NCBI GenBank assembly: GCA_040437565.1
Contig: JBDOQK010000031.1
Location: 62,001-126,000, forward strand
Length of the DNA: 64,000 nucleotides
Reading direction: 5' to 3'
Source: Albugo candida
Lineage: Eukaryota
Both the position numbers and the translations under genes were made by a program. The notes beneath the pieces are model-generated. The model worked only from the letters and a program-made list of their open reading frames with translations. It had not been told where the DNA came from and did not search any database. Below are positions 1-64,000 of the stretch, piece after piece (the stretch's first letter is position 1; every line of letters starts with the position of its first letter).

Positions 1-54
1 TCATGCGTAATTAAAGCTGAAAAGGCATACTTTAAACGCTCATTTCTCGCACAA

Positions 55-1997
55 ATGCGTCGCAAGCGAATACATTCTAGTATATCTCGCTCTATCAAAC
101 GTCAGAGCGACGATATTAATGTGTTTTTCCGACCATTGACTCGATTATGCTCTCCGCTTCGAAAATATATTGCTTCATTTCTTGAAGCCAAAGATCTTGC
201 CAGGCTTGTGACAGTACGCTCAAATGACCGCTACTCTTTTTCATACCTCAGTTTTATTGCGATAGGTTTGTTATGCTTTGAGTTTGGACGCAGAGAGCTT
301 CGTGAAATGGAATCTACAGTCATTTCACCAAGCAGCTATGATTACCGGCACTAGCGATTTCCTTCGCACGCAGCCGAAACCGAGAAATCAATCGTGGACG
401 GAGTACCTTCACNNNNNNNNNNNNNNNNNNNNNNNNNNNNNNNNNNNNNNNNNNNNNNNNNNNNNNNNNNNNNNNNNNNNNNNNNNNNNNNNNNNNNNNN
501 NNNNNNNNNNNNCCGACCATTGACTCGATTATGCTCTCCGCTTCGAAAATATATTGCTTCATTTCTTGAAGCCAAAGATCTTGCCAGGCTTGTGACAGTA
601 CGCTCAAATGACCGCTACTCTTTTTCATACCTCAGTTTTATTGCGATAGGTTTGTTATGCTTTGAGTTTGGACGCAGAGAGCTTCGTGAAATGGAATCTA
701 CAGTCATTTCACCAAGCAGCTATGATTACCGGCACTAGCGATTTCCTTCGCACGCAGCCGAAACCGAGAAATCAATCGTGGACGGAGTACCTTCACGTAC
801 AAACCAATTTGGTATGTGAGCATCAAAGAAATATTCGGATTGTGATTGTGACACTAGGTTTATCGTCTATTTGTATACTATACTGGGTACAAAACGAGGG
901 AAATGCGAACAGCTAATCCACATTGGGCGTTTGGGTTTGTGGATGTGGACCCAAACGATCCGGCAAAAACCATCCTACCCAATGAATGGAAGGTTCATAC
1001 ACATGAACCGTGGAGTCGATGTCGCTTGAATGGGCAGGATGGTGAGTGGACACTCCGTGATTCCTATCAACACGCTCGAGCACCGAAAAGTTTTCATCGA
1101 CAAGTTGCGACTTGGGCNNNNNNNNNNNNNNNNNNNNNNNNNNNNNNNNNNNNNNNNNNNNNNNNNNNNNNNNNNNNNNNNNNNNNNNNNNNNNNNNNNN
1201 NNNNNNNNNNNNNNNNNTGTGAGCATCAAAGAAATATTCGGATTGTGATTGTGACACTAGGTTTATCGTCTATTTGTATACTATACTGGGTACAAAACGA
1301 GGGAAATGCGAACAGCTAATCCACATTGGGCGTTTGGGTTTGTGGATGTGGACCCAAACGATCCGGCAAAAACCATCCTACCCAATGAATGGAAGGTTCA
1401 TACACATGAACCGTGGAGTCGATGTCGCTTGAATGGGCAGGATGGTGAGTGGACACTCCGTGATTCCTATCAACACGCTCGAGCACCGAAAAGTTTTCAT
1501 CGACAAGTTGCGACTTGGGCTCACAGTCTTCGTGTTGGAAGCTTTTTGACCGTTGCGGTACGCTTTCACTCAGTTGGGGCTTGAGGATGCTTTCGTTTTT
1601 ATACTTATAATTTATAGTATCAAAACGTTGACTCGGAGGAGTGCGGTTGGTGGCAAGCACAAGCTTGGTACGTATGGAAATCAGGATGTAATGCCGGTAA
1701 GGGACTCACTGTCTCAATAGATAGCTCGAGTATCAACCTCAAGATGCGTAGAGCCTGCCAAAGTATATGGTGCTGATCACCCTAAGCATATCAGTGTACA
1801 TCCGGACGCGCTGTTAGAGCATTTTATGGTAAGTTTATGCAAGTGGCTGAGATGCAGTATGAAAAGTATCATTGTAGGCGCATCCTTTGCACACAATCGA
1901 TGCCGGATCGGTCACAGGAAAATGCTGTGTCTCATGCACCAGCCGAAAGCATTCCTTTCTTGACTGCCATGTTAAATTCGGTCATCCAATGTTATAG
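55..1997 (+). CDS. Multi-exon F-box-like protein (model interrupted by two gaps with artefactual duplicated flanks)
   Basis: N-terminal LTRLCSPLRKYIASFLEAKDLARLVT|VCY resembles an F-box motif. GT-AG introns (e.g. ~215-264, ~812-857, ~1829-1877) join the short ORFs. Last exon AHPLHTIDAG...GHPML stop 1995-1997. Inr-like GCTCATTT at 38-45. One internal splice junction (~1660-1720) is unresolved. Confidence 0.55.
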
Positions 1998-2824
1998 ATT
2001 ATTAGAGGTCCGTAGAGAGAAACGACACATGTAGAGGGCATTAGTCAATTGATCGAACGGGTGTAAAAAAAGGCTGATACCTAAGAGTCATTAGCTGGCG
2101 AGTCCTAAGTGCGGCGTGTAATTTGCATTGTCAAACACGCAAACTATACAGGAGCTGAAGAGTATGTTCAGTATAATAACCTGCAAATACAGAAGGTCCC
2201 TACTGATTGAATTGGACAGCACTTCAACGCATCGTACGAAGCACTACCTCTCAGAACCGTATACGAGTCATAGTGGGCTCACACTGGCAATAGTGTAGAG
2301 TCGGACGACTTAACAAGACATATAAAATAGCACACGCTCCCATTCGGAGTACGAGACTCACGTCCTACTCGAAGGAATACTAGCCCCTCACCTGCACTAC
2401 AACAATACTGCGCGCTCCCTCGACACGGTTTGAGTGCGTATTCGATCAATACGCCAAGAAGGGCCCAAGTTGACTTTATAATAGCGATCTATTCAAACGA
2501 AAGCATCGGGACTGCTTGTAGACAGCTAAGGTTCCACCAAAAATCACTGCGCGACATTCAAATGTTACAAGACGGCTTTCAGGCAGAGTGATTGCAATCA
2601 CATCAATTTCGATCGCTCTTAGACCAAATGACGTTAATTGCCTCGTATTACCGTACTCACGGTCCCTGTATGATCGTCAACGCGATCAATACTGCAACTC
2701 AGAAGAAAGCTAGAAATGAGTATCGAAAGTTCAAAGCTGTAAGGAAATAGATCAGATTGGTTGAAATGTTACAATCTGCTTATGATTGGCTATCTGCTCG
2801 TGTCGAAAGCACCTCTCATTCGAA

Positions 2825-3253
2825 ATGGTTCGCAGTCAAATCGCTAATGCTTCTAAAGTTTGTTGGCATGTTGTTGACGCTAAAGGGCAAGTAGTAGGGC
2901 GTTTAGCGTCCCAAATAGCTCCAATCTTGTGCGGTAAGCATAAACCAACTTACGCTCCTAATGTGGATTGCGGCGATCATCTTGTTGTTATCAATGCCAA
3001 AGACCTCGTGTTCACGGGTGATAAATGGAATCAAAAGCTATATCGATGGCACACTGGGTATCCTGGAGGGCTGAAGCAAAGAACCGCTAAAGAAATGTTT
3101 GAGCGAAAACCGGAAGAAATTCTTCGCAAAGCTGTTTACGGGATGCTGCCGAAAAATAAAATGCGCAAACTACAGATACAAAAACTTAACATTTTTCTAG
3201 ACGATGAACATGAATTTCACGATAAAGTAGGCTCCAGTCCAGTCATTCTGTAA
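2825..3253 (+). CDS. rplM: Ribosomal protein L13, bacterial/mitochondrial type (uL13m)
   Basis: WHVVDAKGQVVGRLASQIAPILCGKHKPTYAPNVDCGDHLVVINA...YRWHTGYPGGLK...AVYGMLPKN is the uL13 signature. ATG at 2825 follows the Inr-like CTCATT. Confidence 0.93.
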   Translation: MVRSQIANASKVCWHVVDAKGQVVGRLASQIAPILCGKHKPTYAPNVDCGDHLVVINAKDLVFTGDKWNQKLYRWHTGYPGGLKQRTAKEMFERKPEEILRKAVYGMLPKNKMRKLQIQKLNIFLDDEHEFHDKVGSSPVIL

Positions 3254-3316
3254 TTCATACAAAATAGATAAGGAGTGTTTCTGCTTTACACGATAACGTG
3301 CATTTCAGTTTCTTGA

Positions 3317-3670
3317 ATGAATGAAAAAAGGGATGTTGCCAGTATCGTGACGTTGATTATGTTAAATATCTTGATGAGAAGGCGCGGACCTTACAGAATA
3401 AAAGTTGACACTTATGAGTCGATGTGGAAGAAGTACCTCATAACGTTTTACTGGAAGGTACATGAGGGAATGGATTTTGTTGGAGAAGTTTTAGCACAAT
3501 TTCTAGGTCTAACATCAAATCATCAAAGCGTCTTCTTCCTTCAGACTCGTCAAATCGAGGAAGAAATGCAACGAAAGGTAATTAAGCGACAAAGGGTCCG
3601 ATTACATTTACAGGAACTATTACAAGTTGAGCAGCGTACATTAAATAAGCTGGAAAGGGGGGCAATTTAG
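3317..3670 (+). CDS. Small hypothetical protein with coiled-coil-like C-terminus (probably spliced)
   Basis: 117-aa ORF containing a plausible intron (AAG|GTACAT...CTTCAG|) and ending RQIEEEMQRKVIKRQRVRLHLQELLQVEQRTLNKLE. No family recognised. Confidence 0.25.
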   Translation: MNEKRDVASIVTLIMLNILMRRRGPYRIKVDTYESMWKKYLITFYWKVHEGMDFVGEVLAQFLGLTSNHQSVFFLQTRQIEEEMQRKVIKRQRVRLHLQELLQVEQRTLNKLERGAI

Positions 3671-4491
3671 TATGAGAATTTTCATTTATAACGTTTCCAA
3701 GAGGAATAGATTGGAATAAAAATTGATGAGAATCTTTTATTGTTATATTACTTGAGATGGGAGTCAGAGTTTCCTTAGTTTTTTACTTTGGCGTGCAGTA
3801 AACGGCGGTGCTAAAATATTCAACTGGGCGATTGGGCTACTAAGATGCATGAGGTAATCACGGTGCGAACACCATTGACGAACAAGCAGATTCAATAGGC
3901 TGTCGTGAGGGATTTTCTTTACTCACTTCGCCTTCCAATTAGTATGCCGGACACAATGATTGGTTCGAAGTTTAGTTTCAATACTCCAACAGACTACTAC
4001 TGTCAATTAGCTTGGGATCGACACAAAATATTGTAAAGTGAATGATTGAATAATATCCTCAGTGTAAGTGAGTGTACAGTACTTTCAAAGCTGGGATGAG
4101 AGGAAGCTGAATGATTTGGCGGGAAAATTGTTCATATCAATTAATTAGCACTTCAACATGCAAACGGTTCAAGTTTGGTTTTGTCGACGGAATCACTCAT
4201 GAAAGTGTATACCATCATAATACTACAGCAGTTTACCCGTATACAGGGACAATTCAAAGAGTTGTGTATACTCAGCCCAAGATATTTTTAACACTACTCA
4301 GAAAACGCTATACCTGAATCAAAGGGAGGGAAACGGGTGGAATCCAGCTAGTTTGTTCGTTTCGTAGAGACTTGACGTAGCGAACGGTATTTCTGTACAA
4401 GTTTGGATACACTCAGAGTATAGCTACAGCTTCGAATCACAAAGTGTCAACATCCACAAAACGTATAGCGGAGAACCCTGATACTTTGGAA

Positions 4492-7400
4492 ATGGTACGT
4501 ACGCATGTACGCCGGCTGTACACACGTAACTCACTGTAATTTACCGTGTAGCCACCTAAAGCTGTCATTCCTTTGCGACAACGTCGGACAACCGTCAAAA
4601 AGATCAAATATGCAGAAGATGAATTATCAGACGGAGAAAAAGAAGAATATGTCGAGAAACGCAAAAAAGCTCGTCAGCTCGAGTATCAAACACGACAGGT
4701 TTGCACACACTTCTTGTTCCCAATATCGCGAAATTTACGTTTGCAACGTGTAGGATACTGGGTATCCGCTCTTAGATCAAATAGTTGGTCGTCGAATCAA
4801 CAAACACAACGGCCTTGTGGAGTATTTATGTAAATTTTCGGGTCGTTCCTATTTGCATTTATGGTGGCTCTTATTTGAGGAAGTCGAACTNNNNNNNNNN
4901 NNNNNNNNNNNNNNNNNNNNNNNNNNNNNNNNNNNNNNNNNNNNNNNNNNNNNNNNNNNNNNNNNNNNNNNNNNNNNNNNNNNNNNNNNNTTTATGTAAA
5001 TTTTCGGGTCGTTCCTATTTGCATTTATGGTGGCTCTTATTTGAGGAAGTCGAACTATTTTTTCCGGAAGGATATCAAAACTTTCACCGAATTCAAACAT
5101 TTGACCGCAAAATGCGTCGTGAAGGGTATCAAGATATAGAGGATGTTGATGAACTTGAGGCTGGAAAAATAACCGTTGAGAAAATATTGAATCATAAAGT
5201 AGATCCAATGGATCATTTGGACCAAGCAATTGAGACGCGTCGTGCACAGGTACCATCCAAAACACGATTTCCACGAGTAACAGACGCATTCCTCATCGAA
5301 CATGCCGATACCGTCCATGAACGAATGTCAGCTCTCGTCAAAAAGCTCTCTAATGAACATGGAGGTGACCTCTTTCGTCAACCTGTCGATACCAAGTATG
5401 TATTCATTCTCACAAGGTATCATTTCTCACAATACTCACCCTCCATCCTGCAGCCTCGTCACCGACTACCTCCAAATCATTCACAATCCAATGGATCTAG
5501 GGACAATTGGCTCTCGTCTTGCCCGGGAGAACTATTATATCGGTCCATCTGCCTCCGCTCTGTTCGCTTCCGACGTCCGACTCATTTTCGCCAATTGCAT
5601 GCAATACAACGCAGAAAAATCAGATATTTGGATCATTGCGTCGCAATTATCAAAGTGTTTTGAGAAATGGATGTACGACTGGATCCTGTGCCCCAGCGCG
5701 TGGCTCCAATTCCTACAAATGAACTCTCCGAACACCAAACAGCAACAAGATCGCTACGCTCGAGCTGAGCGAACCTTTACAACTTGGGCGCCTTGGGAAA
5801 GCGGTTGTTTCGTTTGCCATAGCCCCAGCGACAGCGACAAACTCCTTTTATGTGATCGATGCGATGGAGAAATTCATATGTTTTGCACATCGCCGGCGAT
5901 CACGAAACTGCCCGAAGGCGAATGGCTGTGCTCCTTTTGCTGCGTGCGAAAAGAATTTGAAGCAAAGTCAGACCGTCCGCCTCGAAAGAACGATAAAAGG
6001 AGCAAACGAAAGGCCAAAGAGACATTACATACCTCTGAATTCCCTCGGATGCTGACGGAAATGATCGATACGGAACGGAAGCATAACGCTCGATCGCCGA
6101 CTGCCAAAGCGACACAAGCGTCCGATACGAAGGCAACGTTCTTTCTGGTCAAATGGTTGGGCCTATCGATCCGATTTTCGACGTGGGAACGACCCGAGGA
6201 TATCGGTGACGATGAAGAGATCCAACGATATTTCAAATTCGCTCGCGTTCCAACAGCGAAAGAGATCGCAGAGACCACGTGTCAGCTTCCGTGCTGTGCG
6301 AAACGGAATCAGAACTCACATTCTCAGCCACGAAATTGCTGTGCCAAAGATCGATTCTGCACACTCGGACACATGCACGAAGGCGAATGCAGTCGAGAAA
6401 TCAAGCGACACGAGCAAAATGCCACGTACGGGACGCAACAGTATCGAATTTGGCGAATGACGGAACAGATCAAAGCACAGCTCTTCGCGCTACATTGTCT
6501 ATTGAACAACCACACACCAAATCCTCACGTCTTGAAGCAATGTGGCGCTCGAACGTATGCGTTTGTGTGTCGGAAAGAGCTTTTAGTCGCGCCATTGAAC
6601 GCTCACGACGAAGAGGAAGACGAAGAGTACGCGGTGGAGGAATCCAGTTCCGATTCTTCCGAAGACGAAAATGAAGGAATCGATCAAGAAGAAATGGAGC
6701 TTGTTGGGTCTTCTTCCATCGTACCTGACGCAACTGTGGAGAATGGTGTCATTCCGAGTAAGAAAAAGGCGAGTGTCCATGTGAGTGAGGTCGTTGGATG
6801 TATGGTCGAACACATTGCGTTTGGGTATCCTTGCGACTTGGAAAAGGTGCAAAGGCGTGTACGACGGAATGCAGCGTTCCCACCGGTGCTCACAGGCAAT
6901 TTGGAAGCGTACACAGAGTACGGAGTCACATTACGTCGCTCTCCTTTCGGTCTCGGAATGCGTCTCGGAGTCGCTGATAACGGGAGTACATCGGTGTTGG
7001 GCTTCCAGCAGTTGTCTAACGGTATGATGGGACCCGCTCAAGCGGCACAAGTGATCAGTATTGGCGATGTGTTGGTGGCTGTGAACGGCACAGCCGTCGC
7101 GGGAATGGGATTTAAAGATATCATTCAGCTGATCGCTCGTTCGATTGATTTCGTGACGCTCCATTTCCATACAAAAGCACGACCCGCATTGGCATTCCCT
7201 CCCTTCTGTCAAGCTCGTTTGGTCGTTTGCATGGACGACAGTCAGACGCATGAGGAAGCGATTCCTCGTTCTCGGTATATCCCATTCAGCTTCCAAGAGT
7301 ATCATCCGGTGCTTCAGGTCGGAGGGAAGCGCGAGCCACACGCAGTAGACACTCAGCCTGCCGCGTTTGTGACGCCCAGTGGCCCCATGCAGCATCTGTA

Positions 7401-10400
7401 CGCTGCCGTAGTAGACAACAGCATCGATCCACATGAGCATTTCGCGAGTTTTCTTCCCAGTAAACCGAAAGCAGCTTTGCCACACAAATTGGAAAAAGGT
7501 GATTTTATTCCGTACGAACACTCGCCGACGTACAAAGGCGGACGCACGTTGCGTTCGTATCAGGTCGATGGACTGAATTGGATCATCTCGTGCTGGAAAG
7601 CCCAACGCTCATGCATTTTAGCTGACGAAATGGGTCTCGGGAAAACGATACAAGTGGCTGCATTACTGGAACATTTCAAGTCGGAAGAGAGTATTCGTGG
7701 CCCGTTCTTGATTGTGGTCCCGCTGTCGACGATTCAGCACTGGCGACGTGAGCTGCAAGGCTGGACGGACCTCAATGTGTGCGTGTACCACGATATCGGC
7801 GATCGACAGAACCGCGGGTTCAATTCCAAAGACATGCGAGCAATGATCCGCATGCACGAATGGTATTACTCGAATCTCGGGAACAGCTCCATATTCCGTT
7901 TCCACGTGCTTCTGACGACATTTGAGACGATTTTGGCTGATTTTGAAGAATTCGAATCGATTCATTGGCGTCTTTTGGTTGTGGATGAAGCACATCGATT
8001 GAAAAGCGCAGGCTCTCGCGTTCTCAAGCAAATGCGTGTGTTACATTGCGATCGCAAGCTCTTACTCACCGGCACACCGCTTCAAAACAATATGCAGGAG
8101 CTTTGGGTCCTTATCAATTTCTTGGAGCCCGTCAAATTTGCGAGCTTTGAGGATTTCGATGCGAAATTCGGCCGTTTGCAATCGCACGAGCAAGTTGTCA
8201 CACTTCAGAAATTGTTGGCACCGTACGTTCTCCGCCGCGTGAAAGAAGACGTCGAGAAGAGTATCCCGCCAAAGGAAGAAACGATCATCGCTGTGGAGCT
8301 GACAACGCTTCAGAAACAGTATTATCGCGCCATTTACGACAAAAATCAGAGTTTCTTGTATCGCGGCATCCAAAATGGGCTTCCACGGCTTGTGAATATT
8401 CAGCTGCAGCTTCGGCAATGTTGTAATCATCCGTTTCTCATCAAAGGCGTCGAAGATCGCGAGTTGTCGGAACTTGGTTTTGAACCTTCTGCTGATCAAA
8501 TTATGGACAAAACGATTCAGTGCTCGGGGAAATTCGTTTTGGTGTCGAAATTGCTTCCAAAACTCAAACGGGAAGGTCGTAAAGTGCTCATTTTTAGTCA
8601 ATTTCTCAAACAATTGGATCTGTTGGAGCGATATTGCGAGTATCACGGCTTTGGGTACGAGCGGCTAGACGGATCAACCAATGGAGCTGCTCGTCAGGCT
8701 TCCATCGATCGGTTCTCTCGTCCCAATGCGAAATCGTTTGTGTTTTTATTGAGCACGAAAGCCGGTGGTGTTGGAATCAATCTCATTGCTGCGGATACGG
8801 TCGTCATCTTCGACAGCGATTGGAATCCCCAAAACGATCTTCAGGCCCAATCGCGTTGTCATCGCATCGGACAGAGCAAAACGGTGCAAATATATCGCTT
8901 GGTGACGCGAAATACGTACGAGAGCGAGATGTTTGAACGTGCTTCACAAAAGCTCGGTCTTGAGCATGCGGTTCTCGGCTCAGGCTCTTTCCACGACGGC
9001 GTACAAGCCAATAAACCAAGTGCCCAGGAACTGGTGGATTTGCTCAAGAAAGGCGCATACGCTTTGTTGGAAGACGATCAAGCGTCCAAGCAATTCGCTG
9101 AGCGCGATATTGAGACAATACTTCGTGAGAACGCGCATGTATGCAAAACGAATGCGGATCATCGGATGCAGAAATCGCTGGCTGGTATCGCTGTGGATCG
9201 GTCGTCTTTCGTCGCTGATGGATCGACAGGCGAATTGAGCGTCGACGATCCGAATTTCTGGGAGAAGGTATTGCCTGGCGCCATGTCTGTAGAAATGTTG
9301 AGCATTCAATTGGAAGAGGGGAGCGCGTATGCCACCAATGAGTCGAAAACAAAATTTATTGGAAAATTGGGTGTCGCATTGGACGCGTTGGTGATCGATA
9401 AAAGCAGCGATTCTCGTATCGGCGTCGAGCGGGAATACGATCTCGCAATCCAAGTGCTGCATCGAATCAGTACGAAATTGAGCAAACATTTCTCGCGACA
9501 GCAATTGACGATAGTGGGGACGTATCTCTCACGTTTGGAGAAATCGCGTGTGCGCTCGTGTCGGACATTGGGAACGCCGGAATCGCGTCGACGGGAGAAT
9601 GGAACCGTTGAAGAGATCAAAAAACGAAAACGGACGATCAAAGCTTCTCGAGCGAAACCAATGCAAATGATCCCAGAGACTGATGATTTGTGCACATTGT
9701 GTGGCGATGGAGGTCTGATTCTTTTCTGTGACGGTCCTTGTCATCGCTCGTTCCATCTGGAATGCATCGGAATGACGCAAGAGCCGCAAGATGAGCAATG
9801 GTTGTGTCCCGATTGTAAGGCTGGAAAGCATATGTGTTTGCTATGCAAACAGGTTGGTGAAATGGGCGTTGAATTCGGTGTGTTACAATGCTCCATGGCG
9901 CGTTGTGGTCGTTTTTACCATCGTGGATGCCTGGAGACTGATCGACATGTGGAATGGGTCGGGAAAAAACGATTTCGATGTCCAAGTCATTTCTGCCATC
10001 AATGCAAAGAGCGGAAGCGACCACGTCACTCGACCATCGTTAGCTGTTTGCATTGTGCCCGAGCGTTCCACGCGGATTGTATTCCTTCCAACGATAACGT
10101 CCGACTGTCTCGAGGCCTTATGATCTGCTCCAAACATGTAAAAAATGGGCAAGTTCGAGCTGCTACAGAAAAAGTGTGTGAATTGTGTAATCGGGAAAAT
10201 GGAGCCTTCGTCGAGACTCCTGTGCGTGTGGACAAAGCGACTCAGCGGGTAGCCGTGCATGTGGAATGTGCTCGTCACTCGGAGCATGTGTATGTGAATA
10301 AACACGGAAGCTATTGCAATTTGGCACGCGCAATCAAACGATCTCGACAGGTGAATTGTGGTCGATGTGAGCGCGTGGGCGCCACTGTGCGTTGTCACGG

Positions 10401-10581
10401 AGATAATTGTCAAATGTTTCATTTACATTGTGCTCAAGAGGATGGCGTCTTTGTGGAATCTCGGTTCTATTGCAAGGTGCATCAGCCTGTGGTCGATAGG
10501 CAAGAGGAACATAGCGAGCAAACCGATGATCGACGTAAAAGCCTTCGGAATCGGAAAAAACGCAAAGGCTCGGGTGAATGA
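4492..10581 (+). CDS. CHD-family SNF2 chromatin remodeler (chromo, bromo, PHD, PDZ, SNF2 ATPase/helicase C, C-terminal PHD cluster)
   Basis: SNF2 motifs ILADEMGLGKT, VVDEAHRLK, LLTGTPLQNN, FDSDWNPQNDLQAQSRCHRIGQ. Chromodomain EYLCKFSGRSYLHLWW, bromodomain LFRQPVD..DYLQIIHNPMDL..FANCMQYN, C4HC3 PHDs, PDZ GLGMRL..GDVLVAVNG. Introns ~4495-4550, ~4699-4753, ~5396-5453. Confidence 0.92.
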
Positions 10582-11610
10582 TTATCGTCGCATTGTGTGT
10601 GAGTAGTCTTGAAGCTTTTGAAGATCGGATGCCACGTGAGCGTCAAAGTATGGCCGCCAGAGAAGTCGATAGAGAAAGCTGTGTGGGAATGGAACAAGTG
10701 CTCTGGCTTTGGTTTCTTCGCTTTGTCCGCCCAAGGCTTTTATGTGGTGTAGAATCCAAGGCACGACGATGCGTTTTTGTCGAATGGAAAAGAATAGTGG
10801 ACGGAGAATCATTGTTTCTGACGTGACCGACTCCAACGCGGGCGCCAATTCGCACTCTTCAACAGTACACACGCTCACGAGTGTGAGAGTTAGCGTGCGG
10901 AGGTCGTGTTGTATGGTACTGATATGTGACATCCAGGCTTTCTCTTCCACTCGTTTATGAGCCTGCATGTGTCCAATGTGAGCGTCCAAAAGTGTGTTAG
11001 CGTCTTTAATCTCGTCGAGGACGTCGGATGAAATATCATTACCAACCATCGGATACAGCATCTTCCATTTGATGTCACGCTGCGAATTGAGGAAATCTGT
11101 GAATGCCGCAATTACTCGATACATTCGCTTCAGCAATTTGGGAGTTTCAGAACTCGTTGAATGGATTTGAATCGCTGTGAGAAATTGATCCATCACAAAG
11201 CATGTGTGACGCATTGGCTCATGAAGTTGCAGTAAAAGTCGACCCGCCCAATTCGAAGAGTTTGGATCCAATACGATCGAATAAATGAGACTTTCACGAC
11301 ATTTGCGTGGCGGCTGAGCCTCTGGTGGGAAGGTCGATGTCTTTGAGGCTGTTTCAAGCCAATTGGAAGGGACGGATCGCATCGATTGTGGTGTGAGAAT
11401 GGGCAGCATCCAAATGTTGACAGAAAGCATTCGTTGTGGCGCGGCGTAAGCGGTGGCAAAGTCTGTTTGTGCGGTAAGGAAGTAAGCGACTTGGGTGATA
11501 TCAATGAATTTCAGGCTTTCCCGCGCGTTTTTTGGCATTTTCCAGAGATTGGGATACAATGCAAAGCCCAAAGGTTCCGAAGTTGCCTTTTTAACGCGTT
11601 GACAATACAT
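10582..11610 (-). CDS. Hypothetical protein with a degenerate hemerythrin-like helical domain
   Basis: Intact 342-aa ORF. LLLQLHEPMRH...FLNSQRDIKWKMLYP...VEECELAPAL has spacing reminiscent of hemerythrin/HHE domains. Confidence 0.6.
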   Translation of the reverse strand: MYCQRVKKATSEPLGFALYPNLWKMPKNARESLKFIDITQVAYFLTAQTDFATAYAAPQRMLSVNIWMLPILTPQSMRSVPSNWLETASKTSTFPPEAQPPRKCRESLIYSIVLDPNSSNWAGRLLLQLHEPMRHTCFVMDQFLTAIQIHSTSSETPKLLKRMYRVIAAFTDFLNSQRDIKWKMLYPMVGNDISSDVLDEIKDANTLLDAHIGHMQAHKRVEEKAWMSHISTIQHDLRTLTLTLVSVCTVEECELAPALESVTSETMILRPLFFSIRQKRIVVPWILHHIKALGGQSEETKARALVPFPHSFLYRLLWRPYFDAHVASDLQKLQDYSHTMRR

Positions 11611-11690
11611 TTCGATCGATTTTTAATTGAGAATGAATGCGATTGGATTGTAGAGTGTGAGTTCTTTTTCAAGAGATTGGAGGGTTCTAT

Positions 11691-12527
11691 TTATAGCGAC
11701 GCGGGTATTAGCGGATGTGCGGGACGCTGGACGCCGCACGCCTGCACGCTGAGGACGCATTTCTTTTCGAGTTTTTGCAAAAAGAGGTTTCCGAGTGACT
11801 CACCTTTGCGTGTGAATGGATCCGTTCGGATTGTTAGCATTCCTGTGGCGTGAGTGAGTGATTGTCAGGAGGAAGATTGACGGTATACCGTTTAAATTGC
11901 CGAATAAGACGTCGGTGGAATAGCGATCGCCAATCATAACGAGCTGGTGTGACGAGATTGGATGAAAATACGCACGAACGGGATCGATTCCTAGCGGTTT
12001 CTAAGCGGATGTGATGAGTAGAGAAATTGAAGTGATTTGAGATAATGGGAACCTTTGTGTGATGGCGGAGAACGGGGATGTGGAGCTCGGATTCGATCTG
12101 ATTGGCTTCGTCAAAATTGGCATCCCCGCTGGAGCCAGCGGAATTGGAGAATATGACAATGCGGTCACGGAATAAGTCTTTGCATTCATTTATTGCGTCC
12201 TACATGGAAGATTGGAGAAGGATAGGGAGAGAGGAGAGGAAGCTTGTGATGACCTGGTATTCGGATCGTAATATGCGCTCATACGGAACGGTGAGCGTGT
12301 TATCTTTGTCAATGATGAGGCCGCGGAACCCAAGGCGCTTTATCGTTTGAAAGGGAATGTCGCTGAACGCTGAAGGCGGAAATTGGATATGAGCCAATGT
12401 GAAAGTACATGCGCGAGGAGTTATTACATTGGTAGGAAAAGTGCGGGAGGAGCAGCGCAGGATCACAGCAAAGAGCTCGACAGAACGCATGAACTCCATG
12501 CAAATTGACATTTTTCATTTTACCCAA
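11691..12527 (-). CDS. HAD-IIIA phosphatidylglycerophosphatase (GEP4/YqeG family), multi-exon
   Basis: Spliced exons give GLIIDKDNTLT (motif I), IVIFSNSAGS (motif II), IPVLRHHTK and LVMIGDRYSTDVLFGNLNG|MLTI (motif IV). Ends ...GVQRPAHPLIPASL, stop 11691-11693. Confidence 0.85.
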
Positions 12528-12647
12528 CCAGAATAGTTAGCTTTTATTTGCATCCAATCGTATTGCACCGACTGCAATGTTAGGAGTAAAAGACAATTCT
12601 ACAATGTTGACGTCATTTATGTCAGAAATCTCATCTGATACAGTCCA

Positions 12648-14153
12648 ATGTCGTCGTTGGCAGATTCTTTCTTAGAAGATCTCGATGAGCTGGGTAGCGG
12701 TAGCAGTGGTGATGAGGAAGAGACCAACCAAACAGTAGAAAATATATCAACACCCCCGCTGGAATCCTCCGCAAGGCCTCAAAACAGCTCCTCTCACAAA
12801 CCAACCAATAATGAGATAGAGACCTCAAAAACTGGTGGAAAGCCGCAACTTCACAAAATTGCCACTCTAAAGCGATCAAAAACGTATCTCAATCACATTC
12901 AAACTATCGAAAAGCACTTTACGGATGGAAAAGAGCAATTGCAATCACTTTCCATGCAGAAAGACTCTGAAGAATATGATTTAGTGGTCACCTCAAACGA
13001 TCTCATGGTGCGAATTGATGACGAGATTGCAGCCATTCATCGCTTCTTAATCGAAATGTATGCACCCAAATTTCCAGAACTCGAATCGCTGGTGCCGAAT
13101 GCCTTGGATTACGCGCGCGTCGTCGAGCGAATTGGAAATGAGACGGATATGACGCTAGTTGATTTGGCTTCATTGCTTCCTAGTGCGACGGTCATGAGTG
13201 TATCTGTGACCGGTTCGACTACCAGTGGAAAACCGCTTCCACCGGATGCACTTGAGATTTGTATGGAAGCCTGTAAAGAGCTTTTCGACCTTGAAAAGGA
13301 TAAGATTATGATCCTGGAATTTGTCGAATCTCGAATGCGATTTCTCGCACCCAATGTCGCTCAACTCGTTGGGACACGAATAGCAGCGCAGCTGATAGGG
13401 CTAGCTGGCGGTGTTTTGGAGCTGGCTCGCATCCCTTCGTGTAATTTGCAAGTTTTAGGACAGCAAAAAAAAGTTCTGAGTGGGTTTTCTTCAGCTGCGG
13501 CTTTGAAGCACACTGGGATCATTTTCCATTGTGATCTCATCCAAAATGTTCCTCCGTATCTCCGGATCAAAGCCTGTCGAGCTCTGGCTGGTAAAACAGC
13601 ACTTTGTGCGCGCGTTGATAGTGACCAAAATGCATCGGATCCTGACGGACAAGTTGGTGCTCAACTTCGTCAAGATCTGATCATAAAGATGGAAAAATGG
13701 CAAGAGCCTCACAAAGCCAAAAGCAAAAAAGCCTTACCGGTTCCAGACGAGAAACCACGACGAAAACGAGGAGGGAAGCGTTATCGTAAGCTAAAAGAGC
13801 GACTTCAGATGACTGATGTTCGTAAGGAACTAAACCGTAGATCGTTTGCAACCGCAGATGAAGAATACGGTGATAATGCGATGGGCCTCACAGCAGGAAG
13901 ATTGGGTCAAGAAGGCTCGGGGAATCTCCGAATCTTACGTAAAGAGCAGAAACAAACAGCAAAAAAACTTAAGGCAGCAAGTTTTGCTGCTGCTAAACAG
14001 CCTCTGTCTGGGCTTTCATCTTCTTTGGCATTCACTCCCGTTCAAGGAATTGAATTAATGAATCCAGAGGCAGCTACAGCGCGAGTGCGTGAAGCAAACA
14101 AAAAGTATTTCTCTGCTGATAGCGGGTTTGTTAGCATAGTCAAGCAACCATAG
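12648..14153 (+). CDS. PRP31: U4/U6 snRNP protein Prp31 (NOSIC/Nop domain + Prp31_C)
   Basis: YAPKFPELESLVPNALDY, FVESRMRFLAPN, LARIPSCNLQVLG, KALPVPDEKPRRKRGGKRYRK, SGLSSSLAFTPVQGIEL. Intronless 501 aa. Confidence 0.96.
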   Translation: MSSLADSFLEDLDELGSGSSGDEEETNQTVENISTPPLESSARPQNSSSHKPTNNEIETSKTGGKPQLHKIATLKRSKTYLNHIQTIEKHFTDGKEQLQSLSMQKDSEEYDLVVTSNDLMVRIDDEIAAIHRFLIEMYAPKFPELESLVPNALDYARVVERIGNETDMTLVDLASLLPSATVMSVSVTGSTTSGKPLPPDALEICMEACKELFDLEKDKIMILEFVESRMRFLAPNVAQLVGTRIAAQLIGLAGGVLELARIPSCNLQVLGQQKKVLSGFSSAAALKHTGIIFHCDLIQNVPPYLRIKACRALAGKTALCARVDSDQNASDPDGQVGAQLRQDLIIKMEKWQEPHKAKSKKALPVPDEKPRRKRGGKRYRKLKERLQMTDVRKELNRRSFATADEEYGDNAMGLTAGRLGQEGSGNLRILRKEQKQTAKKLKAASFAAAKQPLSGLSSSLAFTPVQGIELMNPEAATARVREANKKYFSADSGFVSIVKQP

Positions 14154-16691
14154 TGACGCCAATAATACCAAGCTTTTAAGAAAAGCAAGTAGCAGATGGA
14201 ATTATACACGATAATCCTTGGTCGTTACTCTTCAAGTGCTGATTGTCTTTCCATATACAGGTTTGGCCAGTGGCAAGTTGCACGATCATTACATTATACA
14301 ATCAAAATCGATTGCCACACTTTTTTGTGTGGTCGCCCACTTGAGATCGAATGGGATACATCCGTTTCATACCAAAGGTTCTGCTCAGACTTTTTCCTGT
14401 AAGATCTTCTGCTAGGACAGCACATGCCAAATTCTGTTCAAGTATTTTGCCTGGGTAGAAGACTCACTGTTAATCATACCCATTAAATTGCTGGTTGTTA
14501 TGGCAATGTATGCTGGTAGAGTGCTTTCGTCTACGCCATTAGGTGAAGCGAGCAAATATGATACAGACAACCAGGCGATTACCTTTATTAGATTCCAACA
14601 TCCGTGCGAGCTCGTTGAGAATCTCGAAGTGATGCCAGGAGCCTCGTGTAATCCGGAGTGTTTCTTCATCATAAAGAGCGGCTTTGAGCAGCATGATGCT
14701 TGCGTTATGGTGTCAACATGTACTTCCTTTTGCATAATGATCAACCTCGAATGGCGTGCAAATATGGCTCAAAGCACCGATTCCATAGAATAGAAATAGA
14801 GCTTATTCAGAGGCTTTGTATAGATACAAAATAGCGTATGGAAAGATGCTTTTGTAGATCTGGAAACTGAAGTGATCGGGACATGCTTTGTGGGTCATAG
14901 TAGCTGCCTTTTATCCCATAAACTGATACGGAAGACAACATCTTTTTGTTCCTTTGCCTCGTTGTATCGAATTGAGCGCAAATGCACCTATGTTATTAAA
15001 TCGGGTCTGTATACAGCGACATGCCCAAAGGATTTATGAGATAGAAATTGGATGCAAGGTAGCTGCCCCCTTGATTATGACTCTGTCTGATGGAATCTTT
15101 AAGTATAAAGAAGCCATCACCCGGCCTTGAATTTTATATAAGAAAACGAAGCATGTTAGTGCTTGACTTGCTGCAGGAATATAGCAGGTCAATCTCTAAT
15201 CAGTATAGAATTTTGCGATCGCGGTGGACAACTGATGAGCTTCAAAGTGCGCATATTGCATCTTGAAATTTTAAAGGTCTATCGGATGAGTACATCGTGA
15301 GTCTTATTTACTTTAAACTTCGTACAGGTTTTCATTCGGTCGTCTGCTGCATGATGACGCCTTTATGTGTAATTGGAAACAAAGTGACCATCTGCGCATA
15401 CCTCAAAATGTCTCAGCCAGAATCTACTGATTCCAACCCGATCCTATTCTACATACAAAAGAACAATCAAGTCATCAGAGCTCACTTCCAAATTCTGCGT
15501 CTTCGTCCCGTGAGACATTTTAGGGCATCACGAAGGTGTGCGGCTCGTCCTTGATAAGATTTGTGGCATGTAGCATCTCGGTGAGAGTATCTTGACAACG
15601 GACAATTTTGATATGAGTTCTAACCCATCATCAAATGCTCTGCTAACGTTTGCCACCAGCGACGAGAATCGATGTAACTGGTTTACAAAGCATAGTTCTG
15701 GAACGCAAATGAATTGCAGTAAGATGTATCAGTGACTCTGAGGCTAAAATCCCCATACCGAATTGCTTAAGACGCTTACGGAGCTATTTGACTTGATCTA
15801 TTCTTCCAAAGCTTTGCTACGACCGAAGACCGAACGCACATTCAAACTCCAGAAACAAAATCACAGCACATCACGACACAGTGCAAAGCGGATGATATTC
15901 AAGATATACTGATTAAGCTCTGACAAATGTTCTTCCAGTGATTGTCTTTTTCGTGACCTTTGCTGGGTCTCTTTCAGGACGAGACCGGTTGAGCACTACA
16001 AATTGCATTAGATCATGACACAAAGCATTGTATTGAGCGCAAACCTTGTAGCAATAAATCGACACGCTTTCGCATTCGGATGTGAAGATATGTTTTCGAG
16101 CACTTGATGTGATAGTGCAAGTAGTTTCGAAAGCCCTGGAGCATCGTTGCTGCTTTTTCACACTTTTCAATGGTATCGACATGTCCTGTGAATATGGCTA
16201 TCACGACAACTCTCAGCCACGTATCAGTGCGTAGACGAGAATACTGCGCATACCAAAGCTGAGATACCCGACAAGTCCTTTTCCTCCGTGCAAGTTTGAT
16301 GCTCCACGCAGCTCTAAGGGTGGGTCTTTGTTGAAAGCCACAGGTGGAGCATTGTTCACTGCTCTTCGAGAATCGACGAGTTCCTACATAAACAGAAAAC
16401 AAATTATATCATATCTTCAAAAACATGTGAAGTAACCTGCAGGAAAACTCGTGCAATCGCTTGATCCGTTTTGTCTTCAAAAAAAACTGAAAATACGACA
16501 ACGACGCGATCTGATTGCGGTAATATATAAATGCATTCGTATCGCCGAAATGGAATTTGAATTGCTCCAANNNNNNNNNNNNNNNNNNNNNNNNNNNNNN
16601 NNNNNNNNNNNNNNNNNNNNNNNNNNNNNNNNNNNNNNNNNNNNNNNNNNNNNNNNNNNNNNNNNNNNNNATGATATTCAAGATATACTGA

Positions 16692-18042
16692 TTAAGCTCT
16701 GACAAATGTTCTTCCAGTGATTGTCTTTTTCGTGACCTTTGCTGGGTCTCTTTCAGGACGAGACCGGTTGAGCACTACAAATTGCATTAGATCATGACAC
16801 AAAGCATTGTATTGAGCGCAAACCTTGTAGCAATAAATCGACACGCTTTCGCATTCGGATGTGAAGATATGTTTTCGAGCACTTGATGTGATAGTGCAAG
16901 TAGTTTCGAAAGCCCTGGAGCATCGTTGCTGCTTTTTCACACTTTTCAATGGTATCGACATGTCCTGTGAATATGGCTATCACGACAACTCTCAGCCACG
17001 TATCAGTGCGTAGACGAGAATACTGCGCATACCAAAGCTGAGATACCCGACAAGTCCTTTTCCTCCGTGCAAGTTTGATGCTCCACGCAGCTCTAAGGGT
17101 GGGTCTTTGTTGAAAGCCACAGGTGGAGCATTGTTCACTGCTCTTCGAGAATCGACGAGTTCCTACATAAACAGAAAACAAATTATATCATATCTTCAAA
17201 AACATGTGAAGTAACCTGCAGGAAAACTCGTGCAATCGCTTGATCCGTTTTGTCTTCAAAAAAAACTGAAAATACGACAACGACGCGATCTGATTGCGGT
17301 AATATATAAATGCATTCGTATCGCCGAAATGGAATTTGAATTGCTCCAAGTGCTGCTGCATTTCCAGCCTTCAATGCCTGGAAGCACCTTATCGAAATCA
17401 TTATGATCCGAATTCAGTTAGTGAATGTGAGCAACTCACTGCTCAAACGGAGCTCCCAATATATTTCTTTTCAAAAGAGCAAGACGATGGATGATGGACG
17501 CTATTATGATTACTATGTCAAACAGGTCTGCTTGCTAGAAGAAACAACTGACACGCCTGACCCGAATTTTCTGAATTGATCGCATTGACATCGATTTGGA
17601 GCGATAAATCGAAACCCTCCTTTGGCGTGACAATAGCAAACTCGGCGTATTTCTCCGGAAACATGTGTTTCACACCATATCTGAGTGTTGCATACTTAAA
17701 TTAGCTTCACTGCAGTGACGTTGAGCTTGTCTTACTCCTCAATATCTTTGTACGGTGCGTATATAAGGGATACGGTCAATGTACTGTTCTCAATGAAGAT
17801 TTCGTACTGAGCATCTATCGATATGCGCTATGGGACTGACAATTGCAGGGAGACCTTTTCTTACCGTCAAAATCACATAATCGAACTTGAAGCGGGTCTA
17901 CGGGACGCAATGCACTGTATGAAGCGATGCGAGATTATAGAGGAGGGCCCAATGTTGTGTATTAGTCCTCTACGTACTCTTCACCCAGTTTTTCTTCCAA
18001 AACTTCCTTAACGATTTTGTGCTCAGTCTCGAGGAATAACAT
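16692..18042 (-). CDS. ARPC2: Arp2/3 complex subunit 2 (p34-Arc), multi-exon
   Basis: Starts MLFLETEHKIVKEVLEENW (ATG 18042). Contains DRVVVVFSVFFEDKTDQAIARVFLQ, FRNYLHYHIKCSKTYLHIRMRKRV and VLNRSRPE..KKTITGRTF. The 3' part is repeated at 15891-16570 across a gap. Confidence 0.92.
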
Positions 18043-18287
18043 TGCGATAAGTAGTTGTTTATTGGCTAAATATCGGTATTCTAACTTCCTACTCAACAAT
18101 TGCGGTGACATACATACACTCTTTCGTATGCTGCCTTAAAGCTTGTCGGTATAAGCAGAGTGTGAAGTGGCAAAGAGGACTTTGCAAAAGGCAAACACAA
18201 AGTGATGAAAGATCTGGCTATTCTCTTCTTACGCAAATTGCTCTTCTTGCGTCCACAAAACAGGTCACAACGATAGTTTCCCACTTG

Positions 18288-20225
18288 TTAGCCAATAGAC
18301 TGATACGCATGGCGCCGAGAAAGATTGAGAAGAGTCAGTAGAGATATGCCTAAGAGAAAACCAGCAAGCATTCCACCTCCTATTTGTAGCACATTAAACG
18401 AGCTCTCGCGTTGTAGCTTTGCTGGTGAGGTTGCAGTCGTTTCAGGTATAGACTTGCTCGAGTCGTGAAGCGTGGACGGGACAGGTGTTACAAAGTTGGT
18501 CAATTTGAGCCACCAAGCTGGATATCCTGGACACTCAGTTTCACCGGGATTCTCTCCAGTCAGAATGTTGCCATCACTGTATTTTGCAACCAACGTCCAT
18601 GCCAATTTCCACCATTCATCTACAACATAAGCTGCAAATTTATTCTTGGCTTCTTCCAAATGTGCTACTTCGGTCGCATTTATATCGGAGCCGAAATTGT
18701 GATTGTCAAGCTTCTTTTGGAATTCAAATGCCTCTTCTTGTAGCTCCTTACTACGTTGCCGAACCTCTTCGCTTATAACGTCGAAACGCAGGAGGCACCA
18801 GTTGTTCACAAAATTGAATGCTCTCCACGCAGATTCGAGACTGAACTCACTCTGTTTTCCAGTCATATACGACTCCGGAATGTTTTCCTGTCGACATGAA
18901 AATGGAACGTAAACTGTTCCGTGGGGGCTACCTTGTCCATACCAAATAATTCCACCTGCACCATCTGGGAGAGATGGTCTTATTTGTAAAATGTAGCTGA
19001 AAGTAGTTCGATAGATCGATATTGGCCGTTCCCAACCTCCAAGCTTTGACTTCGTTTGCCAGCGAACGGGTGATCCGAAGGGACCAGCTGCCAGACCTTT
19101 CGTCAGGTCGTAGGGTGTTTTTTGGTAATAATCTTTGTAAATATCCATCACATCGTTGACACTTACAAGTGCATCTGGTTTTACCGAGAAAGGATACGTC
19201 TTTTCCTCCATATGCCATCCTAACCGAGGATCCAAATGCAGAGAAGGAGCCAAAAGATCATACACTCTCCAAATGCGTCTACCGATATATTTTGCAACCA
19301 TTTCGTCATGCTCTTGATAGCCATAAACTCGTGTAAAATCAAAAGGTCCATCCAGAGACTTGTTCCACCATCCCATCTCTTCACAAAGACTAAAGATGTT
19401 TTTTGATGCCATAAAGTAGTCCGGTTTCTCCAAATCGATCTCGCGTATTGTGAATCCGTTTGCGACCACTGTAATATGATCATCGGCAACGCGCTGGGCC
19501 GCCCAAACAGCACTGGCGTTATTTTTACCGGTCAAAATGTGAAAGATCCATACTTCTCCATGCTTATCGGATATACCCAATGTTTCAGCGGAATCAACAT
19601 ATGCTGGTGCATGCGGATCTCCACTGTCTTCACTATAGAAACCATACTCTTCCGCCAGGGAGCCCATCGTTTGAATAGCACAACGAGCAGAGACACATCT
19701 TTCTAATGCAATCTTTGAAAGCTCATCAATTCCAAACATATTGTATCCGTAGGGCAGATCTTTGGACCATCCAACGGTTCGAGCCCCGCATGTGCTTTCA
19801 GCAATACTTAATTGCATGTCATTCATAACTCCGTAATCCTGGTCATAGTAGCCATACGTGTACGAAATCTGTGGGATGTGCCCCAATGGAACAAATACTT
19901 CTTCAAGAGCAGCGGACAAATTAGCAGACTCCAACTTTTTGGGCATATAATGCGGGCCACGCTCAAAGGTAACCACACGCGGATATCCTGCCGCGAATTT
20001 ATACACAGCTCGTTTGGAGTCTGAAGGATGTTGTTGGGCAGGTACACGGACAAGACGTAAGTCGGATGCTACACCACCTGCGTCATCAGAGTGAGCAACA
20101 AGTGTCGATCTATCGGCTGTCGCATTTTTGCCGCAGGCAATCAATGTGCAGCCTGATGCGTGTTGAGGGAGCAAAGAGATCAAAAGAACACATCCAAAAA
20201 ACGTTCGAGGCTTTACAGGTCGCAT
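18288..20225 (-). CDS. Peptidase family C69 (dipeptidase A/secernin-like Ntn hydrolase), signal peptide + C-terminal TM anchor (copy 1)
   Basis: Hydrophobic leader, then nucleophile motif G|CTLIACGKNATADRSTLVAHSDD. Also GVMNDMQLSIAEST, ALERCVSARCAIQTMG, WAAQRV and ERPISIYRT. TM GGGMLAGFLLGISLLTLL followed by a short tail RRHAYQSIG. Confidence 0.92.
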   Translation of the reverse strand: MRPVKPRTFFGCVLLISLLPQHASGCTLIACGKNATADRSTLVAHSDDAGGVASDLRLVRVPAQQHPSDSKRAVYKFAAGYPRVVTFERGPHYMPKKLESANLSAALEEVFVPLGHIPQISYTYGYYDQDYGVMNDMQLSIAESTCGARTVGWSKDLPYGYNMFGIDELSKIALERCVSARCAIQTMGSLAEEYGFYSEDSGDPHAPAYVDSAETLGISDKHGEVWIFHILTGKNNASAVWAAQRVADDHITVVANGFTIREIDLEKPDYFMASKNIFSLCEEMGWWNKSLDGPFDFTRVYGYQEHDEMVAKYIGRRIWRVYDLLAPSLHLDPRLGWHMEEKTYPFSVKPDALVSVNDVMDIYKDYYQKTPYDLTKGLAAGPFGSPVRWQTKSKLGGWERPISIYRTTFSYILQIRPSLPDGAGGIIWYGQGSPHGTVYVPFSCRQENIPESYMTGKQSEFSLESAWRAFNFVNNWCLLRFDVISEEVRQRSKELQEEAFEFQKKLDNHNFGSDINATEVAHLEEAKNKFAAYVVDEWWKLAWTLVAKYSDGNILTGENPGETECPGYPAWWLKLTNFVTPVPSTLHDSSKSIPETTATSPAKLQRESSFNVLQIGGGMLAGFLLGISLLTLLNLSRRHAYQSIG

Positions 20226-20793
20226 ACTTTCGTTCTCGAGTGCTTTAATAAATGCACAAGAGCGACGAATAATAGCCAGCAGCTTTTATAGAACGTCATG
20301 AGTAGTGTGCGCAACGCAATTTTAGGGCATATGAGCGCGATAGCATCGCCAAATTCTTCCTCACCTTTTGTCTGAGAGGAGTTGATCAATGAGAAACACT
20401 GTTTTCAGCCTTCAACTGTGCATATACATTCTGAGTGTACACCGGTGCATCTTGTGTAAAAAAAACGAAACACCGAGTGGCGATTTCAACTACTTTGTTT
20501 GGTGAGTGCATAAGATACTTTAGGACTAACAACTCATCGCCACCGCAATTTTGAGTTGGATGAAAAAAGTACTGTCTATGTCATGGACAAAATGTCTCGG
20601 TCGCATTTTGGTTGTATGAGTAACGGAATGTTTCACTTTCATTGTGACCGTGAGCCTTGGCTTCTTAATTATGGCTAATAAAGTGTTTCTATGGGATGTG
20701 TCCGAGAAAAAGATGACTATTTATATGAAGTTGGTTGACATTCATTTTGAGTGCTGAGAAAATCCTTCCATAAAACTTTCAGCACTCACTTTG

Positions 20794-22627
20794 AAATGGC
20801 CCAGCTATAAGCTTCGCCTAACCATCTTGCACAAGAGTTGAATTTCTCTGGGTAATAAAGATAATGGACAGATGGCTGGTCGGTAACATCACAAAGAATT
20901 CCTTGTGATTTGTCACTAAATCACTGTCAGTAGCACTAAGCGCCACCTCTGGGCACAACAACGATACCTGAACTTTGTTGTGCAATAAACGACAGTGACG
21001 GTCTGAAATCCAATCTACCGGCACGTCAGAGAGAAAACGGATCCAGTGATAATGGATGCAAATCGTGGGGCAGTAAATAAGAAAAATTAAATCAACGCAA
21101 AAGCTTGAATTTCTCGATTCAAGTCGTGTACTATTTGATGGACCTATACAAACAACGCGACATTCCAATCGCGTCGCAAGCTCGACAAGATTGTACGTAG
21201 CAAAGAGGCGCTTGATCAGGAGTAGACGCTAACTCATCTGATGGACTATCGTTCGAGTTAATGTATTCACAAAGACCCTCATGAGACGCCCAACCACTAT
21301 TTCAATCATATTTTCTGAGATTGTATAGATTCGTACAAGCTTGCGTACGTATGTGCATCCTCTTGGAGCTGCTTTAGAAACGATGAAACCTTCGGAAACG
21401 TGAGCACATGAGTCTACTTCGTTAATACGTTTATGCTTTTCATCAAATCCTTTATTTAGGCCTCTTTAGTTGTGTGTATCTTGTCCAGACTTGTTCTTTC
21501 CGTGGCAAAATTGATTATGATGGATTGCTATCGGCTCGCGAAATCTGGTTTATTGAATCAGTACTGATGATTCACTTACTAATGACTAGTGACCATGACT
21601 GCTTTTATTACAGTAATATTACTGATTATTTCTAGTTCTCTACTAGATTAAAAATAAAGNNNNNNNNNNNNNNNNNNNNNNNNNNNNNNNNNNNNNNNNN
21701 NNNNNNNNNNNNNNNNNNNNNNNNNNNNNNNNNNNNNNNNNNNNNNNNNNNNNNNNNNNAAATGGCCCAGCTATAAGCTTCGCCTAACCATCTTGCACAA
21801 GAGTTGAATTTCTCTGGGTAATAAACATAATGGACAGATGGCTGGTCGGTAACATCACGAAGAATTCCTTGTGATTTGCCACTAAATCACTGTCAGTAGC
21901 ACTCAGCGCCACCTCTGGGCACAACAACGATACCTGAACTTTGTTGTGCAATAAACGACAGTGACGGTCTGAAATCCAATCTACCGGCACGTCAGAGAGA
22001 AAACGGATCCAGTGATTGTGGATGCAAATCGTGGGGCAGTAAATAAGAAAAATCAAATCAACGCAAAAGCTTTAATTTCTCGATTCAAGTCGTGTACTAT
22101 TTGATGGACCTATACAAACAACGCGACGTTCCAATCGCGTCGCAAGCTCGCCAAGATTGTACGTAGCAAATAGGCGCTTGATCAGGAGTAGACGCTCAAC
22201 TCATTTGATGGACTATCGTTCGAGTTAATGCATTCACAAAGACCCTCATGAGACGCCCAAACACTATTTCAATCATATTTTCTGAGATTGTATAGATTCG
22301 TACATGCTTGCGTACGTATGTGCATCCTCTTGGAGCTGCTTCAGAAACGATGAAACCTTCGGAAAACGTGAGCACACGAGTCTACTTCGTTAATACGTTT
22401 ATGCTTTTCATCAAATCCTTTATTTAGGCCTTTTTTGTTTTGTGTATCTCGTCCAGACTTGTTCATCCGTGGCAAAATTGATTATGATGGATTGCTATCT
22501 GCTCGCGAAATCTGGTTTATTGAATCAGAACTGATAATTCACTTACTAATGACTAGTGACTATGACTGCTTTTATTACAGTAATATTACTGATTATTTCC
22601 AGTTCTCTACTAGATTAAAAATAAAGA
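20794..22627. repeat. ~870-bp direct duplication either side of a gap (20794-21659 vs 21760-22627), with scattered SNPs/indels
   Basis: Near-identical sequence with visible substitutions (e.g. ATAAAGATAATG vs ATAAACATAATG; GATAATGG vs GATTGTGG). Confidence 0.85.
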
Positions 22628-23111
22628 AAAAATTCAGTTGGTTTTTAATCTATTTCGTATATGATTGGATGAAATAATTTCATGCGCTCAGTCACTAGTG
22701 AGATAATAGTCAGCTTTTTATCACAGTGATATTTCTGATTATTTTCTAGTTTTCTACTAGATTCAGAGTAAGTGAGTTATTACACTGCTTTTTATTACAG
22801 TAATATTACTGATTATTTCTAGTTCTCTACTACTTTGAATCTAGTTCTCTACTACTTTGAATCTAGTAGAGAACTAGAAATAATGAGTCATATTACTGCA
22901 ATAAAAAGCAGTGTAATAACTCACTTACTCTGAATCTAGTAGAAAACTAGAAAATAATCAGAAACATCACTGTGATAAAAAGCTGTCTATTATCTCACTA
23001 GTGACTGAGCGCATGAAATTATTTCATCCAATCATATACGAAATAGATTAAAAACCAACTGAACTCTTTCTTTATTTTTAATCTAGTAGAGAACTAAAAA
23101 TAATCAGTAAT
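22585..23111. repeat. Large imperfect palindrome/foldback element, ~250-bp arms with internal subrepeats
   Basis: 22585-22832 is the reverse complement of 22864-23111 with few mismatches. Recurring unit TGATTATTTCTAGTTCTCTACTAG. The centre holds a 22-bp tandem duplication. Confidence 0.92.
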
Positions 23112-25800
23112 TTCCATTTCCATTTTCTCGTTCCAACGCTGACTCCACATTTGAATTGTGTTGAGTAATAATGGCAGTCTTTGATTTGGGTAATTACACT
23201 TTGCACCCTTTCCTTTCATCGCATTCTCTGATGACAATGCCTCGTTCACTTCGCTTTGCAAGAGACTTTTTTTTCAATTCGAGCTCGAACCGAGCAAGGT
23301 GAGCCGAATGTTACGACATCAACTAGATTTGTATCATACCCGGTAAACACTTTCAAAGGGGATTGTCTTCCTTCATTCGCTCTGGTTGGGCTTCTATTAA
23401 GGATATACGTCGCATATTCAGCGGTATCTCCCCCAAAAAATAGCGCCATGGAGCTTCCAAATATCATAGACCGCACTAGGTTCCTGACTGTCCTATTCAT
23501 TCGTTCAGATTTCCCTTCGATGCTTGGTTTTCCGCCTCACTGATTTGTCTTCGAACTCCCTCTTCTTTGCAGAAAAGGTCAACATTTTTGTATTATGCGC
23601 CGCCATCAGTTCGTAGAACATGACTCCTGCAATCAAATCGCTTCTCGAAGTAAATCAGGAAATCTTGGAACCTCATAGCTGTTTCACTTTTAGTCTTGGC
23701 CAAGAATACCCGACAATAGCTAGATTTGCTGTCGATGTAATTGACCAGGTATCGATTTCACGTCGGTCTAAAGGCGTGATCGGACCCTTCCGATCACTGC
23801 ATATGACTCCACCAATTCATTACAATCGCTGATGGTCATCAATCTCGATTCCTAATTCCGGAAGCTTTGCTATACGCACAATAGTATCGTAATTTAGATG
23901 ACCAAATCGTTGATGGAAGTGTACAAGACTTCCCATCTGCTCTGCTTGTTTGTTTTGTCCACGAAGTCAATTGAAGCAACTATATCCATAAAACTTGAAA
24001 CGCATTCTCGACCTTCTGTCTCAATCACGCGAACGTTCTTGACCATATTTACTTCGAACACGATCGCACCATCATAAGTAAATTGAACAATTCTCGATCC
24101 ATCTGCTTGATACATCAACTTGCATCCGTTTGCCTCCAACTTTCCATACGAGACAGTGTTCCAAGGGAGGTGTTCCGAATGTTGCACATCGTTCAAGAGA
24201 ACATTCCTTAGTAAACCGTTGACTGTTGCGATAATCTTCGCCGATCCTGTCCATCTTATCTTCATTTTCTTCCCATTTGAAAGTATGCATGATTCGTTGC
24301 ATTCTTTCGATGTTGTTACATGCTTACACCGGTTAGGAGATGCCTACTGGATCCGCTGTCTAGAATCCATTTGTCTTCATTGGTTCCAGCGCAGTACCTT
24401 TGCATCCAATCCCTAAAACGATGTCTTCATTGCTGATGGAGCTCTGATTCCGGCAATCCTTTTTCAAATGTCCACTTTTTCCGCAATTGTAGCAGTTCAT
24501 TCGCCTGATCGGTTTTGATTCCCTTATCGCACCGATTCGGTCGCGAATCCATTTTGTTTGGCTCTCTTGGTGCATTACTGATGTCTAAATCCATAAGCTG
24601 GGCAAATCGACACAATTACTCGGCTTGCCGTCTGGTGTCTTCTCTCATTGTGTTGACACGGGACATCAGAGGTTGTTTAAATTCAGATTTTGCGTACTTT
24701 ATAACGCTTCCCAGAAGTATATCATCTGATCCACCAGGAGTACAAGAACGGCCAGTCGGGTTTTCGCCGTAAAAATTCGTGTTGCTTGCGTTCTGGTGAT
24801 ATTGAGCCGAAACACTTCGTTGATCCGGTCCAACACGCTAGAGCTCTGTATCAACATTGAGGGACTTGCTACTCGTTATAAGTGAGCGCTTTGCCGCTCA
24901 GATGCCGCCCTAGGCAGTTCGGCTTCACTTCCTCACTCCAAGACCCGCCGGATGGTTGTTGGGCATGCGATAGTTGTCGCAAGAATCGATAACCCCTTTG
25001 AGTAAATGGCAATCCAAGGCCCGAGTATGTTTCCTTCCTGTCGAATGGCTGAGTTGCGAGCTTGATATTCCTTGCTGACGGGGATCTGACACGGTTTATC
25101 CCGTCCAGAGCATTTCGTTGCATCGCATGGACAAAGCTTCTCCTCATCCCGCTTTCACGATGCTGCATCGGTTTCGCATCCAGGGATGACATTGTCAAAC
25201 CCTGTCCTTGGTTGCTNNNNNNNNNNNNNNNNNNNNNNNNNNNNNNNNNNNNNNNNNNNNNNNNNNNNNNNNNNNNNNNNNNNNNNNNNNNNNNNNNNNN
25301 NNNNNNNNNNNNNNNNTGCTGACGGGGATCTGACACGGTTTATCCCGTCCAGAGCATTTCGTTGCATCGCATGGACAAAGCTTCTCCTCATCCCGCTTTC
25401 ACGATGCTGCATCGGTTTCGCATCCAGGGATGACATTGTCAAACCCTGTCCTTGGTTGCTGGTCCAGCAAATACGCTTCCCGTTCGCGCGAGTGGTGGTA
25501 CGGGCGAGCCGACGCTCCGCTCGGTTTCGATCTTGTCCAGTCGATTTCCGAGTGTCTCCAGCAGCAGCATCATTCGGTCCAACTTCGACTCATCTGATCC
25601 GTCGGATTCTTGCATGGTCTTGGCTGGTGGAATTTTCATTGGGCTCATAACCTGTTGGCAGATGAGCGAAGACGGTTGCGTTGTGAAAAAATTGCCGAAA
25701 CTGAGGATTTATTTGTTGAAAATAAAAATCCTAATCAATCGTTTAGACTGAAGAATACCAAGTGCGACTAGAAACCTAAAGCACATTCTTAATTCCTTAC
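23112..25800 (-). mobile_element. Degenerate Ty1/Copia LTR retrotransposon (5' LTR end, PBS, gag, protease, integrase; 3' truncated)
   Basis: LTR end ...CCAACA followed by PBS GGTTATGAGCCC (25652-25641). Zinc knuckle CYNCGKSGHLKKDC, protease WILDSGSSRH, integrase remnants LRTDGG and ERMNRTVRNLVRSMIF..YATYILNRSPT. Many stops and frameshifts. Confidence 0.88.
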
Positions 25801-26267
25801 AACATAAATTGCTACAAAGGGCACACAGAATGAGGCGTAGTATCGCTTTCATGCAACTCATGCGATGGAAGCGCTATTTTTAGATATGCCGGCAAGGTGT
25901 ACCGAGGAATCCAAAAATAGCGGTATCGTGAGTCTGCGTCCAGTAGGGCATGGCGTTCCTATTGGAGGTCCATCATAGATAGTCAGTGTGTATTCGTAGA
26001 TTGATAGTGTCGATGGAATGTGATTAAAGCAACATTATTGTTAACAAACACGGTCAAACGGCAATAAGAATTTGTATGTATTATGTATGTATATGTATGA
26101 TGTATATTGATAAATATAATCGTGGTCTAAATCCAAAAAGATCGCTGTCTATATCTCCCTTCAAGCTNNNNNNNNNNNNNNNNNNNNNNNNNNNNNNNNN
26201 NNNNNNNNNNNNNNNNNNNNNNNNNNNNNNNNNNNNNNNNNNNNNNNNNNNNNNNNNNNNNNNNNNN

Positions 26268-26940
26268 TGCCTTGCCATGTGGTGATATTGCGTGCGCGTC
26301 TTTTGAAGAAAGCTGTGTTTGACAGGAAGAGGTCGTTGTCTGCACAAAAATCCCGGAGCCGAATACCATTATCATTTCGGTATCCGCGCGAGTATAAACC
26401 CAAAAAAGTCTCTCCTTCACATCGCTGCCCAATGTTGGCGTTAAATTTTCCCAAAATGAAGAAAAGCTGGTGACGAAAGCGGTGTATTGTTTGCTGAAGT
26501 ATGTCATAAAAGGCATCAAATTCGTCTGAAGAGCGTCCCATATGCGGGGAATAGACGTTGATGAATGAAACCGTGACTCTCTTTGAGAGTTTTGAACTGT
26601 AACACGGCGATGCGGTCGCTGACCATCCAATACCGATGCACATGATTAGCAACTCTATCGGACAATATAAATCCAAGGCCGTAATAGGGTTTCGCTGAAC
26701 GAAGAAGTATGATTCGATCGGTTGGCCGTCGGACCTCGACGAGAGCTTCTGTCATTTTAGTCTCCTGTAGAGCACATACGTCCAATTTGTACCGCGCGCG
26801 ATCTTTCCCCAAGCATGTCTGCTTATATTCGACGTTAGTCCGCGAACATCAAACGTGCCGAGTTGGAGGGTCTCAAAAGACCGGATTAAAGAGCCGTCAG
26901 AATCAGACGCTGTGGGCATGATCCAGTCAGGGCGTCACCC
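26268..26940 (-). mobile_element. RTE-like non-LTR retrotransposon, APE endonuclease fragment
   Basis: LDVCALQETK, GLGFILS, FINVYSPH, FILGKFNANIG and RNDNGIRLRDFC..NDLFLSNT..F..ITTW, frameshifted. Confidence 0.82.
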
Positions 26941-26999
26941 TTAACAACCGAAAATGTCGATCTCATTGTGAAGCAGAAATGAAAATATCCTTGTGGCTC

Positions 27000-28535
27000 T
27001 AATAGTAGAGTTTCTTTTCGACGCTTAAAAGCTGCCCGTTGCTGAGATTGCTTTTTGTTTGATACCGGTTTGATGTCGGCGGCGTCGAGGTTATGTCATT
27101 GAAACGTTGTGACAAGCAAGGCAGATTTAGGAGACGAACGAGCTGAAAACATTCGGACGGGACTGTACTTTGGAGGCGCAATGGCATGTGATGAATCCAT
27201 TCAGGCAGCAATGTCAGTAAATCTAATATAAAACTTTTTCCAACGCCCATTTTTTCCAAAATGCGAAAAACATGTACGTCCGATTGACTCGATCATTAGC
27301 TTTCTCAAAGTCGAGAAAAGTCGCATAAGCTTCCTCCCCACGATGAGTGACCAAGTCTTGGATGTCGGTGAGATGTCGAATATGACGATGCATTGACCTT
27401 CCGCGAACAAATGCTTTTTGATCTTGATGGATCAATTTTGGCAAAAACCGTTGCAATCGATACGCCAACACTTTTGGAAGTACTTTCACATCGACGCAAA
27501 GCAGTCGATCGGTCTATAGTTGCCAGGATCACCTCATGATCCTTTTTTGTATAAAAGTGTGATTGCTGAGTGACGTTGTGANNNNNNNNNNNNNNNNNNN
27601 NNNNNNNNNNNNNNNNNNNNNNNNNNNNNNNNNNNNNNNNNNNNNNNNNNNNNNNNNNNNNNNNNNNNNNNNNNNNNNNNNGACCCCAGGATGGTTATCG
27701 GCTGGCACTCCCGCTGTTGCCAAGCATCCTTCGGTGGAAACCATCATTCGTAGATTGCCACCAGGCATCTCGATACTTGAGCAATGGCTCTGCTCTCCAG
27801 TGGACTCTCGGATACCGGATTACCATGATCCTTCATAAGGGAAAAAGTATTTTTCCGTTTGGTGTACGCACCAACGCTTGACCTGTTTCCAGAATCATCG
27901 GATAGGTGGCCTTGGATACCTTAAAAGGCTTCGCTGCCTCCAATTTCGTTGCCAAGACCGACCACTCTGGATGCTGTTCATCGGCGTACAACTGCACGAT
28001 AGCCTCGATACCCGAGGCTTTCGGCTTTGGGAGCTCGAGCGAAATTTCGCCCGATCTCTAGCCTGATCCTTACGCAAGGACTCCTGTGACTTGATAAGGT
28101 CAGCCAAAGTGGGACTTTTAGTGTCGTCCGTACTTGCAGTTGCCTTTGTGTCACCCTGTGACGAGGCAACGACAGTACCACAAGTATTACCGGTACCACA
28201 CGCGAGGCGGATACCACATCTGATACCGGTATCACTTCCGACAACGGTTTTACACTTACTTAAAATATTTACACTATTTAAATTGAATTTTATAAAAAAA
28301 AATTATTAAAAATAAATAAAAAAATAAAAAAGGAGATGGTCACACTGGGGGTGAGGGTTCTCCACGTCATCACACAGGGGTGATGACTCATGAGGGCTGC
28401 CACGTCAGCACAAGTGGACGCTAGTACCCTGGGTTGTGTCGATATGTCTACTTGAACGATTGTTTTCGAGAGGAAAGAGTTGAAAAAGTAGTTTTTCGAG
28501 TTTTTTTGTAATAAATTGGCGGGTTACGTAGTAGC
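27000..28535 (-). mobile_element. L1/Tx1-like non-LTR retrotransposon relic (5' end, ORF1 remnant, RT fragment)
   Basis: RT KVLAYRLQRFLPKLIHQDQKAFVRGRS...FLDFEKANDRV (27223-27489). Broken ORF upstream on the same strand (27682-28250). The terminal ~160 bp recurs inverted at 35663-35820. Joining the parts across the gap is inference. Confidence 0.65.
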
Positions 28536-28551
28536 TGTCAAATTAAGAAGT

Positions 28552-28629
28552 CGGTCAGGGGCTCATGATAGGATAAGGAAGGTAGTTAAAGAACCAGATA
28601 AACAGTGTAATGAAATCCTTGACAAAGTA
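28552..28629 (+). mobile_element. 3' fragment of SINE family A
   Basis: Matches the 3' end of the copies at 29659-29907 and 35323-35569. Confidence 0.8.
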
Positions 28630-28724
28630 AAAAACTTGGGTGGAAATAACGCCGTAATCTGATTGGTCAAAAAATCACGCGGTGGGTGGAAATAGCAAAA
28701 AGTTGGGTTGAAATAGCAATTCCC
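28630..28724. mobile_element. Solo terminal inverted repeat of the GGGAATTGCT MULE-like family
   Basis: Ends AATAGCAATTCCC and matches 36810-36905 (inverted) and 37676-37756. Duplicated after the gap at 28897-28985. Confidence 0.75.
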
Positions 28725-29658
28725 TTTTACAATTACATCATGTCATCGATATTTCGACATGTTCACAATAACGCTACAACGACAAAAACAACGGCTNNNN
28801 NNNNNNNNNNNNNNNNNNNNNNNNNNNNNNNNNNNNNNNNNNNNNNNNNNNNNNNNNNNNNNNNNNNNNNNNNNNNNNNNNNNNNNNNNNNNNNNNTTGG
28901 GTGGAAATAACGCCGTAATCTGATTGGTCAAAAAATCACGCGGTGGGTGGAAATAGCAAAAAGTTGGGTTGAAATAGCAATTCCCTTTTACAATTACATC
29001 ATGTCATCGATATTTCGACATGTTCACAATAACGCTACAACGACAAAAACAACGGCTGTATCGTTCGATGATGGACGAATAAGCATGCGATGATCCTGCT
29101 TTTTGATAGAGCTAAACTAAAAGCACAAGGACGTCATAGTGTACGAGGCCCATCTGCTCAAATTGAGCCTCTGATCCGTGTGGCTTTGATAACCATCTTA
29201 GAACCGAAAGAGCCGGTAAAGAAAGATTTGCTTGATTGGAAAGACTCTTCAGTTCGTAGTTTCTCTTCAACTTCTGCAATAGATTCTTTCGAAGTTGAGG
29301 AAGCCGATGAGTACTGACTGCCCCCACGTATAGGTCGGACTGGATCATCGCATTGACGTGGGTGATCAAATGAATAAAGGGGTCCCGCAGCTCCTCCGCC
29401 ACGCAGCGTCTTGATGAGCGTTCCTTCCGTATTTCCATGGCTCTCAAATGAGCTCTTTGTGCGCCACGAAAGTCTAAAATCTGATCCCGTAGACGAATGA
29501 GTTCCTCCAAATGCTTCTCTAACTGCTTCCGCAGACTCTGTGATGTGTCGATTACTCGCTTCTAGTTTCTTGATATGATCGTCACGTACTGCAACTTTTC
29601 GTTTCATTTCTTTGGCGCTCTCCTCCGATGTTGCAAACTTTCGAAGAAGCTGACGGTG

Positions 29659-29907
29659 TACTTTGTCAAGGATTTCATTACACTGTTTATCTGGCTCTTT
29701 AACTACCTTCATTATCCTATCATGAGCCCCTGACCGTGTGAATATCACTTAAGTCGGACTTCAAACTTAGGGAGGCAGATATTTTCCAAGCTTCTTGCTT
29801 GGGTGGACTCAAACCGCTGCCCACACTGCCGGGGATCGAACTAACGACCTCGGGCAGGGGGTCCGTGCGCTCAAGTGCTTAACCGACTGAGCTGGGTACG
29901 GGACCCC
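29659..29907 (-). mobile_element. tRNA-derived SINE family A, ~250 bp
   Basis: A-box AGCTCAGTCGGT and B-box GTTCGATCC, followed by ~170 nt of non-tRNA body. A second full copy lies at 35323-35569. Confidence 0.85.
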
Positions 29908-30035
29908 ATCGGGGGGCCTAGCGGATAGTACAGATGTGTTCCGACCGTGTGTACCCCGGTTCGACTCCCGGCGGTGGCAAAAGGGCTGCGATGGGGCCCC
30001 TCGGCGGAGGCAAAGATTCCTCCACGTAAATATCA
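29905..30035 (+). mobile_element. tRNA-derived SINE family B (5' part; runs into gap)
   Basis: A-box-like GGCCTAGCGG and B-box GGTTCGACTCC. I could not build a clean cloverleaf, and it continues into an unrelated body. Confidence 0.6.
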
Positions 30036-31415
30036 NNNNNNNNNNNNNNNNNNNNNNNNNNNNNNNNNNNNNNNNNNNNNNNNNNNNNNNNNNNNNNNNN
30101 NNNNNNNNNNNNNNNNNNNNNNNNNNNNNNNNNNNACATGATCACACCTTCAATACCGGGTCGGGCTACCGCACAAATACGATTAACTGGTCGTCTTGTT
30201 CGGTGAACACGTGGTCAAACTGAAATTCATGAGACACCGCTTCTCTCTACAGAAAAAGATGAGAAATTTGAATACATTCTGATCGCGCATGAATGGCGCA
30301 CCTTGCAGTGGACGATGTTCTCGCTTGTTTGAGCACATTTGCGCTCGTTTTGGTTGAATTTTTGCATTGAAAGGTCTTAGTCGGCAACAAACGCGAACGT
30401 TGCCATATTCTTCGTGCTATTGAGTCATTTGGTATTAGAAATGCATCTTTATGAGTGGTCATGAGCTTACTTTTGGAGTCACCATAGAGGATCTATTTGG
30501 TAGCTTCTGTTTACCTTCTCAATTATTATTACATTGCCAGGAAGCCAGACAATGATAGCATGTGAATTGAACATAACTGATTAGCAATGGATGAAGATAT
30601 CGTGTATTTGACGAATCAAAATGTGGTGATTAAGGCAGCAGTATTTGCCATTTTCTAAGCATGTATTAGTAGCTATAGTGGCAACATGGATGGTAAAGAA
30701 GCCTGTAGTAATTGTCAAAGCTTACGGAATAGCACAACTTGCATAATTTTGCTCGCGCATCGTATCCGTTTAAATCTACTGCAAAATGAATGACGGCGCG
30801 ATGACGCTAGTGAAAGAGAGTGCCTTCCCGCCCCAGCTTTGGATAGCTATAATGTATCGATAGCTCAGGGCCTCCGGTTGCTCCTATGAGTGAATGTCGT
30901 GCTCACTACAATTCTAAATGAAAGTAACGCTGGACATAGCATCCTCTACCATGTGTACATTATTCAAGTAAACAATTGGATGTATTCAGCCACAATCAAG
31001 ATGCAATCATACCGAGAAGATCGTCAAACTCTTAATCCAACTACAGTGATTTATTCGTCTAGGATACATTCCGCACGATTTCACGGTGAGAGCCAAAATC
31101 CTTTCCGTCAAATTTAGTGTGGTATCTCGCTAAAATTTGGACGCCCAACCACACCTAAACGGCTGTTTGGTGACAACATGACAGATGGGACAAGGAGAGA
31201 CGGTCACTACGTGGGACCATACTGAAGTCATGTGAAACGTGACATAGTAATGTTTGTAATCTCATTGCACATGCATATTGTAATGTTGAAAAAAAAGGTT
31301 AATGCTGAATATATTTTACTTTAATTCTACCTGCATTGCAACAAGGGCATTCGATTTTTTTTACTTTTAGCACGATCAAGGTTGTTCATTGTGGTTCTTA
31401 GAGGAGATAAAAAAG

Positions 31416-33951
31416 CCGGTATAGCCACATACCCTAACTGAAATGAGAACACCGGTATCGCCACACCCCTAATATCCTAAATAAATGGGAACCGGTATCG
31501 CCGCACTCGCTAAATTAAAATTAATTAAGGGAACCGGTATCACCCACTTCCGTATTAAATTACAGGTTTACTTCTTGTTTGCAGGACCCACATCTTCGTT
31601 TTGCCAGTTCCTGCCCCTCTCTCTTAATTTACACAAATGCGGAAAGATCTCACTAGATACTTGTTGATCCTTTCGGCCGTCCACGTGAGGCCACTGTGGC
31701 AGGATCATCTACCCCTGGGCTTGGAATAGATGCAAGGCAACTGAGACCATGCTCAAAAGGCGCTGCCTGTGCAGAGGCAAGACCGAATAACGCTCTTGCA
31801 AATTCTTCATAATTTCCGAAAAGCTTGTTTTTTCCTGACTAGGCATTGCAGGTTGCATTGGGGGATGTACAGGCTTGAGAAGCCACCAGTGCTCATAAAT
31901 GAGCTTTATGCAAGATTGACCCAATTTTGCAGCTCTTTGATGGCATGAGAGCACGGCAATCGTTTAGTGCTCGTGAATGTTCTAGTGCACTTTTCATAAT
32001 TCTCCATCGATAGTGCCTTTTGGTACTGCTTGAAGACCTACAGAAAACAATAATATGGTCAATGCATACCTTGCCAGCTGTGGAGAGCTATATGCATACA
32101 GTAGTGCATAAAGTGAGATCTTTCTATTCACAATTGTCCACAAGCTCCGACTAAGTTGGACATTAATGTGTGAACGATCGTAGCATACCAATTTCTCATA
32201 AATTGTTGCAATCCCCTGTTGAAAGTGCGATCCATTTCTTCAAGGTTGCATGTCTGCCTTCAGCGCGAGATGTAGCTACATAGCCACTCTCATTAATAGC
32301 ATCTTTCAGAAGCACCCAATTCTCTTCGAATTCCTGTTTAGTGGTAGAGCATTACAATCCGTGCCACTTTGCGAAAACTTCTTTCCAGTCTTCGTCCTTT
32401 GGAAAGTGCTTTTAGCATTTTCCATGACATTCTTATTTGATATGCCATATGCAAAGCAGATTCTTCGCTTCAGGTAAAACCCGTGAGGTTGCAGCCATCA
32501 ATGCCAATTATCTGTCAGTGACAATGGCAATCGGCCGAGTGATTTTACCTTGAAAAGTATCCTCATTAACCCCAGTGCCCCAATGTAGTCGTCTTCTGAT
32601 TCGTGTCGCGAGAATACTTAGCAAAGGGAATCTGGCAGGTTTGTGTATGACACACCCATGACATGGAGCAATGGCATTTGAAACCTGGAGATTATTTGCT
32701 CTTAGTTGTTGTTGGAAAACGATTGATTGAATCCCCCCAAAAATCCCCCCTAAAAAATATTGTCTGACGAGATGCAAGGCTTAGGTGCAGTTAAGAGGCG
32801 CGATAATTGACCCGATGAGAGATCCCTCTCGATCTCATGTCTAATGGCACTTTCCTCTAGTGTGTCCAGCAATGCTTACAAGAGGGCAACGACCAAAGAG
32901 AAACTCCGCTCGTTCACGTTTTCTACCATGGTAAATGTCTTGCCCGGCGGCAAAAAAAAAGAAGCAGGATCAGACCGCTTCATCGTACTAAAAATTAACC
33001 GAGGAGGTGCTCCGCCTTTTGGAAGTCCAAAATTTGCTGCTTCTGCACCTGGTTCAATACCCTGGTTTCTGGTACTGCTGCAATATTCTCTGCTGCCTCA
33101 TGATTGTGAGTTGCAACGACCACACTCACTCGCCATTCTTGCATAGAATTTTGATTCAGCCTGCGCTGAATGGTGACTAATCATGGGCAAAATAGAAGCC
33201 GCGTTGATGTTTGGTGGATCGTCGTGTCCTTGTTTTTGTACCGACCACCGTGGACGCAAGCAAGCCACACCTTCAAGTATTTCCTTACTTGTCGGTCTTT
33301 GTGCGGGCTTTCTTTGTGCAATAGCCTTTTTTCCCGGCAAAGGTTTGTACTGCCTCTTCTGCAAACTCATAGGTCTCATAGGTGTGTTCCGCGGGTAGAG
33401 CAAGTGGCATAGTGAGGATAGAGCATACGTTAGCGTAGTTATAGCTAGGGCTACAAATGGATCTAGAATCAGATCCATTCAGCAAATGGACCAACTCTCA
33501 GATCCAGATCCAGTGGATCCATTTGCAGCCCTACTTATAGCAATGTATGTAGGTGTNNNNNNNNNNNNNNNNNNNNNNNNNNNNNNNNNNNNNNNNNNNN
33601 NNNNNNNNNNNNNNNNNNNNNNNNNNNNNNNNNNNNNNNNNNNNNNNNNNNNNNNNATACGTTAGCGTAGTTATAGCTAGGGCTACAAATGGATCTAGAA
33701 TCAGATCCATTCAGCAAATGGACCAACTCTCAGATCCAGATCCAGTGGATCCATTTGCAGCCCTACTTATAGCAATGTATGTAGGTGTATAGCGAGTTGA
33801 CTAATTTGGTGTGTGGCTATACCGGATTCCTTAATTAGGGGTGTGGTGATACCGGTTCCCATTTATTTAGGATATTTAGGGGATACCGGTGTTCTCATTT
33901 GAGTTAGGGGTGTGACTACACCAAAAGGGGTGTATGGCTATACCAAATGCC
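31416..33951 (-). mobile_element. MULE A with degenerate FAR1/MULE transposase
   Basis: TIRs with repeated ACCGGTATCGCCAC units. 9-bp TSD ATAAAAAAG (31407-31415, 33952-33960). FAR1-like TYETYEFAEEAVQTFAGKKGY and MULE-domain IAIVTDR*LALMAA...LPEAKNLLCIWHI. Confidence 0.85.
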
Positions 33952-34039
33952 ATAAAAAAGTGTGATCTTATTTTATGGGAGCTTCTATCCGGACACCCCC
34001 TCTTTGCTAATCAACCCCCCCTCCTCCCATATGTTTTAT

Positions 34040-35072
34040 GGGAATTCCTAAACTCACCCCATCCACTTTTTTAGCCAATCCTATTTTATTATTTTAATTA
34101 ATCTTGAGTGATTTGATCAAAAGTGGAACTTGATGCAGGACGCAACCTGCAACTCCTGGCATTATGTCCTGTTGCTTGACAAATACTGCATGTGGGAAGG
34201 CGCTAGGTTTGTGATATAGAAATCAGAGTTTGATTTCTGGCTGGACATATTCAAAAGCTGAAGGATCTCTTTGTGCTGAATGATTGCGTGAGCCTGATGA
34301 TCTGCCTCTTCCCTGATTGTCGGAGGATCTTGGATTGTTGTGTTTGTATTTGATTGTTGGCGAATTGAATTGTAAATGTAATTTTGCCGATGAGGTAGCT
34401 CCAAAGTTAGCAAGTCAAAAATTTCCCGTCTTTCTTGATTAATGTAGGTTGATGGGGGTTTCCTGCTTGAGCCACCATTGTGAGTCAAAGTCTTTTCTTT
34501 GCAAGTGGTGTGTTGTGTTCAATTAGCTGGTTTAATTTATGTTCACATTGTATGCCCAAGGTCAGCTAATGTACACCGGTGCAAGTGGTCCTTGGTAATT
34601 CGCTATTTCGCTATTGTTGTTGGGGTTCAATTGATACTGATTTCGGGCTATATTCAATGCATGCTTTATTCTGAATTTTCTTGAATTGAGTTGCACAAGA
34701 AAGCCTAATCCTATTGTAAACAGAGAGCAAATCCCTGAAACTTTTACCGATGTAGTTTTTTAATGTTGCATGCATCCCTTTTAACAAGTGCTTATTAATA
34801 ACCGCACAAACGGTCGCACACAGAGACTTATTATTTAAAAGGTATGTTGGGAACTCCTTAGCATTTATCTTATGTCTCTCTACGACCTTTCACTGCCTAC
34901 GACTCTTCACGAGATGGTGATCTTCCACCAGTGGAGATCTTCAACTTACCGTAGCTGTATGCAGTAGATCCGGCTGGCTAAAATATCAAATGTGATTGGA
35001 TAGAAATGGGATTGGCTAAAAAAATGGATGAGGTGAGTTTAGGCAAAAGCGAGGATGAGTGTAGGAATTCCC
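34040..35072. mobile_element. Non-autonomous MULE C nested in B
   Basis: TIR GGGAATTCCTA..ACTCA.C.CATCC. Perfect 9-bp TSD ATGTTTTAT (34031-34039, 35073-35081). Confidence 0.88.
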
Positions 35073-35322
35073 ATGTTTTATATATTTGTATATACCTCCC
35101 CCCCCATCATAATCAAATATGAGTCAGTACCTTGTGATATTTTGGTCTGTCTATGTGTTGAGTTCGGCGTTTCAGTTTTGGTAAAGGGAGATGCGTTGAC
35201 AAGATTCCATCGACATATAATTTAAGGGAGCCGCTATGGCCACAGACATTAATACTACGGCCACAGAAAAAACTACTACGGCCACAGACAATTGATCTAA
35301 CCAGTCACAGCTCACAAAGTTA

Positions 35323-35569
35323 TACTTTGTCAAGGATTTCATCACACTGTTTATCTGGTTCTTTAATTACCTTCCTTATCCTACCATGAGCCCCTGACCG
35401 TGTGAATATCACTTAAGTCTGACTTCAAACCTAGGGAGGCAGATATCTTCCAAGCTTATTGCTTGGGTGGGCTCAAACCGCTGCCCACACTGCCGGGGAT
35501 CGAAGCAACGACCTCCGGCAGGGGGTCCATGCGCTCAAGTGCTTAACCGACTGAGCTGGGTACGGACCC
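35323..35569 (-). mobile_element. tRNA-derived SINE family A, second full copy
   Basis: Near-identical to 29659-29907. Confidence 0.85.
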
Positions 35570-35662
35570 TAAAGTGATCGACAGGTATCGATGTAGGGAC
35601 CTTTCGCATAGCGTTCGTGCACTATACTGACTGAGCTAGTGTGTTAAACTTCTCAATTTGCC

Positions 35663-35820
35663 GGCTACTAAGTAACCGCCCAATTTAGTACAAACAACTC
35701 GAAAAATCAACTTTTTTCAACTCCTTCCTCTCGAAAACAATGGTTCAAGTCGACATATCGACACAACCAAGGGTGCTAGCGTCCACTTGTAGTGACGTGG
35801 CAACCCTCATGAGTCACCCA
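35663..35820 (+). repeat. Second copy of the element end seen at 28375-28535 (probable L1-like 5' end), running into a gap
   Basis: Reverse-complement match to 28375-28535. Confidence 0.7.
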
Positions 35821-36809
35821 NNNNNNNNNNNNNNNNNNNNNNNNNNNNNNNNNNNNNNNNNNNNNNNNNNNNNNNNNNNNNNNNNNNNNNNNNNNNNNNN
35901 NNNNNNNNNNNNNNNNNNNNTTAGCAACATTAAAATTTTGTGAGCTGTGGTTGGTTAGATCAATTGTCTGTGGCCGCAGTACTTTTGTCGGTGGCCCGTA
36001 GCGTTAATGTCTGTGGCCATAGCGGCTCCCATAATTTAAATGTGTAAATGCTATGACTGCTGAATCTATCGTTGATTTACTGATTGGTTGTTTAAGATTG
36101 TGTAATGAATGGGAAAGGTTATCACAAAACTAAGAGCGACGAATAAAATTCTCCATAGCCTGCCTGTACATTCCTAATTGCCACCTGCTTATACCTATCT
36201 CCTCATTTTGATTTTAAGGCTCCCAGCTGGGCCAAAATTTCCGCGCGGAATTCTTGGGCAAGCGGGACATCGTCGGCGGAATCGTTTATCAATTTTAATA
36301 GCCTGGAAAAGAACCCGGTAAGAAGAAATCATACACGAATAATCGAGGCTTACCTCATCGTCGTTGGTAATTGTTATTGTGATGGGATGAGTCTGGACAA
36401 ACGGCAGATATCAGTTAGAAAGTATCAAACGGGTCTTGAGACAAACCTGCATGCATGAATGGTGTTTAACTTACAAAATCGCGCACTATTTCAAACAGCA
36501 CGGTCGTTCAATTTCGTCATGGCGACGGAAGTCGCCCGTGGTTGAACTATTTCAATGTCGTGTGGACCACAAATCGACCCTATTCCAACAGGAAGACGTT
36601 AAGGTGGAGAAGAGGCCGTGGTCATGTAGCACATATGTGTTGAATAGAGTAAGGGGTGTCCCGTATAAGATCTGCCGTGCAATAATATGTAATCCTTTTA
36701 TTATCCTAAAAAAGCGGCGGGGGATGTTTATCAGTATATATAAAACATATGTGGGGGGGTCCGGTTAGCAAAGAGGGGGTGTCCAGATAGAAGCTCCCTA
36801 TTTTATTTA

Positions 36810-37756
36810 GGGAATTGCTATTTCCACACAACTTTTTGCTACATCCACCAACCGCATGACTTTTTGACCAATCAGATTACGGCGTTATTTCCGCCCAAGT
36901 TCTCTACTAGGGAATTGCTATTTCTACCCACCACGTGACTTTCTGACCAATCAAATTTCAGCTTTATTTCCAATCAACTTTTTACTATATGGCTACAGTT
37001 TCACAGTCTTGCATGCCGATCGAAGGTATCAGAACTCAAAGTTGCACACCTTTCTAGAATCCCAATTCTAGATCAGCTAACTTTATCATGCTTTTCGTTG
37101 TACCGCGTCGTTCGCAAACAGTAAAGTACGCATCTACGGATCGCCATCATATGTCGCCTATATACTACATCCTGCGAGAAAGTCTTTGGAAGTTGAAAGT
37201 ACGTTCAGCCTGGTCTGATAATTGGACTGATAACGACAGCGGTCTTTTGCCGTATTTTTTTGTAACACGAGAAAAAATTAGAATAACTTGTAAATACATT
37301 TGTAACTTGTTTATGCCGGTTTTCAAGCGCACAGACGCCCTGGAGTTGTACTGTTATGGGATGGGCTATCGTTTCCAGATGTTGCACGTAGCTGTTTTCA
37401 GCGGACTGCCATTTTTATACCGCTATACCGCTTGTATGCATCACCCGAATTCCGAAGTGCCCTATGGTGCAATCGAGTTCACGTTTGCGTAAGCTCTAGC
37501 GGAATTCTTTGTACTGAAAAAGGTACTCTTCATTATCTCTTATGGATGCGACACGGATAGCGGATTTTCAATACACCTGGTGTCAGGCCGTTCATTGCAA
37601 ATTATATGCATCCAGGGTGGGTCTACCAATCAAAACTTCTGAGAGAGGTGCCCCTATCATAAATAGGTGGGTGAAAATAGTAAAAAAAATTGATGGAAAT
37701 AACGCCGTAATCTGATTGGGCAAAAAGTCACGCGGTGGGTGGGAATAGCAATTCCC
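36810..37756. mobile_element. Non-autonomous MULE-like element E with doubled left TIR
   Basis: GGGAATTGCTATT at 36810 and again at 36910, and AATAGCAATTCCC ending at 37756. 8-bp TSD TTTATTTA (36802-36809, 37757-37764). Confidence 0.78.
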
Positions 37757-37767
37757 TTTATTTATTC

Positions 37768-39901
37768 GGGAACCTATGAAATTTATACCACTTCTTATAA
37801 AAATATGTTTTATATACAAAAAGTTTGAAAAGTATGGGTTATATACCAGAACGAATATTACACGGGTTAAATTGCAAACAGATGAAAAATACGACAAAAA
37901 CTCTGGAATTTATTTATAATTACAAAAAAAATACCAGAAAGTCTGAAGTTTACACATTCTTGAGTGCCATATCGCTAGAGCATTCACATCTGACGAATAT
38001 GGCGGATATGGCGACTGCCGCCAACGACAGCTACGCTGGCGAGACACAAGGGTCAAGTGACGGCTGCTGGCCAGGGGACTGGGGAGATGGGAGTGCATAT
38101 TTCTACTCACACAACTACATCACTCGCGACGACATATCACGTTCGATAGTTAAACACGACGAGAAAGTTGGACGAGCGTTTCGTGTCATATCGAGCGACC
38201 GCAGACGCTACAAGGTGCTGTGTGTCGATCCAAATTGCAGCTTCGCAGTCGCTGTTGCGTATGATAGGGAATTTAAGCCGCCTCATACGTTCGTGCCGCA
38301 CACATGCGACGCTACGAGGGTTGACTTGGCTTCATGCGAAGCGAGTCGTGGAAAAAAGACTTCAGTCGTCGCTTCGCTTGATTCGGCCCTCCAGTTCGTC
38401 GTTGATAATGGTCGTGACGCCAATCCAGCTGAGATGTAGAAGAAGCAGACGGCTAATAGGCGTCAAATGACGTACCAGAATTCTGTCGACGCCTGCATTC
38501 GACTCAAAGCGCAAGTCTTCGATAAAGACCGCACACAGTATCAGTTCATGCTGTCACACGTACACGAAATGAACAGAAGCGGACACAAGGCAGACATCGC
38601 CTTGCGTGAGGACAAAATGTTTCGGGCTGTCATCGTGTACAAGCCCGAAATTCGTGTGCTTCGCGAATTTGCAGATCGCTGTATCAATCTGGAAGGCAGG
38701 CACATTCATAAAGCACAAATATGGTGGAGTCCTTCTTGTCGCTTGCTGGTAAAACAGCAACAATGAGATCCAAATTGTCGCGGTCGCTTGGGTGTTGAGC
38801 GAGTCAAAAAACAATTGCTCATGGTTCCTGGACTTTCTTCTACGGTGTATAGAAGCGCCAGCGTTCGTTATCTCTGACCGTGACAAGGGTCTCATTGACA
38901 TCCCTCACTTTGTTTGTGTTTGTCACATACTCGAGAATGTCAACGCCAGTGCGACACTGAAGGACCAGGCATGCAATCTGGCAAAGTCCTTTACGGCTGC
39001 GTCGTTCGAACGGAGAGCCAGTGAGTTGAAGAAACAATTCAAAGGCGTTGCAATGGCTACTCGATGCATACAAGCTCAAATGGGCTGTCGCGTATAGTAC
39101 GTACGCGCTTTGGGACCATGGCAAGCAACAACGTGAAGGTTGTTGATAACATCCTGCTTAAGGCTAGAGAGGAACCACTTCTGGACTGCTTCATGGCGGT
39201 GGAAAATTACATGGGGATCAAGCGGGTTAAATTTGTCGCCAAGTCGGATTCGTGGTGGGAGCTCACAGCTTACGAAAGCAAGAATTCGAGCGCAAGCGCT
39301 TTGTATCTGTCGTTGACAAGATCGAAATCATCCCGAGTTGCATGTCATCCTTCGTGGTCAAGGTGAGGAAGGATGGGGAGCTGTCGAGTGTTCTGTCGAT
39401 CTAGATAATCCTGAAATTCCGTGTTCTTGAGGCTACTTTGGTGACATGAAAGGGCCACGCTATCATCTCTATGCGGTCCTTCTATGCGTCAACAAGCTGT
39501 AACTACTCAAGACTTTCTATGATGCGTCGTGGACCAAGGAGTTGTACGAGCGTGCTTATGACCCTATGGTAAAGATGATTCCATGAGTGACGATGGATGG
39601 ACTGACGCGTTTAGAATAGCACCATCCACTCACGATGTCAAAGAAACGTGGCCCTCCGAAGAAGTCGAAGCGAATCGAGACCCAGGGCCACAGAAGCTTT
39701 CAAGAAGAAGCGCAGCAACAAGTTCACTACATGCGGTAACTACGGCCACAACAAGCGCACCTGCTAGGATTATTCTTTTCCTAGTTATAAAACAATATAA
39801 CTTTCATAATTTTACATCAACTTTGAACTTTTTGGTGTATTTTTCAAATTTTTGCATAAATCATATTTTTTGAAGAAAGTAATATAAAATCCCCATATTC
39901 C
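37768..39901 (+). mobile_element. MULE F with degenerate MuDR-type transposase
   Basis: SSDRRRYKVLCVDPNCSFAV (MuDR), FVISDRDKGL..CVCHILENV (MULE DDE), a SWIM remnant and a C-terminal knuckle CGNYGHNKRTC. AT-rich imperfect TIRs. TSD TATTTATTC/TATTGATTC (8/9 match). Confidence 0.85.
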
Positions 39902-41359
39902 TATTGATTCAGTTGCAATTTATCAGACCAAACAGAGGCCACGGATTTCAATTAATATATCAATAAAGTGGGTGGGGGTGAATTACGACTTCTTTTTAAA
40001 TTTTTTTGTTATCTTGGTATACTATTTTATAATCCCTAGAAGATACTTCATTATAAAAAACAACTTTCAATTAATTTTGTATTTTCATATTTATATAAAC
40101 CAGGCAGCCCCACCCACCTACAAGGTCCCCCGCACGACTACCTTCGGGTCGTTTATGTTGAAAGTATTTATTATGCACTTGTTGCAATAGAGGTAGGTGT
40201 AAATGTGAGTATATTTAGCGGTAACCTTGTTTGTCAACACCACAACATGCATGTGCAACATCATTACAAACTTGACTATGTAATCATTTACACGACGTCC
40301 GTCTGGTCCCTCGTGGTGACCGTCTCTCCTTGTCCCATCTGTCATGTTGTCACCAAACATCCGTTCAGGTGAGGTCAGACTTTACCTCTAATGGATCTTG
40401 TAGTAGAGACTTAAGCCCTTGACGACCTATGAGAAACAGTATCGTCTAACACTTTACTTCCTTCACTTCCTACTACCCGTGTCGAAAACATTTTTACATA
40501 ATATACCACCCTCGAAGCGATATTTTCCCCGTTATCACAGCGGGGTCTTGACTCATCGATAGTCGTGCAAGTCAAAATGTCATCACAACTGCACGCTAAG
40601 ACAGTTGCTTGTTGCGTTTAAAAGCATTATACTGTATTGGTTTTCTGAGGATGCTTCGCTAAATTGGCGGATTGCGTGGTAGCCGGAAAATTGAAAAGTA
40701 AAACTGCAGGATATGTATTCAATGGACTATCGAATTTCCCAAACGTTATTCCTTCCATGAGTATGCAATACAGAACTTGTACATTTCATGAAAGCTTATG
40801 GTCGACGACATGCTAAATACATCCAAGCAGAGGCTTGTACAATCGCTGTACTATCCAATGCTACTGTCTCACCATGTACAATTTGGATCGACTAGGCTTA
40901 TAAACTCCTTCAATGTTGCTGTTTTCTAAGTTGGCAAGTAGCGACAAGTTGTTAGAACGCTAGCTGCTTCCTATACCACGTACCAGGCGACGTATTGACC
41001 TGCCCCTGAGGCATATTCTGAAGGCAATGAAAAAAAGAAAGAAGCGGCAGGAATATCTCAGTCTTCCGTGAAACTCCTTTCACACTAAACAACTTACTTT
41101 CTTACCTCTGGAGATTTACCCTTCTGTATGTCTACTTCCACGGTGAGAAGCAAGGAGATATTTAGTCATTGTCGAAGCTGTCACACAACGCTGTCGGCTC
41201 ACACGGGCATGATATATTACCTGAACAGTGTTACACCTTTTTCCTCAGATTTACCTACACGCTTTTAAGCCGCATCCAGATAAAAGTTTTCTGCTTTTGG
41301 GGCCCCTTTCCATCGTCTGTTGCTTTCGAAATTATTTTTTTTTGCGCACAAACAACGGC

Positions 41360-42330
41360 ACGCACTACGGCCGGAGGTCGAAGCACGTTCAGACTTTCTG
41401 ACTAAAATCACAGCACATGTCAACATAATACGTGTCAAAATGGTGCAAAGCGAAATCATATTTAATGTGCGCTGTTTGAGAACTGGCAACCGTTCTTTCC
41501 GTGCTTGCATTCTGGTGATTTTTGTCCAACTTATTCCAGGACAATCCGGTGACCAATACGAAATTAGTCAGACTTTGGAAGAAAATATCGCATTGAGCAT
41601 AAACCATGTAGCAATAAATCGATAGGATTTCACAGTCCGCTAAGCCTATTTGTTTTTGAGGACTTGATGTGACAATGCAAAATCCTTGAAGCATCGTTGC
41701 TACTTTCTCACACTTCAGTTTAATGAAACATGGCTATCATGACATTTCTCAGCGACGTATGAATGCTTCGAGGAGAAGCTGCGTATAGAAAAGCTGAGAT
41801 ACCCAGCAACTTTTTCTCAATTCGTGAAGGATGCTTAAAAAACAAGTCCAAGATGCATCCGTATCAAAACCTAACGTGGGCCCTTTTTCACAGCTCTTCG
41901 AGAGCCGTCACATTTCTACACATGGATCGGAATGGAAATAAATTAAGAAATTTGAAGCAAGTAAACTGCGTGAAAGCTTGCTCGTGCACTGGATTGATCC
42001 ATCTTGTCTTTATAAAAACCTAGAACACGAGAACAACGAGATCTGGCTGAGATAGTATTTGAATTGCCGAATAGATCCTAAATTGATCAAAAATGACGCT
42101 TCCTTCCAGCTTTCAATTCCTTCAAACATTTTATCGAATACATTAGAGTGCGTATATTAGCGAGACAACCGTCTGTTGTTTTTGATTGGAAATTCGTCTC
42201 GATAAACTGGTGCGTAATGGGATCGACAGTTGATGTTAGAACCCTTTCCTCCTTTCAACATCACATAATCGAACCTGTATCGTTCAACGGGACTCGATGC
42301 GACTTGATGAAGGATATGAGATCAGAATAG
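41360..42330 (-). pseudogene. Degenerate duplicate of ARPC2 and its downstream flank
   Basis: Colinear nucleotide similarity to 15817-15900 and 16690-17600 (e.g. TGTAGCAATAAATCGA, ACTTGATGTGA, AGCATCGTTGCT, AAAGCTGAGATACCC, TTGATCC.T.TTGTCTT) with many indels and stops. Confidence 0.8.
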
Positions 42331-42647
42331 CTGGAACTCAGTCTTCGCAGCTTGGTAGTAGGGTTTGTCGGCAGTGAAGCAGGTACCACCTTCCTACTTT
42401 AGATGTTTCAATATGTTCAAATGCTACGATCAGGAATTTATGATTCTCATTGCGATGGTACAAAAGCATTCGAGTCCCTCAAAACAATCCCTCAAGCTTG
42501 ACGGGCTGGAACTAAGTGAGAATAAATGGATCGAAGAAGCAGCGAATNNNNNNNNNNNNNNNNNNNNNNNNNNNNNNNNNNNNNNNNNNNNNNNNNNNNN
42601 NNNNNNNNNNNNNNNNNNNNNNNNNNNNNNNNNNNNNNNNNNNNNNN

Positions 42648-42752
42648 TGCCTTTTTCCCGCAAGCTATTACCGTACAGCCTGATGCGTGTGGTGCGAGTA
42701 CAGCACTAATAGAAAAACACTTCAGCAATATTCGTTGCTTTCCAATTCGCAT
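42648..42752 (-). CDS. C69 peptidase paralog (copy 2), N-terminus only; body lost in gap
   Basis: MRIGKQRILLKCFSISAVLAPHASG|CTVIACGKKA. The other side of the gap (42430-42547) matches the C69 downstream flank at 45545-45660. Confidence 0.75.
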
Positions 42753-42774
42753 GCTGTTGTTCTCTAGTACTTGG

Positions 42775-42790
42775 AATATTGCAAAATGGG
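42775..42790 (-). promoter_or_regulatory. Oomycete Inr/FPR-like core promoter upstream of C69 copy 2
   Basis: CCCATTTTGCAATATT ~25-40 nt before the ATG, conserved at 48091-48106. Confidence 0.5.
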
Positions 42791-45700
42791 ATAAAGAGTT
42801 CTTTCGCCCGATACGTTCGTTTCGGACTTTTTCTATCCTGATTTCACTTCCTGCACTTTCTCGAAGGAGAAAATGCGTAGATACTGACTTTCAGAGAGCA
42901 TTCCATGTGCGATGCTGAACTCGATTCCAAGGCATAACAAGAAGTATTTGGCCATATTAATCTATCAAGATCTTGTTTCATGTACTTTCCTATAGCAACA
43001 GATGTGTAGCCAGTAGCCTATATAGAATGTGCATAATTCAATTTCAGGCCATAAAAAATGGATGTGTTTGGCAGCTTTCTCCATCAAAATTCCACTACCT
43101 GCAATTTCTCCGAGCATCTTTTGGTAGCTAGTGGCTTTTGTGGAATGAAGCTGTTCAATGTCCATAGACAAACCAGCACCATGAAAGGCTATGTTCACAT
43201 TCTCCATCAAGATGTTCTGTCTAGTTTTTCAAGGATTTTATGACCCTTTATCTCGTCCTTCGACGACATTCCGTATCCTATGATTAGTCCTTGACCGTGT
43301 GAATATCACTGAAGTCTTGCTACAACATGTGTTTTCTCTAGGAGCAGTTTTGTAGTCATTAGCTTTTAAAGAGCGTACAAACTTATGTGTCTCACGCATG
43401 GAAGGATTCCCATCCCATAACTTACTTGCCAAGTGTCTCGCACTGCTTCGTTTAATTTCGCAGGACGGTCGCATCACCTTTTTTACATCTTTTTTTTACC
43501 ATATTTCCGTGCTCTTAGCAAGTTAGTTGACCTTGGCTCGTCGTGATAGCGAAAATACAAAAGACGTCGTAAGGTGGAACGAGGTATAGGATGTGAGCAT
43601 GACGGACCACCTATTTCTCGTCGTTGGCGTTTTCGAAGATTAGTTAATAAAAGTACCTATCTTAGCTGGTCTAAACCTTTCTTTATGCTAAATGGAGTTT
43701 TTATTTATTACTTTGGTGCTCATCTTCGCTACTTTCGAGTTTGTAATAAGCGCGCTGACAAGCATTCAAAGCTAAACCGTCCCTTCTACCGGTGTATCGC
43801 TGCAAATGTATCGTAAACATCGTCCAAGACACTTGTAAGACCAAATAGCCACTGCCACGATTGATAGCTTTAACGACATTCTATATCGGGTTATCGCTAC
43901 CTTTCTATTATCTACAACGTAAGAGTATATTGAAGGATGCAAATCCACCAAGTAAACTTTGATGCGAGGTTTTCGTCCTCTTATCTGATGCATGCCCAAA
44001 AACGCAAAGGAGCCATCACGGTCGTGAATTTTATGTGAAACTGACATAACTAATTATCCAAGCTGCTGCGGAATGTAGGTGAAGCTCTAATCAATATACG
44101 ATGCTGGTCTCGAGGTGGAAGGTCGATAGAAAAACGACAAAATGCCATGTCGAGGTTTATTTAGCCATTGATATGAGAGTCACTCAGGATACATGGATTC
44201 CGCGCGTCTGATACGCATTGAAGTGCGGTTATTGCATGACAGTACTCTATATGCTGGTACTGAGACTTGTAAACAGCTCGGCATTCTCGTTCCAGGTCTC
44301 TCCATGCAACTAATATTTCAACAGCGTATATAGAAGCTCACTCAATATTCGAGTCATGTGTGCTTACCTACTCGATCCGTCGTGTGAAGTTCCTTTTAAA
44401 TTACGGATTGAGCATTTCTGGAGAGTGAGGTTCATCTCCAAATAGGTTCGAGGGGAGGTCATAGCGAAATATTGATAGGAGCAGACACTTTTGTTGCGAT
44501 TAATAAGGCATATTTCTATTAGTTTTCGATTTCAGCTCCTTTAAATAGTATCTGTCTTACCCCACCACGCTACGAGACATGCGCAGTTGTAACATAAAAA
44601 AATAAGTACAAATAGTCAAATAAACCGGGGTTCCNNNNNNNNNNNNNNNNNNNNNNNNNNNNNNNNNNNNNNNNNNNNNNNNNNNNNNNNNNNNNNNNNN
44701 NNNNNNNNNNNNNNNNNNNNNNNNNNNNNNNNNNAAAGCCATCCAACTAGGACTAGGATTGAGTTGCACTTGCAGTTCTACTTGCCATTGCCATTCCCGC
44801 AGCAATGATGGTCGGGAGTTCGAAACCAGCGAATTTTTTATCCTTTTTAGTTAATCGATACCTACGCCGGCTGATGGAGCTCGTGTTGATTATCAAAACC
44901 ACATAAGGTACCAAAAGTGCGCACCAAACGTGGTGCAGATTACAAAAAGCGCTTGCATTGTGAGCTAGATCGCTAATTACGATTCAATTTGGTCCATATT
45001 GTGGTTCATCGCATGCTCTGAAAGCCCGTTAGGTGGCAAAACCCATTGATAGTCTTCCACTCTGTCGGCACAATAGCACATGCAATATTCATTCAACGCG
45101 GTCAGGAGAATCGTAGCCCTAATGTGATCTGGTTTCGCATTCACACAGAACATGTCAGTATGAATGTATTTTACCAGCCAGAATCTAAATCGAATTGACA
45201 GCATCAAAAGAGCAGGACAGTCCTGAGGACACCATTTCGAAGATATCGTGATGTAGCAATAAACGTTCGAAGTGTTCTGTATTTGCAAGTCTGAGCGCTT
45301 CAGAGATGGCCAATTTGTCGACGAAGAACAATTTCAGGTTGCTTGATTGGGTTCCCGAACAATTTGGGAGAGTTGGGAGGGTCGAATAGATGGGAAAAGC
45401 ACTTTTTCTCCATGTTAGCACTTCCAGAAACGGTCTTGCGCTTGTAGTTATGATCTACTAACTAGGTGACTTCATCTAGGTGACTTCATCCTGCTCATTG
45501 CGAAGCAACTCTTCTTCGCCCTTTAGTATGTGTAGGATCTATAATCAGGAATTTATAATTTTCATTGCCATGGTACAAAAAGACAAGCGTCTACAAACAA
45601 TCCCTCAAGCTTGACGGGCTGGAACTAAGTGAGAATAAATGGATCGAAGAAGCAGCGAATGGCAAGCACACGAAAGATTATACAATTAATAAACTTTTGA

Positions 45701-45829
45701 AAGAGAAATACCCAGCAGTATATAAGCAAGCGTCCTGGTATTACTTGTAAAGCTCCCACTTCGCCATTTTACAGCTGCAGTTCCAGTCGTTTCAAAAATG
45801 AGCTTCTCACATGAGTGTCATCAAGAGTG

Positions 45830-46858
45830 CTAGGCGGCGGTTTCCGGTGTTACAAAGTCGGTCAGCTTCAGCCACCATTCTGGATATCCTGGATTCTCCA
45901 AGTCACTATTAGTCTCTCCAGTCAAGATCATTCCATCACTGTATTTTGCAATCAATATCCATGCCAATTTCCACCATTCATCTACAACATAAGCTGCAAA
46001 TTTATTCTTGGATTCTTCCAAATAGGTTAAGTCAGTTGCATTTATATCGGAGCCAAATCTGTGATTGTCAAGCTTCTTTTGGAATTCAAATGCCTCTTCC
46101 TGCAGCTCCTTAGCACGTTGCCGAACATCTATGCTTATAACGTCGAAACGCAAGAGGCTCCAGTTAAACACAAGATTGAATACTCTCCACGAAGACTTGA
46201 AACTAAACTCACTCTGTTTTCCAATCAGATATGATACTGGAATGCTTTTTTGCTGACATGAAAATGGAACATAAACTGTTCCGTGAGGGCAACCTTGTCC
46301 GTACCAAATAATTCCGCCAACAGCATCTGGTAAAAATGATCTTGTTTGTAAAACATAGCTGTATATAGTTCGATAGATTGATATTGGCCGTTCCCATCGT
46401 CCAAGAAGTGAATATGTTTGCCAGCGAACTGGTGATCCGAATGGACCAGCCGCGATACCTTTCGTCAAATCGTAGCGTGTGTTCTGATAATAATCTTTGA
46501 GAACATCCATCACATTGTTGGCAGTTACGAGTGCATCTGGTTTGACGGAGAACGGATATGTCTTTTTCTTCGCCCACCAGCCTAACCGAGAATCCAACAG
46601 AAGAGATGGAGCCAGAAGATCGTACACTCTCCACATGCGTCTACCGATCGTGTATGCGACGAATTCATCGTGCTCTTGATATCCATAAACCTTTGTAAAA
46701 TCGAACGGTTTGCCTAGTGAACTGTTCCACCAACCCATCTCCTCACAGAGACTGAAGATGTTTCTGGATGCCATGAAGAAATCCGGTTTTTTCAAATCGA
46801 TCTCGCGTATTGTAAATCCGTTTGCGATCACTGTGATATGATCATCGGCAACGCGTTG
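45830..46858 (-). CDS. C69 peptidase paralog (copy 3), C-terminal half, ends before the TM anchor
   Basis: QRVADDHITVIANGF...PGYPEWWLKLTDFVTPETAA* is colinear with copy 1. The 5' part lies in the gap. Confidence 0.85.
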   Translation of the reverse strand, partial: QRVADDHITVIANGFTIREIDLKKPDFFMASRNIFSLCEEMGWWNSSLGKPFDFTKVYGYQEHDEFVAYTIGRRMWRVYDLLAPSLLLDSRLGWWAKKKTYPFSVKPDALVTANNVMDVLKDYYQNTRYDLTKGIAAGPFGSPVRWQTYSLLGRWERPISIYRTIYSYVLQTRSFLPDAVGGIIWYGQGCPHGTVYVPFSCQQKSIPVSYLIGKQSEFSFKSSWRVFNLVFNWSLLRFDVISIDVRQRAKELQEEAFEFQKKLDNHRFGSDINATDLTYLEESKNKFAAYVVDEWWKLAWILIAKYSDGMILTGETNSDLENPGYPEWWLKLTDFVTPETAA

Positions 46859-46958
46859 NNNNNNNNNNNNNNNNNNNNNNNNNNNNNNNNNNNNNNNNNN
46901 NNNNNNNNNNNNNNNNNNNNNNNNNNNNNNNNNNNNNNNNNNNNNNNNNNNNNNNNNN

Positions 46959-48068
46959 GTTCTGATAATAATCTTTGAGAACATCCATCACATTGTTGGC
47001 AGTTACGAGTGCATCTGGTTTGACCGAGAACGGATATGTCTTTTTCTTCGCCCACCAGCCTAACCGAGAATCCAAAAGAAGAGATGGAGCCAGAAGATCG
47101 TACACTCTCCACATGCGTCTACCGATCGCGTATGCGTGCTTCTGATTAGGCCCTTGATATCCATAAACTCGTGTGAAATCAAAAGGTTCGACGTAAGACT
47201 TGTTCCACCAACCCATTTCTTCACAAAAACTGAAGATATTTTTGGATGCCATAAAGTAATCCGGTTTTTCCAAATCGATCTCACGTATTGTAAATCCGTT
47301 TGCGATCACTGTGATATGATCATCGGCAACGCGTTGAGCCGCCCAAACAGCGCTGGCGTTATTTTTACCGGTCAAAATGTTGAAGATCCATACTTCTCCA
47401 TGTTTGTCGGAGATAGCCAGTGATTCAGAGGAATCTGAATATGCTGGTCTATCTGGGGAGCCACTTAATTCACCGTAAAAGCCATACTCTTCCGCCAGGG
47501 AGCCCATTGTTTGAATAGCACAGCGAGCGGAGACGCATCGTTCTAATGCAATTTTTGAAAGCTCATTGATTGAAAATAGATTGTATCCGTAGGACAGATA
47601 ATTGGGCCATCCAACGGTACGCGCTCCACATGTACTTTCAGGCATACTCAACTGCATGTCATTCATAATTCCATAATCTTGGTCATAGTAGCCGTACGTA
47701 TTCGAAATTTGTGGTATGTACCCCAACGGAACAAAAAGTTCTTCAAAACGTTTTGTATCTGACGAATTAAAAGGCTCAAGCTCTTTAGGCTTGTAATTCG
47801 GGCCGCGATCATTAACGACCAGACGTGGATACCCTGCGTTAAATTCATAAACAGCTCTTCGAGAGTTTGCAGAATGTTGTTGAGCAGGTACTCGGACAAG
47901 ACGTAGATCGGATGGCACAAAACCGGTGTCATCAGTGTGAGCAAGTAGCGTCGACCCATCTGCTGTCGCTTTTTTGCCGCAAGCAATCACCGTACAGCCT
48001 GATGCGTATGACGATATTACAGCAACAAGAAAACACCTGAGCAACGCTTGTGGCTTTCCAAGTCGCAT
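46959..48068 (-). CDS. C69 peptidase paralog (copy 4), N-terminal part
   Basis: Signal peptide + SG|CTVIACGKKATADGSTLLAHTDD, open to the gap. Differs from copy 3 in the overlapping segment. Confidence 0.88.
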
Positions 48069-48090
48069 ATTCTTGTTCTTAAGTACTTGG

Positions 48091-48106
48091 AATATTGTAA
48101 AATGAG
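48091..48106 (-). promoter_or_regulatory. Oomycete Inr/FPR-like core promoter upstream of C69 copy 4
   Basis: CTCATTTTACAATATT resembles the oomycete CTCATTYYNCAWTT consensus. Confidence 0.55.
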
Positions 48107-48432
48107 AGGAACAATTCTCTCGCCTCTCGCTTTTTTATAGGGTATTGCTATGTACTATACATATGTCAATTTAAAAGTATTCCTCAAGTTTCTCCATGTA
48201 AATTCTTACTTCGGGCACTTTCTCGATGCAACTTTGTGTAGCCAGTAGCCTTCATAGAACGTACTGAGTCCTGTGCATGACTGAGTCCCGAGCCATAAAG
48301 GATTCATTCCGCATATTTTGCCGTCAAGATTTTACTTCCTGTACTTTATAGGAGCAACAATTGTGTAGCCAGTAGCATTTAACGAATGAGCTAAAAATTT
48401 AACTGCGTGACGCAATCCCAGGTTATAAAGGT

Positions 48433-50178
48433 TTAATTCGCAAGTTTCTCTATCAAGATCTTACTTCCTGCATTCTCTAGCGCTGCTTCGTTCAATTTTG
48501 GCATAGACGCTCGCAATACCTTCTTGAGTTCTTTTTTCGCCTTCTTCCCGTGTTCTTCATTCTCCAAGCAGGACAGCACAACGAAGGCGCCGCGATTGTT
48601 GGCGACAGCCCATTCAGCAAGTTGACTTTTGCTCGTTTCTAAAAACGACAGTACAAAAGACGTTTCCTTTAAAACACGTCGTAATGTGTAGTGCGCGATA
48701 GGATGCGAGTATAAGGGACCAGTATGTTGCTCGTCATTGGCAATTTCGAGCTTTGCCGTCTGTTCAAATGCCGATTCCAGCTGCTCTAAATCTTCCGTGT
48801 TCTGCTGCTCAGATTCTTTGATTACTTCAATGAGCACGTCGCGACCGTGTTTGGAGCACATGAGCGCTTGCATGTGATCGCAACACATTGTATGAAGCTT
48901 TGGTAACCATCCACGAAGATAAGTTTCTCGCTTGGTGACAGGGTCCTTCTTATAATTGACGATGAGGGAATCGTCAGTAGCTTTGTCATTGTTTGGAATC
49001 ATTGGTGGCGCCAGAAGAGAAATCTCGTCCGGTGAGAGATACTTTGGATTTAATGGCGATAATAGTTGTAATAATACTTTCCTTCCGGTAGAGTGCATGG
49101 CTACTTCGAAAAGATGATCATTCAGCTCGCTAAGAATTGTCTTCTGCACGAGTACTGTATCATCAACAACATCTAAAATACGCTGTAAGACCAAATAGCC
49201 ACTGGGATGATTGGTTGCTTCAAGGACTTTATCTTTGAGACACTTCAGTATTCTCTTACGGTCTTTTGTGGTGCCGAAACCCAAGCAACGATTGACTACA
49301 CAAGCTCCTTTATAAGTCGCCAATAGCGCTAATGAAAAGTCTCGAACATTTGGAACTATTGAGACAACATCCGCGTACTCTGCATGAGAAAAGTAATCCC
49401 AGAGTAGCGCTTGAACGAAGACGAGACTCAAAAGCTCTTTATCAATCATCCGACTCAGAATTTCGCCCAAGTGTTTGATGATCGCATTCTTTTTATCCGG
49501 ATATGTCTCTAACAAACCATTTAGATTGCGCCCTTTGATGTCGGAAGGAAAATAAGCAAACTCTTTTCCATAGAACTCCAGTTTAAGTTTCCAAAACAAT
49601 GATGTCGACAAGTATTCCTGAGCAGTCTCAAGTACACTAGCAGCGACATTATGTGTTCCAACTACAATGGCTTGTCCCGTCAAAGCCTTTGCGATTGCAG
49701 CTCGGTCGTTATCAGAGCCATATTTAAGCATTTTTTTTATTAAAAAGGAGCCGTACTGCGTCTTTGCCAGCTCAATGATATGATCCTTCAGTTCCAAAAC
49801 GATTTGATCGCGATGCTCACGAGTTCCATGTTGAAATAGACCTTGAATGACCCGCGAAGCATCGTGCTTTGCAGATATCTGATAGATGTTGTTCTTAACC
49901 ACTTCATACAAGTCGCTTGCAAGCTTTGACCGTTTCGCTTTGTCAATCTTTCTTTCGCGGAGGTTATTCCATAGTTGCTTTGCTCGAGTAACCATTGCAT
50001 AATGCGGCTTTTGCGCACAGCGCTGCTTGCGAGTGGCTTTTTGATCCATAAAAGACTTCTTTGCGTTTCCATCAAAAGCTTGCGAAGCATTACGCTTATT
50101 GTACTTTCTCTGGCTTGCATTGTTTGAGTTTGAATCAGACGCTGAGGTTTGCTGTCGATCGACTTTCGTTGCACTCAT
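48433..50178 (-). CDS. PUM3: Pumilio homolog 3 / Puf6-like nucleolar RNA-binding protein (PUF repeats + CPL domain)
   Basis: KHDASRVIQGLFQHG, IELAKTQYGSFLIKKMLKYG, GTTKDRKRILK, DVVDDTVLVQK, GRKVLLQLLSP, KKDPVTKRE and WAVANNRGAFV. Confidence 0.9.
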   Translation of the reverse strand: MSATKVDRQQTSASDSNSNNASQRKYNKRNASQAFDGNAKKSFMDQKATRKQRCAQKPHYAMVTRAKQLWNNLRERKIDKAKRSKLASDLYEVVKNNIYQISAKHDASRVIQGLFQHGTREHRDQIVLELKDHIIELAKTQYGSFLIKKMLKYGSDNDRAAIAKALTGQAIVVGTHNVAASVLETAQEYLSTSLFWKLKLEFYGKEFAYFPSDIKGRNLNGLLETYPDKKNAIIKHLGEILSRMIDKELLSLVFVQALLWDYFSHAEYADVVSIVPNVRDFSLALLATYKGACVVNRCLGFGTTKDRKRILKCLKDKVLEATNHPSGYLVLQRILDVVDDTVLVQKTILSELNDHLFEVAMHSTGRKVLLQLLSPLNPKYLSPDEISLLAPPMIPNNDKATDDSLIVNYKKDPVTKRETYLRGWLPKLHTMCCDHMQALMCSKHGRDVLIEVIKESEQQNTEDLEQLESAFEQTAKLEIANDEQHTGPLYSHPIAHYTLRRVLKETSFVLSFLETSKSQLAEWAVANNRGAFVVLSCLENEEHGKKAKKELKKVLRASMPKLNEAALENAGSKILIEKLAN

Positions 50179-50517
50179 TGTATTGCTTTACTCTTGCGCG
50201 TGAACCAACGATTATCTGGTGGAAGCGCTCAAAAATTGTGATAGCATGCGAGCACACTAATCTAGGCTCGTTCACACCAGTTTCGAATAGAGTCTACCTT
50301 TTAAAGGAATTCTTGTCAATTGCGATATGCGATTGCGAGGTATGAGCCTTACTAAAGAATAAATCCATTATCTGTCACATTACTGCAATGAAATATTTCA
50401 CGGAGCAACGTAACATTGAAAATTCTCCTATCTATACGAAACCTGTAAGACGAAAGCAAACCTAACAAGAAATAAAGCTTATTTTGCACTTGTCTCAACA
50501 TGTTTGTCCTCCTGGTC

Positions 50518-51642
50518 TCAATTCAATGTTGGAAAGGCTTGTAAATCGGAAACATTTGGGGCGCTAAAGCGACCACGTCCGCGACTACGTCCACCGCGCC
50601 CAAAGTCGCTTCGACCAAATTCTCCCCGACCATTGCGTCCACCACGACCAAAGTCACCGCGGGCACCACGACCACCACGATCAGAATCATTTCGTGCAGA
50701 TTCATTACGACCACCGCGTCCACCACGACTGTCGTTTTCACGAAATCGGCGATCCATTGGAGGTGCTTGAAATCCCAAGTCTGTGATGAGCTGCTTCTTT
50801 CGGCCGGAATTTTTCTTACTGAACACTTTTTCATACAAAGGCTCAATGAAATCAGGTGTTTTTCCGTCTTTGGTCAGCTGAACCGCATTGGTGAAATCTT
50901 CCACGATTTGACGTGCCTCTTTCTCTTTGAATAATTCTCCAGTTCGTTCAGATTTTTTCTTTTCAAGATATTCGTCCAGAGAAAGCTGTACTTCTTCTTC
51001 TTCTTCTGGAACAGGTTCTTCAGCATGACCTTCTTCAGCACCGGACACTTCTTCTCCGGATGGAGAATTGCTTTTTTCTTGTTCACCGGCTTCTGCAACA
51101 AGTTCGGACTCGTCATTATCATTTCCCCAATTATGCGCTCCACCACCATGTTTGCTAGCCTCCTTACCCCGGCCAGTTCCACTTCGGCGGTCAAATTCAC
51201 GACGTCCTCCACGGTCTCCGCGTGCCCCTCGACCTCCACGTCCTCCCCGACCACCGCGGCCGCGGGTTCGATCGCTGCTCTCTGGAATATCGCGATCACT
51301 ACAGTAGTCAAGTCAGGGTGCTGGATTGATTAACCTGAATGCTCTTCATCGTGTATAAAGTAAGCTTACCTTTTATCAGCTTTTTTTTCAGTGGTAGCTG
51401 TGACGTCACTTTTGTTCTGATTACGCTTATTTCCAGCCGCTGGTTTATTTAGTGATACCGCTTTGGTAGCGGACGTATCTTGTTCCTTTTTATTGGACTT
51501 GCTCCTTTTTGGAACGTCTTCATCGTCCGAGTCCAGTAAAGTGAATATATTCTTGCTACGCGCAGCCTAAACGTACGTTAACCAAGGGAGAAGGCTTATT
51601 CTTCACAACATTTGACAAGATTGAAGCAACAACTGGTACCAT
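50518..51642 (-). CDS. SERBP1/HABP4/Stm1-family RGG RNA-binding protein, three exons
   Basis: M|AARSKNIFTLLDSDDED, RREFDRRSGTGRGKEASKHGGGAHNWG, LSLDEYL, RGG repeats and C-terminal APNVSDLQAFPTL. Introns ~51639-51568 and ~51369-51300. Confidence 0.9.
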
Positions 51643-51973
51643 TTCGTCACGGCAAGGCGAAAACTTGATTTGATAAGTGGTCAAGTGATTGGTGAGGAAT
51701 GCGCGTTTGGTGTGATCCGATCTAATCCGGAAAAAGAAATACTGTATACGTGTATACCATCATCCGGTAGTATCGGTAATGTAAATAAAAAATTAAATAA
51801 CGACCTTCAAGGATCGAAAGGTCGTACAAGAGACCGTTGCTTGCTTCGAATCTGCTTCATGAAGAGACACCAAGTCGCCAAACAATTTGGTTCAGTTTCT
51901 ACAGGAAGCTTGCTTTATCTTTTTCTGTACATTCGGCAAACCAAGCTGACGGCAAACGAACCCATTTGATGAG

Positions 51974-54900
51974 ATGGGACAAAATGCCTCTAGTAGCCAA
52001 GAGCCTTTGGGCTCTACAGCTCCAGAAGATGAGAAATCACTACAATCACTTTCCAAACAGTCTAAACCCAGACATCTGGTTCCATTATCGCCTTATTTCC
52101 TCCCACTTTGCAATATTGCTAAAATTGGAGATCCAGCAACCGCAATGTCTGCTACATCGACAGATAGCAAAGACGCAGTTGAAAAGATCTTGGACTTTGA
52201 CGAGTCAATACAATGCCTTCCAGAAGGTGCACAACAAATTATTGCTAGAATCCTTCCGCTTAGTCCTAAAGGTCTTTTTTCGCAGGTTTGATGTCGTCTT
52301 CCAACACGAGCGAGCTGCAAGATTTGATGGAGAGTACACTTCCAATGGATTCTGAGCAGGAGATGTTTCAGTATATTTCACGAGTGCTCTTCTCCAATCC
52401 AAAACTTTCGAATTTCTGTGAATCGTATCGAGATATGAGGAATGTGATACGGCCAGATGACCAAAAAGCTATACCTGGAGGTTTTGAGGCTCGGATCAGT
52501 TCTTATATCCAGCTTTTGCAAAATCTTTACCATCTTACGAAGAAGCAAAAGTACCATTATGAACAACGATCAGAACTAGCTATCTCCCATGCAAGCCTAC
52601 AGCGCAAGATAGCCTCCCCACCGCTCCCCCTTCCAACGCAAGGATGTATCACATTGGGATGGGATCTCGCTATCTTTTTGATCCGATCAACTTGGATTGA
52701 GAATCCGGAAAAATATATTCAAGCTATTGACATGATAAAGGCAAACTTGAGGCCTTTAAAAGCTATGGCGTATTCAGAAACTTCCTACCTTTCTCCATCC
52801 GCTTCGAATGCATTTAGTGAGCTATCCGATTGCTTGGAAGATCTTATACACTCAGACACAGATAAAATGAATGGGGAGATGACCTTGAGATATTCTCTAA
52901 CGATGTCAACGGCTGAAGCATTGACCGAAGTCGGGGTCGCGCGAGGCTCTCTAGCAACTCTTGTATCTATGGTTCGATGGCTACTCAAAAAACCAGTCGA
53001 CAAATGTGTGAATATTTCGCCAAGCCTTTGCAAGCTCAGTACGTTGAAAGAGCAACCCATGTACGGTAAATGTGAATCATTTGGTGAGCTTTATAGCTGT
53101 GGCCAGAATTCATACGGGGAATTAGGTCTTGGTGACGACATTGAGCGACATCAACTTACGAGCGTCCCGCTATGTGGATGGGATCACATACGGCAAGTCG
53201 TGAGTGGGAATGAGATTCTGGCAATTCTGACATCTGACGGTGTGGTTCTGACCTGTGGCCTGAACAAAAGCGGTCAGTGCGGTCATGGGAATTTTGATGA
53301 GCGTGTGATGCTTCTCCGACCTATTCAGGCCTTACGCTCCCACCGAGTAAAGTATATCACCGCAAGCAATGGATGTGAGCATCTTCTCGCTATCACTGAT
53401 AGTGGTCTGGCTTACTCTTGGGGATACAATGATCGTGGTCAGCTTGGTCATGAAAATGTCGGCAGCAAGTTGTATCTACCCAAGCTCATTGAAAGCATTA
53501 AGGAGAAGAAAATGAAAAGTGCTGCAGTGAGTTATCATTCTAGTGCTTTGATATCGGAATCAGGCGAACTATACACTTTTGGGATGAACGACTGCGGGCA
53601 ACTCGGGCTGGATCATACTCAGCATCAATCAACGCCGCAATTGGTCAAGGCTTTACTCGGCCACCAAGTTAGTATGGTCAGTTGTGGTCTGTATCATATG
53701 GTATTATGTACCGCTAAAGGAGAACTATTCACGTGTGGTAAGAACGACTATGGACAATTGGGCTTGGGGCATAATAAACAAGTGAAGACACCCACTCAGG
53801 TCGTACTTCCGAATGAATTGATTTGTTTTGTTGCATGTGGATACTATCACGCCATAGCAATCACTTCGACCGGTTTGACGTACTCGTTTGGACGAAATGA
53901 TTATGGTCAGCTTGGAATCGGTTCTAAGATACATCAGAATATTCCTATTGCATTAACGATATCGTCAAACACGCACATGGTTCATGCAGCTTGTGGGTGT
54001 TATCACACAGTGCTGATGTCGGACACGGGTCAGGTCTTCGTATTTGGTCGTAACAACAAGGGGCAATTGGGAAATCGTGGGAACACTGATTCTCTTTTGC
54101 CCGTTCCTTTAAAGGTGAGACCTGAGAAGAATATGCGGAGGTGTCTCCACATAGCGGCAGGGTTTTACACCACATCGCTGATAGTGGAACGAAAACGTGA
54201 GAATGATGAAGGCGATGCAGTCTTATTGAATGAGAATTGTATCACACCAATATGTGGTCGCGTGGATATCGATCGCTCAGGTGAAGCTGAAGGTCTAAGC
54301 AACTTTGGAACCATGTCAACGATGGGCGTGTCACTGTTTTGTGGGAAATGGTTTTACGAGGTTGAATTGATTACTTGTGGTCTCATTCAAATCGGGTGGA
54401 TTGATAACTACTTTCAAGGAAGCTCAGATCAAGGAGAAGGTGTGGGTGATCATGAGCATTCCTGGTCTTATGACGGAAATCGTCAGCGGAGGTGGAATAG
54501 CGGTTCCTCATCTTACGGTGACAAATGGAAGCCTGGAGACGTTATCGGATGCTTGTTGGATCTTGATTCGTGCGAAATGACGTTTTTTCGCAACGGAATA
54601 AGTCTAGGTGTAGCATTTACAGATTTGAAGATCTCTTCGCATGAACCGAAATTAGGGCTGAGGCCAGGGATCAGTCTAGAGCGCGGTGAGATTGTCAGAA
54701 TCAATTTGGGACATCAAGCATTCGCCTTCCCTCCAACAACTATTGCAGATTTTGACGGTGTAGCGAGAGGAATCCTTCTTTCCGCGCCTTCAGCTCTCAT
54801 CAACTGTTTCACTTCTATTACCAGCTCAACATTGGAAGCTTCTCCAGATGCTCTGTATGGATCAGCAACAGTGATGGCTGGATCTCGTATATTTGTCATA

Positions 54901-57900
54901 GGAGGAAGCGTAGCTCCTGATGCTAAAAGCAGCAATATAGTTTGGGTGTACGACACAAAGACTCAGTCCTGGGATCGATGGAGCGACTTTCCTCTCAATA
55001 TCCGCCATCATCAAGCTGTTCTCATTGAAAATGCTTATATTCTCGTTTTGGGTGGTGAAGATCAATCAGCCAATTCTCGGCATATGCACACATACAAGTG
55101 CTCTGTTACGCGCAATGAAGACGGAAGTCTACCTCAGTGGGAACTGATTCAAGGATCGGCTACCGAATCGCTTCCAACTTCCCGGGCATTTCATTGTGCA
55201 GCTGTTGTAGATGCTAGGCTCGACACTCTTGTACTCGTATACGGAGGCAGAAACGCTGATAACGCGATATTAGGCGATGTCTGGTGTTTCTCACTGGACG
55301 ACTTTACTTGGGCACGCTTTCCTTCATCGACGTTTTTGGATCCGGGTCCTCGAACAGGTTGCACACTGAGTGCTACGGGTGAATCCGTTTACTTGTTTGG
55401 TGGACTTGACCGAGATGATAATCTTCGAGCTGATTTATGGTGCTTTAATGTCTTTGATCGTGCCTGGTATTTGGTCCATGATGATGACATCAATGCTCAA
55501 AACAGCGGAACGACTTCGACTATCGCCAATTTCAGGCATGGTTTTATTCCGGAGGCTCGCAAGAATTACAGTCTGGTGACTGATATCGGAACTGTTTGGA
55601 TCTTTGGAGGTCAGAACCAAGCAGATGAGTTTTTTTGTGACTTGTGGTCATATTCTGTGGCTTCGCAAAAGTGGAACGCAATCGAAATGCATTCAGAAGA
55701 GTGCAGAAAAATAAAATTGGGATCTGCTCGCATGCTCATAGAACGTGGAGTTGTCAATGCACTTTCGTGTGCATCCGACAACAAATATTGTGGAGCAGAT
55801 AGTCGAGATTATTTATATCTGATCGATTTGACTCAACAAAGCTTACCTGCTTACTCGATTTCCGCTTGTAGTTCACCCGTATATAAGACCAAAAATGGAG
55901 TTGCAGCTGGAAGATTCTCACATATAACTACGCTTCTGCGTTCACGAACAAGTACGCCTACGAACAATAGGAACACTTACTATTGTGCATTGAAAACGCT
56001 CGACTCTGGAGTCTCGATTCTCTCCCATTTGGATCGACTCGCGGGAACGGATGTGCTCGTAGATGACACAGAGACTGTCCAATTGTCTCGATGCAGCTAT
56101 CGATCTCTGTGTATTGATCCCAAAAAGAAGACTTTTGAAGCCCTTTTCGATCTCTTGTTATCTCTTAACTCATCCTTTTCAGAATGGAAATTGCTTGTTC
56201 GAGAACGTTCTGAGTCGATGATTCCATCTCAAGTCGTATTGGAGATACTGTATCCTCTATTTGTATGTCTACGGCTATTGAAACTCAACCTCTATGAGCT
56301 CTCTCGTTGCTGTCCCGACACAATCAAAGCTGGCCTCTCAAAGGAAAGCGATACATCTCCGGCTAGAGTTCTCAACCTCATTCAGCTTGAGTTATTCAAT
56401 ATTATCGAGCATCCTGTCATGTTGCCAGCTGCTTTGTCCGATGTCACGTGGATGTGCACGGCAATTGAGCAGGAAAGCGCCTTTTGTATCTATCACGGCT
56501 TTGGATCTCTGTTTCCATCGCTGGCGGAAAGACTCGACGTTCTCAAATATTTTCTCGAAAAAGGGTCATCGAGTCCCATCGACTTGGACTTTGATCCAAA
56601 CTTTTGGGACGTCGAGAATGAAATTTTCACAAAAAAACAAACCCTTCTACCAATGCTCATGTCGTGCTTCACATCTCACCGTATGCTTTTCCAGCTGATG
56701 AGCTATTCCGAAAGTAGCGCCGGGAACACGGCAAAAATGTCACGTTCACTGACAGACGTTACTCAAGGCCTTTTTGAGACGTTGATGATCAACCTATGGC
56801 GTCAAACAACCGCTGTTATGGAAAAGTGGATGAGAGAAGCTCCAAAGGATACAACAAATTGTGCTGCGATTCTGGAAGAGCTGGAACAAGTCATTTTGTC
56901 CGATGAGTTCAAGGTACTCAACATATTGCTTCGCGCTAATATATTTTGGGTGTCGAGGTCTTTCGAAACAAGCTGGCAGACCGTACAATTTGTGATCACT
57001 AGGATTATCACCTATATTATCAATTTGATAGAAATGGTGAACAATGGCGCAGACAATATGGACAAGAGACTCTGTGCGTGGGTCATAAAGTCAAGCTTCT
57101 GTGGCAAAGTCCTTCCTTTCTTGATACTTAGCACTTTGTCGCTTCAAAATGTGCGAGATAATTTCCAAAGCATGGCTGGGACTATTTGGCCTTCAATCAA
57201 ATGTCTTCTACTCGAGATTCAGGATGCGATTGAGGAAACCGATGCCGAATGTTTTGAAATGATTGTATGCGATGAAGAAAGATTTCGGGAAGGTACAAAG
57301 GAAGGTCTTTCATCTCCTAATGTTATGGTTTCGGAGGATCTCTCACACCTTCTGTTTGGACAACCTTCAAAAGACACCGTGCCATTACACCAAGTCTTGG
57401 AGGCTTTGTGGATGAAGCAAACGGATCTTGTGTGCGATGCTGACAAGACTTTTGCAAGGATGTTGATACCATCCGAGCTAGAAATTCTATTTGGTACTGC
57501 CACGTTTATGGTGAGAGCATCCCAACTTCCACGCGACGAATTGCAAGAAAACGACCTGAGGACGCTCTTTGCCCCCAGCTGGATGATTTTATCCCAGCAT
57601 ATCTACCCTGAATCTGATAATTCACGAGAAGATCAAGTTGAGGAGGCTCAAGGAAGCACATCTGAAAGCACGGCAACGACCTTCAGTCTTCGACCATTGC
57701 ATATGAAAAACATTCATCACTCTATTGAAACAAGCTACTCCTGGCTTAAAGACTTGCGTAATATTTTAGCCTGGGCTGGCAGTCATTATGCGTCGGCTTT
57801 GGTAGCAAGCAATCGATCTCTAGTCGACTATGAGCTTATACAACGCTGGACCAAGTCTCCTCTTTTTGTCGGAGGTTTGGAAAAAGATGGAATCGAAGAA

Positions 57901-60900
57901 ACCGGAGCGAGTGATCTCGACAACATATACAATCGCTTTCTACGACAAATTGTAGAGAACGAAGGTAATGGGAAGAAAGTTTTGGAGAAAATACGCCTTG
58001 CACTCGATCTTGGAGGTATCGGTAAGGTCCCCACATCGATTAATCCAAAGCTTCAGGCCACGCGTTTAAGACGGCAGGACAGTGTGGAAGCTGCACTTCA
58101 AAAAAGCGGTTCTTTTGAGGCTGTAGACCGCGCTGTCAGGTCTACTTTTGCAGTGCTATTGAAGCATACTCATTTAGGATCCACTTCATCGGCTATGATC
58201 ATGGATCAAACTATTTCCGAGAAACTTGTCGATTTGTGGCGAGCTTCTTTGCAGCTTCGGCGTTGGATTGTCAGAGAACAACAGAAACTTGCCGCTACGA
58301 TGAGGTTCGTGCAGATATACTTTCTTATATTCGCTTTCTTACACTGTTGTAGTGATAAGAAAGTGGGCTTGTCGGAGCCCGTCTCGAGAGAATATCAGCA
58401 GGAACTATACAACACAGTTTGCGAGCCGCTACTTTTACGAGCCAAATTGCTTCTAAAGTTTTCTCCCGCATCTTCCTCTTATTTATTTGATGAAAGTTCA
58501 TCGTCCAAGACTTTGAAACAAGCGAGCGTCATACCAGGTATCTTGTCATGTCTCTCGTTGTTGAGTATTCCGGGTGTCTGATAGCGCCCTCTGACGTAGA
58601 AGCCGGACGTTCATTGACCGATACGGATTCGAATAATTTTGTCGGTGATTCAGAGTCTACAGAAGAAGACGAACGCATACAATCCGAAGTTTTTTCTTTC
58701 TTGCAACAGTCCTGGACACAAGAGCGCTTTTTTACGGATTCCAACGATCCTGTAGCCATCTCTGCAGATGTTTCTCACCGAATGCAGCAGCTCCTGATAG
58801 TCAAGGGAGAACTCGCAGATAATCGTTTACTTGGTTTAGAGATATTTCACCAGCTTCTCGAAAGCACAAGTGATCCCAACGCTCGAGAATTTATAATTTC
58901 TGCTTTGGCTGTTGCCTTCAAGCGCATTGAATTTTCTCGCAAATGTCCCACATCTTATCCAAGTTGTAGTTCGGATCCACAAGCACTAGTATCTCAGCAA
59001 GATCACTCTTGTAGGATACAAAAGGTTCATTATCTAGCTGATTTGGAACTTATCGGAAGCTTACGCCACCAACGAATCTCTGATGAGTTTTTCCAAATTC
59101 TTTCCAGCTTGCTCGAAGCTTCAGTCAAACAGCTCGAAAGTCTCCATATTCTCAGTACAAGTAATGAAGATTTCAATAGTGCGTCTCGAGGTTTACAAGT
59201 CTGCAAACTCCGCGCTGCCATCCACGACATGCTATCAGTTCTAGATTTCTGCAGCTTACCATATCGGTCGGTAGATTGGGAAAAACTGGAGAAGATTGGT
59301 ATCACTTCGCTGCTGAAGAAACTAGCAAACTGGAACACCTATGAAAGACAGATCAATTTAGCATCCGCTACGGACTCCGAAGACGATTCCATGCGCTCGC
59401 TACATTGTCCATTGCTTCCAGCAGCCACAGGTGCGAGGAATTCAAAGATATTGTGTGGAAGATATATTACGATCAAGACCGACCTGCATAGGCTGACGCT
59501 TCTACACAGCCCGGAAGATGGTAAAAAGTCAGGAGGCTTCGCAATCTGTGATAAACCGTTTTCGAGAGGTCGATGGTTCTGGCAAGTATCTATTCAATCG
59601 CAATGCAAAGTTCCTGTCTTTATAGGAGTTACCAATTCGGCTATAGACCTCAACTCGTACAGAAATGGTAAAATGGTCGCTGAGAACAATTCTAGCGGAA
59701 TCTACGCATTCCACGATCACTATATCGCATCGACATCACACCATCGCAGGACAGAAATGATGTTCCCGATAGATGAACAAGGATGTGGCGCGATACAGAT
59801 TGTGCTAGATTGTGAAGAAGGACGGCTCGACTTTTACATGCGAAAAAAGCGATTTCAATCTCAGTCTTTGCATGATCTTTCCAATCAATCATTTCCAGAC
59901 TCGTACTATGCTGTGGTCGGACTGGAAAATGCTCAAGTTGGCTGGGATCTCGCTCATCCAATCCCAGCAAAATTATGGGCAAACAGCATTGATTTTCGCT
60001 TTACGTCCCCGGTAATTGCAGGGGACCTCATCGCTGCTCCCTATCGTGGACAAAAGATGGGCTGGAGCTCGATATCCTGTAGACATTGCGTGATTGCTGG
60101 ATCTGGAGACACTATCATCGCTGGTGTCGAACAGATGCAGGAAGAGCTATACGAGAACATCGTGCTGAGTCACACTTTCAAGACCGGTGACTTATTTTAC
60201 ATGGAAGTATATCCTATATCTGGTGGCTTCGATTCTAGAGTGTATCTTACATTTGACATCGTTGGCGATGACTCTTATCAAACGACTCCCCATCTTGTCG
60301 ATAAAATATCCAAAGGTAGAGAATTGGCCATCGATTGCTTACTCTCTGAAGTCGACAAGAAAACATGTCGCTTCGGGGTCCTTTTCAACTTCGGCAATGG
60401 CAATATAACGCGATATACATCGGATGGTAATGCTTGTGCAATTGCCCACATTGATCTGTCCGACCTGGAATCAAGCTATCGACCATGTATAAAGATTCTG
60501 TTGAATGGAGCTATAATTCACACGGACACGCATCCAGCGATAGTGTACCCGAAAGCGGCAAATCTGGCAATGGAAAACGCTACTTTGCATACAAGCTTAA
60601 CGTCGTGTCCGAGCAAAATGGATATGCAAGCTGGTAAAAGGCTTGACATGATGATAGTTGAGTGCGATGGAGAAGAGACAAACAGCTCCCATATGGCTAA
60701 AAATTGTCTTGTTGATGACCCAAGTGTATTTAGCTCGAACAAAAGCAGAAATGTTCATTTGGTTTTGAAGCATCAGGTCAATACGCCTTTTTGTGTGAAC
60801 TACCTCTCACTACGTGGACCAGGTTCAGGATATACGCATCCAGCTCAGCACATCCTCGTATTCATAACAAGTAGCAAACCCATTTGTCAGGATTATGCTG

Positions 60901-63900
60901 AGTATGACGACTTCACGCCAGAGCAATTTGCTGCTCTACCATTCCCACCTACTGCTTCTTGCCAATTTCGACGCGATGAAAATCTTCCTGTCGCGTATAT
61001 CATTATGGACGGCAGCTGCTGTCAGGTGAACAAGTCGTTGATGTACCCGGTGTCAGGGAGGTTTATTGTATGCAAACTCTTGACTGCTACAACGACTTCG
61101 TTCACACGATCAGCGATAGAAACTATCGATTTCGGATGCATTGGAGTTTATGGAATCTTTGATGAAGATAATGGACCTGCCTACAGCGATGAAATGACGC
61201 CGGATTACTGTGGAGAATGCAAACGATCATCCATTGTTGGGCTCAGTTACAGCAAAAGAGACCGAGAAACAACGACAATCTGCGCCTCGTGCTTTGATGA
61301 TTTGCGAGGAATCGCCAGCATTCACGCTGATTCTGAACTCTTTGTTTCTGCCGGAGATATGGGCGAAAGTCCTCCGACTACTTTGACACCGCGTAAAGCA
61401 TGGCATGCGAAAATCTCGTCAATGTACGAAGCTTTAGAGTCCAGTCATGCAAGGATAACAGCGACTCAAAATGCAGGCAGTCTACCAAGCAGTAGCATTA
61501 GTGGCCCTGAACAAAATAAGAAGGACTTTTTATGGTCTGGCACCTCTTCACCTACGTTTGAAGAATGCGAGATTTTTTCATGTGGCCAAAATAATTATGG
61601 TGAGCTTTGTTTGGGTCACTGCAATCCAACGAACAAGCTGGAGCACGCATCCTTTTTCTCCTACAAAAGCATTCAAAGCATTGCAGGAGGAAATGAAGTT
61701 CTTGTGGTTCTTATGAAAGATGGCGCAGTTTTTACTTGCGGCCTAAACAAAAGTGGTCAGTGTGGCACCGGAAACTTTGACGAACGCTTGATCGTTCCAA
61801 GTCCTATCCAATCTCTCAGCGGTATTCCAATTACGATGGTTGCAGCTTCTAATGGATGTGAGCATATGCTTGCGATCTCTCACGATGGCGCTGTCTATTC
61901 TTGGGGATACAATGATCGAGGTCAGCTTGGTCTGGGTACAACAGTGTCCAAGAGCCATACCCCACGCGTGATTGAGTCTTTACGTGAAAAGTACTTTATC
62001 ACATTCGCTGCAGTGAGTTATCACCACAGTGCTGTAGTTTCAAACAATGGCGATCTCTTGACATTTGGAATGAATGATAGTGGTCAGCTTGGGCTCGATC
62101 ACGCGCAACATCAGCACACCCCTCAGCTAGTCGAGACACTCTCTAGCCAAAAAGTTTGCAAAGTTGCTTGTGGCCTGTATCATACCGTGGTGATCGTCGA
62201 TAATGGAGAAGTGTACTCTTTCGGGAAGAATGAATATGGCCAACTTGGTCTGTCTCACACGCAGAACACCAAAGTCCCAATGCTTGTCAAAATACCACCC
62301 GCTCCTCGAACGCCAATCTCAGATACGGTCAATAAGGCAGTCCAAGTCTATTGTGGATATTATCACACTGTTGGAATCCTGGAATGCGGTAAGGTGGTGA
62401 CGTGGGGTCGAAATGATTATGGTCAGCTCGGAATCGGCAGCAAGGATCACAAAAGTGTTGCTCAATATGTTCCTCTTCCACTCACGTCTCGAGTTAAAAA
62501 AGCTTCCTGTGGTTGTTATCATACGCTCATACTTCTCGTAAATGGACGTGTTATGGTATTTGGTCGCAACAATAAAGGACAATTGGGTGTTGCTTCCCGC
62601 TCTCTTCCCTCTGCCGACTTGCCACTACCAATCCCATTGCATCCATTATCATCCGATGAAGTGGTTTATGTTTCTGCTGGATTTTATTGCTCCTATATTC
62701 TCACAGGAAAGGAAGCAAGTGACCAAGTTCAAGATATATGTGGTGATCCATCGACGACTTCACCCGAAGAAATGACAGGTCGTGCTTTGAGGACTTCAGA
62801 CAAACTATTCCAGGATCTGATGAAGCAAATGGATCAGTATTCGGAATGTATGCAAAAGCTGAACACAAACACATGCGCTAGTGAATACCCGGTCGTTGTT
62901 GCATCAAAAAGGATGAACGTCGCATCCGGTAGGACGCTCGCTTTGGTGAAATTATACAGCGCATCTTGGGCACTTGTTCAAGGACTAATGTATCAGTCTG
63001 TAAAGCTGGAAAATGAGACAACAAAAAAGACTGTCGGAGCCCAGAATCCCGTGTTGCTTTCTCTACTTGATTTTTTGTTGACCATCTTCCAGTCGTCAAA
63101 GTCTTTGCAATCTGCCAAGGCTTTAGAAACTCAGTCGTTGGTACGATTTTTAGAGGTCAAGTGTGAGGACGAAAAGGGAGGCGTGAGCAACTCTTGTTTC
63201 TCGTTTCGGAACGCTTCTCTAGGTCTCACAAGATGTTTGCTAACGCTCAAAAGTATCCCAAGTCTCTCATGTCCGACCCAAGCTTCATGGCTTCAGGATT
63301 TATGCCCTCAACTTCTCAACAATCAAGTGTTGTCGATTTTGCTTTATTGCGGCTCAATGAATGACGGGATCTGCTCGATATTGGCTGCAAATAGCTCTGT
63401 GATTGCACACACATTATCTAATTTTGAATCCAATGACCTGACAACAGCAATGATCTCATTTCGTCTCGCGATGTTGCTATTTCCTTTCCATTCCGTGATC
63501 GAAATCAACAATATTTATCGAGAGAAGACTTCGCGTCCGTCTGGCAACGTGCTGCATACATTGATTCTTTTGGTCGGACGTCCCTTAATCACCCGGCCAA
63601 AGCTTTGTCATCATGAACTGGGTATTGAGTGTTGCATTACACGTCCCTGCGAGAGATCTTCTTGTGTGAAAAAGTCTTGTCGTACTTGGAGTGAAAAGGT
63701 TCCGAATGCGTCTGAAGATCACACATTGGCACGCTTACTGGATCGCTATCATGTCGCTCTTGCAAAGTCTGATGAGGCTGTTGCATTACTCCGCTATATG
63801 ACAACGTTCCCTTCGTGGAAAGCTGCTGTGAACGAATCGGTGATCTTGGCTCTGCAGAAACAATGCAGGATTGATGATATGGTACACTCTATAGCCACTT

Positions 63901-64000
63901 ACTACCTGCGACTACAAGACAACACAGCCAGCTACGAGGACGATAAGAGGGATGATGACACCATACGTCAAGCCGAGGTCACAGAAGTTAACAGAGATAC
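51974..64000 (+). CDS. Giant HERC-like protein (RCC1 repeats x2, SPRY, Kelch, ZZ-like); probable E3 ligase, continues beyond window
   Basis: RCC1 blades (YSCGQNSYGELGLG, YSWGYNDRGQLG) at ~53080-54190 and ~61570-62710. SPRY GKWFYEV..IQIGW..GDVIGCLLD. Kelch GG..W repeats ~54850-55690. Introns 52227-52285, ~58304-58351, ~58538-58584, after which a frame appears to stay open to 64000. No HECT domain is seen inside the window. Confidence 0.88.

What the first reader, a model, noticed from the sequence alone, without database searches (positions are those of the whole stretch)
31148..40375. Mutator landing pad: four different MULE-like elements inserted within 22 bp of one AT-rich site
Removing elements A (31416-33951), B (33977-36798), E (36810-37756) and F (37768-39901), each with one TSD copy, reconstructs a single empty site, GAGGAGATAAAAAAGTGTGATCTTATTTTATTTATTCAGTTGCAATT. 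The insertion points are 16, 3 and 3 bp apart. The four have unrelated TIRs, so these are independent events, and the site lies inside another small TIR element. MULEs prefer AT-rich DNA (established), but stepwise 3-bp spacing suggests a strong hotspot, either insertion next to existing MULE ends or a safe-harbour role for the host element (inference).
Basis: partly seen in the sequence, partly recalled or inferred. Interest (0 to 1): 0.78.

Follow-up and report, generated by a model that had tools for sequence, protein, structure and literature searches.

The report
Mutator transposons stacked inside another's end
Four old, dead jumping genes of the Mutator type landed side by side in one short AT-rich stretch of a fifth Mutator element's end, a habit seen repeatedly in this water-mould genome and mostly explained by re-use of a favoured landing sequence in DNA where damage does not matter.

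Summary
The four elements, their 8-9 bp target duplications and the 16/3/3 bp spacing are real. Contigs from three public runs span four of the five junctions. The true host is a fragment of another MULE's TIR (K); the computed empty site aligns with 11 uninterrupted K copies. The stacking recurs. 21 of 77 and 13 of 40 MULE ends lie in or beside another family's TIR. Genome-wide, 14 back-to-back end pairs lie within 30 bp (0.34 expected), 11 of them at 7-12 bp. Against targeting: a local AT-matched null gives 19.7% vs 27% (p=0.066), and a symmetric target model leaves only a modest excess at 8-13 bp (p 0.0004-0.16). Best reading: target re-use plus safe-haven survival; TIR-end-guided insertion is not excluded. 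No empty allele was seen. The scan's notes held no earlier MULE-stack finding.

The parts
31145..31372 (+).
31377..31415 (.). Left remnant of host MULE K (inner side of its TIR), including the left copy of A's TSD (31407-31415)
   Evidence: 86% to K184 1795-1830
31416..33951 (-). Element A: decayed MULE with stops and frameshifts; left end lacks about 5 bp of the family end; contains a false gap (true length about 2304 bp)
   Evidence: PF10551 28.6 bits vs cut-off 27.6 with X at stops, weak FAR1 hit
33952..33976 (.). 25-bp spacer: A's TSD, 8 bp of K, B's TSD
33977..36798 (.). Element B: non-coding TIR element, 8-bp TSD; about 1 kb once C and D are removed
   Evidence: read joints skipping D show B-family copies without D
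34040..35072 (.). Element C nested 63 bp inside B's left end, exact 9-bp TSD
35226..36030 (.). Element D nested in B, exact 9-bp TSD; contains a SINE-like repeat, repeat G and an N gap
36799..36809 (.). 11-bp spacer holding B's right TSD and E's left TSD, overlapping
36810..37756 (.). Element E: non-coding TIR element, 8-bp TSD; closest copies 83-90% identical (highest of the four)
   Evidence: an element with E-like ends at G000:C35 carries PF10551
37757..37767 (.). 11-bp spacer holding E's right TSD and F's left TSD, overlapping
37768..39901 (+). Element F: decayed MULE, 9-bp TSD with one mismatch
   Evidence: PF10551 30.3 bits with X at the stop
39902..40034 (.). Right remnant of K's TIR repeat unit, starting with F's right TSD
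40156..40451 (-).

Best explanation
Target re-use in a safe haven. (1) Shown: these MULE families insert into an 8-9 bp AT-rich palindromic target, about T-W6-A. (2) Shown: the TIRs of several of them (K, H, M, O, A, B) contain tracts of overlapping good targets, and the window's tract is such a tract of K. (3) Follows from cut-and-paste chemistry: each insertion copies its target, leaving a proven target directly outside each new end, so the next element tends to land 8-13 bp from an older end. (4) Inferred: insertions into already dead MULE DNA cost nothing in a gene-dense genome and survive, while others are purged, so stacks of different families build up over time. All four elements are now old and immobile.
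For: Symmetric target matrix from 106 ends not beside another TIR: T 0.76 at position 1, A 0.76 at position 8; 166 of 219 outer ends have at least 7 A/T in the 8 bases outside. In the computed empty site, E's TSD is the best-scoring site of its tract and B's scores high. The symmetric model already puts 21-41% of events at spacers 8-13 bp of 8-61. The local AT-matched null (1626 of 8266 sites, 19.7%) is close to the observed 21 of 77 (p=0.066). An arbitrarily chosen 200-kb block has 0 termini and 9 of 11713 AT-rich sites in TIR-like DNA, so the elements are confined to islands. P-element dimers form by double insertion at strong target sites (10.1101/158386, passages).
Against: A residual excess at 8-13 bp remains: 10 of 16 genome-wide pairs (p 0.0004-0.065 across model variants) and 8 of 14 anchor cases (p 0.004-0.16; one pair counted from both ends). 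The model favours a spacer of exactly 8, yet only 2 of the 10 genome-wide pairs at 8-12 bp have it. To reach 27-33% of ends in or beside TIRs, only about a tenth of the genome may be tolerant; with a third tolerant the expectation is 3-7% (which assumes 500-1200 ends). The local null is not independent, because its TIR content comes from the same clustering. Purifying selection was not measured. In maize and rice, few coding MULEs insert into other TEs (PMC3903597, one passage).
Confidence: 0.58

Rival explanations
1. TIR-end-guided integration. The incoming transpososome, or free transposase, binds the shared end motif of a resident related element (a terminal or an internal copy) and joins its own end about one TSD length away, like the recipient-end attack of IS256-family transposases.
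For: 11 of 14 genome-wide back-to-back pairs lie at 7-12 bp, vs 4 pairs at 31-61 bp and 0 at 200-230 bp. 8 of 77 anchor ends have a partner at 7-13 bp and 0 at 14-30. 5 of 40 H ends have one at 7-9 bp. These sets overlap in part. The families share an 11-bp end motif. Partners include internal motif copies, which have no TSD of their own (at least 2 of 14). ISCth4 attacks 6-8 bp outside the recipient TIR, and IS256 transposases are similar to MULE transposases (PMC7780238, passages). Muta1 binds a 10-bp terminal motif with flanking DNA (PMC5499845, passages).
Against: The excess over the target model is about 1.5-3 fold and not robust. Most ends beside a TIR lie inside AT tracts at varied distances. 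The one eukaryotic MULE in the papers read moves by cut-and-paste with flank hairpins. Only 7 of the 14 pairs have a partner with a validated TSD, and only 1 has both, so some junctions may come from deletion.
Confidence: 0.22
2. Open-chromatin targeting. MULE TIRs act as promoter-like, nucleosome-poor DNA, and MULEs, which favour such DNA, land in their AT tracts.
For: The hot tract lies on the 5' side of K's transposase gene, next to a CCAAT motif. TIR promoter activity is stated for Mutator (PMC3310237, abstract start and passages). In the LTR control, 3 of 42 ends scored as beside a TIR, and I read all three as contamination of the D library by repeat G, so the effect is specific to the MULEs.
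Against: There is no fixed distance between insertion sites and CCAAT/ATTGG (counts per 20-bp bin 5,8,3,5,8,1,0,4,9,2 for 77 ends, background about 4). No chromatin data were available. It does not explain a peak only 6 bp wide.
Confidence: 0.14
3. Artefact: misassembly or chance TSD matches in AT-rich DNA.
For: The assembly has 15 gaps of 100 N in the window, many with duplicated flanks, including one in A and one gap in D. The B|E junction was not among the 24 of 6751 contig pieces shown.
Against: Contig pieces span K|A (3 runs), A|B (1), E|F (2) and F|K (3) (one run may be the source). The empty site is colinear with 11 K copies. No gap lies at any junction.
Confidence: 0.03

Closest known systems
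Mutator-like elements (MULEs), including type-2 foldback forms such as Muta1 (PMC6446971, PMC5499845; passages read)
   Same: 8-9 bp TSDs, long TIRs with subterminal repeats, PF10551 transposase in A, F and in relatives with E-like and K ends; oomycete MULE clades are listed in PMC6446971.
   Different: All copies here are decayed; about 27-33% of sampled ends sit in or beside another MULE family's TIR, whereas few maize and rice coding MULEs insert into other TEs (PMC3903597, one passage).
Double insertion at one target site: P-element and hobo dimers in Drosophila (10.1101/158386; passages read)
   Same: Ends separated by about one TSD; formed at sites that match the preferred target well.
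   Different: There the dimers described are of one family, mostly with a spacer equal to the TSD. Here different families stack, spacers are mostly TSD plus 0-5 bp, and the stack sits in a TIR of a further element.
IS256-family TIR-TIR junctions (ISCth4; PMC7780238, passages read)
   Same: Mutator-related transposase, AT-rich 8-bp TSD, one end joined a few bases outside another TIR.
   Different: There it is an intramolecular step that makes circles, with a 6-8 bp spacer. Here the junctions are between separate elements, 7-13 bp apart, each of the four in the window with its own TSD pair. The analogy is a lead only.
Tomato MULEs with tandem TIRs (PMC3310237; passages read)
   Same: Repeated TIR units at element ends, as in K.
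   Different: Those have no TSD around the inner TIR and move as one unit; here each stacked element has its own TSD pair.

Membership tests
MULE (elements A, B, E, F) | TSD of 8-11 bp | tested here: met
   A 9/9, B 8/8, E 8/8, F 8/9; range from PMC6446971
MULE (elements A, B, E, F) | Long TIRs (about 100 bp or more) | tested here: inconclusive
   Alignable TIR about 100 bp in A, 60-98 bp in B, about 80 bp in E, about 55 bp in F; all decayed
MULE (A and F) | MULE transposase domain PF10551 | tested here: met
   28.6 and 30.3 bits vs cut-off 27.6, read with X at stops
MULE (B and E) | MULE transposase in the element or its family | tested here: inconclusive
   No Pfam hit in the window's B or E frames tested. 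An element with E-like ends and an 8-bp TSD (L215) has PF10551 at 27.7 and 32.8 bits. No coding B copy found; B's assignment rests on its end motif and TSD.
MULE (host K) | MULE transposase, TIRs, 8-9 bp TSD in full copies | tested here: met
   TIR pairs with 8-9 bp TSDs; K frames align with A's MULE region, E 7e-7 and 1e-5; the Pfam hit on one fragment is only 17.8 bits, below cut-off
Active autonomous MULE | Intact ORF and intact ends | tested here: not met
   Stops and frameshifts in A and F; A's left end truncated; closest copies 75-90% identical
   The repeat occurs singly or as direct pairs; only a 2-bp flank match; it extends beyond the inverted match to 40156-40451
LTR of an LTR retrotransposon (31145-31372, 40156-40451) | TG...CA ends, about 5-bp TSD in solo copies, primer-binding and purine tracts beside paired copies | tested here: met
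   22 near-full copies of 35 hits; one exact and three 1-mismatch 5-bp TSDs seen by eye; 3 copies followed by one conserved motif and 3 preceded by a purine run. The PBS and PPT labels are recalled; internal coding region not tested.
Double insertion at one target (P-element type) | Same family, spacer equal to one TSD | tested here: not met
   Different families; spacers 25, 11, 11 here; 2 of 14 genome-wide pairs have exactly 8
IS256-type TIR-directed strand transfer | Transposase-dependent attack at a fixed distance from a recipient TIR | not testable with these tools
   Needs a transposition assay; the spacing is only suggestive

The most novel reading that the evidence does not exclude
A group of oomycete MULE families that share an end motif use each other's TIR ends as integration guides, inserting about one TSD length away. 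This would be a eukaryotic, inter-family counterpart of the recipient-end attack of IS256 transposases and a built-in way to avoid genes in a compact genome.
Probability: 0.22. Interest if true: 0.75.

Novelty: new variant of a known kind. Interest (0 to 1): 0.42.

Why it matters
It shows how DNA transposons can persist in a compact pathogen genome by piling into each other's ends, which differs from the low-copy, genic preference reported for plant MULEs. It gives a testable distance (8-13 bp) for asking whether MULE transposases are guided by resident TIRs. In practice such stacks confuse TE annotation: here an inverted LTR pair mimicked a TIR host. No effect on a gene is shown.

Tried and rejected
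Outer TIR host: rejected. Fixed distance to a CCAAT box: rejected (CCAAT as an oomycete promoter motif is recalled). My first, one-sided target model gave p of 5e-6 to 2.5e-5 for the 8-12 bp peak; the better symmetric model weakened it, and I rely on the latter. The first TIR-context count, 28 of 77, included self-family and library contamination and was replaced by 21 of 77. Empty or partly filled alleles: none among the 15 of 232 joints shown for 4 of 23 listed runs; contigs drop rare variants, so this is not proof of fixation. Order of insertion: not recoverable, since all orders give the same spacers. A larger random genome sample could not be fetched, so the unbiased background is one 200-kb block. 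No related genomes are held. No tRNA gene in the window. Literature: ten searches found no description of inter-family MULE stacking in an oomycete; the library lacks most subscription papers. PMC12595863 was searched for nesting terms and gave nothing relevant. All seven papers opened were read as keyword passages only; no supplements were opened.
Full report
Setting. The window is G000:C31:62001-126000 of a 36.6-Mb, 7503-contig assembly. It holds eukaryotic genes. I take the organism to be an oomycete, probably a white rust; this label is inference from gene content, genome size and unchecked earlier notes.

Observation. All four elements have flanking duplications at the stated coordinates: A 9/9, B 8/8, E 8/8, F 8/9; the spacers are 25, 11 and 11 bp. 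In the computed empty site the insertion points are 16, 3 and 3 bp apart. The TSDs of B, E and F overlap inside one 14-bp AT tract, so every order of insertion gives the same spacers and the order cannot be read. A and F carry broken MULE transposases (PF10551 at 28.6 and 30.3 bits, cut-off 27.6). B and E showed no coding in the frames tested; an element with E-like ends elsewhere has PF10551. B also holds two nested TIR elements, C and D, each with an exact 9-bp TSD. Closest genomic copies are 75-90% identical, so the insertions are old. A has lost about 5 bp of its left end, and its length includes a 232-bp assembly artefact.

Not a misassembly. Of 23 listed runs, 4 from 4 studies were laid. 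Contig pieces span K|A in three runs, A|B in one, E|F in two and F|K in three. B|E was not among the 24 of 6751 pieces shown. None of the 15 of 232 joints shown skips A, B, E or F. One run may be the source of the assembly.

The host. It occurs singly or as direct pairs in the other 28 loci fetched, shows 5-bp TSDs in some solo copies, and has conserved neighbours that look like primer-binding and purine tracts (labels recalled). It is an LTR. The real host is a fragment of another element, K (31377-31415, the spacers, and 39902-40034). The empty site aligns without interruption to 11 K copies at 70-77%. Full K copies are about 2.1-2.5 kb, have TIRs built of roughly 95-bp repeats and 8-9 bp TSDs, and have frames that align with A's MULE region. 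The tract lies on the 5' side of K's transposase gene. The matching tract in other K copies also took insertions: H twice (L253, L264) and B once (L101).

Genome-wide pattern. (a) Among ends of the A, B, C, E and F families found by sequence search, window excluded, 21 of 77 have another family's TIR 3-30 bp outside (18 of 61 by family and segment). (b) Among all 46 exact copies of the H end motif, 5 were internal repeats and 1 a duplicate; 13 of the remaining 40 meet the same test. (c) For the LTR control, 3 of 42 ends scored, all three through library contamination by my reading. (d) A degenerate end motif occurs 631 + 636 times (reversed control 377 + 397). Back-to-back pairs number 14 at 0-30 bp (uniform expectation 0.34; reversed control 0), 4 at 31-61 bp (control 1) and 0 at 200-230 bp. 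The spacers are 3, 7, 8, 8, 9, 9, 10, 10, 10, 11, 11, 12, 18 and 20. (e) Among the 77 anchor ends, 8 have a partner at 7-13 bp and none at 14-30; among the 40 H ends, 5 at 7-9 bp. These sets overlap in part. Other hosts recur: the TIR tracts of H, M and O. A second row of ends with spacers 36, 20 and 10 bp lies at G000:C1 near 223-228 kb, though TSDs validated there only for K and a nested D.

Results against special targeting. AT-rich 8-mers 100-1400 bp from the same anchors are in or beside TIRs 19.7% of the time (1626 of 8266) vs 27% observed, p=0.066; this null is inflated by the clustering itself. The target is a palindromic AT 8-mer. With a symmetric model, 21-41% of events are expected at 8-13 bp of 8-61; observed are 10 of 16 (p 0.0004-0.065) and 8 of 14 (p 0.004-0.16). 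My earlier one-sided model overstated the effect. Only 7 of the 14 genome-wide pairs have a partner with a validated TSD, and 1 has both; at least 2 involve internal motif copies. Some junctions may therefore come from deletion. No fixed distance to CCAAT was found.

Results that plain AT preference does not cover. A 200-kb block chosen without regard to TEs has no termini and 9 of 11713 AT-rich sites in TIR-like DNA. Assuming 500-1200 ends, the expected share of insertions in TIRs is 1-2% for the whole genome, 3-7% if a third is tolerant and 10-24% if a tenth is, against 27-33% observed in or beside TIRs. Strong regional confinement is therefore needed. Survival, chromatin or guidance could supply it, and I could not separate them.

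Mechanism. Most likely (0.58): AT-target preference (shown), target-rich TIR tracts (shown), renewal of the target by each TSD (follows from the chemistry), and survival in dead DNA (inferred). Rival (0.22): guidance by the shared end motif, by analogy with ISCth4, whose transposase attacks 6-8 bp outside a recipient TIR (PMC7780238, passages); Muta1, however, moves by cut-and-paste with flank hairpins (PMC5499845, passages). Rival (0.14): open chromatin at TIRs. Artefact 0.03.

Comparison and novelty. It works like P-element double insertion at a strong target (10.1101/158386, passages) but fails that definition, since the families differ and the spacers are offset. MULE features come from PMC6446971 (passages). 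In maize and rice few coding MULEs insert into other TEs (PMC3903597, one passage). Tomato tandem-TIR MULEs lack inner TSDs (PMC3310237, passages). Ten searches found no report of inter-family MULE stacks in TIRs of an oomycete; subscription papers are mostly missing from the library, and older work on MITE-into-MITE nesting that I recall was not seen. Verdict: real, recurrent, a new variant of nested or double insertion; interest 0.42.

Noticed in passing
window 35323-35569 (-), 29659-29906 and a diverged piece at 43219-43325: High-copy SINE-like repeat (94% identity between two copies, read depth far above the flanks) with a motif resembling a tRNA A-box (recalled); ARAGORN finds no tRNA.
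   Followed up: partly
window 35648-35820 and 28384-28551: Another high-copy repeat (G); elsewhere the LTR is inserted into it with an exact 5-bp TSD (L010/L012).
   Followed up: partly
window 28384-29057: Second nest: repeat G, a SINE piece and an E-family end abut one another; the E end's flank resembles the H TIR tract.
   Followed up: no
window, 15 gaps of 100 N: Many gaps are flanked by exact or near-exact duplications (66-868 bp), i.e. unmerged overlaps that inflate repeat counts and lengths.
   Followed up: partly
L210 (G000:C1:220500-229000): Row of H, H, K and E ends with spacers 36, 20 and 10 bp in M-type sequence; M fragments on the two sides point in opposite directions, which suggests an inversion.
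   Followed up: partly
L037/L045 (G000:C24:229376-233330): Independent B|E|K arrangement: E has the same 8-bp TSD as in the window but sits in a different repeat unit of K's TIR, 8 bp from a B end.
   Followed up: partly
L215:187-3044 (G000:C35): 2.86-kb element with E-like ends, exact 8-bp TSD and a comparatively little-decayed MULE transposase in pieces; a candidate parent of non-coding E copies.
   Followed up: partly
window 22585-23111: Near-perfect 527-bp palindrome with an inner inverted repeat (22697-22925).
   Followed up: no
window 18288-20285 and 45830-48134 (-): Two peptidase C69 gene copies inside a larger local duplication (about 15.9-20.2 kb vs 41.4-48.1 kb).
   Followed up: no
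window 5281-10581 (+): 1766-aa SNF2 chromatin remodeller with bromo, PHD, chromo, PDZ and NSD-type PHD domains.
   Followed up: no
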